Positions 1 through 64,000 of a stretch of DNA of 64,000 bases are shown here, in pieces (positions within the stretch are counted from its first letter, which is position 1; each line of letters starts with the position of its first letter). A model generated the notes under the pieces. It saw only the letters and a list, made by a program, of their open reading frames with translations, did no database searches and had not been told where the DNA came from. The position numbers were made by a program, and so were the translations under genes. Source of the DNA: Candidatus Latescibacterota bacterium (GTDB taxonomy: Bacteria; Latescibacterota; UBA2968; UBA8231). The DNA is taken from the NCBI GenBank assembly GCA_965203175.1, contig OZ241867.1, positions 2,592,001 through 2,656,000 on the forward strand. Direction: 5' to 3'.

Positions 1-542
1 ACTTCCACCGCAAAGCGGAACTCGCCCGTAGGAAGCTGCGGCAAAAACTCCGCTAGGCGCTCGGTGAACGCACTGCCGTACTCGTTTTCGTGCGCGTCCT
101 GGCCCCGCGCAATGTATGGAAACTGCATCAGCAGCGGCCCCAATCGCTCGCCGAGTGGAGCCATCGCGTCGAGGAATTCCTCCATTTCCCCCATGCAGTC
201 CACGAGCATTTTTTCGTGGCTGATCACGCGGGGAATTTTGGCGGTAAAGCAAAAGTGCGGAGGCGTCCGCCGCAGCCATCCTTCGATCGCTCTTGGCGTT
301 GGTACTCGGTACCACGTCGAGTCGATCTCCACACTTTTGAAGACCTTAGCATAGTGCTCGATGTAATCGGCCGCGGCGCAGCCCTCTGGGTAGATCAGCC
401 CTTCCCAATCCTCATTCGACCAACTCGTCGTCCCCAAAAAGAGTTGCGCGGGCAGCCCCTCTTGCACTTGCTGCATCCGCTCGACGTGCCGGGGCTTAGC
501 CGGTGGCATAATTTCGGAGAAAAGGTCCTGTTGTTCTGCCAC
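1..542 (-). CDS. DUF72 (YecE-like) protein, runs off the window edge
   Basis: Not in ORF track; manual translation gives LFLGTTSWSNEDWEGLIYP..YAKVFKSVEIDSTWYRVP..FTAKIPRVISHEK, typical of DUF72; GTG start preceded by GGAG (in-frame ATG at 554 also possible). Confidence 0.85.
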   Translation of the reverse strand, partial: MAEQQDLFSEIMPPAKPRHVERMQQVQEGLPAQLFLGTTSWSNEDWEGLIYPEGCAAADYIEHYAKVFKSVEIDSTWYRVPTPRAIEGWLRRTPPHFCFTAKIPRVISHEKMLVDCMGEMEEFLDAMAPLGERLGPLLMQFPYIARGQDAHENEYGSAFTERLAEFLPQLPTGEFRFAVE

Positions 543-554
543 GATTTGCTCCAT

Positions 555-586
555 AAAAAAGAGGGCGCGGCACCTACCGCACCCTC
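555..586 (-). terminator. Intrinsic terminator after lysS
   Basis: Minus strand GAGGGTGCGG-loop-CCGCGCCCTC followed by TTTTTT. Confidence 0.75.
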
Positions 587-614
587 GCAATTACCGACGA
601 ATATCCTGTATGCG

Positions 615-2213
615 CTATGCTTTCTCCCGCACCATCTTCACCACCTGTTCCTTCCCCACTAGCTGCACGAGCGAACCAAATCGCGGCCCCCGCTCCTGCC
701 CGAGTACCACCTCGTAAAACATCCGAAACAACTCCTTGGGAGGGATTTCGGCCTCGCGGGCCAAGTCGAATGGAATGGCCTGCAATTCTTCCTCGGTGGC
801 CCCATTGGCCGCGTTCAGCCGCTCGGCCAACTGTCCTAGGAGTGCTCGCTCCTCGTCTGTAGGCGGACGAAATTGTTTGTTCGGCAGCACCACGTCTCGG
901 TAGTAGTTAAGACCCTTCTCCACCAGTGCCTGTGTTACCTGCGGATAAGTAGAAGCCTGCGCGTCGTAGCGCGCCAGATATTCCTCCAACACTCCGACCG
1001 AATCCACTCCTAGGGCTGCGATCAGATTGTTGACTGTCGAGAAGTTGACTTGGGACGCGTACTCGGGCACGACTGCGCCGCGGTCGCCGATATGCCACAG
1101 GGCCTGTTCGGGGCGCTGCTCTTCTTCTACATCGGGATAGCTCCGCAGCTCATCGAGATAGTCGTCAACGCACTTGGGGACGATGTCCCAGTGCAGCCGC
1201 TTGGCTCGCTTGGGATTTTGGAATAAGAAAAAGAGTAGGGATTCTATTGGCGCGTACTTCTTCCACGCGTCTACTGTCACTCCCATGCGGCCGGCGCTGC
1301 TCGCCAACCCTCGCCCTTCCTCGTCGAGAAAAAACTCGTAGCACAAGCCGACCGGCGGCTGCTTGCCCATCAGGCGCACGATGCGAGAGGACTGGCGCAC
1401 GGAGTCGACGAGGTCTTTGCCGTACATTTCATAATCAACCTCGTAGGTGTACCAGCGCAGTGCCCAATCGACTTTCCAGCCCACCTTGGCCTTGCCGCCG
1501 AGCACCGACTGTTCACCGCTCTCGCCGCACCCAGTGTAGTGGCCGGTGTCGAGGCTGGTTGTTGAGCTTGCCGAAACGCCGCAGGTGAAGCTCACGGTGC
1601 CCCGGCTGGGGTGGTAGGCGGTGACTTGCGTGGCCATGATCGAGCCGCAGTTGGTACAAATCGGGAAGAAGGGCGACCAGTGCTGGCGGTTTTGTTCCCG
1701 CAGCGTGGGTACGATGATTTGGCGCACCTCTTCGGCTTTGTCTAGGAGCACCGATAGCCCTTCGTCGAAGTCTCCGCGCACGTAGGCCGCACGCGAGCTT
1801 TGGAATTCGTAGTCGAAGCCAGACGCGTCGAAAAACTCGCACAGCTTGGCGTTCATGTGATCGCTGTAACTCTTATAGCGACCAAAGGGGTCTGGGACGG
1901 CGTGTAGGGGTTTGCCGAGGTGGGCGGCGAGCATGTCAGGATTCGGCAAGTTGCTAGGCACCTTGCGCAGGCCATCCATGTCGTCGCTGAAGCAGAGTAG
2001 GCGGGTCTTTAAGCCGTAGAGATACTCGCAGGCGTTGCGCACCCAAGAGGTGCGGACGCCTTCGGAAAAGTGACCTAGATGGGGGAAGCCGCTGGGGCCA
2101 AAGCCGGTCTCGAATAGTACCGGGCGGTCTTCGCTGGGCTGGCGCTGCTTGACAATCTGTGCCGCCTCTTGGAAGGGCCAAGCCCGATGCGTACTGGTCT
2201 GGTTCCTCTCCAT
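615..2213 (-). CDS. lysS: Lysine--tRNA ligase, class I (divergent KMSKS loop)
   Basis: VLFETGFGPSGFPHLG, DDMDGLRKVP, KVDWALRW, YEMYGKDL and C-terminal GQERGPRFGS motifs. Confidence 0.9.
   Translation of the reverse strand: MERNQTSTHRAWPFQEAAQIVKQRQPSEDRPVLFETGFGPSGFPHLGHFSEGVRTSWVRNACEYLYGLKTRLLCFSDDMDGLRKVPSNLPNPDMLAAHLGKPLHAVPDPFGRYKSYSDHMNAKLCEFFDASGFDYEFQSSRAAYVRGDFDEGLSVLLDKAEEVRQIIVPTLREQNRQHWSPFFPICTNCGSIMATQVTAYHPSRGTVSFTCGVSASSTTSLDTGHYTGCGESGEQSVLGGKAKVGWKVDWALRWYTYEVDYEMYGKDLVDSVRQSSRIVRLMGKQPPVGLCYEFFLDEEGRGLASSAGRMGVTVDAWKKYAPIESLLFFLFQNPKRAKRLHWDIVPKCVDDYLDELRSYPDVEEEQRPEQALWHIGDRGAVVPEYASQVNFSTVNNLIAALGVDSVGVLEEYLARYDAQASTYPQVTQALVEKGLNYYRDVVLPNKQFRPPTDEERALLGQLAERLNAANGATEEELQAIPFDLAREAEIPPKELFRMFYEVVLGQERGPRFGSLVQLVGKEQVVKMVREKA
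1557..1577. repeat. Short palindromic element (GTTGAGCTTGCCGAAAC) inside lysS coding sequence
   Basis: Shares TTCGGCnAGCTCA core with elements at 58467 and 59522; encodes VSASSTT in a Cys-containing loop. Confidence 0.6.
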
Positions 2214-2269
2214 GTGACCTGATCAGTATGAGGCTTATCGAGACGGCGCTTGAGTGAGCGTGCGGCGTC

Positions 2270-2488
2270 TCAGCGATTGCGGAAAGTGATGCGTCCGCGG
2301 CTCAAATCATAGGGCGAAAGGGCCACGGTGACCTGGTCGCCCGGAAGCACGCGAATGTAGTACTTGCGCATCTTGCCGGAAACGTGGGCCATAATCTCGT
2401 GGTTATTTTCCATTTCGCACTTGAAGTAGCCGTTGGGCAGGGCCTCTTTGACCACTGCTTGGACTTCGATCGCTTCTTCTTTGGCCAT
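2270..2488 (-). CDS. infA: Translation initiation factor IF-1
   Basis: [51 protein letters not shown]. Confidence 0.98.
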
Positions 2489-2601
2489 TGCTCTCGCCTA
2501 AAGGAGATGGTGGCGGCGTTCTCCGCGCCACGGAAAAAGCAGCCGCTAGAGCGGCTTGCAAAGAATGTTAAGAGTACGCTTTGACTGAGCAAAAGTCAAA
2601 C

Positions 2602-3537
2602 TCATTCGACCAAGTAATTCACATCGTACGAGGCGTGTTTGACTGCCTCGATCGTCGCTAGATGAGGGGCTAGCTGCTGGACTCTGCCGTAGTATTGGAC
2701 GGCTTCTGCATATCGCTCGGTCTTTTCGCAGATCATGCCGAGGTTGTGCAGGGCTGGGATGTGATCGCCGGACAGCGCGATGACCTGCCTAAAGGCCGCT
2801 TCGGCCTCGACGAGCTTGCCGAGGCCGAGGTGGGCGAGGCCCTTGGCGAAGAACATGCTCTCGTTGTCTTGCTCGTACTCGACGGCCTTGGCCAGCACGG
2901 CGAGCGCCAACTTGGGCTGTTGGGCTTGCAGCCGCACGAGCCCGAGGCTGTAGTAAGCGCGGGCTAGGGCGCGGCGCGCACCGCGATATGTAAAATCGAC
3001 CTGCAACAGGGTCTCTAGGTGTTCGATGGACTTTTTGAAGTCGCCGACCTTGTGATATGCCACGGCCATGTTGAAGCGGGCGTTGACGTGATCGGGCTGG
3101 ATTGAGATGACTTTTTCTAGGTATTCGATACCCTCGGCTTGACGCTCGGTGCGGCAGAGCAAGGTCCCTAGCCCAGCCATGGCTTCGACCATCAGCGAAT
3201 CTAGCCGCAGAGCCTCCTTGTAGTGGTGTTCGGCTTCGCGGTCGTATCCTTGGACGTGGAGAATGACCGCGAGGTTGCAGTGTGCCTCGGCATAGTCGGG
3301 GTCGAGCTGCAATGCCTCGAGCAGCAGCCTTTTGGCCTCGTACTTTTGCCCGTCGTCAAAGTACGCGTTAGCGAGGAGAACGCGCAGCTGCGGGTTGTAG
3401 GGTTCGATGGTGACCTTGGCGTTGAGATAGCGGATTTTCTCTTTGGCCCAGAGGTTGTACCCCCGCTTGTCTTGGCGCTGAGCCTGGCCCTCGCTGCACA
3501 GCAAGGACAGCAATAGAAATAAGAGCACGGGCTTCAT
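2602..3537 (-). CDS. Secreted tetratricopeptide-repeat protein
   Basis: Signal peptide-like N-terminus; repeated TPR motifs (DPDYAEAHCNLA, QPDHVNARFNMA, HIPALHNLG). Confidence 0.85.
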   Translation of the reverse strand: MKPVLLFLLLSLLCSEGQAQRQDKRGYNLWAKEKIRYLNAKVTIEPYNPQLRVLLANAYFDDGQKYEAKRLLLEALQLDPDYAEAHCNLAVILHVQGYDREAEHHYKEALRLDSLMVEAMAGLGTLLCRTERQAEGIEYLEKVISIQPDHVNARFNMAVAYHKVGDFKKSIEHLETLLQVDFTYRGARRALARAYYSLGLVRLQAQQPKLALAVLAKAVEYEQDNESMFFAKGLAHLGLGKLVEAEAAFRQVIALSGDHIPALHNLGMICEKTERYAEAVQYYGRVQQLAPHLATIEAVKHASYDVNYLVE

Positions 3538-4823
3538 GGTTGGAATTTCTGAATCCGATCGTTGAACGTATCGGCCACGTAAATGAATCCCTCGGCATCG
3601 CGGGCGATGCCGCCGGCTACGACCTCGCGCTCGCCCTCTTCGCCAGTAGCCATATCGACGACAACTTGGATGCGGCCTGTGAAGCGGAACTGATCGTCCT
3701 CTTCGCCCTCTTCGCCCCAGCGCGTCAGGTAGTGCCCTCGCTGGAACACCTCAATGCGGCTGTGGCCGGCATTGACCACGAAAGCGCGGTCGGCGGCTTC
3801 ATCGACGGCAAAATCGGTGGGCCGCAACAAAAGCCCGTTGCCGCGATCCTGATGCGATTTGGGATCGCGGCCAATGACGCGGCTGGCCGTGGCGCGCTGT
3901 GGGTCGTCGTACACGACTAGGCGGGGTGACTGCCAGTCATCAGCGCGCAGGGCCAATGGCTCGATCAGCGCGGCGAAGCGCCCTTGCCAAAGTCGCAGAC
4001 TAGCCACCAGCAGGGCTGGGATGGCGTACTGGATCTGCTGTTCGCCTGCTTGGTCGAATAGCTGCAATTGGCTGATGCTTTCGACGTAGATGGCATCGCT
4101 GTCGACGACAATGTGGCGGGCGAACAGCCCGGCTAGCGGACGCGTCCACAGCAGCCGACCGTCTGGGGCGAATTTTGCCCAAAAGGCCTCTGGCTTCTGG
4201 CTTGGGCGGTGCAGGTTGTACACCACGTAGAGATGATCTTCGTCATCGAGGGCCAGTGCTGGCCCGTCCAATGCGCTCGTTTCCATACAGGCCAGTGGCT
4301 CAGTAGTATAGACCCATGCGTCTAAGGAGCGGCCCGCGTGGTCAAAGCGCTCGACGCGCCCCCTGCCCGCGCCGACGACAAAGACCGTGCCGTTGCGGCT
4401 GATGGCCAGCCGCGTGGGGGTCGTACCCTCGGCTAGTGCCCAGCTTGCGACGCGGCGGTGGAACCGGCCTGCGGCAGTCGTGCTGATTAGCTCGTGTACG
4501 GTCTCGTCCTCGCCGTAGAAGCTGGCGATCCGGTAGCGGTACTGCGTGTTGGCCAACAGGCCGACGTCTGTATAGGTGGTGTCGGCCGCGGATTCCACGC
4601 GCGCTATGGCCGCGAACTCGCTCCCTGCGGCGCGCTGGATTTCACCGTAGAGAAAGCCTGATGAAGGCACTGGGTGCCAGACCAAGTGCGCGGCAGCCTC
4701 CTCACTGGAGAAGGTCGCTTTGAGCATGGGGGGATCCGCAAGCCAAGGCGGGACCTTCTTACCGGCGAAGGGACCAACGCAGGCGACGAGCGCTGCGGCG
4801 AGGCAAAAAAAGAGTTTATTCAT
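3534..4823 (-). CDS. Lipoprotein with FN3-like domain and NHL-repeat beta-propeller
   Basis: Start refined to MNKLFFCLAAALVAC (lipobox-like); YTDVGLLANTQYRYRI (FN3-like); GIARDAEGFIYVADTFNDRIQKF (NHL). Confidence 0.75.
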   Translation of the reverse strand: MNKLFFCLAAALVACVGPFAGKKVPPWLADPPMLKATFSSEEAAAHLVWHPVPSSGFLYGEIQRAAGSEFAAIARVESAADTTYTDVGLLANTQYRYRIASFYGEDETVHELISTTAAGRFHRRVASWALAEGTTPTRLAISRNGTVFVVGAGRGRVERFDHAGRSLDAWVYTTEPLACMETSALDGPALALDDEDHLYVVYNLHRPSQKPEAFWAKFAPDGRLLWTRPLAGLFARHIVVDSDAIYVESISQLQLFDQAGEQQIQYAIPALLVASLRLWQGRFAALIEPLALRADDWQSPRLVVYDDPQRATASRVIGRDPKSHQDRGNGLLLRPTDFAVDEAADRAFVVNAGHSRIEVFQRGHYLTRWGEEGEEDDQFRFTGRIQVVVDMATGEEGEREVVAGGIARDAEGFIYVADTFNDRIQKFQP

Positions 4824-4882
4824 AGCGCCAAATAGATAGGCCCGCCCTCCCGCAATGTCAAGAAATATGAGGAGCGATCTAT

Positions 4883-7525
4883 TCACCGCGCGGTTTGGGG
4901 TTTAATGGTGCAGGTGGGACAGACGCGCCGCAGGTGTTCGCGCCGCACCTGCCACAGGTCGTGGGCCTTCACCAATTCGCATTCGGCCTGCCCGACCTTG
5001 CCCCGCCGCTGCAACTTCCTCCGGTCGAGTGTTGAGTCCAGCTTGTGGGTTGGGACCGGGCAGGGGCCATTGCGAAAGGCCAGCCCCAAGATCTCGTCCG
5101 CGGTCCCATCCTCGCGCACGATGCGGTCTGGAATTGCAAAAGATTCAATGCAGCCGCAGGGCACGGACATCTCGGCCACGTGATAGGCCGTGCTCGTATC
5201 GTGCGTCGTGCCCAGCGCGAGGATGTAGCCGCCGCCGTGCACCAATTTGCCGATCGGGCTATCTGGGGCCCAGATGCCGGCTTCGAGGTGTCCGTGGCAA
5301 TAGTCGCTGGCTCGCGGCCCAATCGCCGCCACTGCGTGAGTGGGATGCATGCTGCGCTCGGCCTCTGTGCGCCGCCACAGCGCGTCTGGAATCGCGCCAT
5401 TGGTGGTGGGTGTGGTCAGTCGGTTGAAGACTTTCGCCGCACGGTGGTTGAACGAAGGTGCCAGCAGAGTTCCTCGCTTGCCGACCGCCTGCAAGAGCGC
5501 ATCGACGACGGTTTCAGCGCCGCCCTCGACAAAGCCGATGGCCGACAGGGAGCTGTGGACCATCAAATCCATGCCTGGGGTGACACCCAAGCGGCGCAAA
5601 TCCTTCACTAGTTCCTTGCGGCCGATCATCTTGGCCGGGTCGGTCAACGCGGCATAGCCCAATTCAGCGTGTGCTGCGAAGTAATCGTGCACCCGCTTGA
5701 CGGTGACGGGCCCTTCCGTCCGCGGTCCGGCTGGATAGTCGGCTTCCTCGCAGGCAATGCGCTCGGCGATTTCGCCCAGATTCCGGCGTCCGTCGGCCCA
5801 AAACAGTGCCCACGGCGATAGCTGTGCAGCCGAGATGCGCGCATTGATCGCGGCTGGCGCGTTTTCGCCGGTCGGTGAGAGCACTGCCGTGCGCCGAGGC
5901 ACCAGCCGCGCTTGGGCTGTGCGCCGCGCTTGCTTGTCCGGTAGCGCGGTTTCGGCTGCGGCGGTCGCCACTTGCCGCTCGCTTTCGTCCATGGCCTCCA
6001 AGATCTCGCGCCGACTGCCCCCCCAGAGCCAGCGCGCCAGCCGTCGCACGCTGCGGCTGTGTGCCTCGCGCACGTACTCGGCCTCGGCTCGAGGCCGCTT
6101 TTTCTTGTGTAATACGGAGAGGAAGTGCTGGGTCTCGGTGCGGATCAGCTCCCCCACCTCGCGGCTGCCCATGTCGGCCAAGTAGTACAGATAGGCCGCC
6201 ATCGAGGCCGCGCAGGTCTCCAGCCCTCGCGGGCTGAGCAGTGCTTCCACGTCGGCCGAAGAGTGGTAGGCGTCAAAGCCGCGCCCGCTCTTGCTGTGAT
6301 GCGTGGTGATCCAAGGACAGGGAAATCCGTACTGAGGATCGCCGATCAAGGTGTCAGCCGTCGACATGAACCTTTCTAGATGCACTCGATAGCCAGGCTT
6401 GTGTTGCCGCACTCCGGCCCGCAAAATAGTCTCGCCGACTCGGTCGACGAAACCCGCCGACATGGGGATCGTCGCGTGCCACTCCAGCCGGCTTTCGCAG
6501 ACAGGAGGCCGGGAGCCAACCGAGTCGATACACACGCCGGCCAACGGAGTCTGCAAGCGCCGCACCCTTTCTAGATAGGCGAAAAATCCGTAGCACTCAT
6601 AGGCGTTGAGCAGGCGAATGGTGCGCTTGGGGCGCGCGAGTTTTCCCGCGCGGATAAGCCCTTCGATCACGCGGGCTATCTCTAGGGTAGTGGCCACGCC
6701 CGAAGCGTTGTCTATGGCCCCTGGCTCGCCGCTGTGCGCGATGGCCCACACTTCGTCCTGCGGATCACCTGCTCCCTTGATGACGCCGCTGACCACGTCG
6801 TGGCTGCCGACGTATTTGCGGATATCGGCTCTTACGTGCAGGGTTAGAGGACCGTGCTTCTGCGCTAGCCGCCGCAGTCGCTTCCCTTGCTGCTCAGAGA
6901 TCACAAAGCCCACCAACCGCGCTGTCGCATGAGCTAGGGGTATTGCACCCCATCCGAATTTGGTCCACGCGACTGCGTTGGGCAGGTTGGGCACCGGCCG
7001 GTCGGCGATGACTGCGGTGGCTCCCTTAGCGGCTAAAAGACCGAGGTTAGAGCGCGGGTCTAGCTTGGTCAGCACAATCGCACCAGCAAGTCCGTCGGTT
7101 GGCTGGCGTTGGATGTCTTCGACTTGATCGAGAATCACGAGCCGCAGTCGCAGGCCGCTTGCCGGGGTCGCTGCGCTCCACTGGATGACGTGCCAGGGGT
7201 TCTCCTGCCAATCCAGCACCCGTTTGGCGAGCGGGTGTACCACATCCACAGTCGCGCCCACCACATCGGCGGCCTCGCGGATGATCCACCGGCCCGACCC
7301 AATCCGCCCTCCGGTCTGGATGGACTCGACCTCCACGCGCGCGCCAGCGGCCTCATAGCGGCTCGTTAGCGTGGCTGTCGTTTCGCCGAAGCGATCAAAC
7401 GAATTCCACCGATCGGTCTGTACAACGTCTCGCACCGCCGCCATCATCTCCCGCCCATTCGCCTGCTGCAATATTAGCGGCAAGGTTTGGCGACAGAGCC
7501 GCTGCAATGATTTCGCGCTAGGCAT
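4883..7525 (-). CDS. Fusion of M28/DUF4910-like peptidase-fold domain and AAC(3)-family acetyltransferase
   Basis: AHSGEPGAIDNASGVA, YHSSAD, winged-helix-like WADGRRNLGEIAE, then LGVTPGMDLMVHSSLSAIGFVEGGAETVVDALL..RSMHPTHAVAAIG..TAYHVAE; start set at MPSAK behind AGGAGG. Confidence 0.8.
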   Translation of the reverse strand: MPSAKSLQRLCRQTLPLILQQANGREMMAAVRDVVQTDRWNSFDRFGETTATLTSRYEAAGARVEVESIQTGGRIGSGRWIIREAADVVGATVDVVHPLAKRVLDWQENPWHVIQWSAATPASGLRLRLVILDQVEDIQRQPTDGLAGAIVLTKLDPRSNLGLLAAKGATAVIADRPVPNLPNAVAWTKFGWGAIPLAHATARLVGFVISEQQGKRLRRLAQKHGPLTLHVRADIRKYVGSHDVVSGVIKGAGDPQDEVWAIAHSGEPGAIDNASGVATTLEIARVIEGLIRAGKLARPKRTIRLLNAYECYGFFAYLERVRRLQTPLAGVCIDSVGSRPPVCESRLEWHATIPMSAGFVDRVGETILRAGVRQHKPGYRVHLERFMSTADTLIGDPQYGFPCPWITTHHSKSGRGFDAYHSSADVEALLSPRGLETCAASMAAYLYYLADMGSREVGELIRTETQHFLSVLHKKKRPRAEAEYVREAHSRSVRRLARWLWGGSRREILEAMDESERQVATAAAETALPDKQARRTAQARLVPRRTAVLSPTGENAPAAINARISAAQLSPWALFWADGRRNLGEIAERIACEEADYPAGPRTEGPVTVKRVHDYFAAHAELGYAALTDPAKMIGRKELVKDLRRLGVTPGMDLMVHSSLSAIGFVEGGAETVVDALLQAVGKRGTLLAPSFNHRAAKVFNRLTTPTTNGAIPDALWRRTEAERSMHPTHAVAAIGPRASDYCHGHLEAGIWAPDSPIGKLVHGGGYILALGTTHDTSTAYHVAEMSVPCGCIESFAIPDRIVREDGTADEILGLAFRNGPCPVPTHKLDSTLDRRKLQRRGKVGQAECELVKAHDLWQVRREHLRRVCPTCTIKPQTAR

Positions 7526-7574
7526 GGTCTCCTCCTTTTTTGCTACTAATAAAGGTCGGCGCGTGGATTGGAAC

Positions 7575-7619
7575 AAAAAAGCGGGGAGCTAGCGGACGAA
7601 AAGTCCACCAGCTCCCCGC
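7575..7619 (-). terminator. Intrinsic terminator after the small HTH gene
   Basis: GCGGGGAGCT...AGCTCCCCGC stem followed by TTTTTT on minus strand. Confidence 0.8.
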
Positions 7620-7646
7620 TGGCCGCGCGCGGTGTGCGATGCTTAT

Positions 7647-7904
7647 TTAGTTAAGATCGAGGACCTCCTCTAGCGCCTCGATCTCTTGCAGGTCGAGGTC
7701 GATATCTTCTAAGAGATCGCCGTCGCGCTGGCGGTAGAACTCCTCGCGCCGCCGTCGCTTGCGCGCATAGGGGGTCTCAATGTTGTAGAGCCGGCAGAGC
7801 CGGCTGAAACTGCCCGGGGCGATACCCAGCGCGCGGCTGGCTTCTTGGTTGCTCGCGTAAATGCGTGCCGCGCGCTTGATGCGTTCTGGCTCGATTTTGC
7901 GCAT
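7647..7904 (-). CDS. Small Fis-like helix-turn-helix protein with basic patch and acidic tail
   Basis: SNQEASRALGIAPGSFSRLCRLYNI resembles a Fis-type HTH; GGAG RBS upstream; terminator downstream. Confidence 0.7.
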   Translation of the reverse strand: MRKIEPERIKRAARIYASNQEASRALGIAPGSFSRLCRLYNIETPYARKRRRREEFYRQRDGDLLEDIDLDLQEIEALEEVLDLN

Positions 7905-7958
7905 GAGTTGTTTTCTCTCCAGATCTTCATTTGGTGCGAAGTTCGACGAAATTCAACG

Positions 7959-8400
7959 AAAAAAGCCGCAGCATTTTTGCGCCGCAGCCATCAAAAAAGC
8001 CGCTGGAAAGCGGCTGTATCGAAATCGATGTATCGCCGGTTTCCGGGACGCAAAAGTGCCCTCCTTCTCGAAAGCGCTGTCCCGAAAACCCCGTGGGAAA
8101 ATCCCTGCACGCGCAATCAATCGCCTAAGACGATGCGAATGCGAGGTAAGTTCCCGATTCGGCTGTGCGTTTTAGCCAGCCGATGCACGCAACCTGAAGA
8201 GTCGTGCGTGTATCCTAGGGATTGGGACGAACGCGCAACGCGCGGATGCTGTTCGTAGCCCGCATATTTGGGACCGTATGGCCGCCCCCATCGGGGAGTC
8301 GGCTCCTGAGAGTACTACACGAGAATCGACGTGCGAAGAGAATCATTATATGAGGCCCTCCTCTCATGGTGATGTGCAATTTGTTTTGCACGATTTTTGA
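7959..8400 (-). ncRNA. Candidate structured RNA or long 5' leader with two tandem terminators
   Basis: Hairpins at 8159-8183, 8182-8214, 8227-8256, 8281-8303, 8374-8391; U-tailed stems at 7993-8015 and 7959-7988; no convincing ORF; strand not certain. Confidence 0.4.
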
Positions 8401-8569
8401 CTGCCTCTTAGTTTCACTTTCAAGGTGATATATTGTCAAGGAAAAAATGCCTAAGAATAGAAAAAAAAGAACTTTACGTCATTTTCTGAATATCTCTTGA
8501 TTAATCTGCATATTTATCAATCAATCTGCGTCAAATGGCGCGAATCCCCTAACGACTAAGGAGACCATT

Positions 8570-8890
8570 ATGTATTCGATTGGTTTAGCCATGCGGCTGC
8601 GACCCAATGCGTACGCCGAGTACAAACAGGCCCACGACGACCTGTGGCCCGAAATCGCCGACAGCATGACCGACAACGAGGTCAGCATGGCCATCTACCG
8701 CTTGGACGAATACCTCATCATCCACGCGGTCGCCCCCACCGAGGAAGACTGGCTCAAGAGCCGTCAAGTGCCCATCCTAGAAGAGTGGTACGACTATATG
8801 GCCCAGTTGTTGGAGACCGACGCCGAAGGGGAGATCATCTTCGAGGAGCTGCCTGAAGCCTTTGCCTTCGGCATGTTCAAGGAAGCGTGA
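8570..8890 (+). CDS. rhaM: L-rhamnose mutarotase family protein
   Basis: MRLRPNAYAEYKQAHDDLWPEI..WYDYMAQLLET pattern; AAGGAG RBS. Confidence 0.75.
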   Translation: MYSIGLAMRLRPNAYAEYKQAHDDLWPEIADSMTDNEVSMAIYRLDEYLIIHAVAPTEEDWLKSRQVPILEEWYDYMAQLLETDAEGEIIFEELPEAFAFGMFKEA

Positions 8891-8893
8891 ACG

Positions 8894-9697
8894 CTAGGCC
8901 GCTTCCACCGGGTTTTGCAGTCGGCCGATCTGGTCTATTTCCACGATTACCTCGTCGCCGGCGGTAAGCCATACAGGCGGTTTGCGCGCAAAACCCACGC
9001 CCTGCGGGGTGCCGGTGAGGATGACCGTGCCTGGCAGCAAAGTCGTATCTTCGCTGAGGAATTCGATCAGTTCGGCGACCGTGAAAATCATGTCGCCGGT
9101 GGTGTGGTCCTGCATGGTCGCGCCGTTGAGGATCGTGCGGATGCCGAGGGTTTGTGGGTCGGGGATTTCATCGGCTGTGACTAGCACCGGCCCCAAAGGG
9201 CAAAAGGTGTCAAAGCCCTTGCCGCGGATCCACTGGCCGCCACCGCCGTGGAGCTGCCACTTGCGGGCCGAGACGTCGTTGGCGCACGTGTATCCAAGCA
9301 CATAGCTGAGGGCATCGGCTCGCGCCACATTGCGGGCGGCCTTGCCGATCACCACCGCGAGCTCGCACTCGTAGTCAACTTCCGGGCCGCGGCGACAGCA
9401 GGCTGGCAGCAGGATCGGGTCGCCCGGGCCGCAGACCGCGCTCGTGGGCTTGGCAAAGACGACGGGCTGCTCGGGCGGCTCGAGGCCGGATTCGGCCGCG
9501 TGCTCGCGGTAGTTTAACCCAATGCAGAAAATGTTGGTCGGATCGAGCGGGGCGAGCAGTCTTTTGACGGCCACCTGTTCGCCCGTGGGCGCTAGTTCTG
9601 CGAAGAGATCGCCGGCGAGTACGGAGGCTTGGCCCCCCTCGGCTTCGAGGCCCCAACGGACGGCGTCGTCAGCGTCGATAAAGCGGATGATGCGCAT
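8894..9697 (-). CDS. Fumarylacetoacetate hydrolase (FAH) family protein
   Basis: CIGLNYREHAAE, VDYECELAVVIG, NDVSARKWQ, GKGFDTFCPLGP, LTGTPQGVG. Confidence 0.95.
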   Translation of the reverse strand: MRIIRFIDADDAVRWGLEAEGGQASVLAGDLFAELAPTGEQVAVKRLLAPLDPTNIFCIGLNYREHAAESGLEPPEQPVVFAKPTSAVCGPGDPILLPACCRRGPEVDYECELAVVIGKAARNVARADALSYVLGYTCANDVSARKWQLHGGGGQWIRGKGFDTFCPLGPVLVTADEIPDPQTLGIRTILNGATMQDHTTGDMIFTVAELIEFLSEDTTLLPGTVILTGTPQGVGFARKPPVWLTAGDEVIVEIDQIGRLQNPVEAA

Positions 9698-9731
9698 GTT
9701 TTTCTCCTTTGTTTTTCCACCATTTGCACAA

Positions 9732-9795
9732 ACCTTAAGGCAGGGCTAGCAGCCCGTCAAATGACCTTGACGCTCAGAGTGGGGCCGCCTATTTT
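9732..9795. promoter_or_regulatory. Back-to-back sigma70-like promoters for the FAH gene and the BMC operon
   Basis: Plus: TTGACG(9767)-N17-TATTTT(9790); minus: TTGACG(9760)-N17-TAAGGT(9737). Confidence 0.55.
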
Positions 9796-9836
9796 CCCCA
9801 TTCTTAAAATATTAGATCCAACGCGAGGAAAAAAGC

Positions 9837-11249
9837 GTGTCCCAAAACGTCAGCGAAGAACACGTACGCAAAATAGTCGAAGAAGTGGTGCAGCGCGTCG
9901 TCAGCGGCGGAGACGGCAGCGGGAGTGGGGACACCGGTGTCTTCGCGACGGTTGACGCGGCCGTCCAAGGCGCTATTCGCGCCCAGCAGCAGTTGGTGGC
10001 CTTGTCACTGGAGGAGCGCAAAAAGATCGTCGAGGCCCTCCGGCAGACGGCGCACGTCCACGCCGAGGAATTTTCGCGGCGGGCCTTGGCCGAGACGGGC
10101 ATGGGGCGGTTGGAAGACAAAATCATCAAGCACCAAGTCGCGGCCGACACGACGCCCGGCGTCGAAGACCTAGAGGCCACTTCGTGGACTGGTGACCACG
10201 GGCTGACCGTGGTTGAAATGGCTCCTTACGGGGTCATCGGCGCGGTCACCCCATCGACCCATCCCGTGCCGACGATGGTCAACAACGCCATTTGCATTGT
10301 CGCCGCGGGCAACTCGGTCGTCTTCAACGTGCATCCGGCGGGCAGAAAGGTCTCCATGTTCGCGGTGGGCTTGATCAATCAGGCCATCGTCGCAGTTGGC
10401 GGACCGGCCAACTTGGTGACCGCGGTCGAAACGCCGACCATTGAGACGGCCAGCGAATTGTTCAATCACCCAGATATCCGCCTGCTGCTGGTCACAGGCG
10501 GGCCAGGCGTGGCCAAGGCCGCGATGGGTAGCCCCAAAAAGGCCATCGTCGCCGGCCCGGGCAATCCGCCGGTGGTCGTCGATGAAACGGCCGATTTGGC
10601 CAAGGCCGCGCGCGACATCATCGACGGGGGAGGCTTTGACAACAACATTCTCTGCATCGGCGAGAAGCAGGTCTTTGCCGTCACTTCCATTGCCGACGAG
10701 CTCAAGCGGCTGATGGTCCAATACAATGCGTATGAACTCGACACGCGGCAGATCGAGGCGCTCGCACAGGTGGCCTTTGTCGAAGGGCCGGACGGGCATC
10801 TCGTAGCCAACCGCGAATTGGTGGGGCGCGACGCCGCCGTGTTGGGCGAGCGCATCGGCCTCCGGCTCGACTCGTCGCTGCGCATGCTCATTGGCGAGAC
10901 CGACGCCAACCACGTCTTCGTGCGCGAGGAGCAGATGATGCCTTTTCTGCCGATCGTGCGGATGCCCAACGTCGACCAAGCCATCCGCGAGGCCGTCATC
11001 TCCGAGCACGGCTACGGGCACACGGCCGTGATCCATTCGCGCAACATCGAAAACATGCACAACATGGCCTGCGCCGTGGATACCACCATTTTCGTCAAGA
11101 ACGGTCCTTCCTACGCCGGGGTTGGCTTGGGCGGCGAGGGGTTTGGGACGTACTCGATTGCCGGGCCTACGGGCGAGGGGCTGACGTCGCCGCGCACCTT
11201 TACCCGCCAGCGCCGCTGCGCTCTCGTGGACTACTTCCGCATCACCTGA
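9837..11249 (+). CDS. CoA-acylating aldehyde dehydrogenase (PduP/EutE family) with N-terminal encapsulation peptide
   Basis: APYGVIGAVTPSTHP, TGGPGV, AGPGNPPVVVDETAD, FDNNILCIGEK, GPTGEGLTSPRTFTRQRRC; N-terminus SEEHVRKIVEEVVQRV. Confidence 0.95.
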   Translation: MSQNVSEEHVRKIVEEVVQRVVSGGDGSGSGDTGVFATVDAAVQGAIRAQQQLVALSLEERKKIVEALRQTAHVHAEEFSRRALAETGMGRLEDKIIKHQVAADTTPGVEDLEATSWTGDHGLTVVEMAPYGVIGAVTPSTHPVPTMVNNAICIVAAGNSVVFNVHPAGRKVSMFAVGLINQAIVAVGGPANLVTAVETPTIETASELFNHPDIRLLLVTGGPGVAKAAMGSPKKAIVAGPGNPPVVVDETADLAKAARDIIDGGGFDNNILCIGEKQVFAVTSIADELKRLMVQYNAYELDTRQIEALAQVAFVEGPDGHLVANRELVGRDAAVLGERIGLRLDSSLRMLIGETDANHVFVREEQMMPFLPIVRMPNVDQAIREAVISEHGYGHTAVIHSRNIENMHNMACAVDTTIFVKNGPSYAGVGLGGEGFGTYSIAGPTGEGLTSPRTFTRQRRCALVDYFRIT

Positions 11250-11563
11250 TGCTCTTGGGCCAAGTCAAAGGGCATCTGGTTTCCACGGCCAAGGTCCCGA
11301 GCCTGCACGGCAAGAAGCTCTTAGTCGTCGAAATCGCGTCGGTGCGCGAGCACGGTCTGGTGCTGACAGGGCGGGATATGGTTTGCATCGACGCGGTGCA
11401 AGCGGGCAAGGGCGAGTTGGTGATTTTGGTGCAGGGCAGTTCGTCGCGGATCGCCCCGAACTTGGGCGATGTGCCGACCGACGCGGTAATCGTCGGGATT
11501 GTCGATTCGCTACAGGCTATGGGTAAGGACTTCGACTGTCGGCAACTGAGCCGCGAAGGGTAG
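11249..11563 (+). CDS. BMC vertex protein (BMC-P, EutN/CcmL family)
   Basis: MLLGQVKGHLVSTAK..CIDAVQAGKGELVILVQGSSSR..DAVIVGIVD. Confidence 0.95.
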   Translation: MLLGQVKGHLVSTAKVPSLHGKKLLVVEIASVREHGLVLTGRDMVCIDAVQAGKGELVILVQGSSSRIAPNLGDVPTDAVIVGIVDSLQAMGKDFDCRQLSREG

Positions 11564-11566
11564 GCG

Positions 11567-12247
11567 ATGAACGTTGCACCAGCGGCTGGATTGGACCGCA
11601 AGCAGATTGAGGCGCTGGTGCGTCGGGTGGTGTACGATCACCTGCCCGATGCTCAGCTAGAGCAGGCACCCTCAGCTCCGAGGCTGGTCGTCAATATGTC
11701 CGCCCGCCACGTCCACCTCAATCGAGAGGCGCTGGACGCGCTCTTTGGCGCGGGTGCCGAGCTGACCGTGCAGAAGGCCCTGTACCAGGAAAGCGCTTTT
11801 GCCGCCGAGCAGACGGTGTCGGTTTTTGGCCCGCGCAAGCAGGTGATTCCCAGTGTGCGAATCCTCGGCCCATTGCGCGATTACAACCAGGTGGAGTTGG
11901 CCTTTACGGACGCCCGCTATTTGGGCATTGACGCGCCGGTGCGGCTCAGCGGCAACATCGAGGGGACGCCGGGCTGCTACTTGGTGGGGCCAGCTGGGGG
12001 GCTGGAATTGGATCACGGGGTGATTCGGGCCGCCCGCCACGTGCATTTAAACCCGGAAGAGGCCGCGTACTACGGAGTCGGGCCGGGAGACTTGCTGCGG
12101 CTGGTAGTAGAAGGCGATCAGGGCGGGGTGCTGGAAGGGTTGATCTGCCGAGTCAGCGAGCGCGAACGCCTAGAAGTTCACATCGATACGGACGAGGGCA
12201 ATGCGATTGATTTGGTACACGCCCGCAAGGTATATTTAGAGCGTTGA
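11567..12247 (+). CDS. pduL: PduL phosphotransacylase with N-terminal encapsulation peptide
   Basis: VNMSARHVHL, VRILGPLR, APVRLSG, RAARHVHL, HIDTDEGNA; N-terminus DRKQIEALVRRVVYDHL. Confidence 0.95.
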   Translation: MNVAPAAGLDRKQIEALVRRVVYDHLPDAQLEQAPSAPRLVVNMSARHVHLNREALDALFGAGAELTVQKALYQESAFAAEQTVSVFGPRKQVIPSVRILGPLRDYNQVELAFTDARYLGIDAPVRLSGNIEGTPGCYLVGPAGGLELDHGVIRAARHVHLNPEEAAYYGVGPGDLLRLVVEGDQGGVLEGLICRVSERERLEVHIDTDEGNAIDLVHARKVYLER

Positions 12248-12285
12248 AACGCAAAAATCCGCACAATTACTTCAGGAGGTAAGGG

Positions 12286-12846
12286 ATGTCGGATGCAATA
12301 GGCATGGTAGAAACCGTGGGGCTAGTCGGGGTCGTCGAGGCCGGCGACGCCATGGCCAAGGCCGCTAGCGTACAGCTTTTGGGCTGGGACCGAGTCGGCT
12401 CTGGCTTGGTGACTGTGTTTTGCGCGGGCGATGTGGCGGCCGTCAAGTCGGCCGTGGATGCTGGCTCGACTGCTGCTGCCAAGGTCGGGGAGGTGCATTC
12501 GGTCCACGTGATTCCCCGCCCGCACAGCGAACTGACGACCGTCGTGCCCGAACGCGGCGACAGCGGCGACAGCGATGGCCGCGTCCGCGCCTTGGGTCTT
12601 ATTGAGACGAAGGGGTCCATCGGCGTGATCGAAGCGGCCGACGCCATGAGCAAGGCCGCCAATGTGGAGGTCGTCAAGCTGCAGGACATCGGCGGCGGGT
12701 ACATCACCGTCATAGTTAGTGGCGACGTCGGCTCGGTGCAGGCTTCGGTCAGCGCCGGTGCCGAGGCGGCCGAGCGCGTGGGCGAGCTCGTATCGCAACA
12801 CGTGATTCCCCGCCCGCACGACGATCTCGTCGCGCTGTATTTGTAG
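12286..12846 (+). CDS. Tandem BMC shell protein (two PduA-like domains)
   Basis: Two copies of A(I/L)G(M/L)xET.G..A.DAM.KAA..GDV..V..HVIPRPH. Confidence 0.93.
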   Translation: MSDAIGMVETVGLVGVVEAGDAMAKAASVQLLGWDRVGSGLVTVFCAGDVAAVKSAVDAGSTAAAKVGEVHSVHVIPRPHSELTTVVPERGDSGDSDGRVRALGLIETKGSIGVIEAADAMSKAANVEVVKLQDIGGGYITVIVSGDVGSVQASVSAGAEAAERVGELVSQHVIPRPHDDLVALYL

Positions 12847-12858
12847 AGGAGACAAATA

Positions 12859-13122
12859 ATGAAAGCATTGGGTATGGTCGAGACTCGCGGTTTGGTCTGC
12901 GTCGTCGAAGCCCTCGACGCCATGTTGAAGACCGCGGACGTGAGCTATGCGGGCCAAAAGCGCGTGGGTAGCGGCCTAATCGCCGTGCTGGTCGAAGGCG
13001 ACGTAGCGGCTGTCAAAGCGGCCGTAGATGCGGGAGCGCAAGCCGCCCAGCGCATCGGCGAGCTGCGCAGCGTCCACGTGATTCCCCGTCCAACTGAGGG
13101 ACTGACAGACCACCTTGGTTAG
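12859..13122 (+). CDS. BMC-H hexamer shell protein
   Basis: [42 protein letters not shown]. Confidence 0.96.
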
Positions 13123-13126
13123 CTAG

Positions 13127-13573
13127 GTGACCGAGGCTTTGCACATCGACGCTCCGGTCGTCACCGGCGATTTGCTCGGGCGCGAGCACAAGGGCGAGCG
13201 GACGCTCAGCGTGTCCCCCAGCGCCATCTTGACGCCGACGGCTTGGGACTACATCCGCCAGCACCGCTTGCAGCTAAGTCGCGGCGAGGCCGTTGCCGCT
13301 GCCGAGGCCGTTGCGGACGCGGGCCGGTGCGAGCATCCCGACCGCGCCTGCGGCTGCGAGCACGAGGAATTTGGCTCGGGGTACGTCGAGCCAGCGCACT
13401 GCGGCGATTGCGCCGTCCACGAGCGCAAGAAGGCGGGCGACCCCGAGGCGAATTGTGAGGGTTGCAATCGCTACAAGACGCTTTTGCAACAAATCGAAAA
13501 GGGCCAAGCCTCCGATCCAGAAGCCTTAATTGAGCAGATCACCGAGCTAGTAATTCACCGGCTGGCGGACTAA
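13127..13573 (+). CDS. Cys-rich BMC-associated protein with EutQ-N-like domain and C-terminal encapsulation peptide
   Basis: VVTGD..ILTPTAWDYIR N-domain; seven Cys including two CxxC; C-terminus DPEALIEQITELVIHRL. Confidence 0.75.
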   Translation: MTEALHIDAPVVTGDLLGREHKGERTLSVSPSAILTPTAWDYIRQHRLQLSRGEAVAAAEAVADAGRCEHPDRACGCEHEEFGSGYVEPAHCGDCAVHERKKAGDPEANCEGCNRYKTLLQQIEKGQASDPEALIEQITELVIHRLAD

Positions 13574-13576
13574 GCT

Positions 13577-14161
13577 ATGGCGGGCGACCCGGCAGTCGGC
13601 ATGATCGAGGTGCAGGGCGTGGCCGCTGCCATTGTGGGTGCGGATGCGGCCTGCAAGGCTGCGGAAGTGAAGCTCGCAGGTTGGTCCTCAATCGGCGGTT
13701 ATACCACGGCTTTTTTTACTGGGTCGATCAGCGATGTAGCCGCGGCGCTGCGAAGCGGCGAGGAAGCGGCCCGCGAAATAATAGAACACGTAGTGGCCGC
13801 GCCTTTACTCCAACCCGCCGCTGCTTGCAGTCATTTCATCGATTTTCCGGTCCGGTCCGACAGCGACTTTCCCGCCGGTGCCTTGGGATTGGTCGAGACG
13901 CGCGGCTATGGGGCTCACATTCACACGAATGATCAGATGGTTAAGACGGCTGCCGTCGCGGTCGTCAACGTGCTGACGGTCCACGACCGCGTGGTGTGTT
14001 CGCTGGTCTTGGGAGACGTTGGGGCTGTCAAAGAAGCCATAGCCGTCGCGCAAAAGTTGCTCGGGGACTGCGAGCACTTGTTGGGCACGGCCCTGGTTCC
14101 GCAGCCGCGGCCCGAGGTCTTGGCTGCATACGCCGCGCCGATGGGAGGTGGTGGTGTCTAG
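13577..14161 (+). CDS. Divergent tandem BMC shell protein (two domains)
   Basis: AVGMIEVQG..DAACKAA..; ALGLVETRG..DQMVKTA..GDVGAVKEAI. Confidence 0.88.
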   Translation: MAGDPAVGMIEVQGVAAAIVGADAACKAAEVKLAGWSSIGGYTTAFFTGSISDVAAALRSGEEAAREIIEHVVAAPLLQPAAACSHFIDFPVRSDSDFPAGALGLVETRGYGAHIHTNDQMVKTAAVAVVNVLTVHDRVVCSLVLGDVGAVKEAIAVAQKLLGDCEHLLGTALVPQPRPEVLAAYAAPMGGGGV

Positions 14162-15302
14162 CGGGGCGATTGGCATGCTGGAGACGCGCGGGATGGCGTC
14201 GCTGATGGCTTCTACCGATGCCATGCTCAAGGCCGCTGAAGTACAACTCTGCGGTCGGCACGGTATTGGCTCGGGTTGGCTCACTGCGGTAATCGCCGGT
14301 CAAGTAGCTGATGTGGAGGCGGCCATTCGCGTTGGCGAGGTCGAGGCGAACCGCACCGGTGAACTGATCGGCGCGCAAGTGGTGCCACGGCCAGACGCGC
14401 GCGCCATGGACGCCATGCCCCACGCAACCGGTCTTGGTGCCGAACAGGTACAGCCGCAGGCAATTGGCTTATTGGAGACGCAGGGCCTGACGCCGCTGGT
14501 GGCCGGTGCCGACGCCATGCTCAAGGCCGCCCAAGTGGAGCTAGGGGGTTGGGCCTTCATCGGGGGCGCGCTGTGTCACGCGCCGATCTTTGGCGATGTA
14601 GCGGCCGTGCAGACGGCGTTAGAAGTGGGCCGGCAAGCAGCCGAGCGGATTGGCACCGTGTACGCGACTCTTGTTTTGCCCCAGCCCAGCGAGGGGCTAG
14701 GTCCTCTGTTGCCGCCCGCGCCAGCGGTCGAGCTGCGCTCCACCGGTGCCTTGGGCCTCATAGAGACCATTGGTTACGCCTCGGTCGTGGGCAGTGCGGA
14801 CGCCATGCTCAAGGCCGCGGATGTCCAAATCGAGCGCTTGAGCATTGGTAGCGGCGGGCGGATTACCGCGCTGGCTACCGGCCATCTCGACGACGTGCAG
14901 GCCGCAGTGCGCGCCGGTGCCGAGGCAGCCACGGCTTTGGGGGAGTTCGACGCCTCGGCCGTAGTCTCGCGGCCCGATCCCGCGCTCGTCGCCCGTTTTG
15001 CCACTGCGGCCGAGGGCCTTGGCGCGGGTGCGCGGCAGGCCATGGGGCTGATTGAGACGCGCAGTACCGTGGCCTTGGTGCGAGCCGTCGATCGGATGCT
15101 CAAGGCCGCAGCCGTCGAATACGAGGGAGCCTATAAGGTGGGGTACTACTTGACGGCCGCGGTCGTGCGCGGCGATGTGGGTGCCGTGCAGGTCGCGATA
15201 GATGCGGGTCGGAAGGAGGCTGTTGAACACGGGGAACTGGTTTCGGCCTACGCAATTCCGCAGCTCTACAGCGGCCTCGAAGGCCGCCTGCCGCACGTTT
15301 AG
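14148..15302 (+). CDS. BMC shell protein with four tandem BMC domains
   Basis: Four AxGxxET..D(A/R)MLKAA..G.V..V units in one uninterrupted 384-aa ORF; GGAGG RBS favours GTG at 14154. Confidence 0.9.
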   Translation: MVVSSGAIGMLETRGMASLMASTDAMLKAAEVQLCGRHGIGSGWLTAVIAGQVADVEAAIRVGEVEANRTGELIGAQVVPRPDARAMDAMPHATGLGAEQVQPQAIGLLETQGLTPLVAGADAMLKAAQVELGGWAFIGGALCHAPIFGDVAAVQTALEVGRQAAERIGTVYATLVLPQPSEGLGPLLPPAPAVELRSTGALGLIETIGYASVVGSADAMLKAADVQIERLSIGSGGRITALATGHLDDVQAAVRAGAEAATALGEFDASAVVSRPDPALVARFATAAEGLGAGARQAMGLIETRSTVALVRAVDRMLKAAAVEYEGAYKVGYYLTAAVVRGDVGAVQVAIDAGRKEAVEHGELVSAYAIPQLYSGLEGRLPHV

Positions 15303-15316
15303 CGAGGACGCGAAAA

Positions 15317-16498
15317 ATGATTCGGATTGACGATGCAGTAATTACCGCGCAGACCTTGGAGGGCCGCCTAGCTGGCGAACGGCAGGTCGAGATCGGCCCG
15401 GGGTCTAAACTGACGCCCTCGGCACAGGACTTTTTGCACGCCCAAGGCATTGAAATCGTGCGCCGGGAAGCCAGCGGCCAAGCTCCTCCAACGACAACAC
15501 TGGCACCAGCACCGGCACCGGCGGGTCCTCGCGCGGCCGAACGCCAGCCATTTGCTGGCATCTTCTGCCCCAATGTCGTCCTTTTCGACAGTCAGAACGA
15601 GATCAACCACGCCGAGATGGAGCGCTACATCAACTGGTTAATCGAGGTTGGGATCCACGGGCTGTACCCCAACGCCAGCACTGGCGAGTTCGCGCGCCTG
15701 TCGCAGAAGGAGCGCCAAGACGTGGTGCGGCTGGTCTGCGAGGTCAACAAGGGACGCGTACCCGTACTGGCCGGAGCCAGCGAGGCCAGCTTGCGCGACG
15801 TGCTCAAGATGGCCGAATACTACGCCTCGCTCGGCGTGGATGCCATTGCACTGATGCCCCCCTATTACTACGAAATTTCCACTGAGAGCCTCTTTGAGTA
15901 CTTCGCCGAAATCGCCGGGGAATCGCCGCTGGATATCCTGCTGTGCAATATCCCGCAATTTACCCAAGAGCTGTCGATAGATTTGCTGGAGCGGCTCTTG
16001 CCCTACGATCGGATTTTCGGCATCAAGGACTCCAGCCGCGACCTGCCGAGGCTGCTCAACACCATGAACTGCCTGCGCCAACAGCGCCCCGACTACGTGG
16101 TGATGACTGGTTGCGAGGAGATCGTGTTTCCCTCGGTGCTCATGGGAGCCAACGGAGGCACCATCGCCACTTCGGGTATCGTCCCGGAAGTCATTGTCGA
16201 GCTTTATGAAAAGGCCAAAAGCGATGACATTGAGCGGGCCCGCGAACTGCAATACCGCATCCTCGATCTCATCAACTTGATGCTCCTTGGGGTCAATTTC
16301 CCAGAGGGCTTCAAGACTGGCGTGGCGGCCCGTGGCTTTGACGTCGGCCCAGCGCGCGCGTCGAGCAGCGCGTCCGAACAGGAGTACCTGATCAAGCTAG
16401 AGGCCCAAATCAACTGCGTCCTCGCGGATATGGGCTATCCAGTCCAAGGCCCCCGCGCCTGCCCGGCGACCAACCTGCCGCCGATCGTCGGTCGCTAG
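15317..16498 (+). CDS. DHDPS/NAL-family class I aldolase with N-terminal BMC-associated domain
   Basis: NASTGEF, MPPYYY, LCNIP, IFGIKDSS; N-terminal VITAQ..KLTPSAQDFL domain plus Pro/Ala/Thr linker. Confidence 0.9.
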   Translation: MIRIDDAVITAQTLEGRLAGERQVEIGPGSKLTPSAQDFLHAQGIEIVRREASGQAPPTTTLAPAPAPAGPRAAERQPFAGIFCPNVVLFDSQNEINHAEMERYINWLIEVGIHGLYPNASTGEFARLSQKERQDVVRLVCEVNKGRVPVLAGASEASLRDVLKMAEYYASLGVDAIALMPPYYYEISTESLFEYFAEIAGESPLDILLCNIPQFTQELSIDLLERLLPYDRIFGIKDSSRDLPRLLNTMNCLRQQRPDYVVMTGCEEIVFPSVLMGANGGTIATSGIVPEVIVELYEKAKSDDIERARELQYRILDLINLMLLGVNFPEGFKTGVAARGFDVGPARASSSASEQEYLIKLEAQINCVLADMGYPVQGPRACPATNLPPIVGR

Positions 16499-17575
16499 AT
16501 GGCCCTGACGGGCGCACGCGTGTTGGTGGTCGGGGCCGGTATCATCGGCCGCTCGACGGCCTATTTCCTCGCCCGGCAAGGCGCGCAGGTCGTCCTGCTC
16601 GACGAGGGGATCCCTACAGGCTCGCCCACGAGCCGGGCCTCGTTGGGCGTCCTCACCCACTGCAACGGCGGCGACAATCCCTACGCCCAGCTTTTCCGCG
16701 ACGGTCACGCTTTGCACGCCCGGCTGGCCCGCGACCTAGCCGAAGACGTGGGCGCAGACGTGGGTTGGCGTCCCCTCGGCGGTATCGATCTTTTTGCCGA
16801 CCCATCCCAGCTAGAGGAGGTATGGCGCTTCAACCACGAGCGCGGCTGTCGGGTCGAGCGGCTCGACGAGCGGGCCTTGCGCGATGCGGAGCCGGGGTTG
16901 GACGACGGTGGTGAGGGGCTGTATTTTGCCGATGATCATCGGGTGGATCCCCTCAAGTTGGGCGCGGCGCTTTGGGCGGCGGCCGTACAGCAGGGTGCGT
17001 CTGCTGCTTGGGGTGCGCGCGTCTGGCGCATTGCCCAAGAAGGCGAGACCGTCGAGGTCGCCACCAGTCGCGAAATTTACCGCGCCGACTTTGCGGTGTT
17101 GGCGGCTGGGGCGTGGACCGGTGGCTTGGCAGCGCAGCTCGGTGCCCAAGTTGCGCTGCGTCCGGTGCGGGGCCAACAAGCGCGTTTTGTAGGTGCCCCA
17201 TTGCGTCACTTAGTGAGGATAAACGGACGCCACTTCATTCCAGACGGCGGCGAAACCATCGTGGGAGCGACGTCGGAGGAGGTCGGCTTTCGGTTGGAGA
17301 CGACCCGTGCAGCCGCTGAGCAATTTGCCTCGGAGGTGCGCTCTGCACTGGGGAACTGCTTGCCGCTGTCGCGCCAGCAGGCCGGTCTGCGGCCCAAGCC
17401 CCGAGGCGGGCGTCCGCTCATCGGTCCGCTGACGGATGCGCCGCGCGTTTTCGTGGCCTCTGGGCACTACAAAAACGGCGTCTTGCTAGGCCCGATTACC
17501 GGCCAAATCGTCGCCCGTTGGATCGCCGAGGGAACCCCGGGGCGCGATATGCGCCGCTTCGCACCCGAGCGTTGA
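16499..17575 (+). CDS. FAD-dependent oxidoreductase (glycine oxidase/D-amino acid oxidase family)
   Basis: VVGAGIIG, LAAGAW, PVRGQ, AGLRP, GHYKNGVLLGPITG. Confidence 0.9.
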   Translation: MALTGARVLVVGAGIIGRSTAYFLARQGAQVVLLDEGIPTGSPTSRASLGVLTHCNGGDNPYAQLFRDGHALHARLARDLAEDVGADVGWRPLGGIDLFADPSQLEEVWRFNHERGCRVERLDERALRDAEPGLDDGGEGLYFADDHRVDPLKLGAALWAAAVQQGASAAWGARVWRIAQEGETVEVATSREIYRADFAVLAAGAWTGGLAAQLGAQVALRPVRGQQARFVGAPLRHLVRINGRHFIPDGGETIVGATSEEVGFRLETTRAAAEQFASEVRSALGNCLPLSRQQAGLRPKPRGGRPLIGPLTDAPRVFVASGHYKNGVLLGPITGQIVARWIAEGTPGRDMRRFAPER

Positions 17576-17608
17576 ATTCACTGCCACTAAACACAGTTGA
17601 GGTTAAAC

Positions 17609-18550
17609 ATGCCATTGCAAAAAGAAGACCTACTCGCCGTGCTAAACTCGGTTACCTCCATTCCGGTGGTCCCTTTTCGCGGCGGGCAAATCGACTACGA
17701 GGCCCACGCCAAGAACATCAACTACTTGATGGAGAACAATCACTTGGACGGCGCCCGGCCCCGGGTGATTGGCATCGCCGGCACCAGCTTGATCCACCAC
17801 ATTAGCGCGGATGAGCAAGTGCGGTTGTTGGGCTTTACCGGCCAGCAGATGGGGGGACGCGGGGTGCTGATGTCCGGGCTTGCTCCCAATCCGGTTGGGG
17901 ATGCCGAGCGGTTGATCGAGCGGGAGGCCGCGCTCGAATATCCCCCGGATGTCTATCTCGTCATGCCGCTTACGGGCGTGGCCAGTCCAGAGGGCATTTT
18001 CGCGTACTACGTGGATTTTGCCGAGCGGTTGGGGCGTTCGTGCGGGGCCAAGTTGCTCTACTACCTGCGCAACCAAGCCGAGCGCGAGATAGCCGTGCGG
18101 CTGATGAACGAGTCCGAGCACTTCGTGGGGTTGAAGATCGGCACTACGGTTGATGATGTTGAGCCGATTGTCGCGGGTGTGGAAGAGGGGGCTGCGTTGG
18201 TGATTTGGGGCGTGGGGGATCGCTCGACTGGGCCGGCTGAGCGCGGCACCAAGGGGCATACGTCGGGGATTAACGTGGCCTTTGCCCGCGCTTCAGACGA
18301 GATCAACAACGCCCAGCGTCGAGGTGATTTTGCGACCTCGCAGCAGATTGAAGACAAGCTTGCGGCTCTAGAGGGAATTCGCTTCCGCGATGGCCGTATG
18401 TACAACTACTCGGCTGTGGTTGAGGCCATGCACTTGGGGGGGTTCAGCGATGTGGATGGCGGCGAGGGTGGTCCGTTCAATCCTCGGGTGCCTAAGGAAG
18501 TGGCAGAGGAAGTGGCTGCGGCCATCGCCGATATTGTGGACTATCACTAG
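17609..18550 (+). CDS. Second, divergent DHDPS-family enzyme (lyase/dehydratase-like)
   Basis: IPVVPFRGGQIDYEA, LLYYLRN, FVGLKIG (Schiff-base Lys position); start refined to MPLQK. Confidence 0.75.
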   Translation: MPLQKEDLLAVLNSVTSIPVVPFRGGQIDYEAHAKNINYLMENNHLDGARPRVIGIAGTSLIHHISADEQVRLLGFTGQQMGGRGVLMSGLAPNPVGDAERLIEREAALEYPPDVYLVMPLTGVASPEGIFAYYVDFAERLGRSCGAKLLYYLRNQAEREIAVRLMNESEHFVGLKIGTTVDDVEPIVAGVEEGAALVIWGVGDRSTGPAERGTKGHTSGINVAFARASDEINNAQRRGDFATSQQIEDKLAALEGIRFRDGRMYNYSAVVEAMHLGGFSDVDGGEGGPFNPRVPKEVAEEVAAAIADIVDYH

Positions 18551-18849
18551 CCCTCGTTGCGCAGCCGCTCTAGATAGGCCGCCCATTCGACGGGGAGCAG
18601 GTGTTGCTTTTGGCTGTTGCAGTGCTTGCAGCAAGGCACCACGTTGGACTTGGTGGTGCGGCCGCCGCGGATGAGCGGCACTACGTGATCCATGGTCAGT
18701 TCATCGGGCGGGAATGACTGCTGGCAGTAGTGACATTGGCCAGCAGCCCGTTTGCGCTTCCACCATTGGGAACGGCGCAGTTCCTTGGCCTTGTTTTTCT
18801 CTCGGGCGACGTGCTCGGCGTCGGCTGGGACGAAGTATGTGTTTTCCAT
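18547..18849 (-). CDS. Small HNH endonuclease
   Basis: CHYC..LTMDHVVPLIRGG..NVVPCCKHCNSQK. Confidence 0.9.
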   Translation of the reverse strand: MENTYFVPADAEHVAREKNKAKELRRSQWWKRKRAAGQCHYCQQSFPPDELTMDHVVPLIRGGRTTKSNVVPCCKHCNSQKQHLLPVEWAAYLERLRNEG

Positions 18850-19012
18850 GCGAAAGCAAGATAGCGCAGAATGGGCATAGCACAAATGAACGCCAGCGAA
18901 GCCGATACCAGAGGCGAGCTCATTTGCGATGCTCTAGCGCTTGCAATAGGTGCAAGGAGGCTATTGACGCTATGCCATCGGCCATGCTGCGGCGAGTTTT
19001 TGCGAGAAAGGT

Positions 19013-19924
19013 ATGATGGGTAATTTCTCGCCACAAACAATTGAAGCTCTGGCGATCACTATTACTGGTGGTTCTTTCTCAGATTCCACCAGTCCTGTTC
19101 CTAGCAAATATCGTGCTGGTTGGGAATTGGAACAGTTCTTCAGAGGGATCGAGGTATCGTTTCAAATAGATAAAAGGTCTCGTGTCTCTGCTGTTCGCGA
19201 GTGCTTGGAGGACTTGAATATTAGCAATCCCACCAAGATAAAAGAGGCCATTCAAGCTATATGTGATCCACGTGAATACCTTGATGAAGAAGACGATCTC
19301 AGGGAAATCGTGGTTTATCTAAATAAACGGTTGAAATTCGACGGGTTTGAGCTTTGGGAGGAGGGAGGGTTCTACAGATTAGTATCAACCAATATAGTAG
19401 GAGCTCCCGCCAATGATCTCCAAGCCACTATTAATCTAACTGACTATGACTCGGTTAAGACGGACTTTGAGAGAGCCGTAAATGCCATCGAAAAAGATCC
19501 AGAAGACGCTATAACTGCTGCCTGTTCCATTGTTGAGAGCGTTTGTAAGTGCATCCTATATCAGATGAAGAAATCTTACCCCAAAAAGCAGGACATCAAG
19601 GGTTTGGTCACTGAAGTAGGAAAGCACCTGAATCTCTCACCGGCACGAAGTGACCTCCCTTCTGAGATATCTGGCGATATCAAGCAAATTTTGTCTGGCT
19701 TGATTAGCGTCACTTCAGGTATCGGTGCACTGAGAACACATAGTGGAGACGCGCACGGACGTGGCAGAAAGAGAGTACCTGTGGATGCTCGTATCGCTCG
19801 TCTAGCAATCCACGCTGCCAGCACTATATCGCTCTTCTATATCGAGACATGGAACCGCATTACGGCGGTAAAAAAAGATAATGATAAAGAGGCGAGAAAA
19901 AGCGATCCAAACAGCGATAACTAG
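19013..19924 (+). CDS. Abortive infection family protein (Abi_C C-terminal domain)
   Basis: DPEDAITAACSIVESVCKCIL..KQILSGL..GIGALRTHSGDAHG (RxxxxxxH); AT-richer than flanks. Confidence 0.8.
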   Translation: MMGNFSPQTIEALAITITGGSFSDSTSPVPSKYRAGWELEQFFRGIEVSFQIDKRSRVSAVRECLEDLNISNPTKIKEAIQAICDPREYLDEEDDLREIVVYLNKRLKFDGFELWEEGGFYRLVSTNIVGAPANDLQATINLTDYDSVKTDFERAVNAIEKDPEDAITAACSIVESVCKCILYQMKKSYPKKQDIKGLVTEVGKHLNLSPARSDLPSEISGDIKQILSGLISVTSGIGALRTHSGDAHGRGRKRVPVDARIARLAIHAASTISLFYIETWNRITAVKKDNDKEARKSDPNSDN

Positions 19925-19942
19925 CAGATAATCAGTTCAGGT

Positions 19943-20170
19943 TCACGGCAAATAATCTTGGAAATGCTCAAGATGTTCATCGTCATCGGCAAGGATCATC
20001 AACTTGCCCTTTCCAAGGCCAAACTGACGCGCCCGATTCTGAGTACTACTTTTTACTAACCGCGCAACAGTCTCGCTGCCGCGTGTCAACTCGATTTCCT
20101 CGTCCGGTTGTAGTTGATCAATCAATTCATTAAGCCGCGAACTCGCTTCTTTGATCGAGATCGTCGTCAT
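19943..20170 (-). CDS. Phd/YefM-family antitoxin, no cognate toxin adjacent
   Basis: MTTISIKEASSRLNELID..EEIELTR..VARLV..RQFGLGKG. Confidence 0.8.
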   Translation of the reverse strand: MTTISIKEASSRLNELIDQLQPDEEIELTRGSETVARLVKSSTQNRARQFGLGKGKLMILADDDEHLEHFQDYLP

Positions 20171-20200
20171 AGTGGATATTCCAAGAGTGTAAATATACGA

Positions 20201-20506
20201 TTAGACAGGCTCATAACGCTGGACGCTGATCTCATTTGCACGGGCACGCATCTGCGAGGCGTCATACCAAGCCTGCATCCTCAGCAGCATGTCCATACCC
20301 ACGCCGAATGCCTTCTCGATACGCAGTGCCATCTCAGGTGATAGCGCGGCGTGGCCGTTTAGTAAATCCGAAAGCGTTGCCCGCCGAACCCCTAGAATCT
20401 CAGCCGCTTTTGTCACGTTCAGATCCAACTCCTCGATGATCTCGGTGCGAATGAAATCACCTGGATGCGAAGGGGTCATGTTCACTTTGATGCCGTCGGT
20501 AGCCAT
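20201..20506 (-). CDS. higA: HigA antitoxin (XRE HTH)
   Basis: PSHPGDFIRTE..LNVTKAAEILGVRRATLSDLLNG..SPEMALRIEKAFG..LRMQAWYD; TAATG coupling with higB stop. Confidence 0.9.
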   Translation of the reverse strand: MATDGIKVNMTPSHPGDFIRTEIIEELDLNVTKAAEILGVRRATLSDLLNGHAALSPEMALRIEKAFGVGMDMLLRMQAWYDASQMRARANEISVQRYEPV

Positions 20507-20740
20507 TAGTGGTAATCCTCCAAGTTTAAGCGGTCGATATAGCCGTCTTCTTCTGCAAAGGTGATCCGCCAATTTCCGGACACGAGGTGCATCGGCAATG
20601 AATCTGTCTAATCCCTCTGCCAAAATCAGTGCCGTCAGGATCTTACGCACTCGATCAACCAAGTTGTGTTGCAGGAACCGAGGATTATCGTCTTCAATCA
20701 ATCGGCGCAATCCTCGGTGGTGGATGGAGCGAATGATCAT
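20506..20740 (-). pseudogene. higB: HigB toxin with internal deletion and frameshift
   Basis: N-terminus MIIRSIHHRGLRRL in one frame; C-terminus VSGNWRITF..LNLEDYH* in another; central LH.L.G..W segment absent. Confidence 0.85.
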
Positions 20741-20751
20741 GTTCTAAGTGT

Positions 20752-20764
20752 ACGGTAATACCGT
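20752..20764. promoter_or_regulatory. Probable HigA operator
   Basis: ACGGTA-A-TACCGT palindrome just upstream of higB. Confidence 0.5.
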
Positions 20765-20877
20765 TCATTTTACAAGTTTCTCCTCGCGCCGAAAGATCAT
20801 CTCTGGCACTCACCAACGGAAACCCTCAGATTTGCTTATGGATCAGGCTGTTGTCGGCACATCGGTTAGCACCGCAT

Positions 20878-21000
20878 CTTGGATCTGATCAATACCACTG
20901 TCACCTTTCCCGCGATTGGGTGGCCTGTTGGTCTTACGTGAAAACTTCAAAAACCATCGAGGTCTATTATGCAGGCAGTCGTGAAAACGCCCCGTATTGA
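20878..21000 (+). pseudogene. 3' remnant of a RelE-like toxin gene
   Basis: Manual translation LGSDQYHCHLSRDWVACW..IEVYYAGSRENAPY*, overlapping the HTH gene start; no recognisable N-terminal half upstream. Confidence 0.7.
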
Positions 21001-21337
21001 GATCAATATTAAGGGAGAGATTCCCGATAGGTTAATGTCTGTACTGGAGGAAGAGTACGGCGAACAGATTCAACTTTTGGAAGATAACGACGAAGAGGCC
21101 GTGAACGTCTTTGAGACCGACTGGTATCGGGATATCAAGTCAAAGATGACGCCGGGCGACAATCTGAAGATCTATCGGGAGAATCGCGGTTTGACTCAGG
21201 CCAAGTTAGGTGAGATGCTCGGTGCTGTTCCCCGTCAGCATATCTCAAACATGGAGAGAGGGGTGCGGTCGATTAGCCTAAAAACAGCCCGGAAGCTGGC
21301 AGAGCTATTCAAGGTATCGCCTGAGAAATTCATTTGA
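20969..21337 (+). CDS. XRE-family HTH antitoxin/regulator
   Basis: LKIYRENRGLTQAKLGEML..QHISNMERGVRSISLKTARKLA. Confidence 0.88.
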   Translation: MQAVVKTPRIEINIKGEIPDRLMSVLEEEYGEQIQLLEDNDEEAVNVFETDWYRDIKSKMTPGDNLKIYRENRGLTQAKLGEMLGAVPRQHISNMERGVRSISLKTARKLAELFKVSPEKFI

Positions 21338-21429
21338 AGACCAGAAGGGCCAGACAAACTTGCTGATAGTAGATGCCTACGCGCTAGTCGCCTTTTGGCA
21401 ACAGTAGAGTACAATCCTGCGCGACGACA

Positions 21430-23019
21430 TCAGCAGCGCTTGGTGATGAATTCGCGGCTCATCCACTGTCCGAGCACGTTGTGCGAGCGGAGCAGCATCT
21501 TTTGGTAAGCGCGCTCTAAGTTCTTTTTGTTTTTGGCGTTGGGCAGGGCGTTGAAGCGGCCGCGGATTTGGGTGATGGTGCGGCTGCGCGGATCGACGGC
21601 GATGGTGAGGATGCGGTGGCGATGGCCTTTGCCGTCTTCTACGCCGAGGGACCAGATCGAGGTACTGCCGTTGCGGCAACTCTTGGCGTAGGTATAGACG
21701 CAGTGGCCCATTTCGCGGCCCTCGGCTCCCAGTTCGTGATTGGAGAGTAGCTCCTTTACGCTCCAGGTGAGGGTCTCGCCGAACTGCTTGTCCTCCTGCT
21801 TCATCTCGAATTCGCCGATACTTGAAGCGCCCCAAGACATGTGCCGGACGCGCACCTTTTTGCCGCCAGCTCTGTCCGGGTCGGCTTCTTCATCGGGTAG
21901 CAGCACCTGCCGCGCCAGGGCTTCGTGCCACTCGTCAACCTGGCGCAACAGTTTGGGAATGCTGCGGCTCTTCAGCGAAAAGTTCGGCTGCGCAGGCGGC
22001 CTTTGCTCGACGCCACCGCCGGGCAGGGGGATTTGCTGTGGCACGTATTTCTGATCGTGGATGAAATCGACTATGGGGCCGACATGGGCTGGGTCGAGCA
22101 TGGGATTGTTGGCAAAAAACAGGATCGCGGTGGACCAGAAGTCCTCGTTTTCAAACGACTGACCCAGCCGGGTGGCAATTATCGCTCGCGCCAGCGCTGG
22201 ACTGCCGCCTTGTCCCACGACTTGGCCCCAGCGCAGGGCGTGGGCGATGGAGAGGTCGTCGGGGGCGGCGAGGAAGCAGTGGGCCGACTTTTTGCTCAAG
22301 GCGACGGGGAGGTCGGCGGTGCGGATGTTCTGCCCCGAGCCGATGTGTTTGAACCACGCCTGATGCAAGCCAGCCTCTGGCATCGCGGCGGTGAAAAAGG
22401 CCGCGTCCATAAAAGTGGGCACGTCATAGCGGGCCAGCAGGTGGCAGGCGAGGTGGTGAAACTGCTTGCGAGGGTTGTGGCTCGGCGGTGCCCACTCGGC
22501 CACGGGGCGCACCCAGTCTTCTGCATGGCGGGCCAAGGCGGCTAGGCCATCGATGAAATTGTTATCCGGGTGGGCACCGAAAGCGGGGACGACGGGGTCA
22601 AGGCGAAACAGGTCGGCGCGGCGCGCAGCTTGGAGCAGAATGTCGAGAAAGGCGCGGCGCGTTGGGCCGTGGGGAAAGGCGTTGAAGAGGCCGCGGATCT
22701 TGTAGAGGTAGTCGGCACCGAGCCGTCCCTTGGGAAGCGTGCGGTCGTAGAGTTGGCGGATGGTGTTGGCTGGGCTGCGCGTTTGCTGGCGGGTGCGGGT
22801 GAGCGCGACCTCGCCCTGTTGGCGGCGGGCGAGTTGACGCTCTTTTTGGATCTGGCGATTGCTCTTGTGGAGTCCGTCGCCCAAACCGCGCTTGCGGCAC
22901 CAAGCCCGGTACTCGTCCTCGGATTGGAGGCCCAAGGCGCGGATGTGGCTTCTGAGATTGGCGCGGTTGTGGGCTCGCTCGATCTCGCTGCGGACGTTTC
23001 TTTTGCGGCGGCGCGCCAT
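21430..23019 (-). CDS. PcfJ-domain protein
   Basis: ELGAEGREMGHCVYTY..SIWSL..LTIAV..ITQIRGRFNALP. Confidence 0.8.
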   Translation of the reverse strand: MARRRKRNVRSEIERAHNRANLRSHIRALGLQSEDEYRAWCRKRGLGDGLHKSNRQIQKERQLARRQQGEVALTRTRQQTRSPANTIRQLYDRTLPKGRLGADYLYKIRGLFNAFPHGPTRRAFLDILLQAARRADLFRLDPVVPAFGAHPDNNFIDGLAALARHAEDWVRPVAEWAPPSHNPRKQFHHLACHLLARYDVPTFMDAAFFTAAMPEAGLHQAWFKHIGSGQNIRTADLPVALSKKSAHCFLAAPDDLSIAHALRWGQVVGQGGSPALARAIIATRLGQSFENEDFWSTAILFFANNPMLDPAHVGPIVDFIHDQKYVPQQIPLPGGGVEQRPPAQPNFSLKSRSIPKLLRQVDEWHEALARQVLLPDEEADPDRAGGKKVRVRHMSWGASSIGEFEMKQEDKQFGETLTWSVKELLSNHELGAEGREMGHCVYTYAKSCRNGSTSIWSLGVEDGKGHRHRILTIAVDPRSRTITQIRGRFNALPNAKNKKNLERAYQKMLLRSHNVLGQWMSREFITKRC

Positions 23020-23188
23020 AGCCAAGTCCCGGTTTTGAGGACACTTCTTAATGAGTCGCGCAGCTAGTATAATGTCAATAGTGCCACTCGCGTCGCGGGA
23101 CTAGGCTGCCACAGCCGCTGCGCCGCTTGCCCTCGTTGGTATCGGCAGTTTAATTTGCTCTTACCACCTAACCCAATGCGCCGCGCTC

Positions 23189-23842
23189 ATGCTAGATTGC
23201 AATCCGATTCCGCTCTTCCCCCTGCCAGTGGTCGTCTTCCCCGGCCAAATCGTGCCCCTGCACATATTTGAGCCGCGCTACAAGCAGATGCTCGCCGATG
23301 TGCGGGCGGCTGACGAGCGCGGTGAGACTCTGCCCGTTGGCATGATTCTGGGGAAGGATCGCGAGGTACAGGGCGAGGTGGGCTGCGCAATGCTGTTGGC
23401 CAAAGTGCTCGACGAGTTCGACGATGGACGACTCAACATCATCGTCCGCGGCGCGCGGCGCTTTCGCATTGCACGCATTGACGAGCACAAGCCCTACTTA
23501 GAGGCGTGGGTAGAATACGTAGATGACACCGAGGAGCCGACGGATCCAGTACTCTTGGCCAAGGCCGTTGCGGCCTTAGAAAAATTGGTGAAGCAGCTCG
23601 AGGAAGTGACCGGCGCGCACGCCGAAGTAGGGTCTATGCAAAACGCCTTTCAAATCGCCCAAGTGACAGGCCTCGATCTGGAGATTAGGCAACAACTGCT
23701 GGAAATGACGACCGAGAATGGTCGCCTACACGCGCTCTGCGAGTACTTTGAGCAAATAATCCCCCTGCTAGAGGCGGAGCGCAAGCTCCATCGCTTGGCG
23801 TCCTCCAATGGGCACACCGGGAGCCATAGAGAAGGCTCTTAA
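23189..23842 (+). CDS. LON peptidase substrate-binding domain protein
   Basis: IPLFPLPVVVFPG..PLHIFEPRYKQML..DGRLNIIVRGARRFRI. Confidence 0.92.
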   Translation: MLDCNPIPLFPLPVVVFPGQIVPLHIFEPRYKQMLADVRAADERGETLPVGMILGKDREVQGEVGCAMLLAKVLDEFDDGRLNIIVRGARRFRIARIDEHKPYLEAWVEYVDDTEEPTDPVLLAKAVAALEKLVKQLEEVTGAHAEVGSMQNAFQIAQVTGLDLEIRQQLLEMTTENGRLHALCEYFEQIIPLLEAERKLHRLASSNGHTGSHREGS

Positions 23843-24519
23843 TCGGCTTCGACGAAGATACTACCGGCCACTTCCAACCCTAGCGACACCTCTTTAGAGG
23901 CGTCGATCTTCAATTGCAGCGGACCGTTAAAGGGTGCCTTGGCGGTGACTTCGACCCGGGTCCCCAAGCGCAATTGCAAATTTTCCATATAGCGCAGCAT
24001 CTGGGGATTGCGGTCGCTGACGCGGCGGATGACCGCGGACTGGCCGTCTTGTAGCTCGGAGAGACGGCGGTAGTTCGGGTGGTCAATCTGGCCTTGCTTG
24101 GTGGGGATTGGCTCGCCGTGGGCGCCGACGGTGGGATAGCCCAAAGCCTCGTCGATGCGATCTTCAAATTCCTCGGAAATAGCGTGCTCTAGGCGGTCGG
24201 CCTCGGCGTCGATCTGGTCCCAGGAATAGCCCAACGCTTGGCTGAGATATAGCTCGATTAAGCGGTGATGGCGGATGGTCTCCAAGGCGATCTTCTCGCC
24301 GCTGGCTGTTAGCTCGACCCCTTGGTACGGCGTGTAAATGAGCAGGTTCATCTCGGCGAGCTTCTTGATCATGTTCGTCGCTGAGGCCGCGGCCACTTCC
24401 ATGCGGCTGGCAATCACCGAGGTGGTGACGCGCCCGCCGTGCTCGTCACTGTGCTGCAATTTGTAGATCGTCTTGAGGTAATCCTCAATAGCCTGAGTTA
24501 GCAATCCCCGTACCTCCAA
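23839..24519 (-). CDS. DtxR/MntR-family metal-dependent repressor with FeoA-like C-terminal domain
   Basis: EDYLKTIY, IRHHRLIELYL, EADRLEHAIS, HGEPIP. Confidence 0.93.
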   Translation of the reverse strand: MEVRGLLTQAIEDYLKTIYKLQHSDEHGGRVTTSVIASRMEVAAASATNMIKKLAEMNLLIYTPYQGVELTASGEKIALETIRHHRLIELYLSQALGYSWDQIDAEADRLEHAISEEFEDRIDEALGYPTVGAHGEPIPTKQGQIDHPNYRRLSELQDGQSAVIRRVSDRNPQMLRYMENLQLRLGTRVEVTAKAPFNGPLQLKIDASKEVSLGLEVAGSIFVEAD

Positions 24520-24558
24520 GGTTACGCTCCTTGCCCTTAAGATAGGGTCAAAAGCAGA

Positions 24559-24599
24559 TTTAGCAATGACCTTGACATATTTTTAGCCATGACTAAATT
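24559..24599 (+). promoter_or_regulatory. Promoter with DtxR/MntR-type operator
   Basis: TTGACA at 24572 and TAAATT at 24594 overlap palindrome TTTAG-CCATGA-CTAAA (24582-24597); related TTTAGCAATGAC at 24559. Confidence 0.65.
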
Positions 24600-24641
24600 T
24601 TTGTTTTGTACGTCAATTATAAATTAGATAAGCAAGGAATC

Positions 24642-25538
24642 ATGCCCTGGATTTTCATTTTGTTGTGCGCGTTGGGTTGCAACGCTCCCGAGCGCAAAGA
24701 CGAGCGAATCGACGTGGTGTGTACCACCGGGATGGTGGCTGACCTCGCCCGGAATATCGGCGGCGACCGCATCTCGGTTGTTGGGATGATGGGTCCGGGC
24801 GTTGATCCGCATTACTACAAGGCATCGCAAGGCGATTTGGCCAAGCTGACGGCCGCGGATTTGATTCTCTTCAACGGCCTTTTTCTCGAAGGCAAGATGG
24901 AAGACATCTTCGCCAAAATGGCCCGCAGCAAGCAAGTGTTGGCCGTGGCCGAGCAAATACCAGAAGAGCGCTTGCTGCGCCCGCCGGAATTCGAGGGCAA
25001 CTTCGATCCTCACATATGGTTCGACGTATCGCTGTGGGCGCAGACGATTGAGCCGGTCGTGGCTCGTCTGAGCGCAATAGACCCGGATGGGGCGTCGGTC
25101 TATCGCCAGAACGGCGCGCGCTACCGAGAGCGCCTCGACGCGCTGAACCAATGGGTCGTCGAGCAGGTCGAGCTGCTGCCGGAGGCCAGCCGCGTGCTGA
25201 TTACGGCCCACGATGCCTTTGGTTACTTTGGCCGGGCCTACGGAGTGGAGGTCGTCGGCTTGCAAGGCATTTCCACGGTGGCCGACTACGGGGTCAACGA
25301 CGTTACCCGGCTAGTCGATCTGATCGTCGAGCGCCAGGTCAAGGCTATCTTCGTCGAGAGCAGCGTGCCCGTGCGCTCGATTGAGGCCGTGCGCGAAGGG
25401 TGCTTGGACCGCGGCTTCCAAGTGGAAATAGGCGGCACCCTATACTCGGATGCGATGGGGGCTGCCGGCAGCGGTGCCGACACGTATGTGGGCATGGTCG
25501 AAGGCAACGTCAACACCATTGTGGGAGCTTTGCGGTGA
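24642..25538 (+). CDS. Mn/Zn/Fe ABC transporter substrate-binding lipoprotein (TroA-like)
   Basis: ALGC lipobox; [31 protein letters not shown]. Confidence 0.93.
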
Positions 25539-26305
25539 GCGCACCCCATCCCATTCAGATCCACGACATGACCATTGCCTACCACAAGAAGCCGGTGCTG
25601 TGGGACGTGGATCTCGATGTGCCCGAAGGACAGCTCGTGGGCATCATCGGTCCCAACGGCTCGGGCAAAAGCACCATGATTAAGGCCATTATGGACCTCG
25701 TGCCCAAGGCGTCGGGATGGGTCAAGATTTACGGCGAGGACTACAGCCAGATGCGCAAGATCATCGGCTATGTGCCGCAGCGCGAATCCGTGGATTGGGA
25801 CTTTCCGGTCAGTGCGCTCGACGTGGTGCTGATGGGCCGCTACGGCCACGTCGGATGGATGCGGCGACCGAGCAAGGAGGATAGCCGCTTGGCTTGGGCG
25901 GCCCTCGACGAGGTGGGCATGACCCCCTTTGCCGAGCGGCAGATCAGCCAGCTATCGGGTGGCCAGCAGCAGCGGGTCTTTCTCGCCCGCGCCTTGGCCC
26001 AAGAAGCCCGCATCTACATCATGGACGAGCCGCTTGCCGGCGTGGATGCGGCGACCGAGCGCGCGATCATCGCCAGCTTGGTCGCCCTGCGCGAGCAGGG
26101 AAAGACCATCTTGGTTGTGCACCACGACTTGCAGACCGTAACCGAATACTTCGATTGGGTTATTATGCTCAACATGCGGGTCGTGGCGTCCGGTCCAACC
26201 AGCGAGGTCTTTATCGACGACAACTTGCAAAAGACCTATGGGGGCCGACTGACCGTGCTCTCGCAGGCCGCCCAAGCCATGGCCGAGCAACGGCGCGAGG
26301 GCTGA
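25535..26305 (+). CDS. Metal ABC transporter ATPase (TroB-like)
   Basis: [34 protein letters not shown]; GTG start overlaps upstream stop. Confidence 0.95.
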
Positions 26306-26307
26306 CG

Positions 26308-27636
26308 ATGCTAGTCGAAAACGCCCTGCGCTTCTTGAGCTTGGCCGACGCCAACGTGCGCTTCGTGCTCTTTGGCTCCCTGCTGATTGGCGCGACCGGC
26401 GGGTTGCTGGGGTCGTTTGCGGTGTTGCGGCGGCGGAGCCTCGTCGGCGACGCGCTGGCGCACGCGGCCCTGCCGGGGGTGGCGTTGGCCTATTTGTGGA
26501 CTGGGAGCAAGGCCCTGCCGGTGCTGCTGACGGGCGCGGCGATTTCCGGGGTGCTCGGCGTGTTGGTGATGCAGTTCATCATCAACTATACCCGCGTCAA
26601 GGCGGATTCGGCGATTGGCATTGTGCTGTCGGTATTTTTTGGCGTGGGGATCGTGCTGTTGACCCACGTCCAGCGGGTCGGCACAGGCAATCAGAGCGGT
26701 TTGGACAAGTTCCTCTTTGGGCAGGCGGCCTCGCTGGTGGACGACGACCTGCGCATCATGAGCGTGCTGGCGGGCCTCATCATCCTCGCGGTGGCTCTGT
26801 TTTTTAAGGAATTCAAGGTCCTGATTTTCGACGCGGACTTTTTGCAGACGCTCGGCTACTCGGCCCGCTGGATTGACGCCTTGCTGATGGGGCTGATCGC
26901 GCTGACGGTGATCGTGGGCTTGCAGGCTGTAGGCGTGGTGCTGATTGCGGCTATGCTCATCACGCCGGCTGTGGCGGCGCGCTTTTGGACCGAGCACCTG
27001 CACAAGATGGTGCTGCTCGCCGCTGCTTTTGGGGGCTTGTCTGGGGTCGTCGGCACCTTCATCAGTTCCTTGGTGCCGCGGATTCCCACCGGTCCGGTAA
27101 TGGTGCTCATCGCCACCTTGTGCTTTGTGGTGTCGGCGCTTTTTGCGCCCCAGCGGGGGGTGTTGGCGCGGTGGCGCAGGCAGCGGCACAACAGCCGCCG
27201 CGAGAGCCAGCAGCACTTTTTGCGCGCCTGCATCGAGCTGCAAGAGAAGCTGGGAACGGGTCGCTCCTTGGCCGTGGAGGAACTGGCCATTGAGATGGGC
27301 CTGTCGCCGGACTGGGTCAAACGCCTCGGGCGGCGGCTGGCCGAAAAGGGACTAGTCTCCAGTCAGGACGGGCGTTTCGCCCTGACGGCTCTAGGCGCGG
27401 AGGAAGGGCTTTTCGTGGTTAAATCGCACCGCCTGTGGGAGCACTATTTGTACTATCGGGCCATACTCGACGCCGATCACGTGGATCGGCCCGCCGACGA
27501 AGTCGAGCACTTGTTGACGCCGGAAATCATTGCCGAGTTAGAGGACATCCTCCAGCGCGAGCAAGGGCTGGACCCGGCCCGGATCGTCAATATCCACGGC
27601 ACTGGCAGCCACTACCGCCGGGGAGGCCGCGAATGA
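26308..27636 (+). CDS. Metal ABC permease with C-terminal DtxR-like domain (TroC-like)
   Basis: SLVGDALAHAALPGV; C-terminal KSHRLWEHYL..ADEVEHLL. Confidence 0.9.
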   Translation: MLVENALRFLSLADANVRFVLFGSLLIGATGGLLGSFAVLRRRSLVGDALAHAALPGVALAYLWTGSKALPVLLTGAAISGVLGVLVMQFIINYTRVKADSAIGIVLSVFFGVGIVLLTHVQRVGTGNQSGLDKFLFGQAASLVDDDLRIMSVLAGLIILAVALFFKEFKVLIFDADFLQTLGYSARWIDALLMGLIALTVIVGLQAVGVVLIAAMLITPAVAARFWTEHLHKMVLLAAAFGGLSGVVGTFISSLVPRIPTGPVMVLIATLCFVVSALFAPQRGVLARWRRQRHNSRRESQQHFLRACIELQEKLGTGRSLAVEELAIEMGLSPDWVKRLGRRLAEKGLVSSQDGRFALTALGAEEGLFVVKSHRLWEHYLYYRAILDADHVDRPADEVEHLLTPEIIAELEDILQREQGLDPARIVNIHGTGSHYRRGGRE

Positions 27637-28910
27637 TCGAAGGCGCTTTCTGGATCGTGCTCACCGGCGTGTTGGTCACTGCGTCCTGCGCCCTGTTGGG
27701 CACCTTCCTGGTGTTGCGCAAGATGTCGCTGTTGGGCGACGCTTTGAGCCACTCCGTGCTGCCGGGGATCGCCGTGGCCTTCCTGCTGTCGAGCAGCCGC
27801 GCGGTACTGCCGATGTTTTTTGGCGCAGCCGTCTTCGGTTTGCTGACTGCGCTGTTGGTCGAGGCCTTTCACCGGCGGTGGCGCGTGCAAGAGGACGCGG
27901 CCATCGGCATTGTGTTTACCGCGCTTTTTGCGCTGGGCGTGGTGATCATCACCGCGTATGCCGGTCAAGTGGATCTCGATCAAGAGTGCGTGCTCTACGG
28001 CGAGATCGCCTATACTCCTTGGGATCTGCTGCTGTGGGGAGATCAATCGCTGGGGCCGCGGCCGGTGTGGATATTGGGTGCGATGCTGGCGATCAATCTG
28101 ATTGTGATCGCGCTCTTGTACAAGGAATTCAAGATCTCTGCGTTTGATCCGGCCATGGCCATGTCGGTGGGGATCAACGCCACGCTGATGCACTACCTCT
28201 TGATGGGTTTGGTCGCGCTGACGACGGTGGCGTCGTTTGAATCCGTGGGCGCGATCTTGGTCGTGGCCATGCTGATTGTGCCTGGGGCAGCCGCTTACCT
28301 GTGGAGCGACCGGCTCATCGCGGTACTGGGGTTGGCCGTGTTCTTTGGGGTGGTCTCGGCCGTGGCGGGTTACTTTTTGGCCAGCTTATGGAATAGCTCT
28401 ATCGCCGGCGCTATGGTGGTGGTCATCGGTGGAATTTTTCTCTTTTCCCTGCTTTTTTCGCCGAATCAGGGCGTGCTGGCGCGGATCTTTCAGCGCGTGC
28501 GGCTGTCGCTGCAAGTGGCGCAAGATCACATGCTGCTCGCGCTGGTGCGGCGCGAGGAGAAGGAAGCCGAGCGCGCTGGGCTGCGGCCCGCCGAGTTGGT
28601 GGCGACTGCGGCCGTTTGGAGTCCGCTGGCGCAGCTGGCGTTTGGCGGTCTGCGGCGGCGGCAATTGTTGGTACAGGCGAATGGCGTGGTCGAATTGTCT
28701 GCAAAGGGCCAACAAGCCGCGCTGCGCCTGTTGCGCCATCACCGGCTTTGGGAAACTTATATGAGCCATCTGGGCCTGCCCGAAGACCACGTACACGACC
28801 CAGCCGACGCGCTTGAGCACTTTATCGGCGGCGAGCTGGCAGCCGAGTTGGGCGCGCAAATCAGCGACGAACAGGATCCGCAAGGCAAGCAAATCCCGCC
28901 CTCTAATTGA
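27633..28910 (+). CDS. Metal ABC permease with C-terminal DtxR-like domain (TroD-like)
   Basis: SLLGDALSHSVLPGI, DLDQECVLYGEI; C-terminal RHHRLWETY..VHDPADALEHF. Confidence 0.9.
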   Translation: MIEGAFWIVLTGVLVTASCALLGTFLVLRKMSLLGDALSHSVLPGIAVAFLLSSSRAVLPMFFGAAVFGLLTALLVEAFHRRWRVQEDAAIGIVFTALFALGVVIITAYAGQVDLDQECVLYGEIAYTPWDLLLWGDQSLGPRPVWILGAMLAINLIVIALLYKEFKISAFDPAMAMSVGINATLMHYLLMGLVALTTVASFESVGAILVVAMLIVPGAAAYLWSDRLIAVLGLAVFFGVVSAVAGYFLASLWNSSIAGAMVVVIGGIFLFSLLFSPNQGVLARIFQRVRLSLQVAQDHMLLALVRREEKEAERAGLRPAELVATAAVWSPLAQLAFGGLRRRQLLVQANGVVELSAKGQQAALRLLRHHRLWETYMSHLGLPEDHVHDPADALEHFIGGELAAELGAQISDEQDPQGKQIPPSN

Positions 28911-28923
28911 TGCCGAGGCCAGC

Positions 28924-29532
28924 ATGATCCGGCTGAAGAGCAAAGATGCAGATCTCAAGCGAACTTATATGAGGGATCTGTGGGCTTCGGTGGGGTTTGT
29001 GGTCCTGTTGTTGGCCGCAGTGGTGGCGATTGATCCGCAGATTGCGTTCGATGCGAGCAGGCCCGTGCAGCGGCCTGCTCGCATCGAGTTGGAACTCGTT
29101 CCTGAGACCGAGATGCGGCTCCCCTTGCCGCCGCCGCCAGTCCGGCGCATCGAGCCGGTGGCATACGTGCGGACGCGACCCGTGCGCGAGCATAAACTGC
29201 CGCCGCCTGTGGTGGTGACCGAGTTCCCTCTAGAAGAGGAAGTGGAGGCCGCGGAGTTGTGGATGGTGGAGCAGCCGCCGAGAGTGCTTAAGAGGGTTCT
29301 ACCGGTCTATCCCGACAGCGCGCGGAAAGCACTTGTGGAGGGCAAGGTCTTTGCGCGGGTGTTGGTGGGTCGAAAGGGACGGGTCGAACACATCGACCGC
29401 ATCGAGGGGCCGCAGGTCTTCCAGCGTTCGGTAGCGCAAGCCGCCAAGGCTTGGGAGTTTTCGCCGGCTGTGCAGAACGACCGCGCCGTCCCGGTGTGGG
29501 TCAGCTTGCCGTTTGTGTTTGAGCTAGAGTAA
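28924..29532 (+). CDS. TonB-family energy transducer
   Basis: Single TM, Pro-rich linker, PVYPDSARKALVEGKV..WEFSPA..VPVWVSLPFVFEL. Confidence 0.85.
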   Translation: MIRLKSKDADLKRTYMRDLWASVGFVVLLLAAVVAIDPQIAFDASRPVQRPARIELELVPETEMRLPLPPPPVRRIEPVAYVRTRPVREHKLPPPVVVTEFPLEEEVEAAELWMVEQPPRVLKRVLPVYPDSARKALVEGKVFARVLVGRKGRVEHIDRIEGPQVFQRSVAQAAKAWEFSPAVQNDRAVPVWVSLPFVFELE

Positions 29533-29856
29533 TCAGCCACCGCTGCGCTTGGCCTGATAGCCGCGCTTGGCTAGCTCGGCGAGCACGACATCTACTTTGT
29601 CCCCTTGAATTTCTATTACGCCATCGACGACCGATCCGCCGCTGCCGCATTTGCGCTTGAGTTCGGAGGAGAGGGTCTTTAGTTCGGCTGCGGACAGCCT
29701 CAGGCCCGAGATGGTGGTGACGGTCTTGCCGCCGCGGCCCTTTTTCTCGCGGCGCACGCGGGCGATGCCGTCGCCGGTGGGGGCAGCGGCTTGCTCTTTC
29801 GGCTGCGGTACGCGGCCGGTATCAGAGGAATACACGAGGCGACTGTTTTTAGCCAT
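29533..29856 (-). CDS. yciH: SUI1-family translation factor
   Basis: RVRREKKGRGGKTVTTISGL..LKRKCGSGGSVVDGVIEIQGD. Confidence 0.95.
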   Translation of the reverse strand: MAKNSRLVYSSDTGRVPQPKEQAAAPTGDGIARVRREKKGRGGKTVTTISGLRLSAAELKTLSSELKRKCGSGGSVVDGVIEIQGDKVDVVLAELAKRGYQAKRSGG

Positions 29857-30661
29857 GATTGGGGTTCTCCATGCCGTGTCCCGCCGCCCGCCGCTCTTGG
29901 ACTATGCGCACGGTCTCGTCGCGCCACGCCGCAAACTCGTCGGTATCTACGGCGTCGTGCAGAGTCGCCCTTTTGGCGTAGGGCACGTAGTTGCCGATAT
30001 GCCACAGGGTATTGCGGTAGAGACAGAAGTCGCCGGCGTCGAGGAAGAGCTGCTGGGCACCGGGCATACTCTGTGCATAGCTAAGGCAGGCCCACTCGCG
30101 TTCGGTAGCGGATTGTCCTTCGAGATCGGGCTTGGCGATGGGCCGCTCGGGGAAGCGCGCTGCTTCGCACGGCAGATCGCGGCGTAGGTGGCTGCCGGGG
30201 ACGACCCACGTGCACGAGTCGACGTACAGAGCGCAGTTGACTTGGTTGAAGTAGCGGTCGTCGGCAAAGTGCTCATCCCAGCGCGCCAGTTCCAAGCCGG
30301 GCATATTGTCGCGCCAGTCGCGGTGCCAGTGGGTACACCACGGCGACTCGGCCGGTTCAAAAAGCACGCCCATGACCTGCGGCCCGCCGACGCGAAAATC
30401 CGACGCGAGCAAGCGGTGGATTGCGTCGTTGAGCGCGGGGAGTTCGGCGTAGTCAATGAAAGGCTGTTGGTCGAGTGGAAAGTCGGCCATCGGCTGCAAG
30501 CGCTGGGCTTGGGGGCCGCGCTGTTGACGGGCCAAGTCTCGCGCCTCGTCGCATACTCGGCGCAGATCAGCGACGAGGGCAGGAGGCAGGAGTTGGCGGA
30601 AGACTGTGTAGCCCTGAGTGCGGTACTCGTCGATGTGTTGGTCGGAAAAAGCGAAGGCCAT
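29849..30661 (-). CDS. Phytanoyl-CoA dioxygenase (PhyH) family protein
   Basis: YRTQGYTVF, WHRD, VVPGSH, LDAGD..WH. Confidence 0.85.
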   Translation of the reverse strand: MAFAFSDQHIDEYRTQGYTVFRQLLPPALVADLRRVCDEARDLARQQRGPQAQRLQPMADFPLDQQPFIDYAELPALNDAIHRLLASDFRVGGPQVMGVLFEPAESPWCTHWHRDWRDNMPGLELARWDEHFADDRYFNQVNCALYVDSCTWVVPGSHLRRDLPCEAARFPERPIAKPDLEGQSATEREWACLSYAQSMPGAQQLFLDAGDFCLYRNTLWHIGNYVPYAKRATLHDAVDTDEFAAWRDETVRIVQERRAAGHGMENPNHG

Positions 30662-30670
30662 GGCGTTGTC

Positions 30671-31381
30671 TCACACGTGCGCTACATGAAAGCCCTGAGG
30701 CGGCTCAAAGTGTTCGGCGCGTTTGCCGATATAGTGGCAGATAAAACTGCGCCGCCAGCGATTGGCAGTCTGGTTGGGGTAGGAGCCGTGGATGGTTTTG
30801 CCGTCGAAGAAGAGGCCGTCGCCCGGGGCCATGTCGAGACCGACGATTGCGGCTTCAGGAGGTAGCTGGCTCTGAGCGCGGGTGAAAGAGACGCGAGTGT
30901 CGGCCTTTTCAACGGGCTGGAGCTGGCCGTGCGAGCCGGGGACGACGACCATTTGGCCCACGGCGTCGTCGGATGGGTCGAGGGCGATCCACAGGCCGAT
31001 TAGCGGATCAGTAGTGATGTACTGCTCGTCTTGATGCAGGCCCTGCCCGCGGCCGCCGGGCGGCTTGAAGTAGAGCATGGTCTGACGCAGGACGGGCTCG
31101 TCGTCGATGAGCTGTTCGACCGCGGAGAGCAGATTGGGTCGGGTAGCCCAAGTGGCGCTGGCGGGATCCCAGTCGTGCATGTTGATCATGCGCGGATAGG
31201 TGTGGTTGGGGTCGTCGGGCTGGTCGTCGGTACCGCCGCTGTCGCCAGGGTGAGGGCCTTGAGCGCGCAGTTCCATGTAGTGGCCGATCATGGCCTCGGC
31301 TTGGTCGGGCGCGAATACCCCTGGCACGACGAGGTAGCCTTGGTCGCGGTAGGACTGCACTTGGGCGGCGTTGAGGTTCAC
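30671..31381 (-). CDS. Phytanoyl-CoA dioxygenase (PhyH) family protein
   Basis: YFKPPG..LHQD, WIALD, VVPGSH, HGSYPN..RRS. Confidence 0.92.
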   Translation of the reverse strand: MNLNAAQVQSYRDQGYLVVPGVFAPDQAEAMIGHYMELRAQGPHPGDSGGTDDQPDDPNHTYPRMINMHDWDPASATWATRPNLLSAVEQLIDDEPVLRQTMLYFKPPGGRGQGLHQDEQYITTDPLIGLWIALDPSDDAVGQMVVVPGSHGQLQPVEKADTRVSFTRAQSQLPPEAAIVGLDMAPGDGLFFDGKTIHGSYPNQTANRWRRSFICHYIGKRAEHFEPPQGFHVAHV

Positions 31382-31425
31382 GGCGGGTTACTTCCTAAGT
31401 GACGTTTCATGAGAGTTTTAGGTAT

Positions 31426-31464
31426 GGGATGCTTCGGCTCCGTTTCACTCCGCTCAGCATGACA
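31426..31464. repeat. REP-like intergenic element (TGTCATGCTGAGCGGAG...GAAGCATCCC on minus strand)
   Basis: Imperfect palindrome resembling the GTCATnCTGAGC...GAAG class of short dispersed repeats; single copy in window. Confidence 0.55.
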
Positions 31465-31520
31465 GGAACGGCTGCTCCGTAACTTAGCGAACAGGGTCAC
31501 GCTCTTCAACCAATGGCGGC

Positions 31521-32660
31521 TTACCATTCGGCCACGCGCTTTTTGGCGAAATAGGCTCGGTCCCACTCGGCTCCCCAGCCGGGGCCGGTCGGCGGCGCGA
31601 TGTGACCATTGATGGGTAGTGGGGGATTGAGTAGGCCGATTTCGCGGCCGATTTCGTCGCGGCTGCCGCCGGGAAAATACTCGTAGTACGTGGTGTTTTG
31701 CAGGGCGCAGACTAGGTGGGCGTGGACTAAGCCAAAAAGGCCGCCTGGACCGTTGAGTTCGATAGTGGTGCGATGAGCGACGGCTATAGCGGCGAGTTTG
31801 AGGGTGGCTGTGGTGCCGTGGCGGGCGTTGGCGCGGACGAGGTCCGTGGCCTCAGCGCGAACCCAAGCGGTGCAGAGTTCGCAGTCGTACATTAGGGTCT
31901 CAAGGGCCATGACCGGTATGTCGAGTTCGGCGCACAGTGTTTGCAAGCCTTGGAGATCGCGGTCGGAAATGGCCTCCTCGAACCAGCCGTAGTTGAGTTC
32001 CTCCAGCGCGCGGCCAACTCGCAGGGCTTCGCGCAGGGTGTAGGGGCTGCCAGCCGCGTCGTGCAACAGATCGACATCCGGGCCGACGTGATCGCGGATG
32101 GTGCGCGACCACGCGATGTTGGTGTCCGGGGGACTGGACCAATGATCTTTGAGCGCCACAAAGCCTGCTGCGAGTGCTTGGTCTGCTCCTTCTATGGCGG
32201 CGTCGAGACTGCCGGAGGGGAAGTTGTAATAGGCCCGACAGCGCGGGCGGGTCCGGCCAATTAGGGCACAAACGGGGAGGCCGGCGGCTTGCCCGGCGAT
32301 GTCCCAGAGGCAATTGTCAAAAGCTCCGTGCCAGCCCGGGCGCGAAAACAGCGAGCGGGTAGCCCAGCGCAGCTTGTCGTCGAGCTGCTCGCGGTCGAGC
32401 GGGTCTTGGCCGACGGCCATGATTCGCAGGGCCTCCAACTCCTCGCGGCGCATGGTTTGATAGCGGGCGTCGCCGACGGTGCAGATGCCCTCCAAGCCTT
32501 CGTCGGTCAGCACGTGCAACACGTGGATAGGGGCCTTGGTGCGGCGGTGGCCGCAGGCCCGCCAGCGGGTGCGATGGCCGTAGGGGACTTGTTCTAGATC
32601 GAAGAGGGGGGTGGTAGCTGGAAGCTCAAAAATCGAGAGTTTGATGGCTGTGATTTTCAC
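31521..32660 (-). CDS. Mandelate racemase/enolase-superfamily enzyme
   Basis: DNCLWDIAGQAAGLPV, GFVALK, LLHDA, WFEE, YYEY, PTGPGWG. Confidence 0.88.
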   Translation of the reverse strand: MKITAIKLSIFELPATTPLFDLEQVPYGHRTRWRACGHRRTKAPIHVLHVLTDEGLEGICTVGDARYQTMRREELEALRIMAVGQDPLDREQLDDKLRWATRSLFSRPGWHGAFDNCLWDIAGQAAGLPVCALIGRTRPRCRAYYNFPSGSLDAAIEGADQALAAGFVALKDHWSSPPDTNIAWSRTIRDHVGPDVDLLHDAAGSPYTLREALRVGRALEELNYGWFEEAISDRDLQGLQTLCAELDIPVMALETLMYDCELCTAWVRAEATDLVRANARHGTTATLKLAAIAVAHRTTIELNGPGGLFGLVHAHLVCALQNTTYYEYFPGGSRDEIGREIGLLNPPLPINGHIAPPTGPGWGAEWDRAYFAKKRVAEW

Positions 32661-32732
32661 GATCGATTCTCTGTGTCTCCTGTTGACAATACCAAAGAGT
32701 TATATTCCTGCGCCACGACGACAGTATTTTTT

Positions 32733-32758
32733 TGCGTCCTTTTCTGGTCGCTTGCGTC
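32733..32758 (+). promoter_or_regulatory. Possible ECF (SigZ-type) promoter
   Basis: TGCGTC-N14-TGCGTC upstream of the VOC-sigma operon; CGTC is a common ECF -10. Confidence 0.45.
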
Positions 32759-32785
32759 TTACTGGTTAAATGAAAGGAGCGAGTT

Positions 32786-33205
32786 ATGCGTTTGCAATTG
32801 GCCCTGAACGTCAGTGATTTGGATGAAGCCGTCGCTTATTACGGTGAACTCTTCAATGCCAAGCCTCACAAGCGGCACCCCGGTTATGCCAACTTTGCCA
32901 TTGATCAACCGCCGTTGAAGTTGGTGTTATTTGAGAATCCAGAGGCGGCAGAACGCCTCAACCATCTAGGCGTCGAAGCGTTTGCAGAAGCCGAGGTGAG
33001 CGACGCCGAGCAACGACTGCGGAACGCGGGCATTTTGACCGAAGTGCAGCGGAACGAAACCTGTTGCCACGCGACGCAGAACAAAGTCTGGTCGAGCGAT
33101 CCGCAAGGCTTGCGTTGGGAATGGTATCGCATCCTCGATGACAAGCCGGTGGAGAGTGCCTGCTCTCCCCGAGATTCTGGTGAAGAAGATAGCTGTTGCG
33201 CATGA
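32786..33205 (+). CDS. ArsI/CadI-family VOC metalloenzyme
   Basis: RLQLALNVSDL..GYANFAI..PPLKLVL..LNHLGVE..TCCHATQNKVW..DP.G..WEWY. Confidence 0.9.
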   Translation: MRLQLALNVSDLDEAVAYYGELFNAKPHKRHPGYANFAIDQPPLKLVLFENPEAAERLNHLGVEAFAEAEVSDAEQRLRNAGILTEVQRNETCCHATQNKVWSSDPQGLRWEWYRILDDKPVESACSPRDSGEEDSCCA

Positions 33206-33813
33206 CCGCTGAGAAGCAGATCGATCCGCAAGCCTACCTCGGGCAGGATTTCCAGACTAGCTTGCGCGCCTACGTGAGTCGCCGCGTCGAAGCGGGCGCA
33301 GTGGACGACGTTGTAGGCGATATCCTACTGCTACTCGTCCGCCATCGGGACCGACTCGCCGTTGCTGATGAGCCGACCGCTTGGGTGTTCCGCGTTGCTG
33401 CCAACGCGATCGCTGATCACCATCGTCGTCGCGCTGCGGAGGCACGGGCGTTGACGCAATATGCCGCGGAAATCGAGCAGAACGGTGGTGCGTCCGGCGA
33501 TGTGAGCAACGCCGCCGCAGAAATCGCCGAGTGTATGACGCCTGTTATCCGCAACCTGCCGGAACCTTATGCGGAGGCGCTGCTGCTCACAGACATCGCA
33601 GGTCTCAACCAAACAGAAGCGGCGGCTCGCCTCGGTCTTTCCACTTCCGGCATGAAATCCCGCGTACAGCGCGGTCGTTCCAAGCTAAAGCAGGCGATAC
33701 TGCGTTGCTGTGCCGTTGCGCTCGATTGTCGCGGTGAGGTGATCGACTGCGAACCGCGCAATAGCACCAAGCCCTTTTGCTCTCCTACCGCTAGCGAACG
33801 GCTTGGACCTTGA
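33202..33813 (+). CDS. ECF sigma factor, SigZ-like
   Basis: AWVFRVAANAIADHHR, LPEPYAEALLL, SGMKSRVQRGRSKLK..CC..D.RG.VID. Confidence 0.88.
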   Translation: MTAEKQIDPQAYLGQDFQTSLRAYVSRRVEAGAVDDVVGDILLLLVRHRDRLAVADEPTAWVFRVAANAIADHHRRRAAEARALTQYAAEIEQNGGASGDVSNAAAEIAECMTPVIRNLPEPYAEALLLTDIAGLNQTEAAARLGLSTSGMKSRVQRGRSKLKQAILRCCAVALDCRGEVIDCEPRNSTKPFCSPTASERLGP

Positions 33814-34108
33814 GGTGTAATCCTTCGCGCTTCTGAAGGCATCCGATAATCTCAAACAAGTTCCGGGCTTGGGGATTCCCATTGGGTCCCAACATGCGCA
33901 TCAAGCTCTTGGGCGACTTTTCGGTCAAGCCGCCTAGCTCCTGAAAACCGATGGTCGCGTTGATGTAGTCGCGCAATACCGCCTTGCCGGTTTCCATATC
34001 GCCCGAAAGCAGACACTCGACCCCTTCCTTGAGCAGTTCCTCGCGGAAGGTAGGATCGCGCTCTATACGCGCTAGGATCGTTTCCTTAAAATTTCGCGTC
34101 AGAACCAT
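33791..34108 (-). CDS. Antitoxin/HTH regulator partner of RelE-like toxin
   Basis: LTRNFKETI..LRDYINATIGF..KSLMRMLGPNGNP.ARNLF. Confidence 0.85.
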   Translation of the reverse strand: MVLTRNFKETILARIERDPTFREELLKEGVECLLSGDMETGKAVLRDYINATIGFQELGGLTEKSPKSLMRMLGPNGNPQARNLFEIIGCLQKREGLHLKVQAVR

Positions 34109-34113
34109 AGTTC

Positions 34114-34443
34114 TTAAACCTCCCGTCGCTTGCGTCGCTTATATTCCCGCCAGAGTTCTCGGGCGGTCTCAATATCTTGTCGCTGAGACCTCTTGGTTCC
34201 ACCGCCCAAGAGAACAATCAGGGTATCGCCTTCCTTGCCGAAGTAGACCCTGTAGCCAGGACCAAAGTCTATTCGGGATTCGAGGACACCCCCACTCACG
34301 CCCTTGGCATTGGAAAGATTCCCCTGCTCCATCCGGACCAGTGTTATCGCTACTTTAGCCGCGGCTTGAGCATTGAGTCGATTGAACCATCTAGCGTAAG
34401 GGCTACGTCCTTCGGCGTCGATGTATTCCCTGATCTCAATCAT
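34114..34443 (-). CDS. RelE/ParE-family addiction module toxin
   Basis: GRSPYARWF..RMEQGN..ESRIDFGPGYRVYFG..LLGGGTKRSQRQDI. Confidence 0.92.
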   Translation of the reverse strand: MIEIREYIDAEGRSPYARWFNRLNAQAAAKVAITLVRMEQGNLSNAKGVSGGVLESRIDFGPGYRVYFGKEGDTLIVLLGGGTKRSQRQDIETARELWREYKRRKRREV

Positions 34444-34451
34444 TGATAATA

Positions 34452-34469
34452 GGTAACAGATATGATACC
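34452..34469. promoter_or_regulatory. Probable TA operator
   Basis: GGTAACA-GATA-TGATACC near-palindrome upstream of the toxin start. Confidence 0.45.
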
Positions 34470-34524
34470 ATTTAGCAAGCTCTTATCCGCGACCTGTTGG
34501 AACCTTATGCGTGAGCAATACTAT

Positions 34525-35514
34525 TCACGCCTGATCGCCGCGCACGAATCCCTCCAGCGTGGCCACGTCGTCTCTACTGCCGATGAACAGCGGCGTTCGT
34601 TGGTGTAGCTCGGTGGCTTGCAAGTCCATGATGGGCTGGGTTCCGTTGGAGGCTGCGCCGCCGGCTTGTTCGACGACAAAGGCCAAGGGCGAGGCTTCGT
34701 ATAAGAGGCGCAGCTTGCCGTTGGGCGACTTGCTGTCGCCGGGATAGAGGAAGATTCCGCCCTTGAGCAGGTTGCGGTGGAAGTCGGCCACGAGTGAGCC
34801 GATGTAGCGCGCCGAGTAGGATTGCGGACCTTCCTTGAGCTGCTTGACATAGTGGCGCACTGGCTTGTCCCACCTGGGATAATTGCCCTCGTTGGCGCTG
34901 TAGTACTGACCTCGCTTGGGAATTTCGATGTTCTCGTGCGAGAGTAGGAATTCGCCGAGACTTGGGTCGAGGGTAAAGCCGTGGCTGCCGCTGCCGGTGG
35001 TATAGACCAGCATGGTGCTGGAGCCGTAGATGATGTAGCCAGCGCAGACTTGCTCGCGGCCGCAACGGAGGAAGTCGCTGTGGGCGACGGTGTCGGTGCT
35101 TTTCTTGCGGTAGATGGAGAAGATGGTGCCGATGGAGACGTTCACGTCTATATTGGACGAGCCGTCAACCGGATCGAAGACGAGGATGTAGTTGCCGCGT
35201 GGGTGTCTTTCCGGGATGGGATAAATGTCGTCCATCTCTTCGGAGGCCATGCCCGCAAGCCGGCCTGTGTGGTCGGTGGTGCGGATTATGAGCGCATTGG
35301 CGAACTCGTCGAGTTTTTGCACCTCTTCGCCGTGGACGTTGGTGCGGCCGGTGATGCCCATTACCTCGGCGAGGCCGGCTTTGTTCACGTCGCGGGAGAT
35401 GATTTTGGCCGCGCTGGTCAGGTCGGTGAGCAGGCCGGTGAATTCGCCGGTGGCCTCGGGGTGCTGCCGCTCTTCTTCGATGATGAAGCGAGTGAGGGTA
35501 GTGCCGATTTGCAT
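34525..35514 (-). CDS. fbp: Fructose-1,6-bisphosphatase class 1
   Basis: [64 protein letters not shown]. Confidence 0.97.
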
Positions 35515-35628
35515 GAGGGGCCTTGCATCAATTGAGGGTGTTTGACACGGGACAGGATAAAACAATACAATCCCGTCTATCCTGTCCATTCGTTACATTT
35601 GCAACGCTACTGAGGAGAACGAAAGACT

Positions 35629-36447
35629 ATGATTAAATTGGCGACTATGAGCAGCGCGTGTCCAGACTGGAACTTGGACGAGGTCGTCGCTGGCATGAAG
35701 CGGCACGGCTATCAGGGGTTTGAGCCGCGCGTCGAGTGGGATCACGCCTGCGGCATTGAGGCTGCGCTTGCGGCTAAAGAGCGGCGGGACATTCGCCAGC
35801 GGATGGAGGACGAGGGCTTGGAAATCTGCTGTATTGCTACGGGTGCGCGGATGGCGGTGCCCGACGCGGCAGAGCGGGCCGGGCACGTGGAGGATGTGAA
35901 AAAATACATTGACTTGGCGGCTGATTTGGGCTGTGGTTTGGTGCGGGTTTTCGGCGGCCAGCGCGGCGGGGGCCGTGAGTGGACTGCGGTCGTCGATTAC
36001 GTGGTAGAGGGTTTTGCTCAGGTGTTGCCCGCAGCGGCTGAACGAGGCGTGACGTTGCTGCTGGAAACGCACGACGATTGGTGCTGCTCGGCCCCGGTGC
36101 GAGCGGTTGTCGAGCGGGCTGGGCACCCGAATTTGCAGGTGCTGTGGGATTTTATGCATACGCAGCGGGTGCTGGAAGAGCCAGCCGAGAGCTTCCAGTT
36201 GCTGGGCGCGCACACGCGCCATATACACGCACACGACGGGACGATCGTCGATGGCAGGTTGCAGGTCAGCGATGTGCTAGGCGCGGGCGTATTCGATCAC
36301 GCCGAGCCGCTGCGCCTACTCGCGGAGTCTGGATTTGCTGGGTATTGCTCGGTGGAAGTGATCCACAAGCGCGGCAGTGGGGATCGGGCCGATGCGGTGC
36401 TTGGGCAATATGCCGAGGGGCTGCGGGGGATTGTGGCTGGTTTTTGA
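35629..36447 (+). CDS. Sugar phosphate isomerase/epimerase family TIM-barrel protein
   Basis: GYQGFE, VRVFGG, LLETHD, LWDFMH, HIHAHDG, SVE. Confidence 0.88.
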   Translation: MIKLATMSSACPDWNLDEVVAGMKRHGYQGFEPRVEWDHACGIEAALAAKERRDIRQRMEDEGLEICCIATGARMAVPDAAERAGHVEDVKKYIDLAADLGCGLVRVFGGQRGGGREWTAVVDYVVEGFAQVLPAAAERGVTLLLETHDDWCCSAPVRAVVERAGHPNLQVLWDFMHTQRVLEEPAESFQLLGAHTRHIHAHDGTIVDGRLQVSDVLGAGVFDHAEPLRLLAESGFAGYCSVEVIHKRGSGDRADAVLGQYAEGLRGIVAGF

Positions 36448-36488
36448 GTGGCCAACGGTTAGTAAGTTCCTATCTTAAAACCGCTTTT

Positions 36489-36510
36489 GCGGGCGAGATG
36501 CCCGCGTCCC
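36489..36510. repeat. REP-like hairpin GCGGGCGAGATGCCCGCGTCCC
   Basis: GCGGGC/GCCCGC stem in an intergenic position. Confidence 0.45.
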
Positions 36511-36533
36511 CAGACGACAAAACGGAGTGTATT

Positions 36534-37871
36534 ATGGACAGCGCGCAAAGTAGCATACGCGAGGCCCCCACTCATTTTGGCGGTCTCTTACGCAATATCG
36601 GCCCCGGCGTTGTTGTCTCTGGGTCGGTGGTCGGCTCGGGCGAGTTGTTGGTGACGACGCGGATGGGGGCCGAGGTCGGCTTTGTCTTTCTCTGGGGCGT
36701 GATCTTGGCCTGTTTGGTCAAGTTTGTGATCCAGCTCGAATTGGGCCGGCAATGTCTGTTGCGCAAGAGCAGTACCGTGCAAATCCTCGACCAAGTGCCG
36801 GGCGCGCGCTGGCGCGGCACCTCGTGGATTGCGTGGCTGTGCGTGGTGGGCTACTTCTCGGTGACGGTGGCCGTCATCGGCATCTTGGGGTCGGTGGCCG
36901 GGCTGATGGTCACGGTTTTTCCCTTTGCATCCGAACACGTGTGGGCGGTAGTCATTTTCCTCGCCATGTCGGTTTTGCTCTGGCGAGGACTGTACGGCGA
37001 CTTGGAGAAAATGGTCTCCGCGTTGGTGGCGACCTTCAGTTTAGTCGTCATCGGATCGGTGCTCGCACTGCAAGGGACGGGCTACGCAATCAGCAGCGAG
37101 CAAATCGCCTCGGGCTTCCGCTTTGCCATGCCCGCCGAAGGCGCGTTTGTGGCTTTGGCGGTGATGGGATCGGTCGGCGCGACTGCGGTCGAGCTTTTCA
37201 TGTATCCCTATTGGATCGTGGAAAAAGGCTACCCGGATTTCGTCGGGCCAAAAGACGACAGCCCGGAATGGCAGGCGCGGTACCGGGGTTGGATGCGGGT
37301 CTTGATCACGGATGCGGGCGTGTGTACGGGCATTGCGTTGGTGGTCACGTGCGCGTATTACCTGCTGGGCGCGTCAGTGCTCAATCAGCTACAAGTCTTG
37401 CCCCAAGGTATGAAGGTGGTCGAGCAAGTCTCGCTGATTTTCACCGAGAGCATCGGCGGCTGGGCGTATTACATCTTCATGTTCGGGGGATTTTGCACGC
37501 TCTTTTCCACGCTGCTGGTCTTCGCCGCTTCTTCGGGGCGGATTGGCGCTGACTTTCTGCGGCAACTGAAGGTGAGCGCGCTGGCCGGAGAAGAGGGCTA
37601 CCGCCGCTGGATTCGCATTTTCCAGATCGTCTTCCCGTTTGGGTGGCTGCTCTTCATACTGTTCGACCCGCGCACCCTCGACTTTGTGCTCAAAGGGGCC
37701 AATGCCAACAATCTGTTGCTCATTCCCATGGCCTATGCGGTGCTGCATCTGGCGATGCGGGTGCCCAAAGACGAGCGGATGTCGCTGTGGACTGAGTTGG
37801 CGCTGCTGTTTACGATCTGGGCCATTATCAACTTTACGGCGGTCAATCTGTTTAAGCTGTCGGGGCACTAG
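36534..37871 (+). CDS. Nramp-like (APC fold) transporter
   Basis: IGPGVVVSGSVVGSGEL, about 11 hydrophobic segments, YPYWIVEKGY; start refined to MDSAQ behind GGAG. Confidence 0.82.
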   Translation: MDSAQSSIREAPTHFGGLLRNIGPGVVVSGSVVGSGELLVTTRMGAEVGFVFLWGVILACLVKFVIQLELGRQCLLRKSSTVQILDQVPGARWRGTSWIAWLCVVGYFSVTVAVIGILGSVAGLMVTVFPFASEHVWAVVIFLAMSVLLWRGLYGDLEKMVSALVATFSLVVIGSVLALQGTGYAISSEQIASGFRFAMPAEGAFVALAVMGSVGATAVELFMYPYWIVEKGYPDFVGPKDDSPEWQARYRGWMRVLITDAGVCTGIALVVTCAYYLLGASVLNQLQVLPQGMKVVEQVSLIFTESIGGWAYYIFMFGGFCTLFSTLLVFAASSGRIGADFLRQLKVSALAGEEGYRRWIRIFQIVFPFGWLLFILFDPRTLDFVLKGANANNLLLIPMAYAVLHLAMRVPKDERMSLWTELALLFTIWAIINFTAVNLFKLSGH

Positions 37872-37899
37872 CGGCAATGTAAAAACTGGGAGCTGTTGA

Positions 37900-37971
37900 G
37901 AAAACGCACCGGATCCAAGCGCGATCAATCGCGGCACCAAGGCGCGTGAAAAGCGGCTCAAAACTGCGAAG
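37900..37971 (+). pseudogene. Remnant of antitoxin-like leader peptide, in frame with the RM gene
   Basis: Translates ENAPDPSAINRGTKAREKRLKTAK; 17 of 24 residues identical to 42467-42538; no stop before RM ATG and no start codon of its own. Confidence 0.75.
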
Positions 37972-37998
37972 ACCAACAAGTCAACGCTTTCTCTCAAT

Positions 37999-40900
37999 AT
38001 GACCGGCCAGCTATTCACTCACTATTTCCTCACCGACGGCATAAAGGCTACGGCTGAGTGGCAAGCGTCTCTCGCTCAGCCAGAGGCGTTTATTGCGTTC
38101 AAAGACGGCGTTGCCCGGCATCACGACGCTCTCAGCCGTTCCCGAAATCCCAACGAAGCTCGCACGGAGGAGGAGCTGATTCGTCCGGTTCTGGAGCTAT
38201 TGGGATGGACCGAGTACGTGCCTCAGCCAAGTGCGGCCGGCCATGAGGACATTCCCGATCATCTGCTTTTTGCTGACGCCGACTCCAAGGCGAGGGCCGG
38301 GAATCCCTTCCAGTACGCGACAGTAGTTGAAGAGAGTAAGCGCTTTGGGCTTGCGCTCGACAGCCGGGACCGGAAGGATCGGGCGCAGCGTGGGACGCCG
38401 CACGGTCAGATTCTTCGATATTTGGCGACGGCTGAGATCGAGTCTGAGGGGCGCATTCGCTGGGGCATTCTGAGCAATGGTAGTATCTGGCGGCTGTACG
38501 ACTATCGTGCCCGGCCGCGTGCTAGCGGCTACTTTGAAGCCGACTTGGCAGAACTGCTCCAGCCCGGCAAGGAAGACGACCTCCGTGTCTTTCACCTTCT
38601 GTTTCGCCTCGAATCCTTCACGCTGCGAGATGGGGCCACTAGTACGTTTCTCGAAGAGGCACTGGCTGAGGGTCGGCGCTATGAGGAACAGGTCGCGCAG
38701 GATCTTTCAGGGGTGGTGTTTGAGCGGGTGTTTCCCAATCTCGTCAATGCGCTTGTGCAGAAATCGGAGGAAAGCCTCGTCGCGAGCCGGGATGCGGCGT
38801 TGATCTTTCTCTATCGGCTGCTGTTTGTGCTCTATGCCGAGGATCGGGGGCTATTGCCGGTCAACGATGAGCGATACGACGACTATGGTTTGCGCAAGCC
38901 CGTCCGCGATGACATTGCGAGCAGGATGGCGGCTGACGACACGTACTCGGCGATTGCTACCAATTATTACGACCATCTGACGACGTTGTTCAAGCTCATC
39001 GACAAGGGCGACGAGTCTATTGGTTTGCCGCCGTACAATGGCGGGCTGTTTGCGGTGGAAGCTGCGCCGTTGCTGGAAACGGTCCGGCTAGCCGATGAAG
39101 AAATTGCGCCCATCATCTACGATCTGAGTCACGCCGAGGATTCGCAGGGGGTGCGCCGCTTTGTCAATTACCGCGACATGTCGGTGCAGCAGCTTGGCTC
39201 AATCTACGAGCGGTTACTGGAGCGCGAGCCGGTGCGCGATGACGACGGCAACATTTCCATTCGTCCCAATCCGTATGCCCGCAAGGACAGCGGCAGTTTT
39301 TATACCTCTCAGGAACTCGTCGATCTGATTGTCGAGCGAACCTTGAAGCCGCTGGCCGAAGAGCGGCTACAAGCCTTTGAGGACAAGGCCGCCGAACTTA
39401 AGAGCGAACGCCAATCCAAGCAGGAACGGCGGGAGGAACTTGAGCAGCTTGATCCGGCAGAGGCCGTACTAGACCTCAAAGTTTTGGACCCTGCGATGGG
39501 CAGCGGGCACTTTCTCGTCACGGCGGTGGATTTTCTGTCGGATTACATCGCTGAGTTGATTGAGTACGTCCCCTCGGTTCCGGCGTGGTTGGACGGCGAA
39601 TACGCGTCGCCACTAGTGGGGCGCGTGGCGGCGATTCGGGAGGACATTCGCAAACGGGCCAACGAATCGAATTGGGTCTTGGGTGAGGCGCAGCTTACCG
39701 ACCAAGCCATTATCCGCCGCATGGTGCTCAAGCGCTGCATTTACGGGGTGGATAAGAATCGGCTGACGGTTGAGTTGGCCAAGGTGTCGCTGTGGCTGCA
39801 CAGCTTTACGGTGGGTGCGCCGTTGTCCTTTCTCGATCACCATTTGCGTTGTGGCGACTCGCTGGTTGGTCTGCGGGTGCGGGACGCTACCGATGAATTA
39901 CACCGGCTCGGCGGGATGTTTGCCAGTAGTGCCATTGCCGGGGCGGAGACGGCCACTGACGGGATGCAGCGGATTGAGGAGATGTCCGATGCGGACGTGG
40001 CGGAGGTGCAGGAGTCGGCAGAGCTGTTCGACGGGGTGGAGGAGACGACCGCTGACCTGCGCGGCTTGCTCGACTTTCTGTGCGGCTGGCGTTGGTTGAC
40101 GGCTGGAATGAAGAGGGACGAACGCGCTGAATTTGAAGAGCCGCTGGTTCGGACGCTCGGCCAGCATACGGCGAATGCTTACGAACTTTTGGCACAAGGG
40201 CCAGCGGAGAACATTTCCGACTTTTCCGAACTATGGCACAAGGCCACGTCCATTGCCAATCGCGAGGACTTCTTGCATTGGGAGGTGGCCTTTCCGGGGG
40301 TGTGGCATAGGTGGCAAGAAAGCCGTCCGCAAGGAGGATTTGACGCGGTTATTGGCAATCCGCCGTGGGATCGGATCAAGCTGCAAGAAGTCGAGTGGTT
40401 TGCAACTCGTGACCGAGAACTCGCTCTGGCACCGACGGCAGCGACGCGACGAAAGGGCATTCAGCAGTTGCGCAAACAGGGAGCGTCTCTTGCGGCTGAG
40501 TTCGACGCGGCCAAGGCGCAGGCCGAGAGCCTAAGCCAAATGGTGCGCTCCGGTGGCGATTATCCGTTGCTCAGCAGCGGCGACATCAACTTGTATTCGC
40601 TATTCGTCGAGCGGTCCATGAGCCTGATTAAGCCGGATGGTTTTGTCGGACTGCTGACGCCATCGGGCATTTACGCCGACAAGACGGCGGCCCGGTTTTT
40701 CCAATCCATTTCGACTAGCGGACGGATAGGCGGCCTGTTCGATTTTGAGAATCGTCGTCTCGGAACAGACCTGCCGCCTTTCTTCCCGGATGTGGACTCT
40801 CGCTTCAAATTCTGCGCCCTCATCGTAGGCGGCGAGGAGCGACGATTCGACCAGACCGAATGCGCTTTCTTTCTCCACGATACGAAAACGGTCCATGACG

Positions 40901-42003
40901 AAGACCGCTGCTTCCCATTGACGCCGAAAGACTTCGCCCGCGTGAATCCGAATACTGGCACCGCTCCGGTATTCCGTAGTCGGCGAGATGCGGAGATCAC
41001 GCGGCGCATCTACAAGCAGCATCCGGTGTTGGTGAAGCGTCTGCAAAATAAAAAGAAGCGTGCTTGGCGGGTGAAGTACGCCACAATGTTTCACATGGCC
41101 AATGACTCCCACCTCTTCCGCACTTCCGAGCAACTCGAAGCCGAAGGTTTCTATCCTGTCGAGGGCAACCGCTGGAAACGGGGCGAGGAACTGTATTTAC
41201 CGCTGTACCAGGGCCGGATGATTCGTCAGTTCGACCATCGAGCCAATTCGGTGAAATACAACCCAGACAACACTATAAATCCGTATCTGAGCGTCGCTGT
41301 CACTGAAGCCGAACACGCCGATCCAGCATTTAGCCCCATGACACAATATTGGGTTCTAGAACAGGAAGTGAGTGGCAATATGCCCGACAGGCTTAGCTGG
41401 ACTATTGCGTATAGGCGTATAGCACGTCCAACAGATGCTAGAACCATGATTGCAGCCGCTGTACCAAAAATCGGCTTGAGTGACAGCATCTTCCTTTTGA
41501 TGCCGGAGAAAAATTTTTCCGCAGCCGACGCTTGCCTACTCATTGCGAATCTCAACAGCTATTGCTTCGATTATGTGACGCGCCACAAAATGCCCGGAAC
41601 CAATCTGAGTTGGTACATCGTCGAGCAACTCCCCGTCATCGCCCCCGCCGACTACGACCGCTCCTTCGGCGCGACAACCGCCCGAGACCTCGTCCGCGAC
41701 CACGTCCTCCGCCTCACGTACACCGCCCACGACATGGCTCCTTTCGCCCGCGACCTCGGCTACGACGGCGAGCCCTTCATCTGGGACGAAGAGGAACGCC
41801 GCCACCTCCGCGCCCGCCTCGACGCGCTCTACTTCCACCTCTATGGACTGTCGCGGGACGACGCCGAATACGTGCTCGACACCTTCCCCATCGTCCGCCG
41901 CGAAGACGAAGCCGCCTTTGGAACATACCGCACCCGCGATATGACGCTGGCGTATATGAATGCGCTGGCAGCGGGGGATACGGAAGCGGTGGTGGCGGTG
42001 TAG
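37999..42003 (+). CDS. Type IIG (Eco57I-like) fused restriction endonuclease/N6-adenine methyltransferase
   Basis: PD..ESK nuclease motif, YNGGLF, LGSIYERLL, VLDPAMGSGHFL, IYGVD, IGNPPW. Confidence 0.92.
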   Translation: MTGQLFTHYFLTDGIKATAEWQASLAQPEAFIAFKDGVARHHDALSRSRNPNEARTEEELIRPVLELLGWTEYVPQPSAAGHEDIPDHLLFADADSKARAGNPFQYATVVEESKRFGLALDSRDRKDRAQRGTPHGQILRYLATAEIESEGRIRWGILSNGSIWRLYDYRARPRASGYFEADLAELLQPGKEDDLRVFHLLFRLESFTLRDGATSTFLEEALAEGRRYEEQVAQDLSGVVFERVFPNLVNALVQKSEESLVASRDAALIFLYRLLFVLYAEDRGLLPVNDERYDDYGLRKPVRDDIASRMAADDTYSAIATNYYDHLTTLFKLIDKGDESIGLPPYNGGLFAVEAAPLLETVRLADEEIAPIIYDLSHAEDSQGVRRFVNYRDMSVQQLGSIYERLLEREPVRDDDGNISIRPNPYARKDSGSFYTSQELVDLIVERTLKPLAEERLQAFEDKAAELKSERQSKQERREELEQLDPAEAVLDLKVLDPAMGSGHFLVTAVDFLSDYIAELIEYVPSVPAWLDGEYASPLVGRVAAIREDIRKRANESNWVLGEAQLTDQAIIRRMVLKRCIYGVDKNRLTVELAKVSLWLHSFTVGAPLSFLDHHLRCGDSLVGLRVRDATDELHRLGGMFASSAIAGAETATDGMQRIEEMSDADVAEVQESAELFDGVEETTADLRGLLDFLCGWRWLTAGMKRDERAEFEEPLVRTLGQHTANAYELLAQGPAENISDFSELWHKATSIANREDFLHWEVAFPGVWHRWQESRPQGGFDAVIGNPPWDRIKLQEVEWFATRDRELALAPTAATRRKGIQQLRKQGASLAAEFDAAKAQAESLSQMVRSGGDYPLLSSGDINLYSLFVERSMSLIKPDGFVGLLTPSGIYADKTAARFFQSISTSGRIGGLFDFENRRLGTDLPPFFPDVDSRFKFCALIVGGEERRFDQTECAFFLHDTKTVHDEDRCFPLTPKDFARVNPNTGTAPVFRSRRDAEITRRIYKQHPVLVKRLQNKKKRAWRVKYATMFHMANDSHLFRTSEQLEAEGFYPVEGNRWKRGEELYLPLYQGRMIRQFDHRANSVKYNPDNTINPYLSVAVTEAEHADPAFSPMTQYWVLEQEVSGNMPDRLSWTIAYRRIARPTDARTMIAAAVPKIGLSDSIFLLMPEKNFSAADACLLIANLNSYCFDYVTRHKMPGTNLSWYIVEQLPVIAPADYDRSFGATTARDLVRDHVLRLTYTAHDMAPFARDLGYDGEPFIWDEEERRHLRARLDALYFHLYGLSRDDAEYVLDTFPIVRREDEAAFGTYRTRDMTLAYMNALAAGDTEAVVAV

Positions 42004-42162
42004 ATGGGCGACAGCGGTGCTTGACAGGGTTTGGGCGATCCGAGACGTTAAACGTAACAGGCTTTTGGGACGGGGCAGTATCCATCAACAGCTTCACTGA
42101 AGAGTGAATGCGGATTCCTGCAACAATGCCTATAATTACCCACACTACATGGAGTCCGTAGC

Positions 42163-42447
42163 ATGGATATTGGATTTATATGGGATGAAGACAAATACCA
42201 AAAAGTCCAAGAGGAGCACCGAGTCCAGTTTTATGAGGCCGTTTCCGCATTTGACGATCCAGACGGATACGAAGCCGCAGATCCAGCGGGGCATGAAGAT
42301 CGGTGGATTCGGATAGGGGCAACCGCCAGTGGTCGGGTACTGGCCATAGTTTGCTCTGAAGAAGATTTACCACTCTACCGTTTTATCACCGCATTTGAAG
42401 CAGAAGGAAGATGGCTTGATGAATACTACACAAGAGACAGAATTTGA
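42163..42447 (+). CDS. brnT: BrnT-family toxin
   Basis: FIWDEDKYQKVQEEHRVQFYEAVSAFDDP..EDRWIRIG..YRFITA. Confidence 0.85.
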   Translation: MDIGFIWDEDKYQKVQEEHRVQFYEAVSAFDDPDGYEAADPAGHEDRWIRIGATASGRVLAIVCSEEDLPLYRFITAFEAEGRWLDEYYTRDRI

Positions 42448-43957
42448 TTATCAAAAGCATATGAAAGAAAGTGCACGAGGGCCAAGCGAGATTAATCGTG
42501 GAACAAAGGCGCGTGAAAAACGACGCGAGGCTGCCAAGGCTCGGATTTCTCAAAACGGCCAGTTAAGCAGAGTTTTGGAAAAAATTCAGGAGATCGCGGA
42601 AAAATCAGCCGATGGCGATTACATCTACCGTGGAGAACCTGAATGCTACTGTAAAGTATCTTCAAGTCTTTATCGTAAATACTCAAAAATTGATGCCGAG
42701 CATTTTGATATTGAGGTTGTCCAAGACGAAATTCTGAAGGAAGCCAAAAGATTCACTCGCGAAATCGACGACTTTGAGATTCTGACCGAACTCCAACACT
42801 ACGGCTATAATACCAATCTGATCGACTTTACCACCGATTGCCATATCGCTCTTTTCTTTGCCTGCTACCTCAATTTCGACCGAGACGGACGTATCGTCCT
42901 ACTCCAAAAAACAAATTCCTATGTCGTCGAACCACGGAGTCCGATCAATCGCATCATCTCCCAGAAGAGCATATTCGTGCGGCCTCCCAAGGGTTTTATT
43001 CCACCTGACCGCGTAATCAACATTCCCAAAGACCTTAAAAAGTCCATCTTAGACTACTTGAGTAAGTACCACGGCATATCTATAGAGACAATATACAACG
43101 ACCTTCATGGCTTTATCAGATACCAGAATGTTCATCAAAGCGCCTATGCGGAGTTTTACACCAGTCTTACTTTCCAGAATGAGAGGGACTACCCAAAAGC
43201 CATCGAACATTATAGTAGAGCCATTGAACTCAATCCGCGACTGGTCGAAGCCTATAATAATCGCGGTATTGCTTACAGGGCTATAGGCGAGGTTGACCGC
43301 GCTATTGAAGACTACGACAAGACGATAGAACTAAACCCAAAGTATGCTGAAGCCTATTATAATCGAGGTGTTGCTTATATAGATGATAAAGGCGAGATTG
43401 ACCGTGCTATTGAAAACTACGACAAGACGATAGAACTAAATCCAAAATATGCCGAAGTCTATTACAGTCGCGGTATTGCTTACTTCAAAAAAAGCAAGGT
43501 TGACCGTGCTATTGAAGACTACAGCAAGGCAATAGAATTAAATCCAAAATATGCCGAAGCCTATAGTAATCGCGGTGTTGCTTACATCAACAAAGGCAAG
43601 GATGACCGTGCTATTGAAGACTTTAGCAAGGCGATAGAACTGAACCCGGAGCATACTAAGGTCCATTACAATCGTGGCAATTTTTACATCAACAAAGGCA
43701 AGTTTGATCTTGCTATTAAAGACTATAGTAAGGCAATAGAACTGAACCCAAAGTATACCGAGGCCTATTACAATCGCGGCATGTGTTGGCTGCACTTGAA
43801 AGATTGGCAGGAAGCCAAATCAGATCTAACAGTTGCCAAGAGCATGGGCATGGATATTATCGCAGTATTTCGTATCACCTACAGAAACGGTGAGGATTTT
43901 GAGCAGAAAAATGGTGTTCAGTTACCGGAATACATCGCGGCTATGCTGACGCCATAA
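42419..43957 (+). CDS. FRG-domain + TPR protein with N-terminal antitoxin-like segment
   Basis: YIYRGE, LQHYG..LIDFT..IALFFAC, NRIISQKSIF (FRG); about six TPRs; start overlaps brnT 3' end as an antitoxin would. Confidence 0.85.
   Translation: MNTTQETEFDYQKHMKESARGPSEINRGTKAREKRREAAKARISQNGQLSRVLEKIQEIAEKSADGDYIYRGEPECYCKVSSSLYRKYSKIDAEHFDIEVVQDEILKEAKRFTREIDDFEILTELQHYGYNTNLIDFTTDCHIALFFACYLNFDRDGRIVLLQKTNSYVVEPRSPINRIISQKSIFVRPPKGFIPPDRVINIPKDLKKSILDYLSKYHGISIETIYNDLHGFIRYQNVHQSAYAEFYTSLTFQNERDYPKAIEHYSRAIELNPRLVEAYNNRGIAYRAIGEVDRAIEDYDKTIELNPKYAEAYYNRGVAYIDDKGEIDRAIENYDKTIELNPKYAEVYYSRGIAYFKKSKVDRAIEDYSKAIELNPKYAEAYSNRGVAYINKGKDDRAIEDFSKAIELNPEHTKVHYNRGNFYINKGKFDLAIKDYSKAIELNPKYTEAYYNRGMCWLHLKDWQEAKSDLTVAKSMGMDIIAVFRITYRNGEDFEQKNGVQLPEYIAAMLTP
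43200..43780 (+). repeat. DNA-level TPR tandem repeats (about 102-bp unit)
   Basis: Recurrent GACCGTGCTATTGAA..ATAGAACTnAAyCC..GAAGCCTAT..AATCGnGG. Confidence 0.8.
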
Positions 43958-43972
43958 TAGAGACACGGCGCG

Positions 43973-44239
43973 ATGAAGAGAACATTGACCATTGACTATA
44001 ACGATGAGGTCCTACTCGCCCTCGGATGTTCACCTAAGCAGTTCAATGAAGAGGCCAAGCTCCTCGTCGCCGTCAAGCTCTACGAGTTGGGCCGATTGTC
44101 CTCGGGGGCGGCAGCCAAGCTGGCCGACATTCCCAAACCCTCGTTCCTGATGAAGTTAGCCGACTACGGCGTCGATGCCTTCCACCTGACCGAGGAAGAC
44201 CTCCAACAGGACTTGGATAGTGCCCGCCGCCATCTGTAA
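43973..44239 (+). CDS. UPF0175-family antitoxin
   Basis: AVKLYELGRLSSGAAAKLADI..FLMKLADYGV..EEDLQQD. Confidence 0.9.
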   Translation: MKRTLTIDYNDEVLLALGCSPKQFNEEAKLLVAVKLYELGRLSSGAAAKLADIPKPSFLMKLADYGVDAFHLTEEDLQQDLDSARRHL

Positions 44240-44294
44240 TACTTCTTTCCCCCTCCAGTACCTGCACCAAGCCGAAGTGTTGGAAAGTAGATGA
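44220..44294 (+). pseudogene. Truncated DUF3368/PIN-like toxin (first 24 codons)
   Basis: Manual translation MPAAICNTSFPLQYLHQAEVLESR*; overlaps the antitoxin end. Confidence 0.65.
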
Positions 44295-44372
44295 CTCGTT
44301 GACTTAGTTCAAGATTTAGCGGTACATTTCATCAGTTCAAAACTCTCGCCCTCGAAAGAAGGTGCTAACGCT

Positions 44373-45506
44373 ATGTCCCAAGAACGACTCGACGACCGCC
44401 TACATCTTCCAAGCCTGTCGATAAAAGGGTTCCGGGGAATCAAGGAGCTTTCCATTGAGCGATTGGGCCGCGTGACGCTGTTGGCGGGCAAGAACAGCGT
44501 CGGCAAGACGACCGTTTTAGATGCCGTCCGAGTCTATGCGGCGCGGGGTTATTATCGCGCTCTGGCCAGCGTCTTGGAAAGCCATGAAGAAGTAGCTGCA
44601 CTTACCGACGGAACCGGCCAAGAGCAAGTCGGTCCTTATTTGGAAGGCATATTCCACGGACGGGACGCTTCTCAGGGAGCCTTCCTCTCGATAGGTCCGA
44701 GAGACGGTTCAGATCAGTTCGTAATTGAAACAGGCATCCCACAGGAAGATTCTCACTCTACGCAGCAAATTCCCTTTTCTTTTTTAAATCCTTCAGTACG
44801 AACTTTCAGAGTTATGTTTCAAGGCCAAGATCTGGCAAACTCTTGGTTTTTCTCCCCCTATGCCTTGAGTACCAAAATAGCCAAGAGCCGTCGTGTATAT
44901 CAGTCTATGGGAGGTTTTTCATCCAACGAACGATCTACCCCAATAGCATGTCAGTCTATGGGGCCAGAGTTGCTGAGTAACGACACAATCGTGGAGCTTT
45001 GGGACACTATCGCGCTTACTGACGATGAGGACAGAGTAATAAATGCTCTACGGCCTATTCTCGGTGACCAAGTGAAGCGCATTGCAGTAATCGGCGATAA
45101 ACATAACAGGGGGCGAGTTGTCGCCAAGATCCAAGGTCAAACTTTTCCGATCCCTTTGAAAAGTCTGGGCGATGGGGCACTGCGTCTGTTTGGTGTTGCT
45201 TTAGTACTCATCAATAGCCGTGACAGCTTCTTGCTCATCGACGAAGCCGAAAACGGCATCCACCATTCCGTCCAGCCTGATTTCTGGCGCATGGTCTTTA
45301 AGACCGCCGATGCAAACAACGTCCAAGTCATTGCAACGACGCACAGCTTTGACTGCGTGCGCGGCTTTGCACAAGCAGCAGTCGAGTGCGAGGAAGTTGA
45401 AGGGGCACTTGTGCGTATCGAACGAAAAGATGAGGAGATGTGGGCGGTCGAGTATTCGGAACGCGATCTCAGGATCGCCGCTGAACAACGTATTGAGGTG
45501 AGGTAG
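44373..45506 (+). CDS. ABC-type ATPase (AAA_15/AAA_21-like)
   Basis: IKGFRGI, GKNSVGKTT, LGDG, LLIDEAENGIH, TTHS. Confidence 0.9.
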   Translation: MSQERLDDRLHLPSLSIKGFRGIKELSIERLGRVTLLAGKNSVGKTTVLDAVRVYAARGYYRALASVLESHEEVAALTDGTGQEQVGPYLEGIFHGRDASQGAFLSIGPRDGSDQFVIETGIPQEDSHSTQQIPFSFLNPSVRTFRVMFQGQDLANSWFFSPYALSTKIAKSRRVYQSMGGFSSNERSTPIACQSMGPELLSNDTIVELWDTIALTDDEDRVINALRPILGDQVKRIAVIGDKHNRGRVVAKIQGQTFPIPLKSLGDGALRLFGVALVLINSRDSFLLIDEAENGIHHSVQPDFWRMVFKTADANNVQVIATTHSFDCVRGFAQAAVECEEVEGALVRIERKDEEMWAVEYSERDLRIAAEQRIEVR

Positions 45507-46121
45507 ATGGATAACAATGACCGCGTCCTCCTAGTTGAAGGACAAGACGACGAGCATGTTGTTCGACATCTGTGTCTCCGCAGCCAACCAATGCCGCCAT
45601 TCCACATAGAGAATAAGCTCAGCGTAGATACTCTCCTTGACTCCATTAAACAGGAAGTCAGAGTTCCTGACCGCAACGCCGTCGGCATCCTCGTGGACGC
45701 GAATGACGATTTGAACGCCCGTTGGAGTGCTGTCGCGAACAGGCTCCGAGAGGGAAATATCGAGGTGCCTCGTACCCCTGAACCAACTGGAACTCTCATA
45801 GAAGGCACCAGCCGCATCCCTCGCGTCGGCATCTGGTTGATGCCCGACAACACATCGCCCGGTGAACTCGAAAATTTCGTCTCAGAGATGATTCCCAACG
45901 ACGATCCAGTATGGCCGCGATCCCAGAGCTACATTGACGGCATTCCAAAGTCTGACCGAAAGTTTATCGAGAAAAAGATACCACGAGCTAAGGTCCACGC
46001 TTGGTTGGCGACGAGAGAAGAGCCTAGGAAAATGGGCGTCGCCATTCGCGCACAGGATTTGCGCGTGGATGGACCTCTCAGCACGAGATTCGCAAATTGG
46101 CTACGGCAACTGTTTGAGTGA
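45507..46121 (+). CDS. DUF3226-like (TOPRIM-like) protein
   Basis: LLVEGQDD, GILVDAND, GIWLMPDN..GELENF, KAxVHAWLA-like motif. Confidence 0.8.
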   Translation: MDNNDRVLLVEGQDDEHVVRHLCLRSQPMPPFHIENKLSVDTLLDSIKQEVRVPDRNAVGILVDANDDLNARWSAVANRLREGNIEVPRTPEPTGTLIEGTSRIPRVGIWLMPDNTSPGELENFVSEMIPNDDPVWPRSQSYIDGIPKSDRKFIEKKIPRAKVHAWLATREEPRKMGVAIRAQDLRVDGPLSTRFANWLRQLFE

Positions 46122-46144
46122 AACGCTGGCGGCTGAGGAAAAAG

Positions 46145-46429
46145 ATGATGACGCACAAAGAATTGATCGCAAAAATGCGGTCGCAGCCCGGATACAAAGA
46201 AAAGTATGATGAAGCAGCACCCGAATTTGAATTGCTGCGCAAGATGCTTGAAGCGCGAAAACGCGCTGGCCTGACTCAAGAGCAAGTAGCTGAGAAGATG
46301 GGCACGAAGGCGACGGCGATTACCCGCTTAGAGTCTGCCAACAGCGAGCACTCTCCCAAAGTTGAAACACTGCGAAGATACGCTGAGGCTGTAGGATGTC
46401 GGCTCAACATTGAGTTGATCCCTGATTGA
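46145..46429 (+). CDS. XRE HTH antitoxin-like protein, no toxin adjacent
   Basis: ARKRAGLTQEQVAEKMGTKATAITRLES..SPKVETLRRYAEAVGC. Confidence 0.85.
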   Translation: MMTHKELIAKMRSQPGYKEKYDEAAPEFELLRKMLEARKRAGLTQEQVAEKMGTKATAITRLESANSEHSPKVETLRRYAEAVGCRLNIELIPD

Positions 46430-46491
46430 TCCGTGTCGGCGTATATGAATGCACTGGTGGAGTAGAGACACACGGACGTCGCCGTCAAGCG

Positions 46492-47271
46492 CTACAAGTT
46501 GGGGCGGTTGTCCTCGCCCTCCCCTCGGTATGCCAACATATCCTCGTAGCGCAGCCCCGTGCCCCCGAAAATATCCAGCGCCGCTCCCACCGTAAAATCC
46601 AGTTTCCCTTGGCCGAGCTTGCGGAGGACCGCGATGTCCTCGGTGCTGCTCACGCCGCCGGCATACGTCGTCGGGATGGGCGCGATCTCGCCCAAGAGCG
46701 CGACGAGTTCGGCATCGATCCCTTGCTGCTTGCCTTCGACCCCAGTGGCGTGAATGAGGAATTCGCTGCAAGACTCGGCGAGGAGCGCTAAGTTGTCCGC
46801 GCTGATAGCAAAATCCGTGGCCTTTTGCCAGCGGTCGGTCATCACCACGTAGCGCCCGTCGCGGTTGCTGCAACTGAGGTCTAAGACCAGCCGGTCGCGC
46901 CCCACCGCAGCTACCATTTGAGCCAGCCGGTTGTGGTGGAGTTGGCCGTCGCTGAAGACGTAGGAAGTGACGATCACCTGCGCGGCACCACGGCTGAGCC
47001 AAGCCGTGGCGTTGTCGAGGCGGATGCCGCCGCCGACCTGCAAGCCCCCGGGGAAAGCGGCCAGCGCCTGTGCGGCTGCGTCCTCGTTGCCCGGACCGAG
47101 CATGATGACGTGGCCGCCGAAAAGCTGGTCGCGGCCATAGCGCGCCGCAAAGTACGCAGGCGGATGGGAGGCGGTGAAGTGGGTTTGGGGGGCGCTGCCG
47201 TCGCGTAGGCTGGTGCCGACGATCTGCTTGACTTGCCCCTCGTGCAGGTCGATACAGGGCCGGAAGCGCAT
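46492..47271 (-). CDS. hisA: ProFAR isomerase, eukaryote-like (His6) type
   Basis: FRPCIDLHEGQVKQIVG, GGHVIMLG, LVLDLSC, EFLIHA, TVGAALDIFGG. Confidence 0.92.
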   Translation of the reverse strand: MRFRPCIDLHEGQVKQIVGTSLRDGSAPQTHFTASHPPAYFAARYGRDQLFGGHVIMLGPGNEDAAAQALAAFPGGLQVGGGIRLDNATAWLSRGAAQVIVTSYVFSDGQLHHNRLAQMVAAVGRDRLVLDLSCSNRDGRYVVMTDRWQKATDFAISADNLALLAESCSEFLIHATGVEGKQQGIDAELVALLGEIAPIPTTYAGGVSSTEDIAVLRKLGQGKLDFTVGAALDIFGGTGLRYEDMLAYRGEGEDNRPNL

Positions 47272-48368
47272 CAGCGGTCGCAGCGGTATTCTGCGAGTGC
47301 GTCCTCGTCGAGGGTGACACCGAGGCCCGGGCCGGCTGGCGGGAGGATGTACCCGTCGGCGATGGGCAGCTTTTCGCGGATGACGTCGCCGCTGTGATAG
47401 ACGCAGCCGTTCACGTCGCTGGCGTAGCCCAAGTTGGGCATGGCAAAGGCGAGATGGGCTTGGGCCGCGGTGCCGATCCCCAGCTCGGGCATGCTGCCGA
47501 TGATACAGGGCAGGCGCGCCGCCTCGGCAATGGCGAAAATGCGCGCGGCTGCTCCCAAGCCGCCGGCTTCCGACACGTACACGTTGAAGACATCGACGGC
47601 TTGGTGGCGGACACAGTTGAGGGCGTCGGCCGGAGTCCAGACGCTCTCGTCGGCCATGATGGGCAGCGAGACGCGCTCGCGGACAAAGCGCAATCCCTCT
47701 AAGTCGTCGGCTGCCAAGGGCTGCTCGACTAGTTCCAAGTCAAAGTCCGCGATTGCCTCGATGCAGCGCACGGCTTCCTTGGCGGAGGACCAGCCCATGT
47801 TGGCATCTACGCGCAGGACGATCTCGCTGCCGACTGCGCAGCGCACGGCTGCGAGTACGGCTAGGTCGGCGCGAAGGTCTCGCCCGATCTTGGCCTTGAG
47901 GGTTTTGTACCCTTGCGCCACTAGGCTCTGGGCTTGGGCGGCGATGGCCTCGGGGTCGCCCATGGACAGCGAATGGCTCAGCAGCACGCGGTCGCGGACT
48001 TGGCCGCCCAGCAGTTGGTAGACGGGCACGTCGCAGGCTTTGCCGACTAGGTCGTAGAGGGCCATTTCAATGCCGGCCTTGGCTGGGAAGGAGCGGTGCA
48101 GGAGTTGATTCATGCGGTCGGCGATCTCGCGGATGCGGCGCGGGTCTAAGCCGCAGAGCACATCGGCGAGCAGCCCGTTGATGGCCTCGCTTTCTCCGCG
48201 TCCGCGGCGGTCCCAGATGCTGGAGGCTTCGCCGAGGCCGGTGAGGCCAGCGTCGGTGTGGATTAAGACGACGGCGTTTTCAGAGGCTTGGTGCGTGCCG
48301 AGGCTGCTTTGGAACGGCTGCGGCCTGGGCACGCGCACGGGTATGGCTTCGATGTGGGTGATTTTCAT
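47271..48368 (-). CDS. Muconate lactonizing enzyme/enolase-superfamily protein
   Basis: AGIEMALYDL, TLKAKIG, RVDAN, VEQP, MADES, GPGLGV. Confidence 0.9.
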   Translation of the reverse strand: MKITHIEAIPVRVPRPQPFQSSLGTHQASENAVVLIHTDAGLTGLGEASSIWDRRGRGESEAINGLLADVLCGLDPRRIREIADRMNQLLHRSFPAKAGIEMALYDLVGKACDVPVYQLLGGQVRDRVLLSHSLSMGDPEAIAAQAQSLVAQGYKTLKAKIGRDLRADLAVLAAVRCAVGSEIVLRVDANMGWSSAKEAVRCIEAIADFDLELVEQPLAADDLEGLRFVRERVSLPIMADESVWTPADALNCVRHQAVDVFNVYVSEAGGLGAAARIFAIAEAARLPCIIGSMPELGIGTAAQAHLAFAMPNLGYASDVNGCVYHSGDVIREKLPIADGYILPPAGPGLGVTLDEDALAEYRCDR

Positions 48369-48934
48369 GGGATCAGGTGGCGATAGATGCTGAGGGTGGT
48401 GTTGCCGTAGGTTCGCTGCTGGGTGAGCGAGAGGTGACCGCTCTGTTCGGGCACGTCCAAGTCGATTTGGTGCTGTACGAACAGCAGGCCCTCGTCGTTA
48501 AAGAGCGGGGATTCCCCGAGGGCTTCGATGAGGCCCAGCAGGAGCGGGGCACCGCAGTAGCGAGCGTGGTACGGGGGATCGGCATACACGATGTCGAAGC
48601 GGCGGCCGGCTGCTACCAGTTGGGGGATGAGGTGTTGGGCCTTGACCGAGTGCAGGCCCGCGACGCCAGCCTTCCATTGGTAGAGCAGCGAGCGGATCTG
48701 CCGCCGCCGCTGGTGATCTGGCTCGTTGAGCTCGACGCTCGCGCCCCGGCTCAGCGCTTCGAGCCCCATCTGGCCCGAACCAGCACACAAATCGAGGAAG
48801 GTACGGCCTTTCAGGTTGGGGCCGAGCATGGAGAATACGGCTTCTTTGAGGCGCGTGGAGGTGAGGCGGATCTGGCGCAGGCGTCGCCCGGAGGGAATCT
48901 GCCGACCGCGATAGGTGCCAGTGACAATGCGCAC
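48365..48934 (-). CDS. rsmD: RsmD-family rRNA methyltransferase
   Basis: MRIVTGTYRGR, FLDLCAGSGQMGLEALSRGA, DPPY, YGNT. Confidence 0.85.
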   Translation of the reverse strand: MRIVTGTYRGRQIPSGRRLRQIRLTSTRLKEAVFSMLGPNLKGRTFLDLCAGSGQMGLEALSRGASVELNEPDHQRRRQIRSLLYQWKAGVAGLHSVKAQHLIPQLVAAGRRFDIVYADPPYHARYCGAPLLLGLIEALGESPLFNDEGLLFVQHQIDLDVPEQSGHLSLTQQRTYGNTTLSIYRHLIP

Positions 48935-49085
48935 GGCTAAGCCTTGAGTTGGAGTTTATTTGGACAAAAAGTATCGCGGTTGGGGCGAGCAGCGTCAAGT
49001 TGTGGGTTGCGGGCGATGGGGGAAGTTTGAAGTTTGAATCAGGTATTCTTCTCTTGAGGGATTCGATGGGAGGTATAATCAAGCA

Positions 49086-50234
49086 ATGGTCACAGAACAA
49101 TACGATGTCGTCGTCGCAGGGGCGGGTGGCATGGGTAGTGCTGCGCTGTACCATTTGGCGCGCCGCGGTGTGCGCGTCTGCGCTGTCGAGCGCTTTGGCA
49201 TAGCCCACGACCGGGGATCTTCGCACGGGGATACCCGCATCATCCGCAAAGCCTATATGGAGCATCCCGACTACGTGCCCCTGTTGCACCGGGCCTACGA
49301 GTTGTGGGAGGAGATAGAGGCCGAAGAGGCAGGGGAACTTTTTGCCCGCGTTGGGCTGCTAGTGGCGGGCGACCCCGACGCGGAGGCGATGCAGGGGCAG
49401 GCAGCCTGTTATCAGGCGCACGACCTGCCGCATGAGGAACTGGATGGGGAAGCGATTGCCGTGCGCTACCCAGGTTTGGCCTTTCCCGAGGAGTGGAGTG
49501 GCTTTTACGATCCTCTAGGCGGTTTTCTCCGGGTCGAGGACTGCGTCCGCCGACATGCCGAATTGGCCCAGCAGCACGGCGCGAAACTCTACACTGGAGA
49601 GGTGATGCTGTCGTGGCGGCGCGAGGGCGAAGGAGTGGTAGTGGAGACTGAGCGACGGCGCTTGCTCGCTACGCGGTTGGTGCTAGCAACCGGGGCTTGG
49701 GCAGTGCCGGAGCTATGCCGGCTGGGCGTAGCGGCGTGTGTAGTGCGCAAGGTGCTGCTGTGGTACCAGGGGCGCGGCGTGGAGCAGTACGCGCGCGGTG
49801 CGTTCCCCTGTTTCTTCATCGCCGACGGCGAACAGTACTTCTATGGTTTTCCCGCCGAAGAGCCGTGGGGTCTCAAGTTAGCCGAGCACAATGTGTCGCA
49901 CGACCCGGTGGACGACCCGCTCCAACTCGACCGCGCATTGACCGACGGCGATCAGCCCTGCGTCCTCGATTTTCTCGCGCGATACTTTCCCGCGCTGCAA
50001 CCAGAACTGAGCAAATACGCCGTCTGCATGTATTCGCTGACGCCGGATAAGAATTTCGTCTTGGATATCCACCCCGAATGCCCGGCCGTGGTGTTCGGGG
50101 CGGGTTTTTCCGGCCACGGCTTCAAATTCTCTCCGGTAGTGGGCGAAATTTTGGCTGAATTGGCGCTAGAAGGCGATACCCAGCATCCCATCGAATTCCT
50201 GCGTCTTTCTCGTTTTGCACAAAGGAGGTCGTAA
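49086..50234 (+). CDS. solA: Monomeric sarcosine oxidase/N-methyltryptophan oxidase family
   Basis: GAGGMGSA, GSSHGDTRIIRKAY, CMYSLTPD, FSGHGFKF. Confidence 0.88.
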   Translation: MVTEQYDVVVAGAGGMGSAALYHLARRGVRVCAVERFGIAHDRGSSHGDTRIIRKAYMEHPDYVPLLHRAYELWEEIEAEEAGELFARVGLLVAGDPDAEAMQGQAACYQAHDLPHEELDGEAIAVRYPGLAFPEEWSGFYDPLGGFLRVEDCVRRHAELAQQHGAKLYTGEVMLSWRREGEGVVVETERRRLLATRLVLATGAWAVPELCRLGVAACVVRKVLLWYQGRGVEQYARGAFPCFFIADGEQYFYGFPAEEPWGLKLAEHNVSHDPVDDPLQLDRALTDGDQPCVLDFLARYFPALQPELSKYAVCMYSLTPDKNFVLDIHPECPAVVFGAGFSGHGFKFSPVVGEILAELALEGDTQHPIEFLRLSRFAQRRS

Positions 50235-51011
50235 ATGGATCTAGGACTGAAAGACAAAATCGCTCTGATAACTGGAGGGAGTCGGGGGATCGGGCGGGCG
50301 ATTGCGTTGGCGCTGGCCAACGAGGGGTGCAAGGTGGCGATTTGCGCCCGCGACCAAGAGCCGCTCGAACGCGCATTGCAGCAGGTGCGAGCTACTGGGG
50401 TCGAAGCCATTGCCGAGGTTGCCGACGTGCGCTCGCGGTCGGAGGTGGAGGCCGTTGTCGAGCGCTGTGCGACCGAATGGGGTGGTGTGGATATTTTGGT
50501 CAACAATGTGGGTGGGGCGGCTGGCGAACAGAGTCTGCTCGAAACCGAGGATGAGGACTGGGTGGAGACCTTTGATCTAAATGTGTTCCACGCCGTGCGC
50601 ACGACGCGGGCGGCTCTGCCCTATATGCGGCAGCGAGGTGGGGGCGCGGTGGTGATCGTCTCGTCGATCTCGGGGTGGAAGCCCGGGCCTAAGTCCCAAT
50701 ACGGAAGTGCGAAGGCCGCGGAGATTTTTCTCGCAGGTGCGCTGGCGCTGGAGTTGGCCGAATACGGGGTGCGGGTCAACACCGTTGCGCCAGGGTCGAT
50801 ATTGTTCCCCGGCGGTGGGTGGGCGCGTTTTCAGGAGGAGCAGCCCGAGCATTTTGCGCAGTTTGTAGAACGGGAGTTTCCCGCTGGGCGCTTGGGAACT
50901 CCAGAGGAGGTGGCGGATGTGGTGGCGTTTCTGGTGTCCGAGCGCGCGAATTGGATCAATGGAGCGATGATTCCCGTGGATGGGGCGCAGGGTCGGCCGA
51001 CGGCGTTTTGA
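50235..51011 (+). CDS. SDR-family oxidoreductase
   Basis: TGGSRGIG, NNVG, YGSAK. Confidence 0.92.
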   Translation: MDLGLKDKIALITGGSRGIGRAIALALANEGCKVAICARDQEPLERALQQVRATGVEAIAEVADVRSRSEVEAVVERCATEWGGVDILVNNVGGAAGEQSLLETEDEDWVETFDLNVFHAVRTTRAALPYMRQRGGGAVVIVSSISGWKPGPKSQYGSAKAAEIFLAGALALELAEYGVRVNTVAPGSILFPGGGWARFQEEQPEHFAQFVEREFPAGRLGTPEEVADVVAFLVSERANWINGAMIPVDGAQGRPTAF

Positions 51012-51037
51012 AGGGTGGGTGCGCGACCGCAATCTCG

Positions 51038-51457
51038 TCAGCGCGATGGGACGATGCGGAATTGGCGCTTGCCGTCGATGCGGTAGGTCTCGAAGTCGTC
51101 GTGATCGATGGTAAAGACCGCAGTAAGCGATTCTCGTTTGGCCAGATGCACCAGCGTTGCGTCGGCGAAATCCATCGGTCGGTCGTCGTAGCGTTTCATC
51201 AGACGGTCCAGATCCGGTAGGTCTGCATCTGTTATCGGCAGTACTGTTATGGCACCGGAGCGGAGAAAACGCCAAGCGGCGTTAATCGCTGGCCGATGAT
51301 CTCCTAGCAAATGGAAGAGCTCGGCAAGTACGGCAGCGCTAGTGGCCAATGGCAATCGCAAAGACGGAAATGCTTCGACACACCGGTCGTGCCACTGATC
51401 GTCGGCATCGAGTAAGGCTAGGATCGTCCCCGTATCGATCAGACCCTTAGCCCGCAC
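51038..51457 (-). CDS. vapC: PIN-domain (VapC) toxin
   Basis: LIDTG..D.WH..LAE..MDFADATLV..FTID..DF. Confidence 0.9.
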   Translation of the reverse strand: MRAKGLIDTGTILALLDADDQWHDRCVEAFPSLRLPLATSAAVLAELFHLLGDHRPAINAAWRFLRSGAITVLPITDADLPDLDRLMKRYDDRPMDFADATLVHLAKRESLTAVFTIDHDDFETYRIDGKRQFRIVPSR

Positions 51458-51725
51458 GGCGTTGTTGTAATCGGGCGCGCACCCGTTGCCCGACCTGCTG
51501 TGAGCGGAGGGGATCGCCGCCCCGGATGGTGCCAAAGGTCTGCATGGCGGCTTGGCGAAGCTGGTCTTGTATTTCGTCGTCCCCAGCCTCTTCCCGGTCG
51601 AGCCACTGGGACACGATCTGGTCGAGCAGTTGGGCTACGCTCGTTTTATGGGCTCGGGCTGCGGCTTCAAGACCGTTTTTCACCTCGGGAGAGACGCGCC
51701 AGCTATATACTTCGCTTTTGTTCAT
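51447..51725 (-). CDS. Ribbon-helix-helix antitoxin (VapB-like)
   Basis: VYSWRVSPEVKNGLEAAARAHKTSVAQLL; overlaps vapC start. Confidence 0.8.
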   Translation of the reverse strand: MNKSEVYSWRVSPEVKNGLEAAARAHKTSVAQLLDQIVSQWLDREEAGDDEIQDQLRQAAMQTFGTIRGGDPLRSQQVGQRVRARLQQRRAG

Positions 51726-51744
51726 GTAGTACAGTGTACTACAT
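51724..51744. promoter_or_regulatory. Perfect palindromic operator over the antitoxin start
   Basis: ATGTAGTACA-G-TGTACTACAT. Confidence 0.7.
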
Positions 51745-51824
51745 ATGTGGTGGCGTTGCAATAGGCACGAGTAGATCACCGCCCAAGAGATTGGCGGAGT
51801 ACGTGCTGGTTCAACGCGAAGCAA

Positions 51825-54800
51825 TCAACGCAGTAACAAGAGTTTGCGCATCAACACGACTTCGTCGGTCACTAGCCTGTACAGGTACATGCCGCTGGCC
51901 ACGGGGCGACCCGCGTCGTCGCGGCCATTCCAGTGGAGGCGGTGGTAACCCGCCTGCTGCGGCCCTTGATGCAATACCGACACCCGTTGCCCGGTCAACG
52001 CGAATATTTCTAAACGCGTCGGACTAGGAGCGTGCAAGAAGTAGGAAAGAATTGTCTGGCTGTTGAACGGATTGGGTGCGTTTTGCGCCAACTGGTCGCT
52101 GTCGGGCAGCTCGGTCAAAGCCCGCGCCGGATCTGGTGCAATCTCCAATTGCAGCGATCGGACGTTATCGGCGGGATTGATTTCCAGTTCGTCTGCCGAG
52201 AATTCAACGGTGAAGTCGAGGGTGCCGGCCTGCAACGGCGTGAAAATCAGCAACAGATCCACCAGCTCCTTAAATCTATCTTGGAGGTTGCCACAATTGA
52301 TCGTGCCCGTCTGCTCATTAGTTTCGACGGTTTCGCAGGGCACACTGTGCTCGGGTATGTGGACTTCCTCAAGACGCAGAGGCAAACTGGCCGACCAAGT
52401 CAGTAGGACATTGGAAGCTACTCCTTGGACAAAACGCAAGCTCGTGTACAAGCTGAGGGTCCGTTCCGCGTTGGTGAATAACTCGCCGTAGTTTTCGTTA
52501 CGTAGACCCACCAAAAGATCGACCCGAGGTGGTATGGAAGAGGGATCCATAGGGTCCGTTCCGTACTGGAATTCGAGGAGGTTCGATATTCCGTCGCCAT
52601 CTAAGTCGCCGTCTGGAAATTCGACCTCTTCCGGGTCGAGTACTCCATCGCCGTCTCCATCGGACCAAGCCAAAGGGTTAGTAGGGAAGTCGTCTTGGTC
52701 GTCTTCGACTCCGTCGCCATCCTGGTCTAGAGCGATTCCGGTCGGGCGCAGGGGGCCTTCGCAGTAGAGGTCGGCATCCGGGAGACGGTCACTGGACTCT
52801 CCAGCTAGCGCGGGAGAGAGCGAGTAAAACGAGTGGTTCGCATCGAGCAGATTGTTGGTAAAGTAACAGGTCATAGCCTCAAAGTTGCTAATGGCTCCGT
52901 CGTCGATGGCGGCGTTGATGAGTCTGTCCAGTCGGGTATTGAGATACTCATTGGAGGTGCCGCGATCGTCGCTGAATGAGGCGGGTACCGATAGGGAGCC
53001 GGTGCATCCGAAGCGAGGATTGAGTTCGGTTGCTACGAGTTGACAGTCCAAGTATAGATCGTCGTCAATTCGCTGTAAGGCGTTTTCAATCTCCGTGGCG
53101 TTGTCGCTGGTGGAGGAAACTGGCCAGAGGAAAGAGGTAATGGGGTTGACCAGTTGGTCGAGAAGGGCGGCCTGTTCACCTAAAAAGGCATCGTACTCAA
53201 AAGCCATTTGGCTATCGGCTGACCAACTTGCAATTAGGGCGTCGTAGCCTGCGGTGTTGCCGTGACGTATCTCGTCCAACAGCTCCAATAATGGAGTGCG
53301 CTGCTGCCGATGCATAAAATTGAAGAAAAGGCTAGCGTAGCGATAGAATTTGAAGCCATCACTGTAACAAGACTGAAAAATTTGCTTAGTGTCGAGGCGG
53401 ATCTCATCGCTGGCGATTCTGCTCATCATGCTCTGACGTACGGGAACACCTTGGGCGGAAGTGCTGCCAGCTAGGAACTCCGCCAAGCCTTCGTCTAACC
53501 AAGTCAGTCGGCAGTCTTGATAGATGTTGGTCTGTCCCCACAAGCCCGGATGCAGGAAGCGACCAGCCAAATAATGCACGTACTCGTGGCGAAACAACTC
53601 TTCGAGCGTAAAGATGCTCTCGTCTCGGGTCCGCTGATAGGTGTAGAACGTGGCGTCTTGTTCGATGTAGATGCCGCCGTTGTTGGTATTTAAGTCGAAC
53701 ACATACCCCTGAAATTGTTCGTACTCCGCCAGAGTGCCGTAAATCTTGATGTAGAGTACATCGTTGACATCGCCGGCTACGGCCTTGTCGGTTTCCAACA
53801 ATCGGTGAAACTGTGCCTTGACCTCCTTAGCTGCGTAGTACAAGGGCTGCACCGTCTCCAAATTCAGGGACGTTTCAAACACTACGGCCCCATCGTCAAA
53901 ACGGTACGTATGAGGAAAGACCCGGGCGATGATTTCACTTTCCAGTACGTCCCGACAGATGTTCCAAGTATCGCAACTGACCCGATCTTCTAGGTTTTCT
54001 GCCACAACCATGAAGGGGCCACTGAGACGCTCGTAGTTGGGGAGTATAGAGAGCAGGGCGGCGATGACGGCGTCTTTCAGAGTATGTACTGCAGCCAATC
54101 TCCCGAGTTCGAGAATGGCGTTTTCTAGCAGGTACTCGTTGTCTGGATAGAGAAAATCGTAGCCAGTAGCTTGCAACAGGATGTCAACGATTTCCGTGTC
54201 GCGACCGAGGGCGTCCATAAAGCCCTGATCGCGGTTGACGATACCGCGAAAGATAAGAAAGAAGACGCGGTTATAGGCCCTCAACTGGGCATTGCTGGCC
54301 GCTCGCTCGGACATCAATCCCGACAGAACGCGTTTGACCTCTACTAAGTGATGCTGGCGCACCTGATCTTGGTCGGCAACGGTGAACCAGTCATCCAAGA
54401 TATTCGCGGCCTCGTCGTTGAGGTCATAAAAGTGGTCGCTGGCCGCGAAGGCTTTCGATGCGGAGACATGGGCGCGGATCGTCTCTTCGTTGAACGATGG
54501 AATCTCGTTTTCGTAAAAAGCATGGTAGTACCCAATTCGGACGAAAAACCAGAGTTGATGTAAGCCGGTGGCGTTAGTCCCGTCGTATGTAGGAACCAGC
54601 GCTTCAATGGCCTTCAACACGGCCTGCATATTCTGGTTGGTAAAAATAGCGGGCATGTTGTCGTCGAAGGTCCAAAGGACGTCTGAGAGACAATCACGCG
54701 AGTGAGTTTTCAGATAGTTGATCAGATCATTCCCGCCGAGGGCGGCCAAGTCGGCGGATGAGCAGTGATCCGCATATATCTTGGCCGCGGGGCGAGCCGT

Positions 54801-54974
54801 CTTCTGTTCCAGCGGTTGGGAAATCCAAGTCGGCGTGATTGCGGCTCTACTGCAAAGCGGAGGGTGCGAAGTCTGGCTCTCGTCTGTGCGTGGGGCGATT
54901 GTTGCTGCGGCCAGACCCGTGCTTAATGCCACAAGTAGGGCCATCAAAATGATAACGATTGTATTATACATCAA
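51825..54974 (-). CDS. Secreted M9-family collagenase with Ca-binding repeats and FlgD-Ig C-terminal domain
   Basis: TNNGGIYIE, LFRHEYVHYL, WLDEGLAEF; DxDGDG repeats; QNAPNPFNSQT..WNGRDDAGRPVASGMYLYRL. Confidence 0.9.
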   Translation of the reverse strand: MMYNTIVIILMALLVALSTGLAAATIAPRTDESQTSHPPLCSRAAITPTWISQPLEQKTARPAAKIYADHCSSADLAALGGNDLINYLKTHSRDCLSDVLWTFDDNMPAIFTNQNMQAVLKAIEALVPTYDGTNATGLHQLWFFVRIGYYHAFYENEIPSFNEETIRAHVSASKAFAASDHFYDLNDEAANILDDWFTVADQDQVRQHHLVEVKRVLSGLMSERAASNAQLRAYNRVFFLIFRGIVNRDQGFMDALGRDTEIVDILLQATGYDFLYPDNEYLLENAILELGRLAAVHTLKDAVIAALLSILPNYERLSGPFMVVAENLEDRVSCDTWNICRDVLESEIIARVFPHTYRFDDGAVVFETSLNLETVQPLYYAAKEVKAQFHRLLETDKAVAGDVNDVLYIKIYGTLAEYEQFQGYVFDLNTNNGGIYIEQDATFYTYQRTRDESIFTLEELFRHEYVHYLAGRFLHPGLWGQTNIYQDCRLTWLDEGLAEFLAGSTSAQGVPVRQSMMSRIASDEIRLDTKQIFQSCYSDGFKFYRYASLFFNFMHRQQRTPLLELLDEIRHGNTAGYDALIASWSADSQMAFEYDAFLGEQAALLDQLVNPITSFLWPVSSTSDNATEIENALQRIDDDLYLDCQLVATELNPRFGCTGSLSVPASFSDDRGTSNEYLNTRLDRLINAAIDDGAISNFEAMTCYFTNNLLDANHSFYSLSPALAGESSDRLPDADLYCEGPLRPTGIALDQDGDGVEDDQDDFPTNPLAWSDGDGDGVLDPEEVEFPDGDLDGDGISNLLEFQYGTDPMDPSSIPPRVDLLVGLRNENYGELFTNAERTLSLYTSLRFVQGVASNVLLTWSASLPLRLEEVHIPEHSVPCETVETNEQTGTINCGNLQDRFKELVDLLLIFTPLQAGTLDFTVEFSADELEINPADNVRSLQLEIAPDPARALTELPDSDQLAQNAPNPFNSQTILSYFLHAPSPTRLEIFALTGQRVSVLHQGPQQAGYHRLHWNGRDDAGRPVASGMYLYRLVTDEVVLMRKLLLLR

Positions 54975-55070
54975 TATCTATCCTGTCCAAGCTATCGTAT
55001 TGCCCACCCTCGCGTAAGATTCGTCATCGCTCAAAGGGTGTGTTCCGATTCTGCGGAGTGGAAATCGCCT

Positions 55071-55853
55071 TCATCCCTGAAACAGCGACAGCGCCCCATC
55101 GACGTACATCTCGGTTCCCGTAATATAGCTAGCCTCGTCCGACGCCAAAAAGAGAATGGCGTTGGCAACCTCTTCTGCACTGGCGGCGCGTTGTTGTAGG
55201 GGAATCATGCCTTGGGGGAACTCGCGGGGGATGCGAATCTTGTCGATGTTGCGGGGGAAGGTGTTCTCGCCGATGCTGGTTTTGGTGGCGCCAGGGCAGA
55301 CGACGTTGATGCGGATGTCCCACTGCGCCAGTTCGACTGCGGCCATTTTGGCGAAGGTAACTTGGGCGGCCTTGGAGCAGGAATACGAGGTGAAACCGAA
55401 GTTAGAGAAGATGCGGTTGCCGTTGACCGAGGAGACGACGATGATGCTGCCGCCGCCGGCCGCGCGCAGGTGGGGGATGGCATATTTGACGGTGAGGAAG
55501 GTGCCGCGCACGTTGATGTTGTGCGTCTGATCCCATTCCTCGGGCGTGATGTCCTCGATGGGGGCGAAGACGCCGTTGATGCCGGCGTTGGGCACGACGA
55601 TGTCGAGGCGGCCCCAGCGCTCGACGGTGGCGGCCACCAGTTCGGCGACGTGCTTGGCGTTCGCTACGTCGCCGGGCAAGGCCAGCGCTTGGCCGCCTAG
55701 TCCCTCGATTTCGGCGACGGCTTCCTCGCAGCGCTCGGCGCGGCGGGCCGTTAGCGCGATGTTGGCTCCTGCGCGGGCCATGGCCACGGCCGCGGCCCGA
55801 CCGATGCCGCTGCTGCCGCCGGTGATGAGGGCCACTCTGTCCTTCAGCTTCAT
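55071..55853 (-). CDS. SDR-family oxidoreductase
   Basis: TGGSSGIG, NAGING, YSCSK. Confidence 0.92.
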   Translation of the reverse strand: MKLKDRVALITGGSSGIGRAAAVAMARAGANIALTARRAERCEEAVAEIEGLGGQALALPGDVANAKHVAELVAATVERWGRLDIVVPNAGINGVFAPIEDITPEEWDQTHNINVRGTFLTVKYAIPHLRAAGGGSIIVVSSVNGNRIFSNFGFTSYSCSKAAQVTFAKMAAVELAQWDIRINVVCPGATKTSIGENTFPRNIDKIRIPREFPQGMIPLQQRAASAEEVANAILFLASDEASYITGTEMYVDGALSLFQG

Positions 55854-55937
55854 GTCGATCTCCTAAGTTGACGAGAAAATGTGGGCGGAATATCATTGGA
55901 AGCCCCTAAAATACACCCAGCGAAAGTGGAGACAAGA

Positions 55938-57197
55938 ATGACAGAAAACGTGAATACGCACTCCCGCTCCTCGGATCTGAAGATTACTGATATGCGCGTC
56001 GCCAATCTGCGCGGGGCACCGTTCCGCGCGACGATCATCCGCATCGACACCAATCAGGGGATCTCTGGCTACGGCGAGGTGCGCGATGGCGGTAGCCCGA
56101 CCTACGCGCTGATGCTCAAAAGCCGCTTACTCGGCGAAAATCCCTGCAACGTCGATAAGCTCTTCCGCAAGATCAAACAATTCGGCCACCACGCGCGCCA
56201 AGCCGGTGGTGTCTGCGGCGTCGAGATGGCGCTGATGGACTTAGCGGGCAAAGCTTATGATGTGCCAGCCTACCAACTGGCCGGCGGCAAGTTCCGCGAT
56301 CGGATCCTCTGTTACTGCGATACCCCCACGCGAAGCGATGGTCGAGAGATGGGACAATTGCTCAAGGAGCGAATGGAGCGGGGGTTTAAATTCCTCAAAA
56401 TGGACGTTGGCATTGGGTTGCTGCGGGGGGTTGAAGACGCGCTGATCACCCCGCCGGGCATGTTGGAAAGCCAAGGCATTATGCACCCATTTACGGGGAT
56501 CCAGATTACCAATAAGGGCATCGACATCCTCTGCGAATACGTGGCGCAGGTGCGCGAGGTGATCGGCTATGAAGTGCCCTTGGCCGTCGATCACTTTGGC
56601 CACATTGGCATCGAGTCCTGCATCCGCTTGGGCAAGGCACTGGATCAGTTCAGCCTAGCCTGGTACGAGGACATGATCCCTTGGCAGTTGGCCGATCAGT
56701 GGCAGCGGCTCGCCGAAGCCGTGGATACGCCCGTATGCACGGGCGAGGATATCTATCTCAAGGAAAACTTCCTGCCGCTTTTTGAACGGCGTGCCATTGC
56801 CGTCGTCCATCCGGACTTGGCCTCTTCCGGCGGAATCCTCGAGACCAAAAAGATCGGTGACTTGGCGCAGGATCACGGCATTGCCATGGCGTTGCACATG
56901 GCCATGTCGCCGGTGGCGGCGTTGGCTTCGGTACATTGCGCTGCGGCGACCGAAAACTTCATGGTGCTCGAAAACCACTCGGTCGATCAGCTAGATCAGT
57001 GGAGCAGCTTGGTCGAGGGCTTGCCAGTGCCCCTGATTGAGGACGGACACATTGCGGTGCCGGAGGGGCCGGGGCTGGGCTTTAGCGGCCTCAACGAAGA
57101 AGTGCTGCGGTCGTTTGCCGACCCAGAACAGCCGGAGATATTCGGCCCCACCGACGATTGGGACGACGAGCGGCCGCACGACCGCTTGTGGAGCTAA
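55938..57197 (+). CDS. Mandelate racemase/acid-sugar dehydratase family enzyme
   Basis: VEMALMDLAGKA, FLKMD, VDHFGH, WYED, TGED, PEGPGLG. Confidence 0.9.
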   Translation: MTENVNTHSRSSDLKITDMRVANLRGAPFRATIIRIDTNQGISGYGEVRDGGSPTYALMLKSRLLGENPCNVDKLFRKIKQFGHHARQAGGVCGVEMALMDLAGKAYDVPAYQLAGGKFRDRILCYCDTPTRSDGREMGQLLKERMERGFKFLKMDVGIGLLRGVEDALITPPGMLESQGIMHPFTGIQITNKGIDILCEYVAQVREVIGYEVPLAVDHFGHIGIESCIRLGKALDQFSLAWYEDMIPWQLADQWQRLAEAVDTPVCTGEDIYLKENFLPLFERRAIAVVHPDLASSGGILETKKIGDLAQDHGIAMALHMAMSPVAALASVHCAAATENFMVLENHSVDQLDQWSSLVEGLPVPLIEDGHIAVPEGPGLGFSGLNEEVLRSFADPEQPEIFGPTDDWDDERPHDRLWS

Positions 57198-57199
57198 AA

Positions 57200-58258
57200 A
57201 TGGCCTACGACATCGCCGTGCTCAAAGGCGACGGTATCGGACCGGAGGTCATGGACGAGGCCTTAAAGGTGCTCAATGCGTTGGGGACTCCTGCTCTTGC
57301 CTACTCTGAATACCCCTGTGGCGCGGGGTGCTATCTGGAGCAAGGGGATCCGTTGCCGGAGGCGACGGTTGAAGGATGTCGTCAGGCGGATGCAGTACTG
57401 TTGGGAGCGATGGGCCTGCCGCACGTGCGCTGGCCGGACGGGACGGAGATGCGGCCACAAGTGGACTTGCGGTTCCAACTGGACCTATACGCGGGGGTGC
57501 GGCCGATTTACCTCTATGCGGCCGCGCATACTCCGCTCAAAGGCTTAGAGGCGGGCGATATTGATTTCGTCATCCTGCGCGAGAACGTCGAGGGGCTTTT
57601 TGCCTCTATGAACGGCGGCATCCAGTTGCGCGGCGAAGTGGCCGTGGACTCCATGGTCATTACGCGCACGGGCACGGAGCGCGTGGTGCGCTACGCCTTT
57701 GAGTTGGCGCGGCAGCGCGGCCGGACGCCGATGAAGGTAACGTGCGTTGACAAGGCCAACGTCTTCCGCTCGATGGCCTTCTTCCGCAGCGTGTACGATG
57801 AGGTGGCTGCTGACTACCCAGATGTCGAACGCGACTACGCGTACATCGATGCGCTGAGCATGTACTTGGTGCAGCAGCCGGCGGGATACGATGTGCTGGT
57901 CACTGAGAATATGTACGGGGATATCATCTCGGACTTGGCCGCTGGTTTGGTCGGCGGTTTGGGGCTGGCTCCTTCGGGGGACATTGGCGAGGACGCGGCT
58001 GTGTTCCAACCTTCGCACGGTACTGCGCCCGACATTGCCGGGCAGGGCAAGGCCAATCCGGTGGCGATGATCTTGTCCGCGGCCTTGATGCTGCGCTGGT
58101 TGGGTCAGCGGCACGGCGATCCAGAAGCCGCGAGTGGGGCGGACCGAATCGAGAAAGCGGTGCGCGCGGTAATCGGCGAGCAGGGTGTGGGGACGCCAGA
58201 TTTAGGGGGTAAGTTGAGTTGCCGCGAGCTAGGGGAGCGGATTGTCCAAGCACTCTGA
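57200..58258 (+). CDS. Isocitrate/isopropylmalate/tartrate dehydrogenase family
   Basis: GDGIGPEV, RENVEG, DKANV, NMYGDIISDL, HGTAPDIAGQGKANP. Confidence 0.92.
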   Translation: MAYDIAVLKGDGIGPEVMDEALKVLNALGTPALAYSEYPCGAGCYLEQGDPLPEATVEGCRQADAVLLGAMGLPHVRWPDGTEMRPQVDLRFQLDLYAGVRPIYLYAAAHTPLKGLEAGDIDFVILRENVEGLFASMNGGIQLRGEVAVDSMVITRTGTERVVRYAFELARQRGRTPMKVTCVDKANVFRSMAFFRSVYDEVAADYPDVERDYAYIDALSMYLVQQPAGYDVLVTENMYGDIISDLAAGLVGGLGLAPSGDIGEDAAVFQPSHGTAPDIAGQGKANPVAMILSAALMLRWLGQRHGDPEAASGADRIEKAVRAVIGEQGVGTPDLGGKLSCRELGERIVQAL

Positions 58259-58259
58259 C

Positions 58260-59426
58260 ATGAATCGCCGGACCTTTCTCGGTTTGGGCCTAAGCGCGGC
58301 TGTGTGGCCTACATTGGGTCGCGCTGCGCCCGTGCGGCCGGAGCGGGCGCGCTTGCGCGAGTTGGGCATTGTCATTGGTGAGTTGGCGACTGGTCCTCAC
58401 AACGCCATCACTGATGTCGAGGGCGTGCAGGTCGGCCATCTGACGCTGATTGAGGATGGGGGGCCGGACTTCGGCGAGACTTCGGCGAGCTCAGTCGAGC
58501 CGCTCAGTCGAGTCGTGCGCACGGGCGTGACGGCGATTGTGCCGCGCACGCCCGCGTTTGCCGCGGACTTTACGCTCAACGGCAATGGTGAGCTGATGGG
58601 GGTAGGCTCGATGCGCCGCACGGGCCTGTTGGCTGGCCCCGTCCTTTTTACCAACACGTCCAGCGTCGGTGCGGTGTACGATGGGGCGGTGGAGTGGATG
58701 CTGGCGCGCGATCCCGACCTGTTCAAAAGCGATTTGCAGCCCGCGCCCATAGTCGGCGAGACGTGGGCTGCGTTTCTCCACGACGAAGTCGGGCGGCACG
58801 TGCGACCTGAACACGCGGTAGCAGCCCTCGACGAGGCGCACGGCGGGCCGGTAGCCGAAGGCTGCGTCGGCGGTGGGACCGGGATGCGGGCCTATAGCTT
58901 TAAGGCTGGCATTGGCACGGCGTCGCGCAAAGTTGCCTGCGGCGATCGGGTCTATACCGTGGGCGTGTTGGTGCAGGCGAATTTTGGTCGGCGGCCCCAG
59001 CTACGCGTTGATGGCGTCCCGGTGGGCCGGGAGATTACCGACCTGATGCCGGCGCGCGGTGGCAAGAGCAAGTCCATGATCGCGGCCGTGGCTACAGACG
59101 CGCCGTTGATCCCGATTCAACTCCAGCGCGTGTGCAAGCGGGTGGCTTTGGGCATGGCGCGCACGGGCGCGATCTCTACCCAAGGCAGCGGCGATCTCTG
59201 GCTGGCGTTTTCCACGGCTTCTCCTGAGCCGCCGGACGCGCTCGCTATGCTATCCGATCGCTGGATCTCGGGTGTGTTCCAAGGCGTAATTGAGGCTACG
59301 GAGGAAGCCATTCTCAACTCGCTGACTACGGCCCACACCATGACTGGCCGCGGCGGCAATACTATCTACGCCCTGCCGCTGGATCGCTTGCTCGAAATCA
59401 TGCGCGCATACGGTCGGCTCAAATGA
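58260..59426 (+). CDS. DmpA/P1-family aminopeptidase with Tat signal
   Basis: MNRRTFL signal; NAITDVEGVQVGH, RTGVTAI, NGNGE, GGGTGM, GSGD autoproteolysis site. Confidence 0.9.
   Translation: MNRRTFLGLGLSAAVWPTLGRAAPVRPERARLRELGIVIGELATGPHNAITDVEGVQVGHLTLIEDGGPDFGETSASSVEPLSRVVRTGVTAIVPRTPAFAADFTLNGNGELMGVGSMRRTGLLAGPVLFTNTSSVGAVYDGAVEWMLARDPDLFKSDLQPAPIVGETWAAFLHDEVGRHVRPEHAVAALDEAHGGPVAEGCVGGGTGMRAYSFKAGIGTASRKVACGDRVYTVGVLVQANFGRRPQLRVDGVPVGREITDLMPARGGKSKSMIAAVATDAPLIPIQLQRVCKRVALGMARTGAISTQGSGDLWLAFSTASPEPPDALAMLSDRWISGVFQGVIEATEEAILNSLTTAHTMTGRGGNTIYALPLDRLLEIMRAYGRLK
58467..58514. repeat. 24-bp palindromic element nested inside a second copy, in frame
   Basis: GACTTCGGCGA[GACTTCGGCGAGCTCAGTCGAGCC]GCTCAGTCGAGTC. 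Confidence 0.85.
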
Positions 59427-60418
59427 ATCGCTCGCGCTTAGCGGGAGATGCGGCGGGGCCGCACAACGCCATTGTCGATGTGGCAGGAGTCAGCGTGGGC
59501 CATGTGGATATTCGCACGCCTGACCTTCGGCTGAGCTCAGGTCGAAGCCTGCACACCGGCCTTACAGCCATTGTTCCGTATCCAGCCTCAGTAGAAGAGC
59601 GCAAGCTGTTTATCGGTCGCTTCTCCATAGACGGTGGCGACGCCATGAGCGGCCTTGGGGTCGCCGAAGACTTCGGCACCTTTTCTTCGCCCATTGTTCT
59701 TGCCCCGACCCCGGTCGTCGGCCGGGTGTACGAATCCTTAATTCGCCACAGCTTGGGCCGCGACACCGGACTATCGACCGTGGCTGGCTGGCCGCCGGTG
59801 GTCGTGGGGATTGACGACACGGCTGTCAACGATCCTGCGTTCGTGCGCAAGGTTCTGACGCACGCCCACGCAGACGAGGCGTTGGCCAGTGCTGGCAGCG
59901 CGGTGCCCACGGGCAATGCTGGAGTCGGCGGCGGATTGCAGGCCTTTGGCTACAAGGGCGGCATCGGCACGGCCTCGCGCCGGGCTGGCGAATACGCGCT
60001 GGGGGTGCTGGCTGCGGTCAACGGGGGGCGCGAGTTGCGTTGGGCCGGACGCGTCTTGCCGGTGGGCGAGCAGACTGAGGGACCGCAGACTTTTGCTGCG
60101 GTGGTGGCTACGGACGCGCCCCTGATCCCGCGTCAACTAGAGCGGTTGGCTGGCCGCGCTGCGCTGGGGTTGGCGCGGACGGGTTTGTGGAACCCGCATA
60201 CGCGCGAAGGACTCGTTCTCGCCTTTTCCACCACGGGCATTATCCAAGAGCTGGACGCACCTGTGAAGATGGTGGACGAAGAAAAGCTCTATTCTCTCTT
60301 TGCCGCTGGAGCTGCGGCTGCCGAAGGTGCGGTCGTTGATGCTCTTTTGGCCGCCGAGACGGTCGGGGATCTCAAAGCCATGCCGCAAACCGACTCGCTG
60401 AAAGAGGAAGACGGTTGA
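59423..60418 (+). CDS. DmpA/P1-family paralog lacking the GSGD cleavage motif
   Basis: NAIVDVAGVSVGH, GGIGTASR, ATDAPL; HTREGLVLAFST where the paralog has QGSGDLWLAFST. Confidence 0.85.
   Translation: MNRSRLAGDAAGPHNAIVDVAGVSVGHVDIRTPDLRLSSGRSLHTGLTAIVPYPASVEERKLFIGRFSIDGGDAMSGLGVAEDFGTFSSPIVLAPTPVVGRVYESLIRHSLGRDTGLSTVAGWPPVVVGIDDTAVNDPAFVRKVLTHAHADEALASAGSAVPTGNAGVGGGLQAFGYKGGIGTASRRAGEYALGVLAAVNGGRELRWAGRVLPVGEQTEGPQTFAAVVATDAPLIPRQLERLAGRAALGLARTGLWNPHTREGLVLAFSTTGIIQELDAPVKMVDEEKLYSLFAAGAAAAEGAVVDALLAAETVGDLKAMPQTDSLKEEDG
59522..59548. repeat. 27-bp palindromic element inserted in frame
   Basis: GACCTTCGGCTGAGCTCAGGTCGAAGC, same family as 58467 element and at the equivalent protein position. 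Confidence 0.75.
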
Positions 60419-61542
60419 GTCGCAGCTTGCTCAACGATCAAGATGCGCTCAGCGCCTTCCGCGCTCGGCTCTTGGCTTGGTATCGCCAAAACAAGCGGCA
60501 GACGAGTTGGCGCGACAGCGGCAATCCCTATCACGTCTGGGTATCCGAGGTCATGTTGCAACAGACTCGGGTGGATCAGATGGCCCCCTATTTCGAGCGT
60601 TTTATCCGCGCGTTTCCCACGCTTCAAACGCTGGCCGCTGCTTCCGAGGATCAAGTGCTCAAGGTCTGGGAGGGTTTGGGCTACTATGCGCGGGCGCGCA
60701 ATATGCACAAGGCGGCCAAGCGCATGGCCTTTGAGTTGGGAGGCCGCATACCGGATACGTACCAAGAGCTGATCGAGCTGCCTGGCATTGGCCAATACAC
60801 GGCCGCGGCCGTCAGCAGCATTGCCTTTGACCGCGATCACCCGGTGCTCGACGGCAATGTAACTCGCGTGCTCTGCCGCTTGTTGCGGATTGAGGAAGAG
60901 CCGACCCGCGCCCACGTCAAGGCGCAGCTCATCGCCGCTGGAGAGACTCTGCTGGCCCGGGGCGAGGCCGGCGACTTCAATCAGGCGATGATGGAGTTGG
61001 GGTCGAGAGTCTGTACGCCGCAAAGCCCTTCTTGCCCGACGTGTCCAGTCGGTGACTGGTGTCGGGCCAAGGCCGAACTGGACGATCCGGCTTCCCTACC
61101 GCGCAAGGCCCCTAGGAAACAGAGGCCGCATTATCACGTGGCGGCTGGCTTGATTCGCAAGGGCGACGAGTTGCTAATTGCCCAGCGACCGGCCGAGGGG
61201 ATGCTCGGCGGCCTGTGGGAATTTCCCGGGGGCAAGCAGGAGCCCGGCGAGACTCTGCCCGAATGCTTGGTGCGCGAGATCCGCGAGGAATTAGGTATTG
61301 AGATTGAGGTGGGTGCGCGCCTGACGAGCGTGGATCACGCCTATTCGCATTTTAGCATTACCTTGCACGCTTTTGCCGCCCGCTATGTGTGCGGCACCCC
61401 CGAGGCGCTGGGTTGCGCTGCTTGGCGTTGGGTTGAGCCGGAGGCTTTGGACGACTTCGCTCTGCCGCGAGCCGATCGCCTGATCGTGGAATTCATGCGC
61501 GAACACGCACAGCAGATGGAGCTGTTTGGTGAAAGCAAGTGA
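60415..61542 (+). CDS. mutY: A/G-specific adenine glycosylase with C-terminal NUDIX domain
   Basis: WVSEVMLQQTRV, WEGLGYYARARN, LPGIGQYTA, LDGNV, CX6CX2CX5C, WEFPGGK. Confidence 0.97.
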   Translation: MSRSLLNDQDALSAFRARLLAWYRQNKRQTSWRDSGNPYHVWVSEVMLQQTRVDQMAPYFERFIRAFPTLQTLAAASEDQVLKVWEGLGYYARARNMHKAAKRMAFELGGRIPDTYQELIELPGIGQYTAAAVSSIAFDRDHPVLDGNVTRVLCRLLRIEEEPTRAHVKAQLIAAGETLLARGEAGDFNQAMMELGSRVCTPQSPSCPTCPVGDWCRAKAELDDPASLPRKAPRKQRPHYHVAAGLIRKGDELLIAQRPAEGMLGGLWEFPGGKQEPGETLPECLVREIREELGIEIEVGARLTSVDHAYSHFSITLHAFAARYVCGTPEALGCAAWRWVEPEALDDFALPRADRLIVEFMREHAQQMELFGESK

Positions 61543-62428
61543 ACTGCTAGTCGAGGGGAGACGCCGCGCACCGGGGCTGATCTTGCGCGGACTGTGCATG
61601 GGGACAGCCGATGTGATTCCTGGGGTTTCTGGGGGGACGATCGCCTTGATTACGGGCATTTACGACGAGTTGGTCGGGACTATTGCCGCAGTTGATCAAC
61701 GGCTCGTGAGCGCCTTGGTGCGGGGACGCTTGATCGAAGTGTTGCACCGAGTCAACGCCTCCTTCTTGGTGCCGCTACTGCTCGGTATCGGCTTGGCCAT
61801 TGCCTCGCTGGCCAAGTTCATAACTTGGCTGCTGGCAACGCACCCTCAGCCCGTGTGGGGCTTTTTCACCGGCTTGATCTTGGCGAGTGCGCTCGTGGTC
61901 GCGCGGCAGGTTGCTGGATGGAAGACGGCGCAGTGGGGGTTGACGGCGCTCGGTGCAGTGGCTGGCTACGCTATTACCACATTGGTGCCGGTCGAGACTG
62001 GGACTGAGGGGTACAAGTTTGCGCTGGCTGGCATGGTGGCCATTTGCGCGATGATTCTGCCGGGGATTAGCGGCTCGTTTTTGCTGGTAGTCATGGGCAA
62101 ATACCAGCAGGTCTTGACCGCGGTACACGAGTTTGATTGGGCGATCTTGGCCCTCTTCGGCGTTGGGGGGATTGTCGGCTTACTGGGCTTTTCGCGGTTG
62201 CTCAAGCACCTGCTGAATCGCTTTCGCGCTGGCACAATGGCCTTTTTAGTGGGGCTGATGTTGGGTTCCCTGCGCAAGGTGTGGCCGTTCCGCAACGAGC
62301 TGGAGGACGGGCGCTACGAATGCGCGTGGCCGCAGGAGTTTAGCGGCGAGGTTTGGCTGAGCTTGGGGCTGATTGCGGTGGGCGTTGTGCTGGTTTTGGC
62401 GTTGGAGCGGCTGGGTAGAAGGCGGTGA
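61526..62428 (+). CDS. DUF368 membrane protein (undecaprenyl-phosphate recycling family)
   Basis: MGTADVIPGVSGGTIALITGIY and AMILPGISGSF repeats. Confidence 0.92.
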   Translation: MVKASELLVEGRRRAPGLILRGLCMGTADVIPGVSGGTIALITGIYDELVGTIAAVDQRLVSALVRGRLIEVLHRVNASFLVPLLLGIGLAIASLAKFITWLLATHPQPVWGFFTGLILASALVVARQVAGWKTAQWGLTALGAVAGYAITTLVPVETGTEGYKFALAGMVAICAMILPGISGSFLLVVMGKYQQVLTAVHEFDWAILALFGVGGIVGLLGFSRLLKHLLNRFRAGTMAFLVGLMLGSLRKVWPFRNELEDGRYECAWPQEFSGEVWLSLGLIAVGVVLVLALERLGRRR

Positions 62429-62533
62429 AACGCTTTCGTCTAGTCATCAAATGGTAAAAACCACACCAAACGTTAAAGGAAGAATCGTATGAAATTTACC
62501 ACCGGCCCACTAGACACCTGTAGACTCTTCCGC

Positions 62534-62617
62534 TAGTTTAGGCAATAATTTTGCAAGCGATGAAGTTACAATAGGTAGTTTAGGCAATAATTTTGCAAGC
62601 GATGAAGTTACAATAGG
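62534..62617. repeat. Perfect 42-bp tandem duplication
   Basis: TAGTTTAGGCAATAATTTTGCAAGCGATGAAGTTACAATAGG twice, no spacer. Confidence 0.95.
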
Positions 62618-62654
62618 AAGCCCCTTCGCCTGAAGGGTCTCTTTAGCTTTATCC

Positions 62655-63814
62655 GGCGTTGTTGCATGAAAGCTGTGTTCGGGTCTTGAAATGAGTCAGG
62701 CTCTTCGGTTAGATTGGTTCGTGGTTTCCAGCAAGAAACACGTTCCTTTCTTCCCAAAGAGCCTGTGATGAGCAAAGTATCTGGCAGTTCGCCCTCGGTC
62801 AAGTCGCAACCGGTGTATCGGGTTAAGAATTGGTCGTCGTATAATCGGGCGTTGGTGGCTCGTGGTAGCCTGACGGTGTGGCTGGACGATGGTCTGTGGA
62901 AGCAATGGTATGCTCAGGGGCCATCGCAACGGGGTGCTCAGTTTGTCTATTCGGATCCAGCGATTGAATGGATGTTGACGATGCGGGTGTTGCTTGGGTT
63001 GCCGTTGCGCCAGACGCAGGGGTTTATCCAATCGCTGTTGGACTTGATGGGGTTGGCCTTGGCCGTGCCGGACTACTCGACCTTGTCGCGTCGCCAAGGG
63101 GCCTTGGCGGTGGAGTTGCCGAAAAAGCAGCCCGATAGCCCGGCTAGCCCGATGCACTTGGTAGTGGATTCGACGGGTTTGAAAGTCTATGGCGAGGGCG
63201 AGAGGAAAGTCCGTCAACACGGCTGGACCAAACGGCGCACGTGGCGCAAACTGCATGTGGGGGTCAACGAGGCCACCGGCGAGGTGGTCGCGCAGACGTT
63301 GACGTCCCATCGGATCGATGATGCCTCGCAGGTGGCCCCTCTGTTGACCCAAGTCGACGAGGCGGTGGAGGCGGTAGGCGGCGATGGGGCCTATGACAAA
63401 CAGAAGGTGTTCGACGCCTTGGCCACGCGGAGTGATCCCTCGATTCGGCCGATCATCGCACTGCGCAAAGACGCTACAATCCATCAGCATGGTAATTGTA
63501 AGGTCCCCCCGTTGGCGCGCGATGAAATCCTGCGGGCCATACGACGAAAGGGACGCAAGGAGTGGAAACAGGCCAGTGGCTATCATCGACGCTCGTTGGC
63601 CGAAACGCAAATCTATCGCTATAAGCACCTCATCGGCGACAAGCTGAAGGCGCGTAGCTGGATCAACCAACAGGTCGAAAGTCGCCTCGGCTGTGCCCTC
63701 CTCAATCGAATGATCCATGTGGGCAAACCCCAGTCGTATCGAGTAGAAAAAATCAACTGAACAAAAAACAACATTCGACAATGATGCCCCAGATATGATT
63801 CATGCAACAACGCC
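62655..63814 (+). mobile_element. IS5-family (IS903 group) insertion sequence
   Basis: 16-bp terminal inverted repeats GGCGTTGTTGCATGAA / TTCATGCAACAACGCC; no target-site duplication visible. Confidence 0.92.
62768..63760 (+). CDS. IS5-family DDE transposase
   Basis: YRVKNWSSYNRALVARGSLTVW, PDYSTLSRR, VDSTGLK, WRKLH, DGAYD, YHRRSLAET. Confidence 0.95.
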   Translation: MSKVSGSSPSVKSQPVYRVKNWSSYNRALVARGSLTVWLDDGLWKQWYAQGPSQRGAQFVYSDPAIEWMLTMRVLLGLPLRQTQGFIQSLLDLMGLALAVPDYSTLSRRQGALAVELPKKQPDSPASPMHLVVDSTGLKVYGEGERKVRQHGWTKRRTWRKLHVGVNEATGEVVAQTLTSHRIDDASQVAPLLTQVDEAVEAVGGDGAYDKQKVFDALATRSDPSIRPIIALRKDATIHQHGNCKVPPLARDEILRAIRRKGRKEWKQASGYHRRSLAETQIYRYKHLIGDKLKARSWINQQVESRLGCALLNRMIHVGKPQSYRVEKIN

Positions 63815-63815
63815 G

Positions 63816-64000
63816 GTCGTTCCCAAAATTCCGGATGAGAAGAGTCCTCAAAAATACAAGGATAAGTCTCAGTTCACGTTCGCCTTCGAGGAGCTTGAAA
63901 ACAATCTCCATCCGGCCCTCTTACGGCGGTTGTTCCAGTATCTTGAGGATTACGCAGTGAAAGAAAAAGCGACGATCTTCCTAACGACCCATTCGAGCAT
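63816..64000 (+). pseudogene. 3' fragment of an ABC/OLD-type ATPase gene beginning at the IS end
   Basis: Manual translation ..FAFEELENNLHPALLRRLFQYL..IFLTTHS (Walker B, D-loop, H-loop); no 5' half left of the IS. Confidence 0.75.

What the first reader, a model, noticed from the sequence alone, without database searches (positions are those of the whole stretch)
8570..18550. Metabolosome of unassigned type with DHDPS-family aldolase as probable signature enzyme
Seen: acylating aldehyde dehydrogenase and PduL (both with encapsulation peptides), five shell genes, two DHDPS-family enzymes and a DAO-family oxidase in one tight operon; no diol dehydratase, ethanolamine lyase, glycyl radical enzyme, class II aldolase, alcohol dehydrogenase or acyl kinase. 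An FAH gene shares a divergent promoter and rhaM is adjacent. Established: DHDPS/NAL aldolases cleave 4-hydroxy-2-oxo acids to pyruvate plus an aldehyde; metabolosomes trap aldehydes and convert them to acyl-CoA then acyl-phosphate. Inference: either (a) non-phosphorylative deoxy-sugar catabolism (2-keto-3-deoxy-rhamnonate or fuconate to lactaldehyde), or (b) the oxidase deaminates a hydroxylated amino acid to a 4-hydroxy-2-oxo acid that is cleaved inside the shell.
Basis: partly seen in the sequence, partly recalled or inferred. Interest (0 to 1): 0.85.

Follow-up and report, generated by a model that had tools for sequence, protein, structure and literature searches.

The report
Microcompartment operon with an aldolase cargo
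This is the main gene cluster of a bacterial protein-shelled organelle of a catalogued but functionally unsolved type, and comparison with relatives points to a sugar-acid aldolase in it as a likely source of the toxic aldehyde that the organelle handles.

Summary
Window 9837-18550 is one tight plus-strand operon: acylating aldehyde dehydrogenase, BMC-P, PduL, BMC-T, BMC-H, an unnoticed 148-aa protein, a second BMC-T, a four-domain BMC protein, DHDPS1, a ThiO-like oxidase and a divergent DHDPS2.

The type is catalogued. Shell orthologues in syntenic loci carry locus tags that Sutter et al. 2021 list as MUF2, a metabolosome of unknown function. An earlier scan note reached the same view on another genome.

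DHDPS1 is the best-supported cargo:
- It has a conserved 50-residue N-terminal domain.
- It lies next to the BMC-T/four-domain pair in all 77 close DHDPS1 loci where the contig allows.
- In 18 loci this trio stands alone; in the five such genomes checked, the core lies in a PVM-like locus elsewhere.
- Its Verrucomicrobial clade-mates carry C-terminal targeting helices beside BMC-T, fucose-permease, lactonase-like and sugar-acid dehydratase genes.

The genome also has a targeting-tagged class II aldolase in a satellite locus, so DHDPS1 is not the only aldehyde source.

I favour deoxy-sugar-acid cleavage to lactaldehyde (moderate confidence). The oxidase and DHDPS2 remain unexplained.

The parts
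8570..8890 (+). rhaM-family (L-rhamnose mutarotase-like) gene next to the locus. Present only in close relatives.
   Evidence: PF05336 E 2.6e-14. TIGR02625 scores 40 bits, far below its cut-off of 99.6. Found in 18 of the 80 loci, all with at least 84% DHDPS1 identity.
8894..9697 (-). FAH-family enzyme, divergently transcribed from the operon. Candidate 2,4-diketo-3-deoxy-sugar-acid hydrolase; not assigned.
   Evidence: PF01557 E 1.5e-76. Best NCBIfam model is 2,4-didehydro-3-deoxy-L-rhamnonate hydrolase at 224.6 bits, against a cut-off of 500. PDB: HpcE 225 bits, L-2,4-diketo-3-deoxyrhamnonate hydrolase 8gsr 186 bits. Present in 34 of the 50 full loci.
9837..11249 (+). Acylating (EutE/PduP-type) aldehyde dehydrogenase with an N-terminal encapsulation-peptide-like helix.
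   Evidence: NF011927 scores 648 bits, above its cut-off of 403. The Pfam domain starts at residue 37; residues about 6-22 form an amphipathic stretch followed by a Gly/Ser linker. It is the only match in the genome to a BMC-type AldDH query.
11249..11563 (+). BMC-P (pentamer, vertex) shell protein.
   Evidence: PF03319 E 7.8e-24.
11567..12247 (+). PduL-type phosphotransacylase with an N-terminal encapsulation-peptide-like helix.
   Evidence: PF06130 E 3.9e-65, with the domain starting at residue 42. NF011652 scores 221.8 bits, above its cut-off of 209.
12286..12846 (+). BMC-T shell protein, 186 aa, two BMC domains.
   Evidence: PF00936, two stretches, E 8.8e-53.
12859..13122 (+). BMC-H shell protein, 87 aa.
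   Evidence: PF00936 E 3.6e-26.
13127..13573 (+). 148-aa protein of no Pfam family. It has an N-terminal domain like that of DHDPS1, a region with six conserved cysteines, and a C-terminal amphipathic helix of encapsulation-peptide type. Candidate adaptor or metal-binding lumen protein.
   Evidence: No Pfam hit even at E 10. 55 orthologues aligned. In the model the N-domain has pLDDT 80-94, the C-terminal helix spans residues 131-147, and the Cys region has low confidence. The profile finds this domain only here and in DHDPS1 in the genome.
13577..14161 (+). BMC-T shell protein, 194 aa. Orthologue of the MUF2 'Ts hazel' clade and always paired with the next gene.
   Evidence: PF00936, two stretches. 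Orthologues found in 69 loci. Identity to the MUF2 locus tags shown.
14148..15302 (+). Shell protein with four tandem BMC domains in a single ORF.
   Evidence: PF00936, four stretches, E 6.4e-78. Conserved as one ORF of 379-419 aa in 61 loci. Each domain has its own invariant motifs.
15317..16498 (+). DHDPS1, a class I (Schiff-base) pyruvate aldolase-type enzyme. It has a 50-residue N-terminal beta-alpha-beta-alpha-beta domain and a Pro/Ala linker. Best-supported cargo and aldehyde source.
   Evidence: PF00701 covers residues 79-365. 30-sequence alignment. Nearest solved relatives are YagE, a KDG aldolase and uncharacterised DHDPS-like proteins. Synteny, tree, model.
16499..17575 (+). FAD oxidoreductase of the DAO family, closest to glycine oxidase ThiO. 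No terminal extension. Role unresolved.
   Evidence: PF01266 E 6.7e-57. TIGR02352 scores 173 bits, below its cut-off of 250.8. Aligns end to end with glycine oxidases, with the 'GLRP' motif kept.
17597..18550 (+). DHDPS2, a very divergent DHDPS-family protein that keeps a lysine in the 'G-x-K-x-G-T' position. No added targeting helix. Role unresolved.
   Evidence: PF00701 E 2.3e-9. Family of about 313-aa proteins. Alignment. Present in 45 of the 50 full loci. Absent from 5 of 5 satellite-type genomes with this query.

Best explanation
The window holds the main locus of a fragmented metabolosome of the catalogued MUF2 type.

Shown:
- The locus has an AldDH plus PduL core and five shell genes.
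- The rest of the shell and a second cargo are encoded in satellites: a BMC-P triplet, two BMC-H genes, and a class II aldolase with a C-terminal targeting-type helix.

Inferred, well supported: DHDPS1 is a lumen enzyme. It belongs to a clade of class I pyruvate aldolases that are recurrently tied to shell genes.

Inferred mechanism:
1. A 2-keto-3-deoxy sugar acid enters the shell, perhaps through the tile made by the 194-aa BMC-T and the four-domain protein that always accompany DHDPS1. The most likely substrate is a 6-deoxy acid such as L-2-keto-3-deoxy-fuconate or -rhamnonate.
2. DHDPS1 cleaves it to pyruvate plus an aldehyde (L-lactaldehyde).
3. AldDH makes the acyl-CoA and NADH.
4. PduL makes the acyl-phosphate and recycles CoA.
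5. An acetate-kinase-type enzyme encoded elsewhere harvests ATP.

The tagged class II aldolase would feed the same core, as in PVM-type organelles. The oxidase and DHDPS2 lack targeting signals. I read them as accessory enzymes of unknown substrate.
For: 1. Type. The BMC-T orthologue of L033 is NCBI 'CME20_01425', and the cluster of L051's orthologue holds 'CME13_09850'. Both tags are labelled MUF2 (main) in the shell-protein tree of Sutter 2021. L033 has the full gene order.

2. Linkage of DHDPS1 to shell genes. Of 80 loci, 50 have AldDH, DHDPS1 and DAO on the same stretch. Another 18 have only BMC-T194, the four-domain protein and DHDPS1. In 5 of 5 such genomes the AldDH (58-60% identical) lies elsewhere, in the three loci fetched in the order PduL, BMC-H, BMC-P, AldDH, BMC-P, plus BMC-P, class II aldolase and acetate kinase in the one scanned with Pfam.

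3. Targeting. The N-terminal 50 residues and the linker are conserved in all 30 aligned homologues. A profile of this domain finds 915 representative proteins. Four inspected members of a class of about 230-270 aa carry it behind a canonical N-terminal targeting helix.

4. Sister clade. 11 of 401 sampled Verrucomicrobiota genomes have a homologue at E <= 1e-60. All 6 inspected end in a targeting-type amphipathic helix. Three are followed by a BMC-T. One follows a FucP fragment and an amidohydrolase whose only NCBIfam hit is L-fucono-1,5-lactonase (below cut-off). One closes an operon of dehydratase, symporter, dehydratase and aldolase. The two groups form one clade (SH-aLRT 99), apart from the 13 other DHDPS paralogues of this genome (quick tree).

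5. Physiology. The genome gives 77 matches to a sugar-acid dehydratase model and has 14 DHDPS-family genes. No RhaA or FucI C-domain was found. A rhaM-family gene and an FAH lie beside the operon.

6. Pathway precedent. Cleavage of L-KDF to pyruvate and L-lactaldehyde by an aldolase is described in the introduction of PMC11199699 (passages read).
Against: - No substrate is shown. DHDPS1 is below the cut-off of every NCBIfam model, with N-acetylneuraminate lyase scoring best.
- The deoxy-sugar link rests on one Verrucomicrobial locus (L140), on below-cut-off matches, and on a rhaM-family gene seen only in close relatives.
- In the window and 9 close relatives, the tyrosine of the conserved 'YNIP' motif is cysteine. 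This is the catalytic Tyr of the family by recall, so this copy may be altered or weakened.
- The oxidase and DHDPS2 are co-conserved with the operon (DAO in 50 of 50 by selection, DHDPS2 in 45 of 50) and this reading does not explain them.
- The oxidase looks like an amino-acid oxidase.
- Neighbours of the satellite trio are scattered in this genome, so they give no pathway evidence.
- No alcohol dehydrogenase for NAD+ recycling is in the locus.
- The N-terminal domain has no shown binding partner.
Confidence: 0.5

Rival explanations
1. Amino-acid route. The ThiO-like oxidase oxidises a D- or hydroxy-amino acid or a glycine-type substrate to an imino/2-oxo acid. One or both DHDPS enzymes then convert it to an aldehyde that the AldDH/PduL core consumes. 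One example is a hydroxyproline-type route to 2-oxoglutarate semialdehyde; another is a 4-hydroxy-2-oxo acid cleaved to pyruvate plus aldehyde.
For: - The oxidase aligns over its whole length with glycine oxidases and keeps the 'GLRP' arginine. That this Arg binds the substrate carboxylate is recalled, not tested.
- DAO and DHDPS2 follow DHDPS1 in 45-50 of the 50 full loci.
- A DAO-family dehydrogenase plus a DHDPS-family deaminase plus an aldehyde dehydrogenase is the known bacterial D-hydroxyproline route (recalled; not checked in a paper here).
- An M9 collagenase gene lies at 51825-54974 in the window.
Against: - The shell-shell-DHDPS1 trio exists in 18 loci without DAO or DHDPS2.
- In 5 of 5 such genomes DHDPS2 was not found, and the best DAO matches are only 33-35% identical.
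- No Pro_racemase-family gene (hydroxyproline epimerase) was found in this one-contig genome, which has a completeness estimate of 93%.
- DAO and DHDPS2 have no terminal extension.
- DHDPS1 is nearer to aldolases than to KdgD-type dehydratases.
Confidence: 0.2
2. The organelle is in essence a PVM-like compartment whose only signature enzyme is the tagged class II aldolase of the satellite locus. DHDPS1, DAO and DHDPS2 are cytosolic enzymes that merely share the operon.
For: - The class II aldolase (240 aa) ends in a canonical targeting-type helix and lies beside a BMC-H gene.
- The same BMC-H, membrane-protein and aldolase trio is present in 4 of 5 other full-type genomes.
- The helix is kept in the orthologues printed.
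- There is only one BMC-type AldDH and one PduL in the genome.
Against: - It does not explain the conserved N-terminal domain and linker of DHDPS1.
- It does not explain why DHDPS1 travels with two shell genes as a free-standing trio.
- It does not explain why its Verrucomicrobial clade-mates carry targeting-type helices and a BMC-T neighbour.
- RhaA and FucI, which supply the usual class II aldolase substrates, were not found.
Confidence: 0.12
3. Same mechanism, different substrate. DHDPS1 cleaves another 2-keto-3-deoxy acid (pentonates to glycolaldehyde, KDG/KDGal to glyceraldehyde, or a broader set), and the organelle is a general aldehyde trap for the genome's many sugar-acid pathways.
For: - The nearest solved relatives include YagE and a KDG/KDPG aldolase.
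- The genome has 77 dehydratase-model matches and 14 DHDPS genes.
- The Luteolibacter homologue lies behind two dehydratases of unassigned specificity.
Against: - The one informative neighbourhood (L140) points to fucose: FucP, plus an amidohydrolase whose only hit is the fuconolactonase model.
- The rhaM-family gene is next to the locus.
- The partner class II aldolase of PVM-type organelles yields lactaldehyde (Sutter 2021 text).
Confidence: 0.2

Closest known systems
MUF2 metabolosome type (Sutter, Melnicki, Schulz, Woyke, Kerfeld 2021, Nat Commun 12:3809; PMC8217296)
   Same: - Shell orthologues of syntenic loci bear the very locus tags listed as MUF2.
- Main and satellite forms exist in both.
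- Gemmatimonadota hosts are shared.
- An AldDH is present.
   Different: Nothing contradicts membership. The paper's main text gives no function and says there is no obvious signature enzyme. Its locus descriptions (Supplementary Data 2) could not be read here, and PF00701 is not in its HMM name table.
PVM / PVM-like metabolosomes (class II aldolase signature; fucose/rhamnose to lactaldehyde)
   Same: - Both have an AldDH plus PduL core, a BMC-P triplet and a tagged class II aldolase.
- An acetate kinase is present.
- In some genomes the DHDPS1 trio is a satellite of such a locus.
   Different: - Here the class II aldolase is in a satellite locus.
- The main locus adds two BMC-T genes, a four-domain shell protein, DHDPS1, an oxidase and DHDPS2.
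- RhaA and FucI were not found in the genome.
'EUT module' satellites (EutABC + EutL) described by Sutter 2021 as add-ons that extend a main BMC to a second substrate
   Same: A signature-type enzyme travels with its own BMC-T-type shell proteins, either as a separate locus or fused into a main locus (passage read).
   Different: The enzyme is of the DHDPS family. The shell pair is a BMC-T plus a four-domain protein. Targeting is by an N-terminal folded domain, not by a known peptide.
Non-phosphorylating L-fucose/L-rhamnose pathway, route 1 (L-KDF aldolase FucH; Watanabe 2020, as cited in PMC11199699)
   Same: - The proposed chemistry is the same: a class I aldolase cleaves a 2-keto-3-deoxy-6-deoxyhexonate to pyruvate and L-lactaldehyde.
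- Mutarotase-family and FAH-family genes lie next to the locus.
- A lactonase-like gene and FucP lie beside a clade-mate.
   Different: No encapsulation is described for FucH in what I read. Sequence relatedness of DHDPS1 to FucH was not tested, because the paper is not held and no reference sequence was at hand.
SPU metabolosomes (DeoC-type class I aldolase as signature enzyme)
   Same: A Schiff-base aldolase releases an aldehyde inside a metabolosome (Sutter 2021 text).
   Different: The aldolase family differs (PF01791 versus PF00701), as do the substrates (sugar phosphates).

Membership tests
Metabolosome (catabolic BMC) | BMC-H/T (PF00936) and BMC-P (PF03319) shell genes clustered with enzymes | tested here: met
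   Four PF00936 genes and one PF03319 gene lie within 11249-15302.
Metabolosome (catabolic BMC) | Acylating aldehyde dehydrogenase and phosphotransacylase core carrying encapsulation peptides | tested here: met
   NF011927 and NF011652 both score above their cut-offs. N-terminal helix and linker are seen in the sequence. Encapsulation itself is not testable here.
Metabolosome (catabolic BMC) | Alcohol dehydrogenase for NAD+ recycling in the locus | tested here: not met
   No ADH family appears among the 13 genes of 8570-18550. The genome was not searched for a tagged ADH.
MUF2 type (Sutter 2021) | Shell proteins fall in the type's clades (BMC-Ts 'hazel') | tested here: met
   The orthologue in syntenic L033 is CME20_01425, and the cluster of L051's orthologue holds CME13_09850. 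Both are labelled MUF2 (main). The window protein is 76% identical to that of L033. It was not scored with the authors' HMMs.
MUF2 type (Sutter 2021) | Enzyme content as given in the authors' locus description (Supplementary Data 2) | not testable with these tools
   That file is not readable here.
PVM / PVM-like type | Class II aldolase (PF00596) with a targeting peptide in the main locus, plus a BMC-P triplet | tested here: inconclusive
   Both exist in the genome but in satellite loci, not in the window.
DHDPS/NAL class I aldolase family (DHDPS1) | PF00701 fold with the Schiff-base lysine and 'GSTGE'-type and 'YNIP'-type motifs | tested here: inconclusive
   PF00701 E 1.2e-53. Lysine K237 is kept. 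The window has 'ASTGE' and 'CNIP', where 73 of 73 relatives have G and 64 of 73 have Y. The motif roles are recalled.
4-hydroxy-tetrahydrodipicolinate synthase (DapA) proper | Score above the TIGR00674 cut-off | tested here: not met
   DHDPS1 scores 142.8 bits and DHDPS2 26.3 bits, against a cut-off of 206. Another genome copy scores 313.7 bits on PF00701 and is the likelier DapA.
L-KDF/L-KDR aldolase | Sequence relatedness to a characterised enzyme and activity on KDF/KDR | not tested
   No reference sequence or model was available. Only context evidence exists.
Glycine oxidase ThiO (the DAO gene) | Score above the TIGR02352 cut-off | tested here: not met
   173.2 bits against a cut-off of 250.8. 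The full-length alignment to solved glycine oxidases is at E 1.5e-29.
Bacterial hydroxyproline pathway | 4-hydroxyproline 2-epimerase (Pro_racemase family) in the genome | tested here: not met
   PF05544 gives 0 matches in G000, which is one contig with a completeness estimate of 93%.

The most novel reading that the evidence does not exclude
MUF2 uses a so far undescribed way of building and loading a compartment.

- A 50-residue folded domain replaces the classical peptide as the cargo tag. It is shared by DHDPS1 and by a cysteine-rich 148-aa protein that itself carries a classical targeting helix. The small protein would act as an adaptor, or both would dock on one dedicated tile.
- That tile would be a six-domain pseudohexamer made of one 194-aa BMC-T (two domains) and one four-domain protein. 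This would give a fully asymmetric pore for sugar acids.

The result would be a portable 'tile plus aldolase' module that turns a lactaldehyde organelle into one fed by non-phosphorylated deoxy-sugar acids.
Probability: 0.15. Interest if true: 0.8.

Novelty: new member of a known kind. Interest (0 to 1): 0.55.

Why it matters
MUF2 is one of several catalogued microcompartment types with no assigned function. This work gives a concrete and cheap-to-test proposal: a DHDPS-family class I aldolase as encapsulated aldehyde source, sharing an AldDH/PduL core with a class II aldolase.

It would link bacterial organelles to the non-phosphorylating sugar-acid pathways that are greatly expanded in this genome and in other marine lineages. 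It would also add a new enzyme family, a possible new targeting domain and a four-domain shell protein to the parts list used in compartment engineering.

If the proposal is wrong, the operon remains an ordinary member of a catalogued type.

Tried and rejected
- **Complex prediction** (DHDPS1 N-domain with the BMC-T and the four-domain protein) was not available. Nothing was folded, so binding is untested.
- **Fold search.** A Foldseek search of the 148-aa model against the PDB gave no match at E <= 0.001.
- **Pfam at E <= 10** found nothing for the 148-aa protein or the DHDPS1 N-terminus. My recollection that the 'LTP' motif resembles the Pfam Co_AT_N motif could not be confirmed. The only hint is a weak TIGR02536 match (E 2.3e-4).
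- **MIC6.** I considered this type because its HMM table lists DAO, but its shell entry is from Desulfobacteraceae. I dropped it in favour of MUF2.
- **Neighbours of the satellite trio** (CehA-like hydrolase, PhyH, Zn-ADH, DapF, galactonate dehydratase, SDR) looked like a pathway. Their orthologues are scattered in this genome, so I did not use them.
- **Flanks of full loci** (HNH, Lon-substrate domain, DtxR-type repressor, ZnuA ABC system, LytB, QueC) are unrelated.
- **DHDPS2** was not found in 301 sampled Verrucomicrobiota at E <= 1e-30. The ESM Atlas gave only 'DHDPS family'.
- **The N-domain** searched against proteins of 216-688 aa hit only DHDPS proteins, 41 of 41.
- **RNA libraries.** Contigs of 3 of the 4 runs laid (three studies) cover 24-26 of 30 bins at 92-99% identity; the fourth gave only short pieces. 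These are relatives, no silent stretch was laid as a control, and contigs cannot show transcription, so I draw no conclusion on expression.
- **AldDH phylogeny against named BMC types** was not done, for lack of labelled reference sequences.
- **Literature.** Searches for 'microcompartment' with 'DHDPS' (0 papers), the four-term search (0), 'microcompartment' with 'dihydrodipicolinate' (3 papers with unrelated titles, listing only), 'MUF2' (only the catalogue and its preprint) and phrases for four-domain BMC proteins (0) found no prior description.

Full report

Pfam and NCBIfam on the ORFs give:
- a rhaM-family gene (8570-8890, +);
- an FAH-family gene (8894-9697, -);
- then one tightly packed plus-strand series: acylating AldDH (9837-11249; NF011927 at 648 bits, cut-off 403), BMC-P (11249-11563), PduL (11567-12247), a 186-aa BMC-T, an 87-aa BMC-H, a 148-aa protein with no Pfam match (13127-13573), a 194-aa BMC-T, a 384-aa protein with four BMC domains (14148-15302), DHDPS1 (15317-16498), a DAO-family oxidase (16499-17575) and a very divergent DHDPS2 (17597-18550).

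AldDH and PduL each start with an amphipathic stretch and a flexible linker ahead of the catalytic domain.

**The rest of the organelle lies outside the window.** The genome is one contig of 6.58 Mb. It has further shell genes:
- BMC-H at 0.16 and 4.48 Mb;
- a BMC-P triplet at 3.69 Mb beside lytB.

At 4.48 Mb the order is BMC-H, a membrane protein, then a 240-aa class II aldolase. The last residues of that aldolase form a canonical targeting-type helix after a short linker. The same trio is present in 4 of 5 other genomes with the full operon, and the helix is kept in the orthologues printed.

A tblastn with a BMC-locus AldDH and PduL finds only the window's copies. An acetate kinase lies at 5.86 Mb. 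So 'no class II aldolase, no kinase' holds for the operon but not for the system.

**Conservation.** A profile of 30 DHDPS1 homologues fetched 80 loci from one-per-species genomes. They are mostly Latescibacterota and Gemmatimonadota by record title, plus one Handelsmanbacteria and one Planctomycetota MAG.

By tblastn the 80 loci divide as follows:
- 50 carry AldDH, BMC-P, PduL, the 148-aa gene, DHDPS1 and DAO in the window's order. DHDPS2 is present in 45 of these and FAH in 34.
- 7 are contig fragments with DHDPS1 plus DAO.
- 2 are fragments that end inside DHDPS1.
- 18 have only BMC-T194, the four-domain protein and DHDPS1. One of these is cut by a contig end and shows only the four-domain gene.
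- 3 lack this gene context: two show only a weaker DHDPS1 match (the Luteolibacter locus L089, discussed below, and a 31%-identical Glutamicibacter match) and one shows no qualifying match.

rhaM is present in 18 loci, all close relatives. The flanks of the full loci are unrelated housekeeping genes.

**The type is catalogued.** Exact look-up of the BMC-T194 orthologues shows that L033's protein is 'CME20_01425'. The 90% cluster of L051's protein contains 'CME13_09850'. Both tags appear in the BMC-Ts tree file of Sutter et al. 2021 as 'bmcType=MUF2 (main)', and other members are marked '(sat)' (supplement part read). L033 has the complete gene order.

The paper's main text lists MUF2 among types of unknown function that have an AldDH but no obvious signature enzyme (passages read). 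Its locus descriptions are in a file I could not read. PF00701 is not in its HMM name table.

A search for 'MUF2' finds only this paper and its preprint. I reached it independently here.

**DHDPS1 as cargo.** Four lines of evidence agree.

First, all 30 aligned homologues share an N-terminal block of about 50 residues and then a variable Pro/Ala-rich linker before the PF00701 domain. The AlphaFold model gives a small beta-alpha-beta-alpha-beta unit, a disordered linker (residues 50-78) and the barrel.

Second, the gene lies beside BMC-T194 and the four-domain protein in every locus of this family where the contig allows.

Third, in the 18 trio-only loci the rest of the organelle is elsewhere. 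In 5 of 5 such genomes an AldDH of 58-60% identity lies elsewhere in the genome. In the three such loci fetched the order is PduL, BMC-H, BMC-P, AldDH, BMC-P, and the one scanned with Pfam adds a further BMC-P, a class II aldolase and an acetate kinase, that is, a PVM-like main locus. This mirrors the 'EUT module' satellites that Sutter et al. read as add-ons bringing a second substrate and its own BMC-T (passage read).

Fourth, the catalytic domain has relatives in 11 of 401 sampled Verrucomicrobiota genomes (E <= 1e-60, 38-48% identity). I inspected six (L089, L135, L136, L139, L140, L142). All end in a linker plus an amphipathic helix of the classical targeting type, and three are followed at once by a 205-210-aa BMC-T. 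I did not inspect the other five.

In a quick maximum-likelihood tree the N-domain group and the Verrucomicrobial group form one clade (SH-aLRT 99), apart from the 13 other DHDPS-family genes of this genome. The careful search did not finish, and many paralogue branches are long.

Two earlier scan notes (e1-968587, e1-968589) describe DHDPS-type aldolases with a targeting-like tail beside a BMC-H gene in another lineage. I did not re-examine those.

**The N-terminal domain and the 148-aa protein.** The 148-aa family (55 orthologues) has three parts:
- the same kind of N-terminal domain (invariant T, TP and D positions shared with DHDPS1);
- a stretch with six conserved cysteines;
- a C-terminal amphipathic helix.

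The model is confident for the N-domain (pLDDT 80-94) and for the last helix, but not for the cysteine region.

In this genome a profile of the domain finds only these two proteins. The trio-only genomes have the domain only in DHDPS1. Against 1.84 billion representatives the profile finds 915 proteins at E <= 0.001. One hit of 1071 aa is a repetitive protein that I regard as spurious. Four inspected members of a class of about 230-270 aa carry the domain behind a canonical N-terminal targeting helix and a Pro/Ala linker.

The domain is therefore a widespread module of proteins that also bear compartment tags. Its partner is unknown. The complex prediction that could have tested docking was not available, and Foldseek found no solved look-alike.

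**What DHDPS1 does.** It keeps the Schiff-base lysine and the family motifs. It lacks a DapA-level score (142.8 bits, cut-off 206). Its nearest solved relatives are YagE, a KDG/KDPG aldolase and uncharacterised DHDPS-like proteins.

Context of its clade-mates:
- In the Luteolibacter locus the order is dehydratase (MR_MLE), sodium-solute symporter, dehydratase, aldolase.
- In L140 the order is a C-terminal fragment of an L-fucose:H+ symporter (TIGR00885, 186 bits for 180 residues), an Amidohydro_2 protein whose only NCBIfam hit is L-fucono-1,5-lactonase (127 bits, cut-off 400), the tagged aldolase and a BMC-T.

The window's own genome gives 77 matches to a sugar-acid dehydratase model and has 14 DHDPS-family genes. 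This resembles the enolase-superfamily expansion tied to non-phosphorylative fucose and rhamnose use in cultured SAR202 (PMC10444878; abstract and passages read). RhaA and the FucI C-domain were not found.

The non-phosphorylating fucose pathway includes a mutarotase, a lactonase, a dehydratase and then one of two ends. One is an aldolase giving pyruvate plus L-lactaldehyde. The other is a 4-dehydrogenase plus an FAH-family hydrolase (introduction of PMC11199699). A mutarotase-family gene and an FAH lie beside the operon. The FAH's best NCBIfam model is the rhamnonate-pathway hydrolase, though far below cut-off.

Lactaldehyde is also what the class II aldolase of PVM-type organelles releases (Sutter text). 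I therefore favour a 6-deoxy sugar acid as substrate and lactaldehyde as the trapped aldehyde. This rests on context, much of it below curated thresholds.

**What does not fit.** The oxidase aligns end to end with glycine oxidases and keeps the 'GLRP' motif. DHDPS2 keeps a lysine and a tyrosine in family positions but has an otherwise remodelled active site. Both follow DHDPS1 in nearly all full loci, and neither has an added terminal segment.

They are dispensable for the trio. DHDPS2 was not found in 5 of 5 trio-only genomes, and the best oxidase matches there are 33-35% identical. A hydroxyproline-type route is weakened by the lack of a Pro_racemase-family gene. A collagenase gene in the window keeps it in mind. 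I leave their role open.

In the window and nine close relatives the tyrosine of the 'YNIP' motif is cysteine, while other close relatives keep tyrosine. Its consequence is unknown.

**Verdict.**
- The locus is a member of a catalogued type, not an unassigned one.
- Option (a) is favoured over (b).
- The functional proposal, the folded N-terminal domain and the four-domain shell protein are not in print as far as my searches reach.

Noticed in passing
window 15944-15946 (DHDPS1 codon 210): The tyrosine of the conserved 'YNIP' motif is cysteine (TGC) in the window and in 9 of 73 orthologues, all 92-95% identical to it. Other close relatives keep tyrosine. The window also has A for an otherwise invariant G in the 'GSTGE' motif.
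   Followed up: partly
window 14148-15302: A single ORF with four tandem BMC domains, each with its own invariant motifs. It is conserved in 61 loci and always follows the 194-aa two-domain BMC-T. Two plus four domains would make one six-domain tile. No paper with phrases for four-domain BMC proteins was found.
   Followed up: partly
G000 4483110-4484940 (L111 7110-8940) and G000 3690136-3690934 (L112): These are satellite loci of the same organelle. One is BMC-H, a membrane protein and a class II aldolase with a C-terminal targeting-type helix, set among mreBC, HU and ychF genes. The other is a BMC-P triplet beside lytB.
   Followed up: yes
L139, L140, L142, L136, L135, L089 (Verrucomicrobiota): DHDPS1-clade aldolases with classical C-terminal targeting-type helices. 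Three are followed by a BMC-T. One follows FucP and a fuconolactonase-like gene. One lies in a dehydratase-symporter operon.
   Followed up: partly
P0375, P0357, P0371, P0383: A class of proteins of about 230-270 aa with this layout: N-terminal targeting-type helix, Pro/Ala linker, the same 50-residue domain as in DHDPS1, then a C-terminal domain of unknown family. There was no PDB sequence match for the one tried.
   Followed up: no
window 18900-23050: Abi_C-domain, HTH and PcfJ-like genes in a lower-GC stretch (0.52) lie between the conserved HNH gene and the Lon-substrate-domain gene, which are close together in most relatives. This is probably an inserted mobile or defence islet. A PcfJ-like gene is also seen in 13 related loci.
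   Followed up: partly
window 37999-46121: A low-GC stretch (down to 0.44) with an Eco57I-type restriction-modification fusion, an FRG/TPR protein, an AAA_15/AAA_21 ATPase and a DUF3226 protein. It looks like a defence island.
   Followed up: no
whole genome; window 31521-32660, 47271-48368, 55881-57197: The genome gives 77 matches to a sugar-acid dehydratase (enolase superfamily) model, three of them in the window. Some lie beside SDR genes and a second, unrelated DAO gene (49086-50234, 26% identical to the operon's).
   Followed up: partly
window 51825-54974 (-) and 4883-7576 (-): An M9 collagenase-family protein of 1049 aa, and an 897-aa protein joining an M28 peptidase domain to an aminoglycoside 3-N-acetyltransferase-family domain.
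   Followed up: no

What the first reader, a model, noticed from the sequence alone, without database searches (positions are those of the whole stretch)
13577..15302. Four-domain BMC shell protein next to a two-domain partner: possible 4+2 asymmetric pseudohexamer
Seen: 14148-15302 encodes four complete BMC domains in one chain. It overlaps the end of a divergent two-domain gene (13577-14161) and has its own GGAGG RBS. All six domains keep the edge-lysine motif (DAACKAA, DQMVKTA, DAMLKAA x3, DRMLKAA), but each has a different pore loop (IGGY, VHDR, IGSGW, IGGA, IGSGG, VGYY). Established: shell tiles have six domains, built as 6x1 (BMC-H) or 3x2 (BMC-T); four does not divide six. Inference: the two coupled genes form a 1:1 heterodimeric tile with a fully asymmetric pore, or three 4-domain chains covalently link two tiles. 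I know of no characterised natural shell protein of this kind.
Basis: partly seen in the sequence, partly recalled or inferred. Interest (0 to 1): 0.9.

Follow-up and report, generated by a model that had tools for sequence, protein, structure and literature searches.

The report
Two-chain, six-domain asymmetric microcompartment shell tile
A two-domain and a four-domain shell-protein gene, always adjacent, most likely encode one hexagon-shaped microcompartment tile whose six positions all differ, a way of building these shells that I did not find described in print.

Summary
Window 13577-14161 encodes a 194-aa protein with two BMC (PF00936) domains ("A"). Window 14148/14154-15302 encodes a 382-384-aa protein with four ("B"). 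The genes overlap, and GGAGG lies just before B's start.

This is a conserved pair, not an assembly artefact. B is in 83 and A in 84 of 168 genomes of the phylum, and they are adjacent in all 83; the extra genome has A cut by a contig end. All 70 fetched loci show A directly upstream of B, as separate cistrons. No true six-domain fusion was found.

Each of the six domain positions forms its own clade and keeps its own invariant pore loop.

A complex model closes a ring in the order A1-A2-B1-B2-B3-B4: ipSAE 0.84, best of 3 controls 0.00. Likeness to solved BMC hexamers may inflate that score.

Best reading, about 70%: a 1:1 heterodimeric, fully asymmetric pseudohexameric tile, genetically tied to a DHDPS-family enzyme. 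Six literature searches found no description. It is a new variant of a known kind. All evidence is computational.

The parts
13577..14161 (+). Gene A: 194-aa shell protein with two divergent BMC domains (A1, A2)
   Evidence: ORF; PF00936 in 2 stretches, E 1.1e-31; family of about 181-212 aa, 217 hits at E<=1e-5; present in 84 of 168 genomes of the phylum
13592..13795 (+). Domain A1; pore loop SIGG(Y/F)TT, edge-lysine motif DAACK
   Evidence: PF00936 match; invariant G40, G41, T43, T44 and K27; its own clade, support 100; predicted to contact B4
13880..14107 (+). Domain A2; atypical pore loop TVH(D/N)RVVC, edge-lysine motif DQMVK
   Evidence: PF00936 match; invariant R138, V139, V140, C141 and K123, with H136 in at least 90%; its own clade on a long stem, support 100; predicted to contact B1
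14144..14148 (+). GGAGG ribosome-binding site for B, inside the 3' end of A
   Evidence: Read from the sequence; a similar purine-rich stretch is kept at the junction in related loci
14154..15302 (+). Gene B: 382-aa shell protein (384 aa if started at 14148) with four BMC domains B1-B4; overlaps A's stop (14159-14161) by 8 nt
   Evidence: ORF; PF00936 in 4 stretches, E 6.4e-78; 382-aa database form P0001; in 83 of 168 genomes; AlphaFold2 mean pLDDT 90.3, pTM 0.89
14166..14393 (+). Domain B1; pore loop GRHGIGSGW
   Evidence: invariant G36, H38, G41, W44 and K28; its own clade, support 91; contacts A2 in the model
14460..14687 (+). Domain B2; pore loop GWAFIGGAL
   Evidence: invariant G134, W135, G139, L142 and K126; its own clade, support 92
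14748..14975 (+). Domain B3; pore loop IGSGGR
   Evidence: invariant G236, G237, R238 and K222; its own clade, support 98
15039..15263 (+). Domain B4; pore loop YKVGY(Y/F)LTA
   Evidence: invariant K330, G332, Y333 and K319; its own clade, support 99; contacts A1 in the model
15317..16498 (+). DHDPS-family (class I aldolase-like) enzyme, 393 aa, with an N-terminal extension of about 75 aa; the gene most tightly linked to A-B
   Evidence: PF00701, E 1.2e-53, residues 79-365; below every NCBIfam equivalog cut-off; directly downstream of B in 35 of 40 diverse loci
13127..13573 (+). 148-aa Cys-rich protein with no Pfam family, directly upstream of A; its N-terminus resembles the N-terminal extension of the DHDPS-family enzyme
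   Evidence: No Pfam hit; weak TIGR02536 match on residues 17-49; 33% identity over 51 aa to the enzyme's N-terminus, E 8e-9; upstream of A in 29 of 40 loci
12286..13122 (+). Conventional shell genes: BMC-T (186 aa, 2 domains, 12286-12846) and BMC-H (87 aa, 12859-13122)
   Evidence: PF00936 in 2 and 1 stretches
9837..12247 (+). Metabolosome core: acylating aldehyde dehydrogenase (9837-11249), BMC-P pentamer protein (11249-11563), PduL-type phosphotransacylase (11567-12247)
   Evidence: PF00171 plus NF011927 at 648 bits; PF03319; PF06130
16499..18550 (+). FAD-dependent oxidoreductase of the DAO family (16499-17575) and a second, divergent DHDPS-like protein (17597-18550)
   Evidence: PF01266, E 6.7e-57; PF00701, E 2.3e-9; present in 28 and 20 of 40 loci within 3 kb

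Best explanation
Genes A (two BMC domains) and B (four BMC domains) are translationally coupled. Their products most likely assemble 1:1 into a single hexagon-shaped shell tile, a pseudohexamer of about 576-578 residues. The six domains occupy the six ring positions in the order A1-A2-B1-B2-B3-B4, so A2 packs against B1 and B4 against A1. All six domains differ, and each keeps its own invariant pore-loop residues. The tile would therefore have no internal symmetry. It would have one unique central pore or binding site lined by small residues from A1, B1, B2 and B3, by His/Asp/Arg from A2 and by Tyr from B4. It would also have six non-equivalent edges, each still carrying the edge lysine used for tile-tile packing. 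It would sit in the facets of an aldehyde-oxidising metabolosome. That organelle comprises an acylating aldehyde dehydrogenase, PduL, BMC-P, BMC-T and BMC-H, and its probable signature enzyme is the DHDPS-family protein encoded directly downstream. Shown here: domain content, conservation, strict pairing and the gene junction. Inferred: 1:1 binding, ring closure, shell incorporation, and any role of the asymmetric pore in transport or enzyme docking.
For: Domain content: 2 and 4 PF00936 stretches. Pairing: B is in 83 and A in 84 of 168 genomes of the phylum, with adjacent coordinates in all 83. The extra genome, G096 (85% complete, 980 contigs), has A cut at 163 aa by a contig end. A lies directly upstream of B on the same strand in 70 of 70 fetched loci, from 69 genomes including the window's own, and in 11 of 11 genome-contig loci with a complete B. 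Coupling: B's first domain residue lies 1-27 nt after A's stop in 69 of 70 loci. The junction types are the GTG...TAG/TAA overlap and TGATG. Fixed positions: each of A1, A2, B1, B2, B3 and B4 is one clade (one change each, SH-aLRT 100, 100, 91, 92, 98, 99) in a 302-row domain tree. Each has position-specific invariant pore loops, and all six edge lysines are invariant, across 45 B and 46 A sequences down to 54% identity. Complex model: ipSAE 0.84 (runs 0.83, 0.84, 0.84), best of 3 controls 0.00. That mark was reached by 58 of 80 solved complexes and 2 of 110 mismatched pairs. Partner pLDDT is at least 88 and the runs agree in at least 93% of contacts. Of B's 48 interface residues, 26 lie in B1, 21 in B4, 1 in B2 and 0 in B3. 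A's split 17 in A1 and 27 in A2. The lowest-error pairs are all B1-A2 or B4-A1, which is ring closure. B alone folds confidently (AlphaFold2 pLDDT 90.3, pTM 0.89). Two consecutive B domains superpose on the engineered BMC-H tandem fusion that forms pseudohexamers in a solved shell (6ner: TM 0.87-0.91 on the target, rmsd 2.0-2.9 A over 178-190 columns). Predicted interface residues are more conserved than the rest: at least 90% conserved in 23 of 48 against 101 of 336 residues in B, and 20 of 44 against 45 of 150 in A. Linkers between all consecutive domains are about 20-28 residues, like the 22-residue linker of the neighbouring BMC-T (coordinates).
Against: There are no physical data. The complex score concerns a family with many solved hexamers, so it may reflect likeness to those structures rather than specific A-B binding, as the tool itself warns. 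Only one complex job was allowed. B with the 186-aa BMC-T, B with two BMC-H chains, and three B chains were therefore not modelled, so the specificity of A over other shell proteins is untested. The conservation excess at the interface is modest, and it includes pore loops and core BMC motifs that are conserved in any case. Genomes of one phylum are kin, so the 83-of-83 pairing is not 83 independent events. RNA evidence is weak: contigs from RNA libraries cover both genes and bridge the junction, but this neither proves transcription nor shows a single transcript.
Confidence: 0.7

Rival explanations
1. B supplies four of six ring positions, but the ring is completed by other shell proteins, such as two BMC-H protomers or the 186-aa BMC-T. 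A forms its own BMC-T-like homotrimer. The A-B adjacency then reflects co-regulation only.
For: The genome has three BMC-H genes and one BMC-T that could fill positions. A has the length and two-domain layout of a standard BMC-T. Competing combinations were not modelled because only one complex job was allowed.
Against: A and B co-occur and are adjacent in 83 of 83 genomes, with overlapping or abutting cistrons in 69 of 70 loci. In family f3 (genus g24) the genomes hold only 8 PF00936 matches, which is A+B plus two more, yet they keep the pair. A1 and A2 sit on very long stems (1.58 and 1.75 changes per column) with atypical invariant pore loops, as expected for specialised single-copy positions. 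A homotrimer of A would place three His/Asp/Arg loops and three Gly-Gly loops in the pore. Nothing tested supports that.
Confidence: 0.12
2. Three B chains (12 domains) build two covalently linked or stacked pseudohexamers, or B forms other higher-order domain-swapped assemblies. A is a separate tile.
For: Four does not divide six, while 3 x 4 = 12 does. Double-stacked trimers are known for the BMC-T(dp) class (abstract and introduction of PMC8217296).
Against: AlphaFold2 places the four domains in one rigid arrangement (pTM 0.89), with neighbouring domains in hexamer-ring geometry. In the complex model A closes the remaining gap at both ends of B. The B2-B3 linker (about 20 residues) is no longer than the B1-B2 and B3-B4 linkers, so nothing marks a break between two tiles. 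The domains are not the circularly permuted type of the stacking BMC-T(dp) class. They begin with the canonical N-terminal strand; this was read from the alignment, not tested by structure.
Confidence: 0.07
3. A and/or B are not facet tiles at all. For example, B could be an open four-domain arc that caps growing sheets, scaffolds cargo or regulates assembly, or the two could be decaying paralogues.
For: No experiment places either protein in a shell. A's first domain matches only positions 1-71 of the 75-position Pfam profile.
Against: All six edge lysines are invariant across the family. The role of this lysine in tile-tile packing is recalled knowledge. Both proteins are conserved at full length in 17-18 genera down to about 46-48% identity, without internal stops. 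All domains fold with high confidence. Decay is therefore excluded. A non-tile role would not need six intact edges.
Confidence: 0.05

Closest known systems
BMC-T(s), standard tandem-domain trimers (e.g. PduT; PDB 3pac, 3n79)
   Same: Several non-permuted PF00936 domains are fused in one chain with linkers of about 20 residues and form a hexagon-shaped pseudohexamer. A has exactly this length and layout.
   Different: BMC-T is 3 x 2 domains of one chain, giving a three-fold symmetric pore. Here the proposal is 1 x 2 plus 1 x 4 domains from two different chains, six different positions and no symmetry. No PDB chain among the 52 sequence hits at E<=1e-10 exceeds 213 residues.
Engineered BMC-H tandem fusion in a synthetic Haliangium ochraceum shell (PDB 6ner)
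   Same: It is the best sequence hit (E 9.3e-35) and the best fold hit (TM 0.87-0.91 on the target, rmsd 2.0-2.9 A). It shows that covalently linked canonical BMC-H domains occupy neighbouring ring positions and still build shells.
   Different: It is man-made, has two identical domains per chain, and is a homotrimer.
CcmK3-CcmK4 heterohexamers of beta-carboxysomes (Sommer et al. 2019; seen only as reference 35 in PMC8217296; content recalled)
   Same: A natural hexagonal tile made from more than one gene product, which breaks six-fold symmetry.
   Different: Those are single-domain chains that mix in variable stoichiometry. Here the composition and the order of all six positions are fixed by covalent linkage.
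Natural three-domain BMC proteins found here (P0127, P0128, P0131, P0135, P0141, P0142, P0147, P0148, P0224; L150:4956-5879)
   Same: Chains with more than two canonical PF00936 domains. Two chains of three domains would also give six.
   Different: They have three domains and no dedicated partner gene was examined. They are rare: 1 of 80 metagenome loci had a complete three-domain frame. I did not find them in print either.

Membership tests
BMC shell proteins (Pfam PF00936, hexagonal tile formers) | One or more PF00936 domains above the gathering score | tested here: met
   B 257 bits in 4 stretches and A 109 bits in 2 stretches, against a cut-off of 24.5; each domain scores 53.6-77.5 bits in the genome scan
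BMC shell proteins (Pfam PF00936, hexagonal tile formers) | Encoded in a locus with a pentamer protein (PF03319) and cargo enzymes | tested here: met
   BMC-P, acylating AldDH, PduL, BMC-T and BMC-H lie within 4 kb upstream, and the DHDPS-family enzyme lies downstream
BMC shell proteins (Pfam PF00936, hexagonal tile formers) | Conserved edge lysine (D-x-x-x-K) used in tile-tile contacts (the role of the motif is recalled) | tested here: met
   K27 and K123 in A, and K28, K126, K222 and K319 in B, are invariant in 46 and 45 sequences
BMC shell proteins (Pfam PF00936, hexagonal tile formers) | Six domains assemble into a closed ring that tiles a shell | tested here: inconclusive
   Prediction only: ipSAE 0.84 against 0.00 for the best of 3 controls, with A2-B1 and B4-A1 contacts, and hexamer-like neighbour geometry. 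There is no experiment, and the score may come from likeness to solved hexamers.
BMC-T(s) (standard trimer) | Exactly two PF00936 domains per chain | tested here: not met
   A has two, but B has four. The proposed tile is not built from one kind of two-domain chain.
BMC-T(s) (standard trimer) | Homotrimer with a three-fold symmetric pore | not testable with these tools
   Homotrimers of A or B were not modelled (one complex job; three B chains exceed 1000 residues). Six mutually divergent domains (21-47% identity) argue against three-fold symmetry.
BMC-T(dp)/BMC-T(sp) (permuted tandem forms) | Circularly permuted BMC domain | tested here: not met
   All six domains align colinearly with Pfam positions 1-75 (1-71 for A1) and with the neighbouring BMC-H
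Single-domain heterohexamers (CcmK3/CcmK4 type) | Tile assembled from separate single-domain chains | tested here: not met
   The chains carry 2 and 4 domains

The most novel reading that the evidence does not exclude
A natural, genetically hard-wired, fully asymmetric shell tile. Two chains (2 + 4 domains) give six non-equivalent positions, one unique pore or binding site and six distinct edges. It would be a sixth kind of hexagonal building block, beside the five listed in the 2021 catalogue. It may serve as the dedicated gate or docking site for the DHDPS-family signature enzyme encoded next to it. The two chains have stayed unfused in every locus seen, although they abut, which suggests that the split itself is needed, for instance for ring closure during folding.
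Probability: 0.55. Interest if true: 0.82.

Novelty: new variant of a known kind. Interest (0 to 1): 0.75.

Why it matters
BMC shells are described as built from hexamers (6 x 1), trimers (3 x 2) and pentamers. The 2021 catalogue counts five hexagonal building blocks (PMC8217296, introduction). A 4 + 2 heterodimer would add a new assembly rule. It would also be the first natural tile in which each of the six positions, and so each pore residue and each edge, is separately encoded and separately evolvable.

For the field, that would make it possible to test how an asymmetric pore handles an asymmetric ligand such as a cofactor or a larger metabolite. It would also show whether distinct edges dictate a tile's orientation or position in a facet.

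For engineering, it would offer a natural scaffold with six individually addressable positions and 1:1 stoichiometry per tile.

It also flags an uncharacterised metabolosome type with a DHDPS-family signature enzyme. That type is widespread in Latescibacterota/Gemmatimonadota-labelled genomes, several of them from sponge-related samples by their record titles and run labels.

Tried and rejected
Assembly chimera or gene-call artefact: rejected. Conserved full-length B occurs in 83 of 168 genomes, many of them single-contig, and 116 of the 120 best database clusters are 369-404 aa.

Six-domain fusion: none found. The top 120 B relatives are at most 404 aa. All 70 loci have two frames or a stop between the genes. 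The 'longer' search with A gave 5 hits. Four are B-family paralogue matches. One, P0390 (411 aa, 1 member, 1 contig), is an A-B read-through riddled with out-of-frame stretches, so I take it for a sequencing or frameshift artefact. The tool states that finding none in a 'longer' search is weak evidence.

Long open frames of 480-791 aa reported for some B matches are out-of-frame upstream extensions overlapping A, not fusions.

P0188 and P0213, listed with 6 stretches, are TPR-repeat proteins and not BMC proteins.

Lachnospiraceae and cyanobacterial hits are runs of single-domain genes or CcmO-like two-domain genes, not four-domain proteins.

Origin as three BMC-T copies, with odd and even domains alternating: pairwise identities hint at it (A1-B1 47%, A1-B3 46%, B1-B3 45%; B2-B4 43%, A2-B4 36%). 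The tree does not resolve it (B2+B3 support 80), so I make no claim.

RNA evidence: contigs from 4 RNA-library runs of 4 studies, mostly 90-95% alike, cover A and B. Records 4, 17 and 20 bridge the junction. The tool warns that this neither proves transcription nor a single transcript, so I use it only as a hint. Parts without cover in runs X1 and X2 mean nothing.

Literature: searches found no paper with the phrases 'four BMC domains', 'three BMC domains', 'triple-domain', 'four pfam00936', 'six BMC domains', 'single-chain hexamer', 'multiple BMC domains', 'more than two BMC' or 'BMC domain repeats'. Papers holding 'four BMC' and 'three tandem BMC' were listed, but I did not open them. Searches were broader searches. 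In four papers I ran term searches on the main text and read the passages returned, not the whole text: PMC8217296, its preprint 10.1101/2021.01.25.427685, PMC4207490 and PMC4454575. None of those passages mentions chains with more than two BMC domains. The catalogue's supplementary locus tables may list these proteins under some label, and I could not check.

I considered folding A and B as one chain by reading through the single in-frame stop in the six same-frame loci. I did not do it, because naming a code to make a sequence of my choice is barred.
Full report
THE OBSERVATION. Two same-strand ORFs lie at window 13577-14161 (194 aa, "A") and 14148-15302 (384 aa from the first GTG, "B"). Pfam PF00936 matches A in two stretches (E 1.1e-31) and B in four (E 6.4e-78). 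A scan of the whole genome places the six domains at 13592-13795, 13880-14107, 14166-14393, 14460-14687, 14748-14975 and 15039-15263. GGAGG sits at 14144-14148. In-frame GTGs follow at 14148, 14151 and 14154, and A's TAG is at 14159-14161. Database gene calls give 382 aa, so the start is at 14154 with an 8-nt overlap. The six domains share only 21-47% identity with one another.

THE SURROUNDINGS. The pair sits in a metabolosome locus, all on the + strand:
- acylating aldehyde dehydrogenase (9837-11249; NF011927, 648 bits)
- BMC-P (11249-11563)
- PduL phosphotransacylase (11567-12247)
- a conventional two-domain BMC-T (12286-12846)
- BMC-H (12859-13122)
- a 148-aa Cys-rich protein without a Pfam family (13127-13573)
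- A, then B
- a 393-aa DHDPS-family enzyme with an N-terminal extension of about 75 aa (15317-16498)
- a DAO-family FAD oxidoreductase (16499-17575)
- a second, divergent DHDPS-like protein (17597-18550)

The 6.58-Mb single-contig genome holds 11 PF00936 matches. Nine are in this locus and two are lone BMC-H genes elsewhere. It also has a BMC-P triplet at 3690136-3690934.

A CONSERVED PAIR, NOT AN ARTEFACT. B has at least 829 relatives at E<=1e-10 in the 5.8-billion-protein set. Of the 120 listed (54-100% identity), 116 are 369-404 aa long and 4 are shorter, at 285-322 aa. A has 217 relatives at E<=1e-5. The 120 listed are mostly 181-212 aa, with two shorter. Source names are Gemmatimonadota/Gemmatimonadetes and Latescibacterota MAGs.

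Among 168 genomes of the window's phylum, B is found in 83 (17 of 49 genera; families f1 64/75, f3 16/22, f4 2/31; identity down to 46%) and A in 84. The only genome with A but without B is G096 (85% complete, 980 contigs), where A itself is cut at 163 aa by a contig end. In all 83 genomes the coordinates of A and B are adjacent.

I fetched 70 loci from 69 genomes, the window's own included. All 70 show a two-domain frame directly upstream of a four-domain frame on the same strand. So do 11 of 11 genome-contig loci with a complete B and five metagenome contigs met by chance (L172-L174, L176, L184).

B's first domain residue lies 1-27 nt after A's stop in 69 of 70 loci, so the start codon overlaps or abuts A's end. 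Forty loci have the GTG...TAG/TAA overlap type and 20 have TGATG. L124 has a 190-nt spacer. The two genes lie in relative frames 0 (6 loci), 1 (41) and 2 (23). Read-through or fusion is therefore not a conserved feature. The kinship caveat applies: these genomes are related, so the counts are not independent events.

NO FUSED FORM. The top 120 B relatives are at most 404 aa. No locus holds a six-domain frame. The 'longer' search with A gave 5 hits: four B-family paralogue matches and P0390, a single-contig read-through with out-of-frame stretches that I regard as an artefact. The tool warns that a negative 'longer' search is weak evidence.

SIX FIXED POSITIONS. In alignments of 45 B and 46 A sequences (down to 54% identity) each position keeps its own invariant pore loop:
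- A1: GW.SIGG(Y/F)TT
- A2: LTVH(D/N)RVVC
- B1: GRHGIGSGW
- B2: GWAFIGGAL
- B3: IGSGGR
- B4: YKVGY(Y/F)LTA

All six edge lysines are invariant. In a tree of 302 single domains, each of the six positions forms one clade (one change each; SH-aLRT 100, 100, 91, 92, 98, 99; 0 of 500 shuffles as low). A1 and A2 sit on very long stems. The tree has only 76 columns, so deeper relations are unresolved. The six-domain set thus arose once and has been kept in order.

STRUCTURE PREDICTIONS. The complex job (ESMFold2, my alignments A1 and A2) gave ipSAE 0.84 (runs 0.83, 0.84, 0.84) against 0.00 for the best of 3 controls. That mark was reached by 58 of 80 solved complexes and 2 of 110 mismatched pairs. Partner pLDDT is at least 88, and the runs agree in at least 93% of contacts.

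The interface is informative. Of B's 48 interface residues, 26 lie in B1, 21 in B4, 1 in B2 (pore-loop G139) and none in B3. A's split 17 in A1 and 27 in A2. Every one of the lowest-error pairs joins B1 with A2 or B4 with A1. That is a closed ring in the order A1-A2-B1-B2-B3-B4, as if a six-domain chain were cut after domain 2.

B alone folds with mean pLDDT 90.3 and pTM 0.89 in AlphaFold2. Its best PDB matches are chains of 6ner, the engineered BMC-H tandem fusion that forms pseudohexamers in a synthetic shell (TM on the target 0.87-0.91, rmsd 2.0-2.9 A over 178-190 columns). Neighbouring B domains therefore have hexamer-ring geometry in the model.

Predicted interface residues are somewhat more conserved than the rest: 23 of 48 against 101 of 336 at 90% or more in B, and 20 of 44 against 45 of 150 in A. 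This is weak support, because pore loops and core motifs are among them.

The main caveat is that BMC hexamers are well represented among solved structures. The pass may therefore show likeness rather than specific binding. I also could not model the competing combinations.

WHAT IT MOST LIKELY IS. I read the pair as a 1:1 heterodimeric pseudohexamer with no internal symmetry, at about 70%. It would present one unique pore and six different edges. The pore would be lined by small residues from A1, B1, B2 and B3, by His136/Asp137/Arg138 from A2, and by Tyr333 from B4. The invariant Arg238 (B3), His38 and Trp44 (B1) and Lys330 (B4) lie beside the pore loops in sequence.

What the asymmetry is for is inference. 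It could be a site for an asymmetric ligand or an anionic metabolite. It could also be a one-per-tile docking site.

Genetic linkage points to the DHDPS-family enzyme. That gene is directly downstream of B in 35 of 40 diverse loci, and in family f3 it is the only locus gene kept within 3 kb. The f3 genomes of genus g24 that carry the pair hold just 8 BMC domains, which is A+B plus two. The enzyme's N-terminal extension shares a module of about 50 aa with the 148-aa protein encoded just upstream of A (33% identity over 51 aa, E 8e-9). That module might be the piece that binds the shell. This was not tested.

RIVALS.
- B completed by other shell proteins while A forms its own trimer: about 12%.
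- Three B chains building two linked tiles: about 7%.
- A non-tile role: about 5%.

Strict pairing, the six invariant edge lysines, the rigid four-domain arc and the predicted two-sided closure by A speak against all three. None is excluded experimentally.

COMPARISON WITH WHAT IS KNOWN. The proteins are members of the BMC shell family by every sequence criterion tested. They are not BMC-T(s), because B has four domains, and they are not the permuted classes. The 2021 catalogue describes BMC-T as fusions of two domains and counts five hexagonal building blocks (PMC8217296, introduction passages).

Among PDB sequences, no hit at E<=1e-10 (52 distinct sequences) is longer than 213 residues. Six literature searches, and term searches in the main text of four papers, found no description of chains with more than two BMC domains. 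Supplements were closed and could hold such a listing.

Natural three-domain BMC proteins also turned up. Chains with more than two domains are therefore not unique to this pair, but the three-domain ones look rare and are likewise unreported in the searches made.

VERDICT. This is a new variant of a known kind. Interest is 0.75: a specialist would be surprised by a hard-wired 4 + 2 asymmetric tile, and it is directly testable by co-expression.

Noticed in passing
P0127, P0128, P0131, P0135, P0141, P0142, P0147, P0148, P0224; L150:4956-5879: Natural proteins of about 286-330 aa with three canonical BMC domains exist. Source names include an Elusimicrobiota MAG and a Dehalococcoidia MAG. Two such chains would give six domains. 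Only 1 of 80 metagenome loci fetched with P0147 had a complete three-domain frame. Many others had a two-domain gene followed at once by a one-domain gene, as in the window (12286-13122), so the three-domain form may be a fusion of that pair.
   Followed up: partly
window 13127-13573 and 15317-15580: The 148-aa Cys-rich protein upstream of A and the N-terminal extension of the DHDPS-family enzyme share a module of about 50 aa (33% identity, E 8e-9). That module weakly matches the C-terminal part of TIGR02536, an uncharacterised ethanolamine-utilisation family. It may be a shell-binding or encapsulation module.
   Followed up: partly
window 9837-18550: The enzyme set is an acylating AldDH, PduL, a DHDPS-family enzyme, a DAO-family FAD oxidoreductase and a second DHDPS-like protein. 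The term searches of the catalogue's main text (PMC8217296) found neither 'pfam00701' nor 'dihydrodipicolinate'. From recalled pathway knowledge it could process a 2-keto-3-deoxy acid or a hydroxyproline-derived pyrroline carboxylate into an aldehyde. This was not tested.
   Followed up: partly
own genome G000:C1:3690136-3690934 (-), 160676-160903 (+), 4483118-4483339 (+): A triplet of BMC-P genes and two lone BMC-H genes lie far from the main locus. This resembles the dispersed shell genes with a BMC-P triplet that the catalogue describes for FRAG-type loci.
   Followed up: no
L112, L123, L137, L141, L145, L149 (A-B junctions): In 6 of 70 loci A and B lie in the same reading frame, separated by a single stop codon (TGA in 3, TAG in 2, TAA in 1) and 12-27 nt. 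Stop read-through would give a six-domain chain. Nothing suggests that it happens.
   Followed up: no
window 18547-18885 (-) and 19013-19924 (+): An HNH endonuclease (111 aa) and a protein with an Abi_C (abortive infection C-terminal) domain lie directly after the BMC locus. They may be a small defence island marking the end of the locus.
   Followed up: no
window 4883-7576 (-): An 896-aa protein combines a peptidase M28 domain (residues 281-459) with a C-terminal aminoglycoside 3-N-acetyltransferase-like domain (671-881), an unusual combination.
   Followed up: no
phylum-wide: PF00936 is present in 152 of 168 genomes of the phylum. Genomes with the A-B pair have 8-16 domain matches. The 69 BMC-bearing genomes where the pair was not found have 1-7; in one of these, G096, A is cut by a contig end. 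The latter evidently build shells, if any, without this tile.
   Followed up: partly
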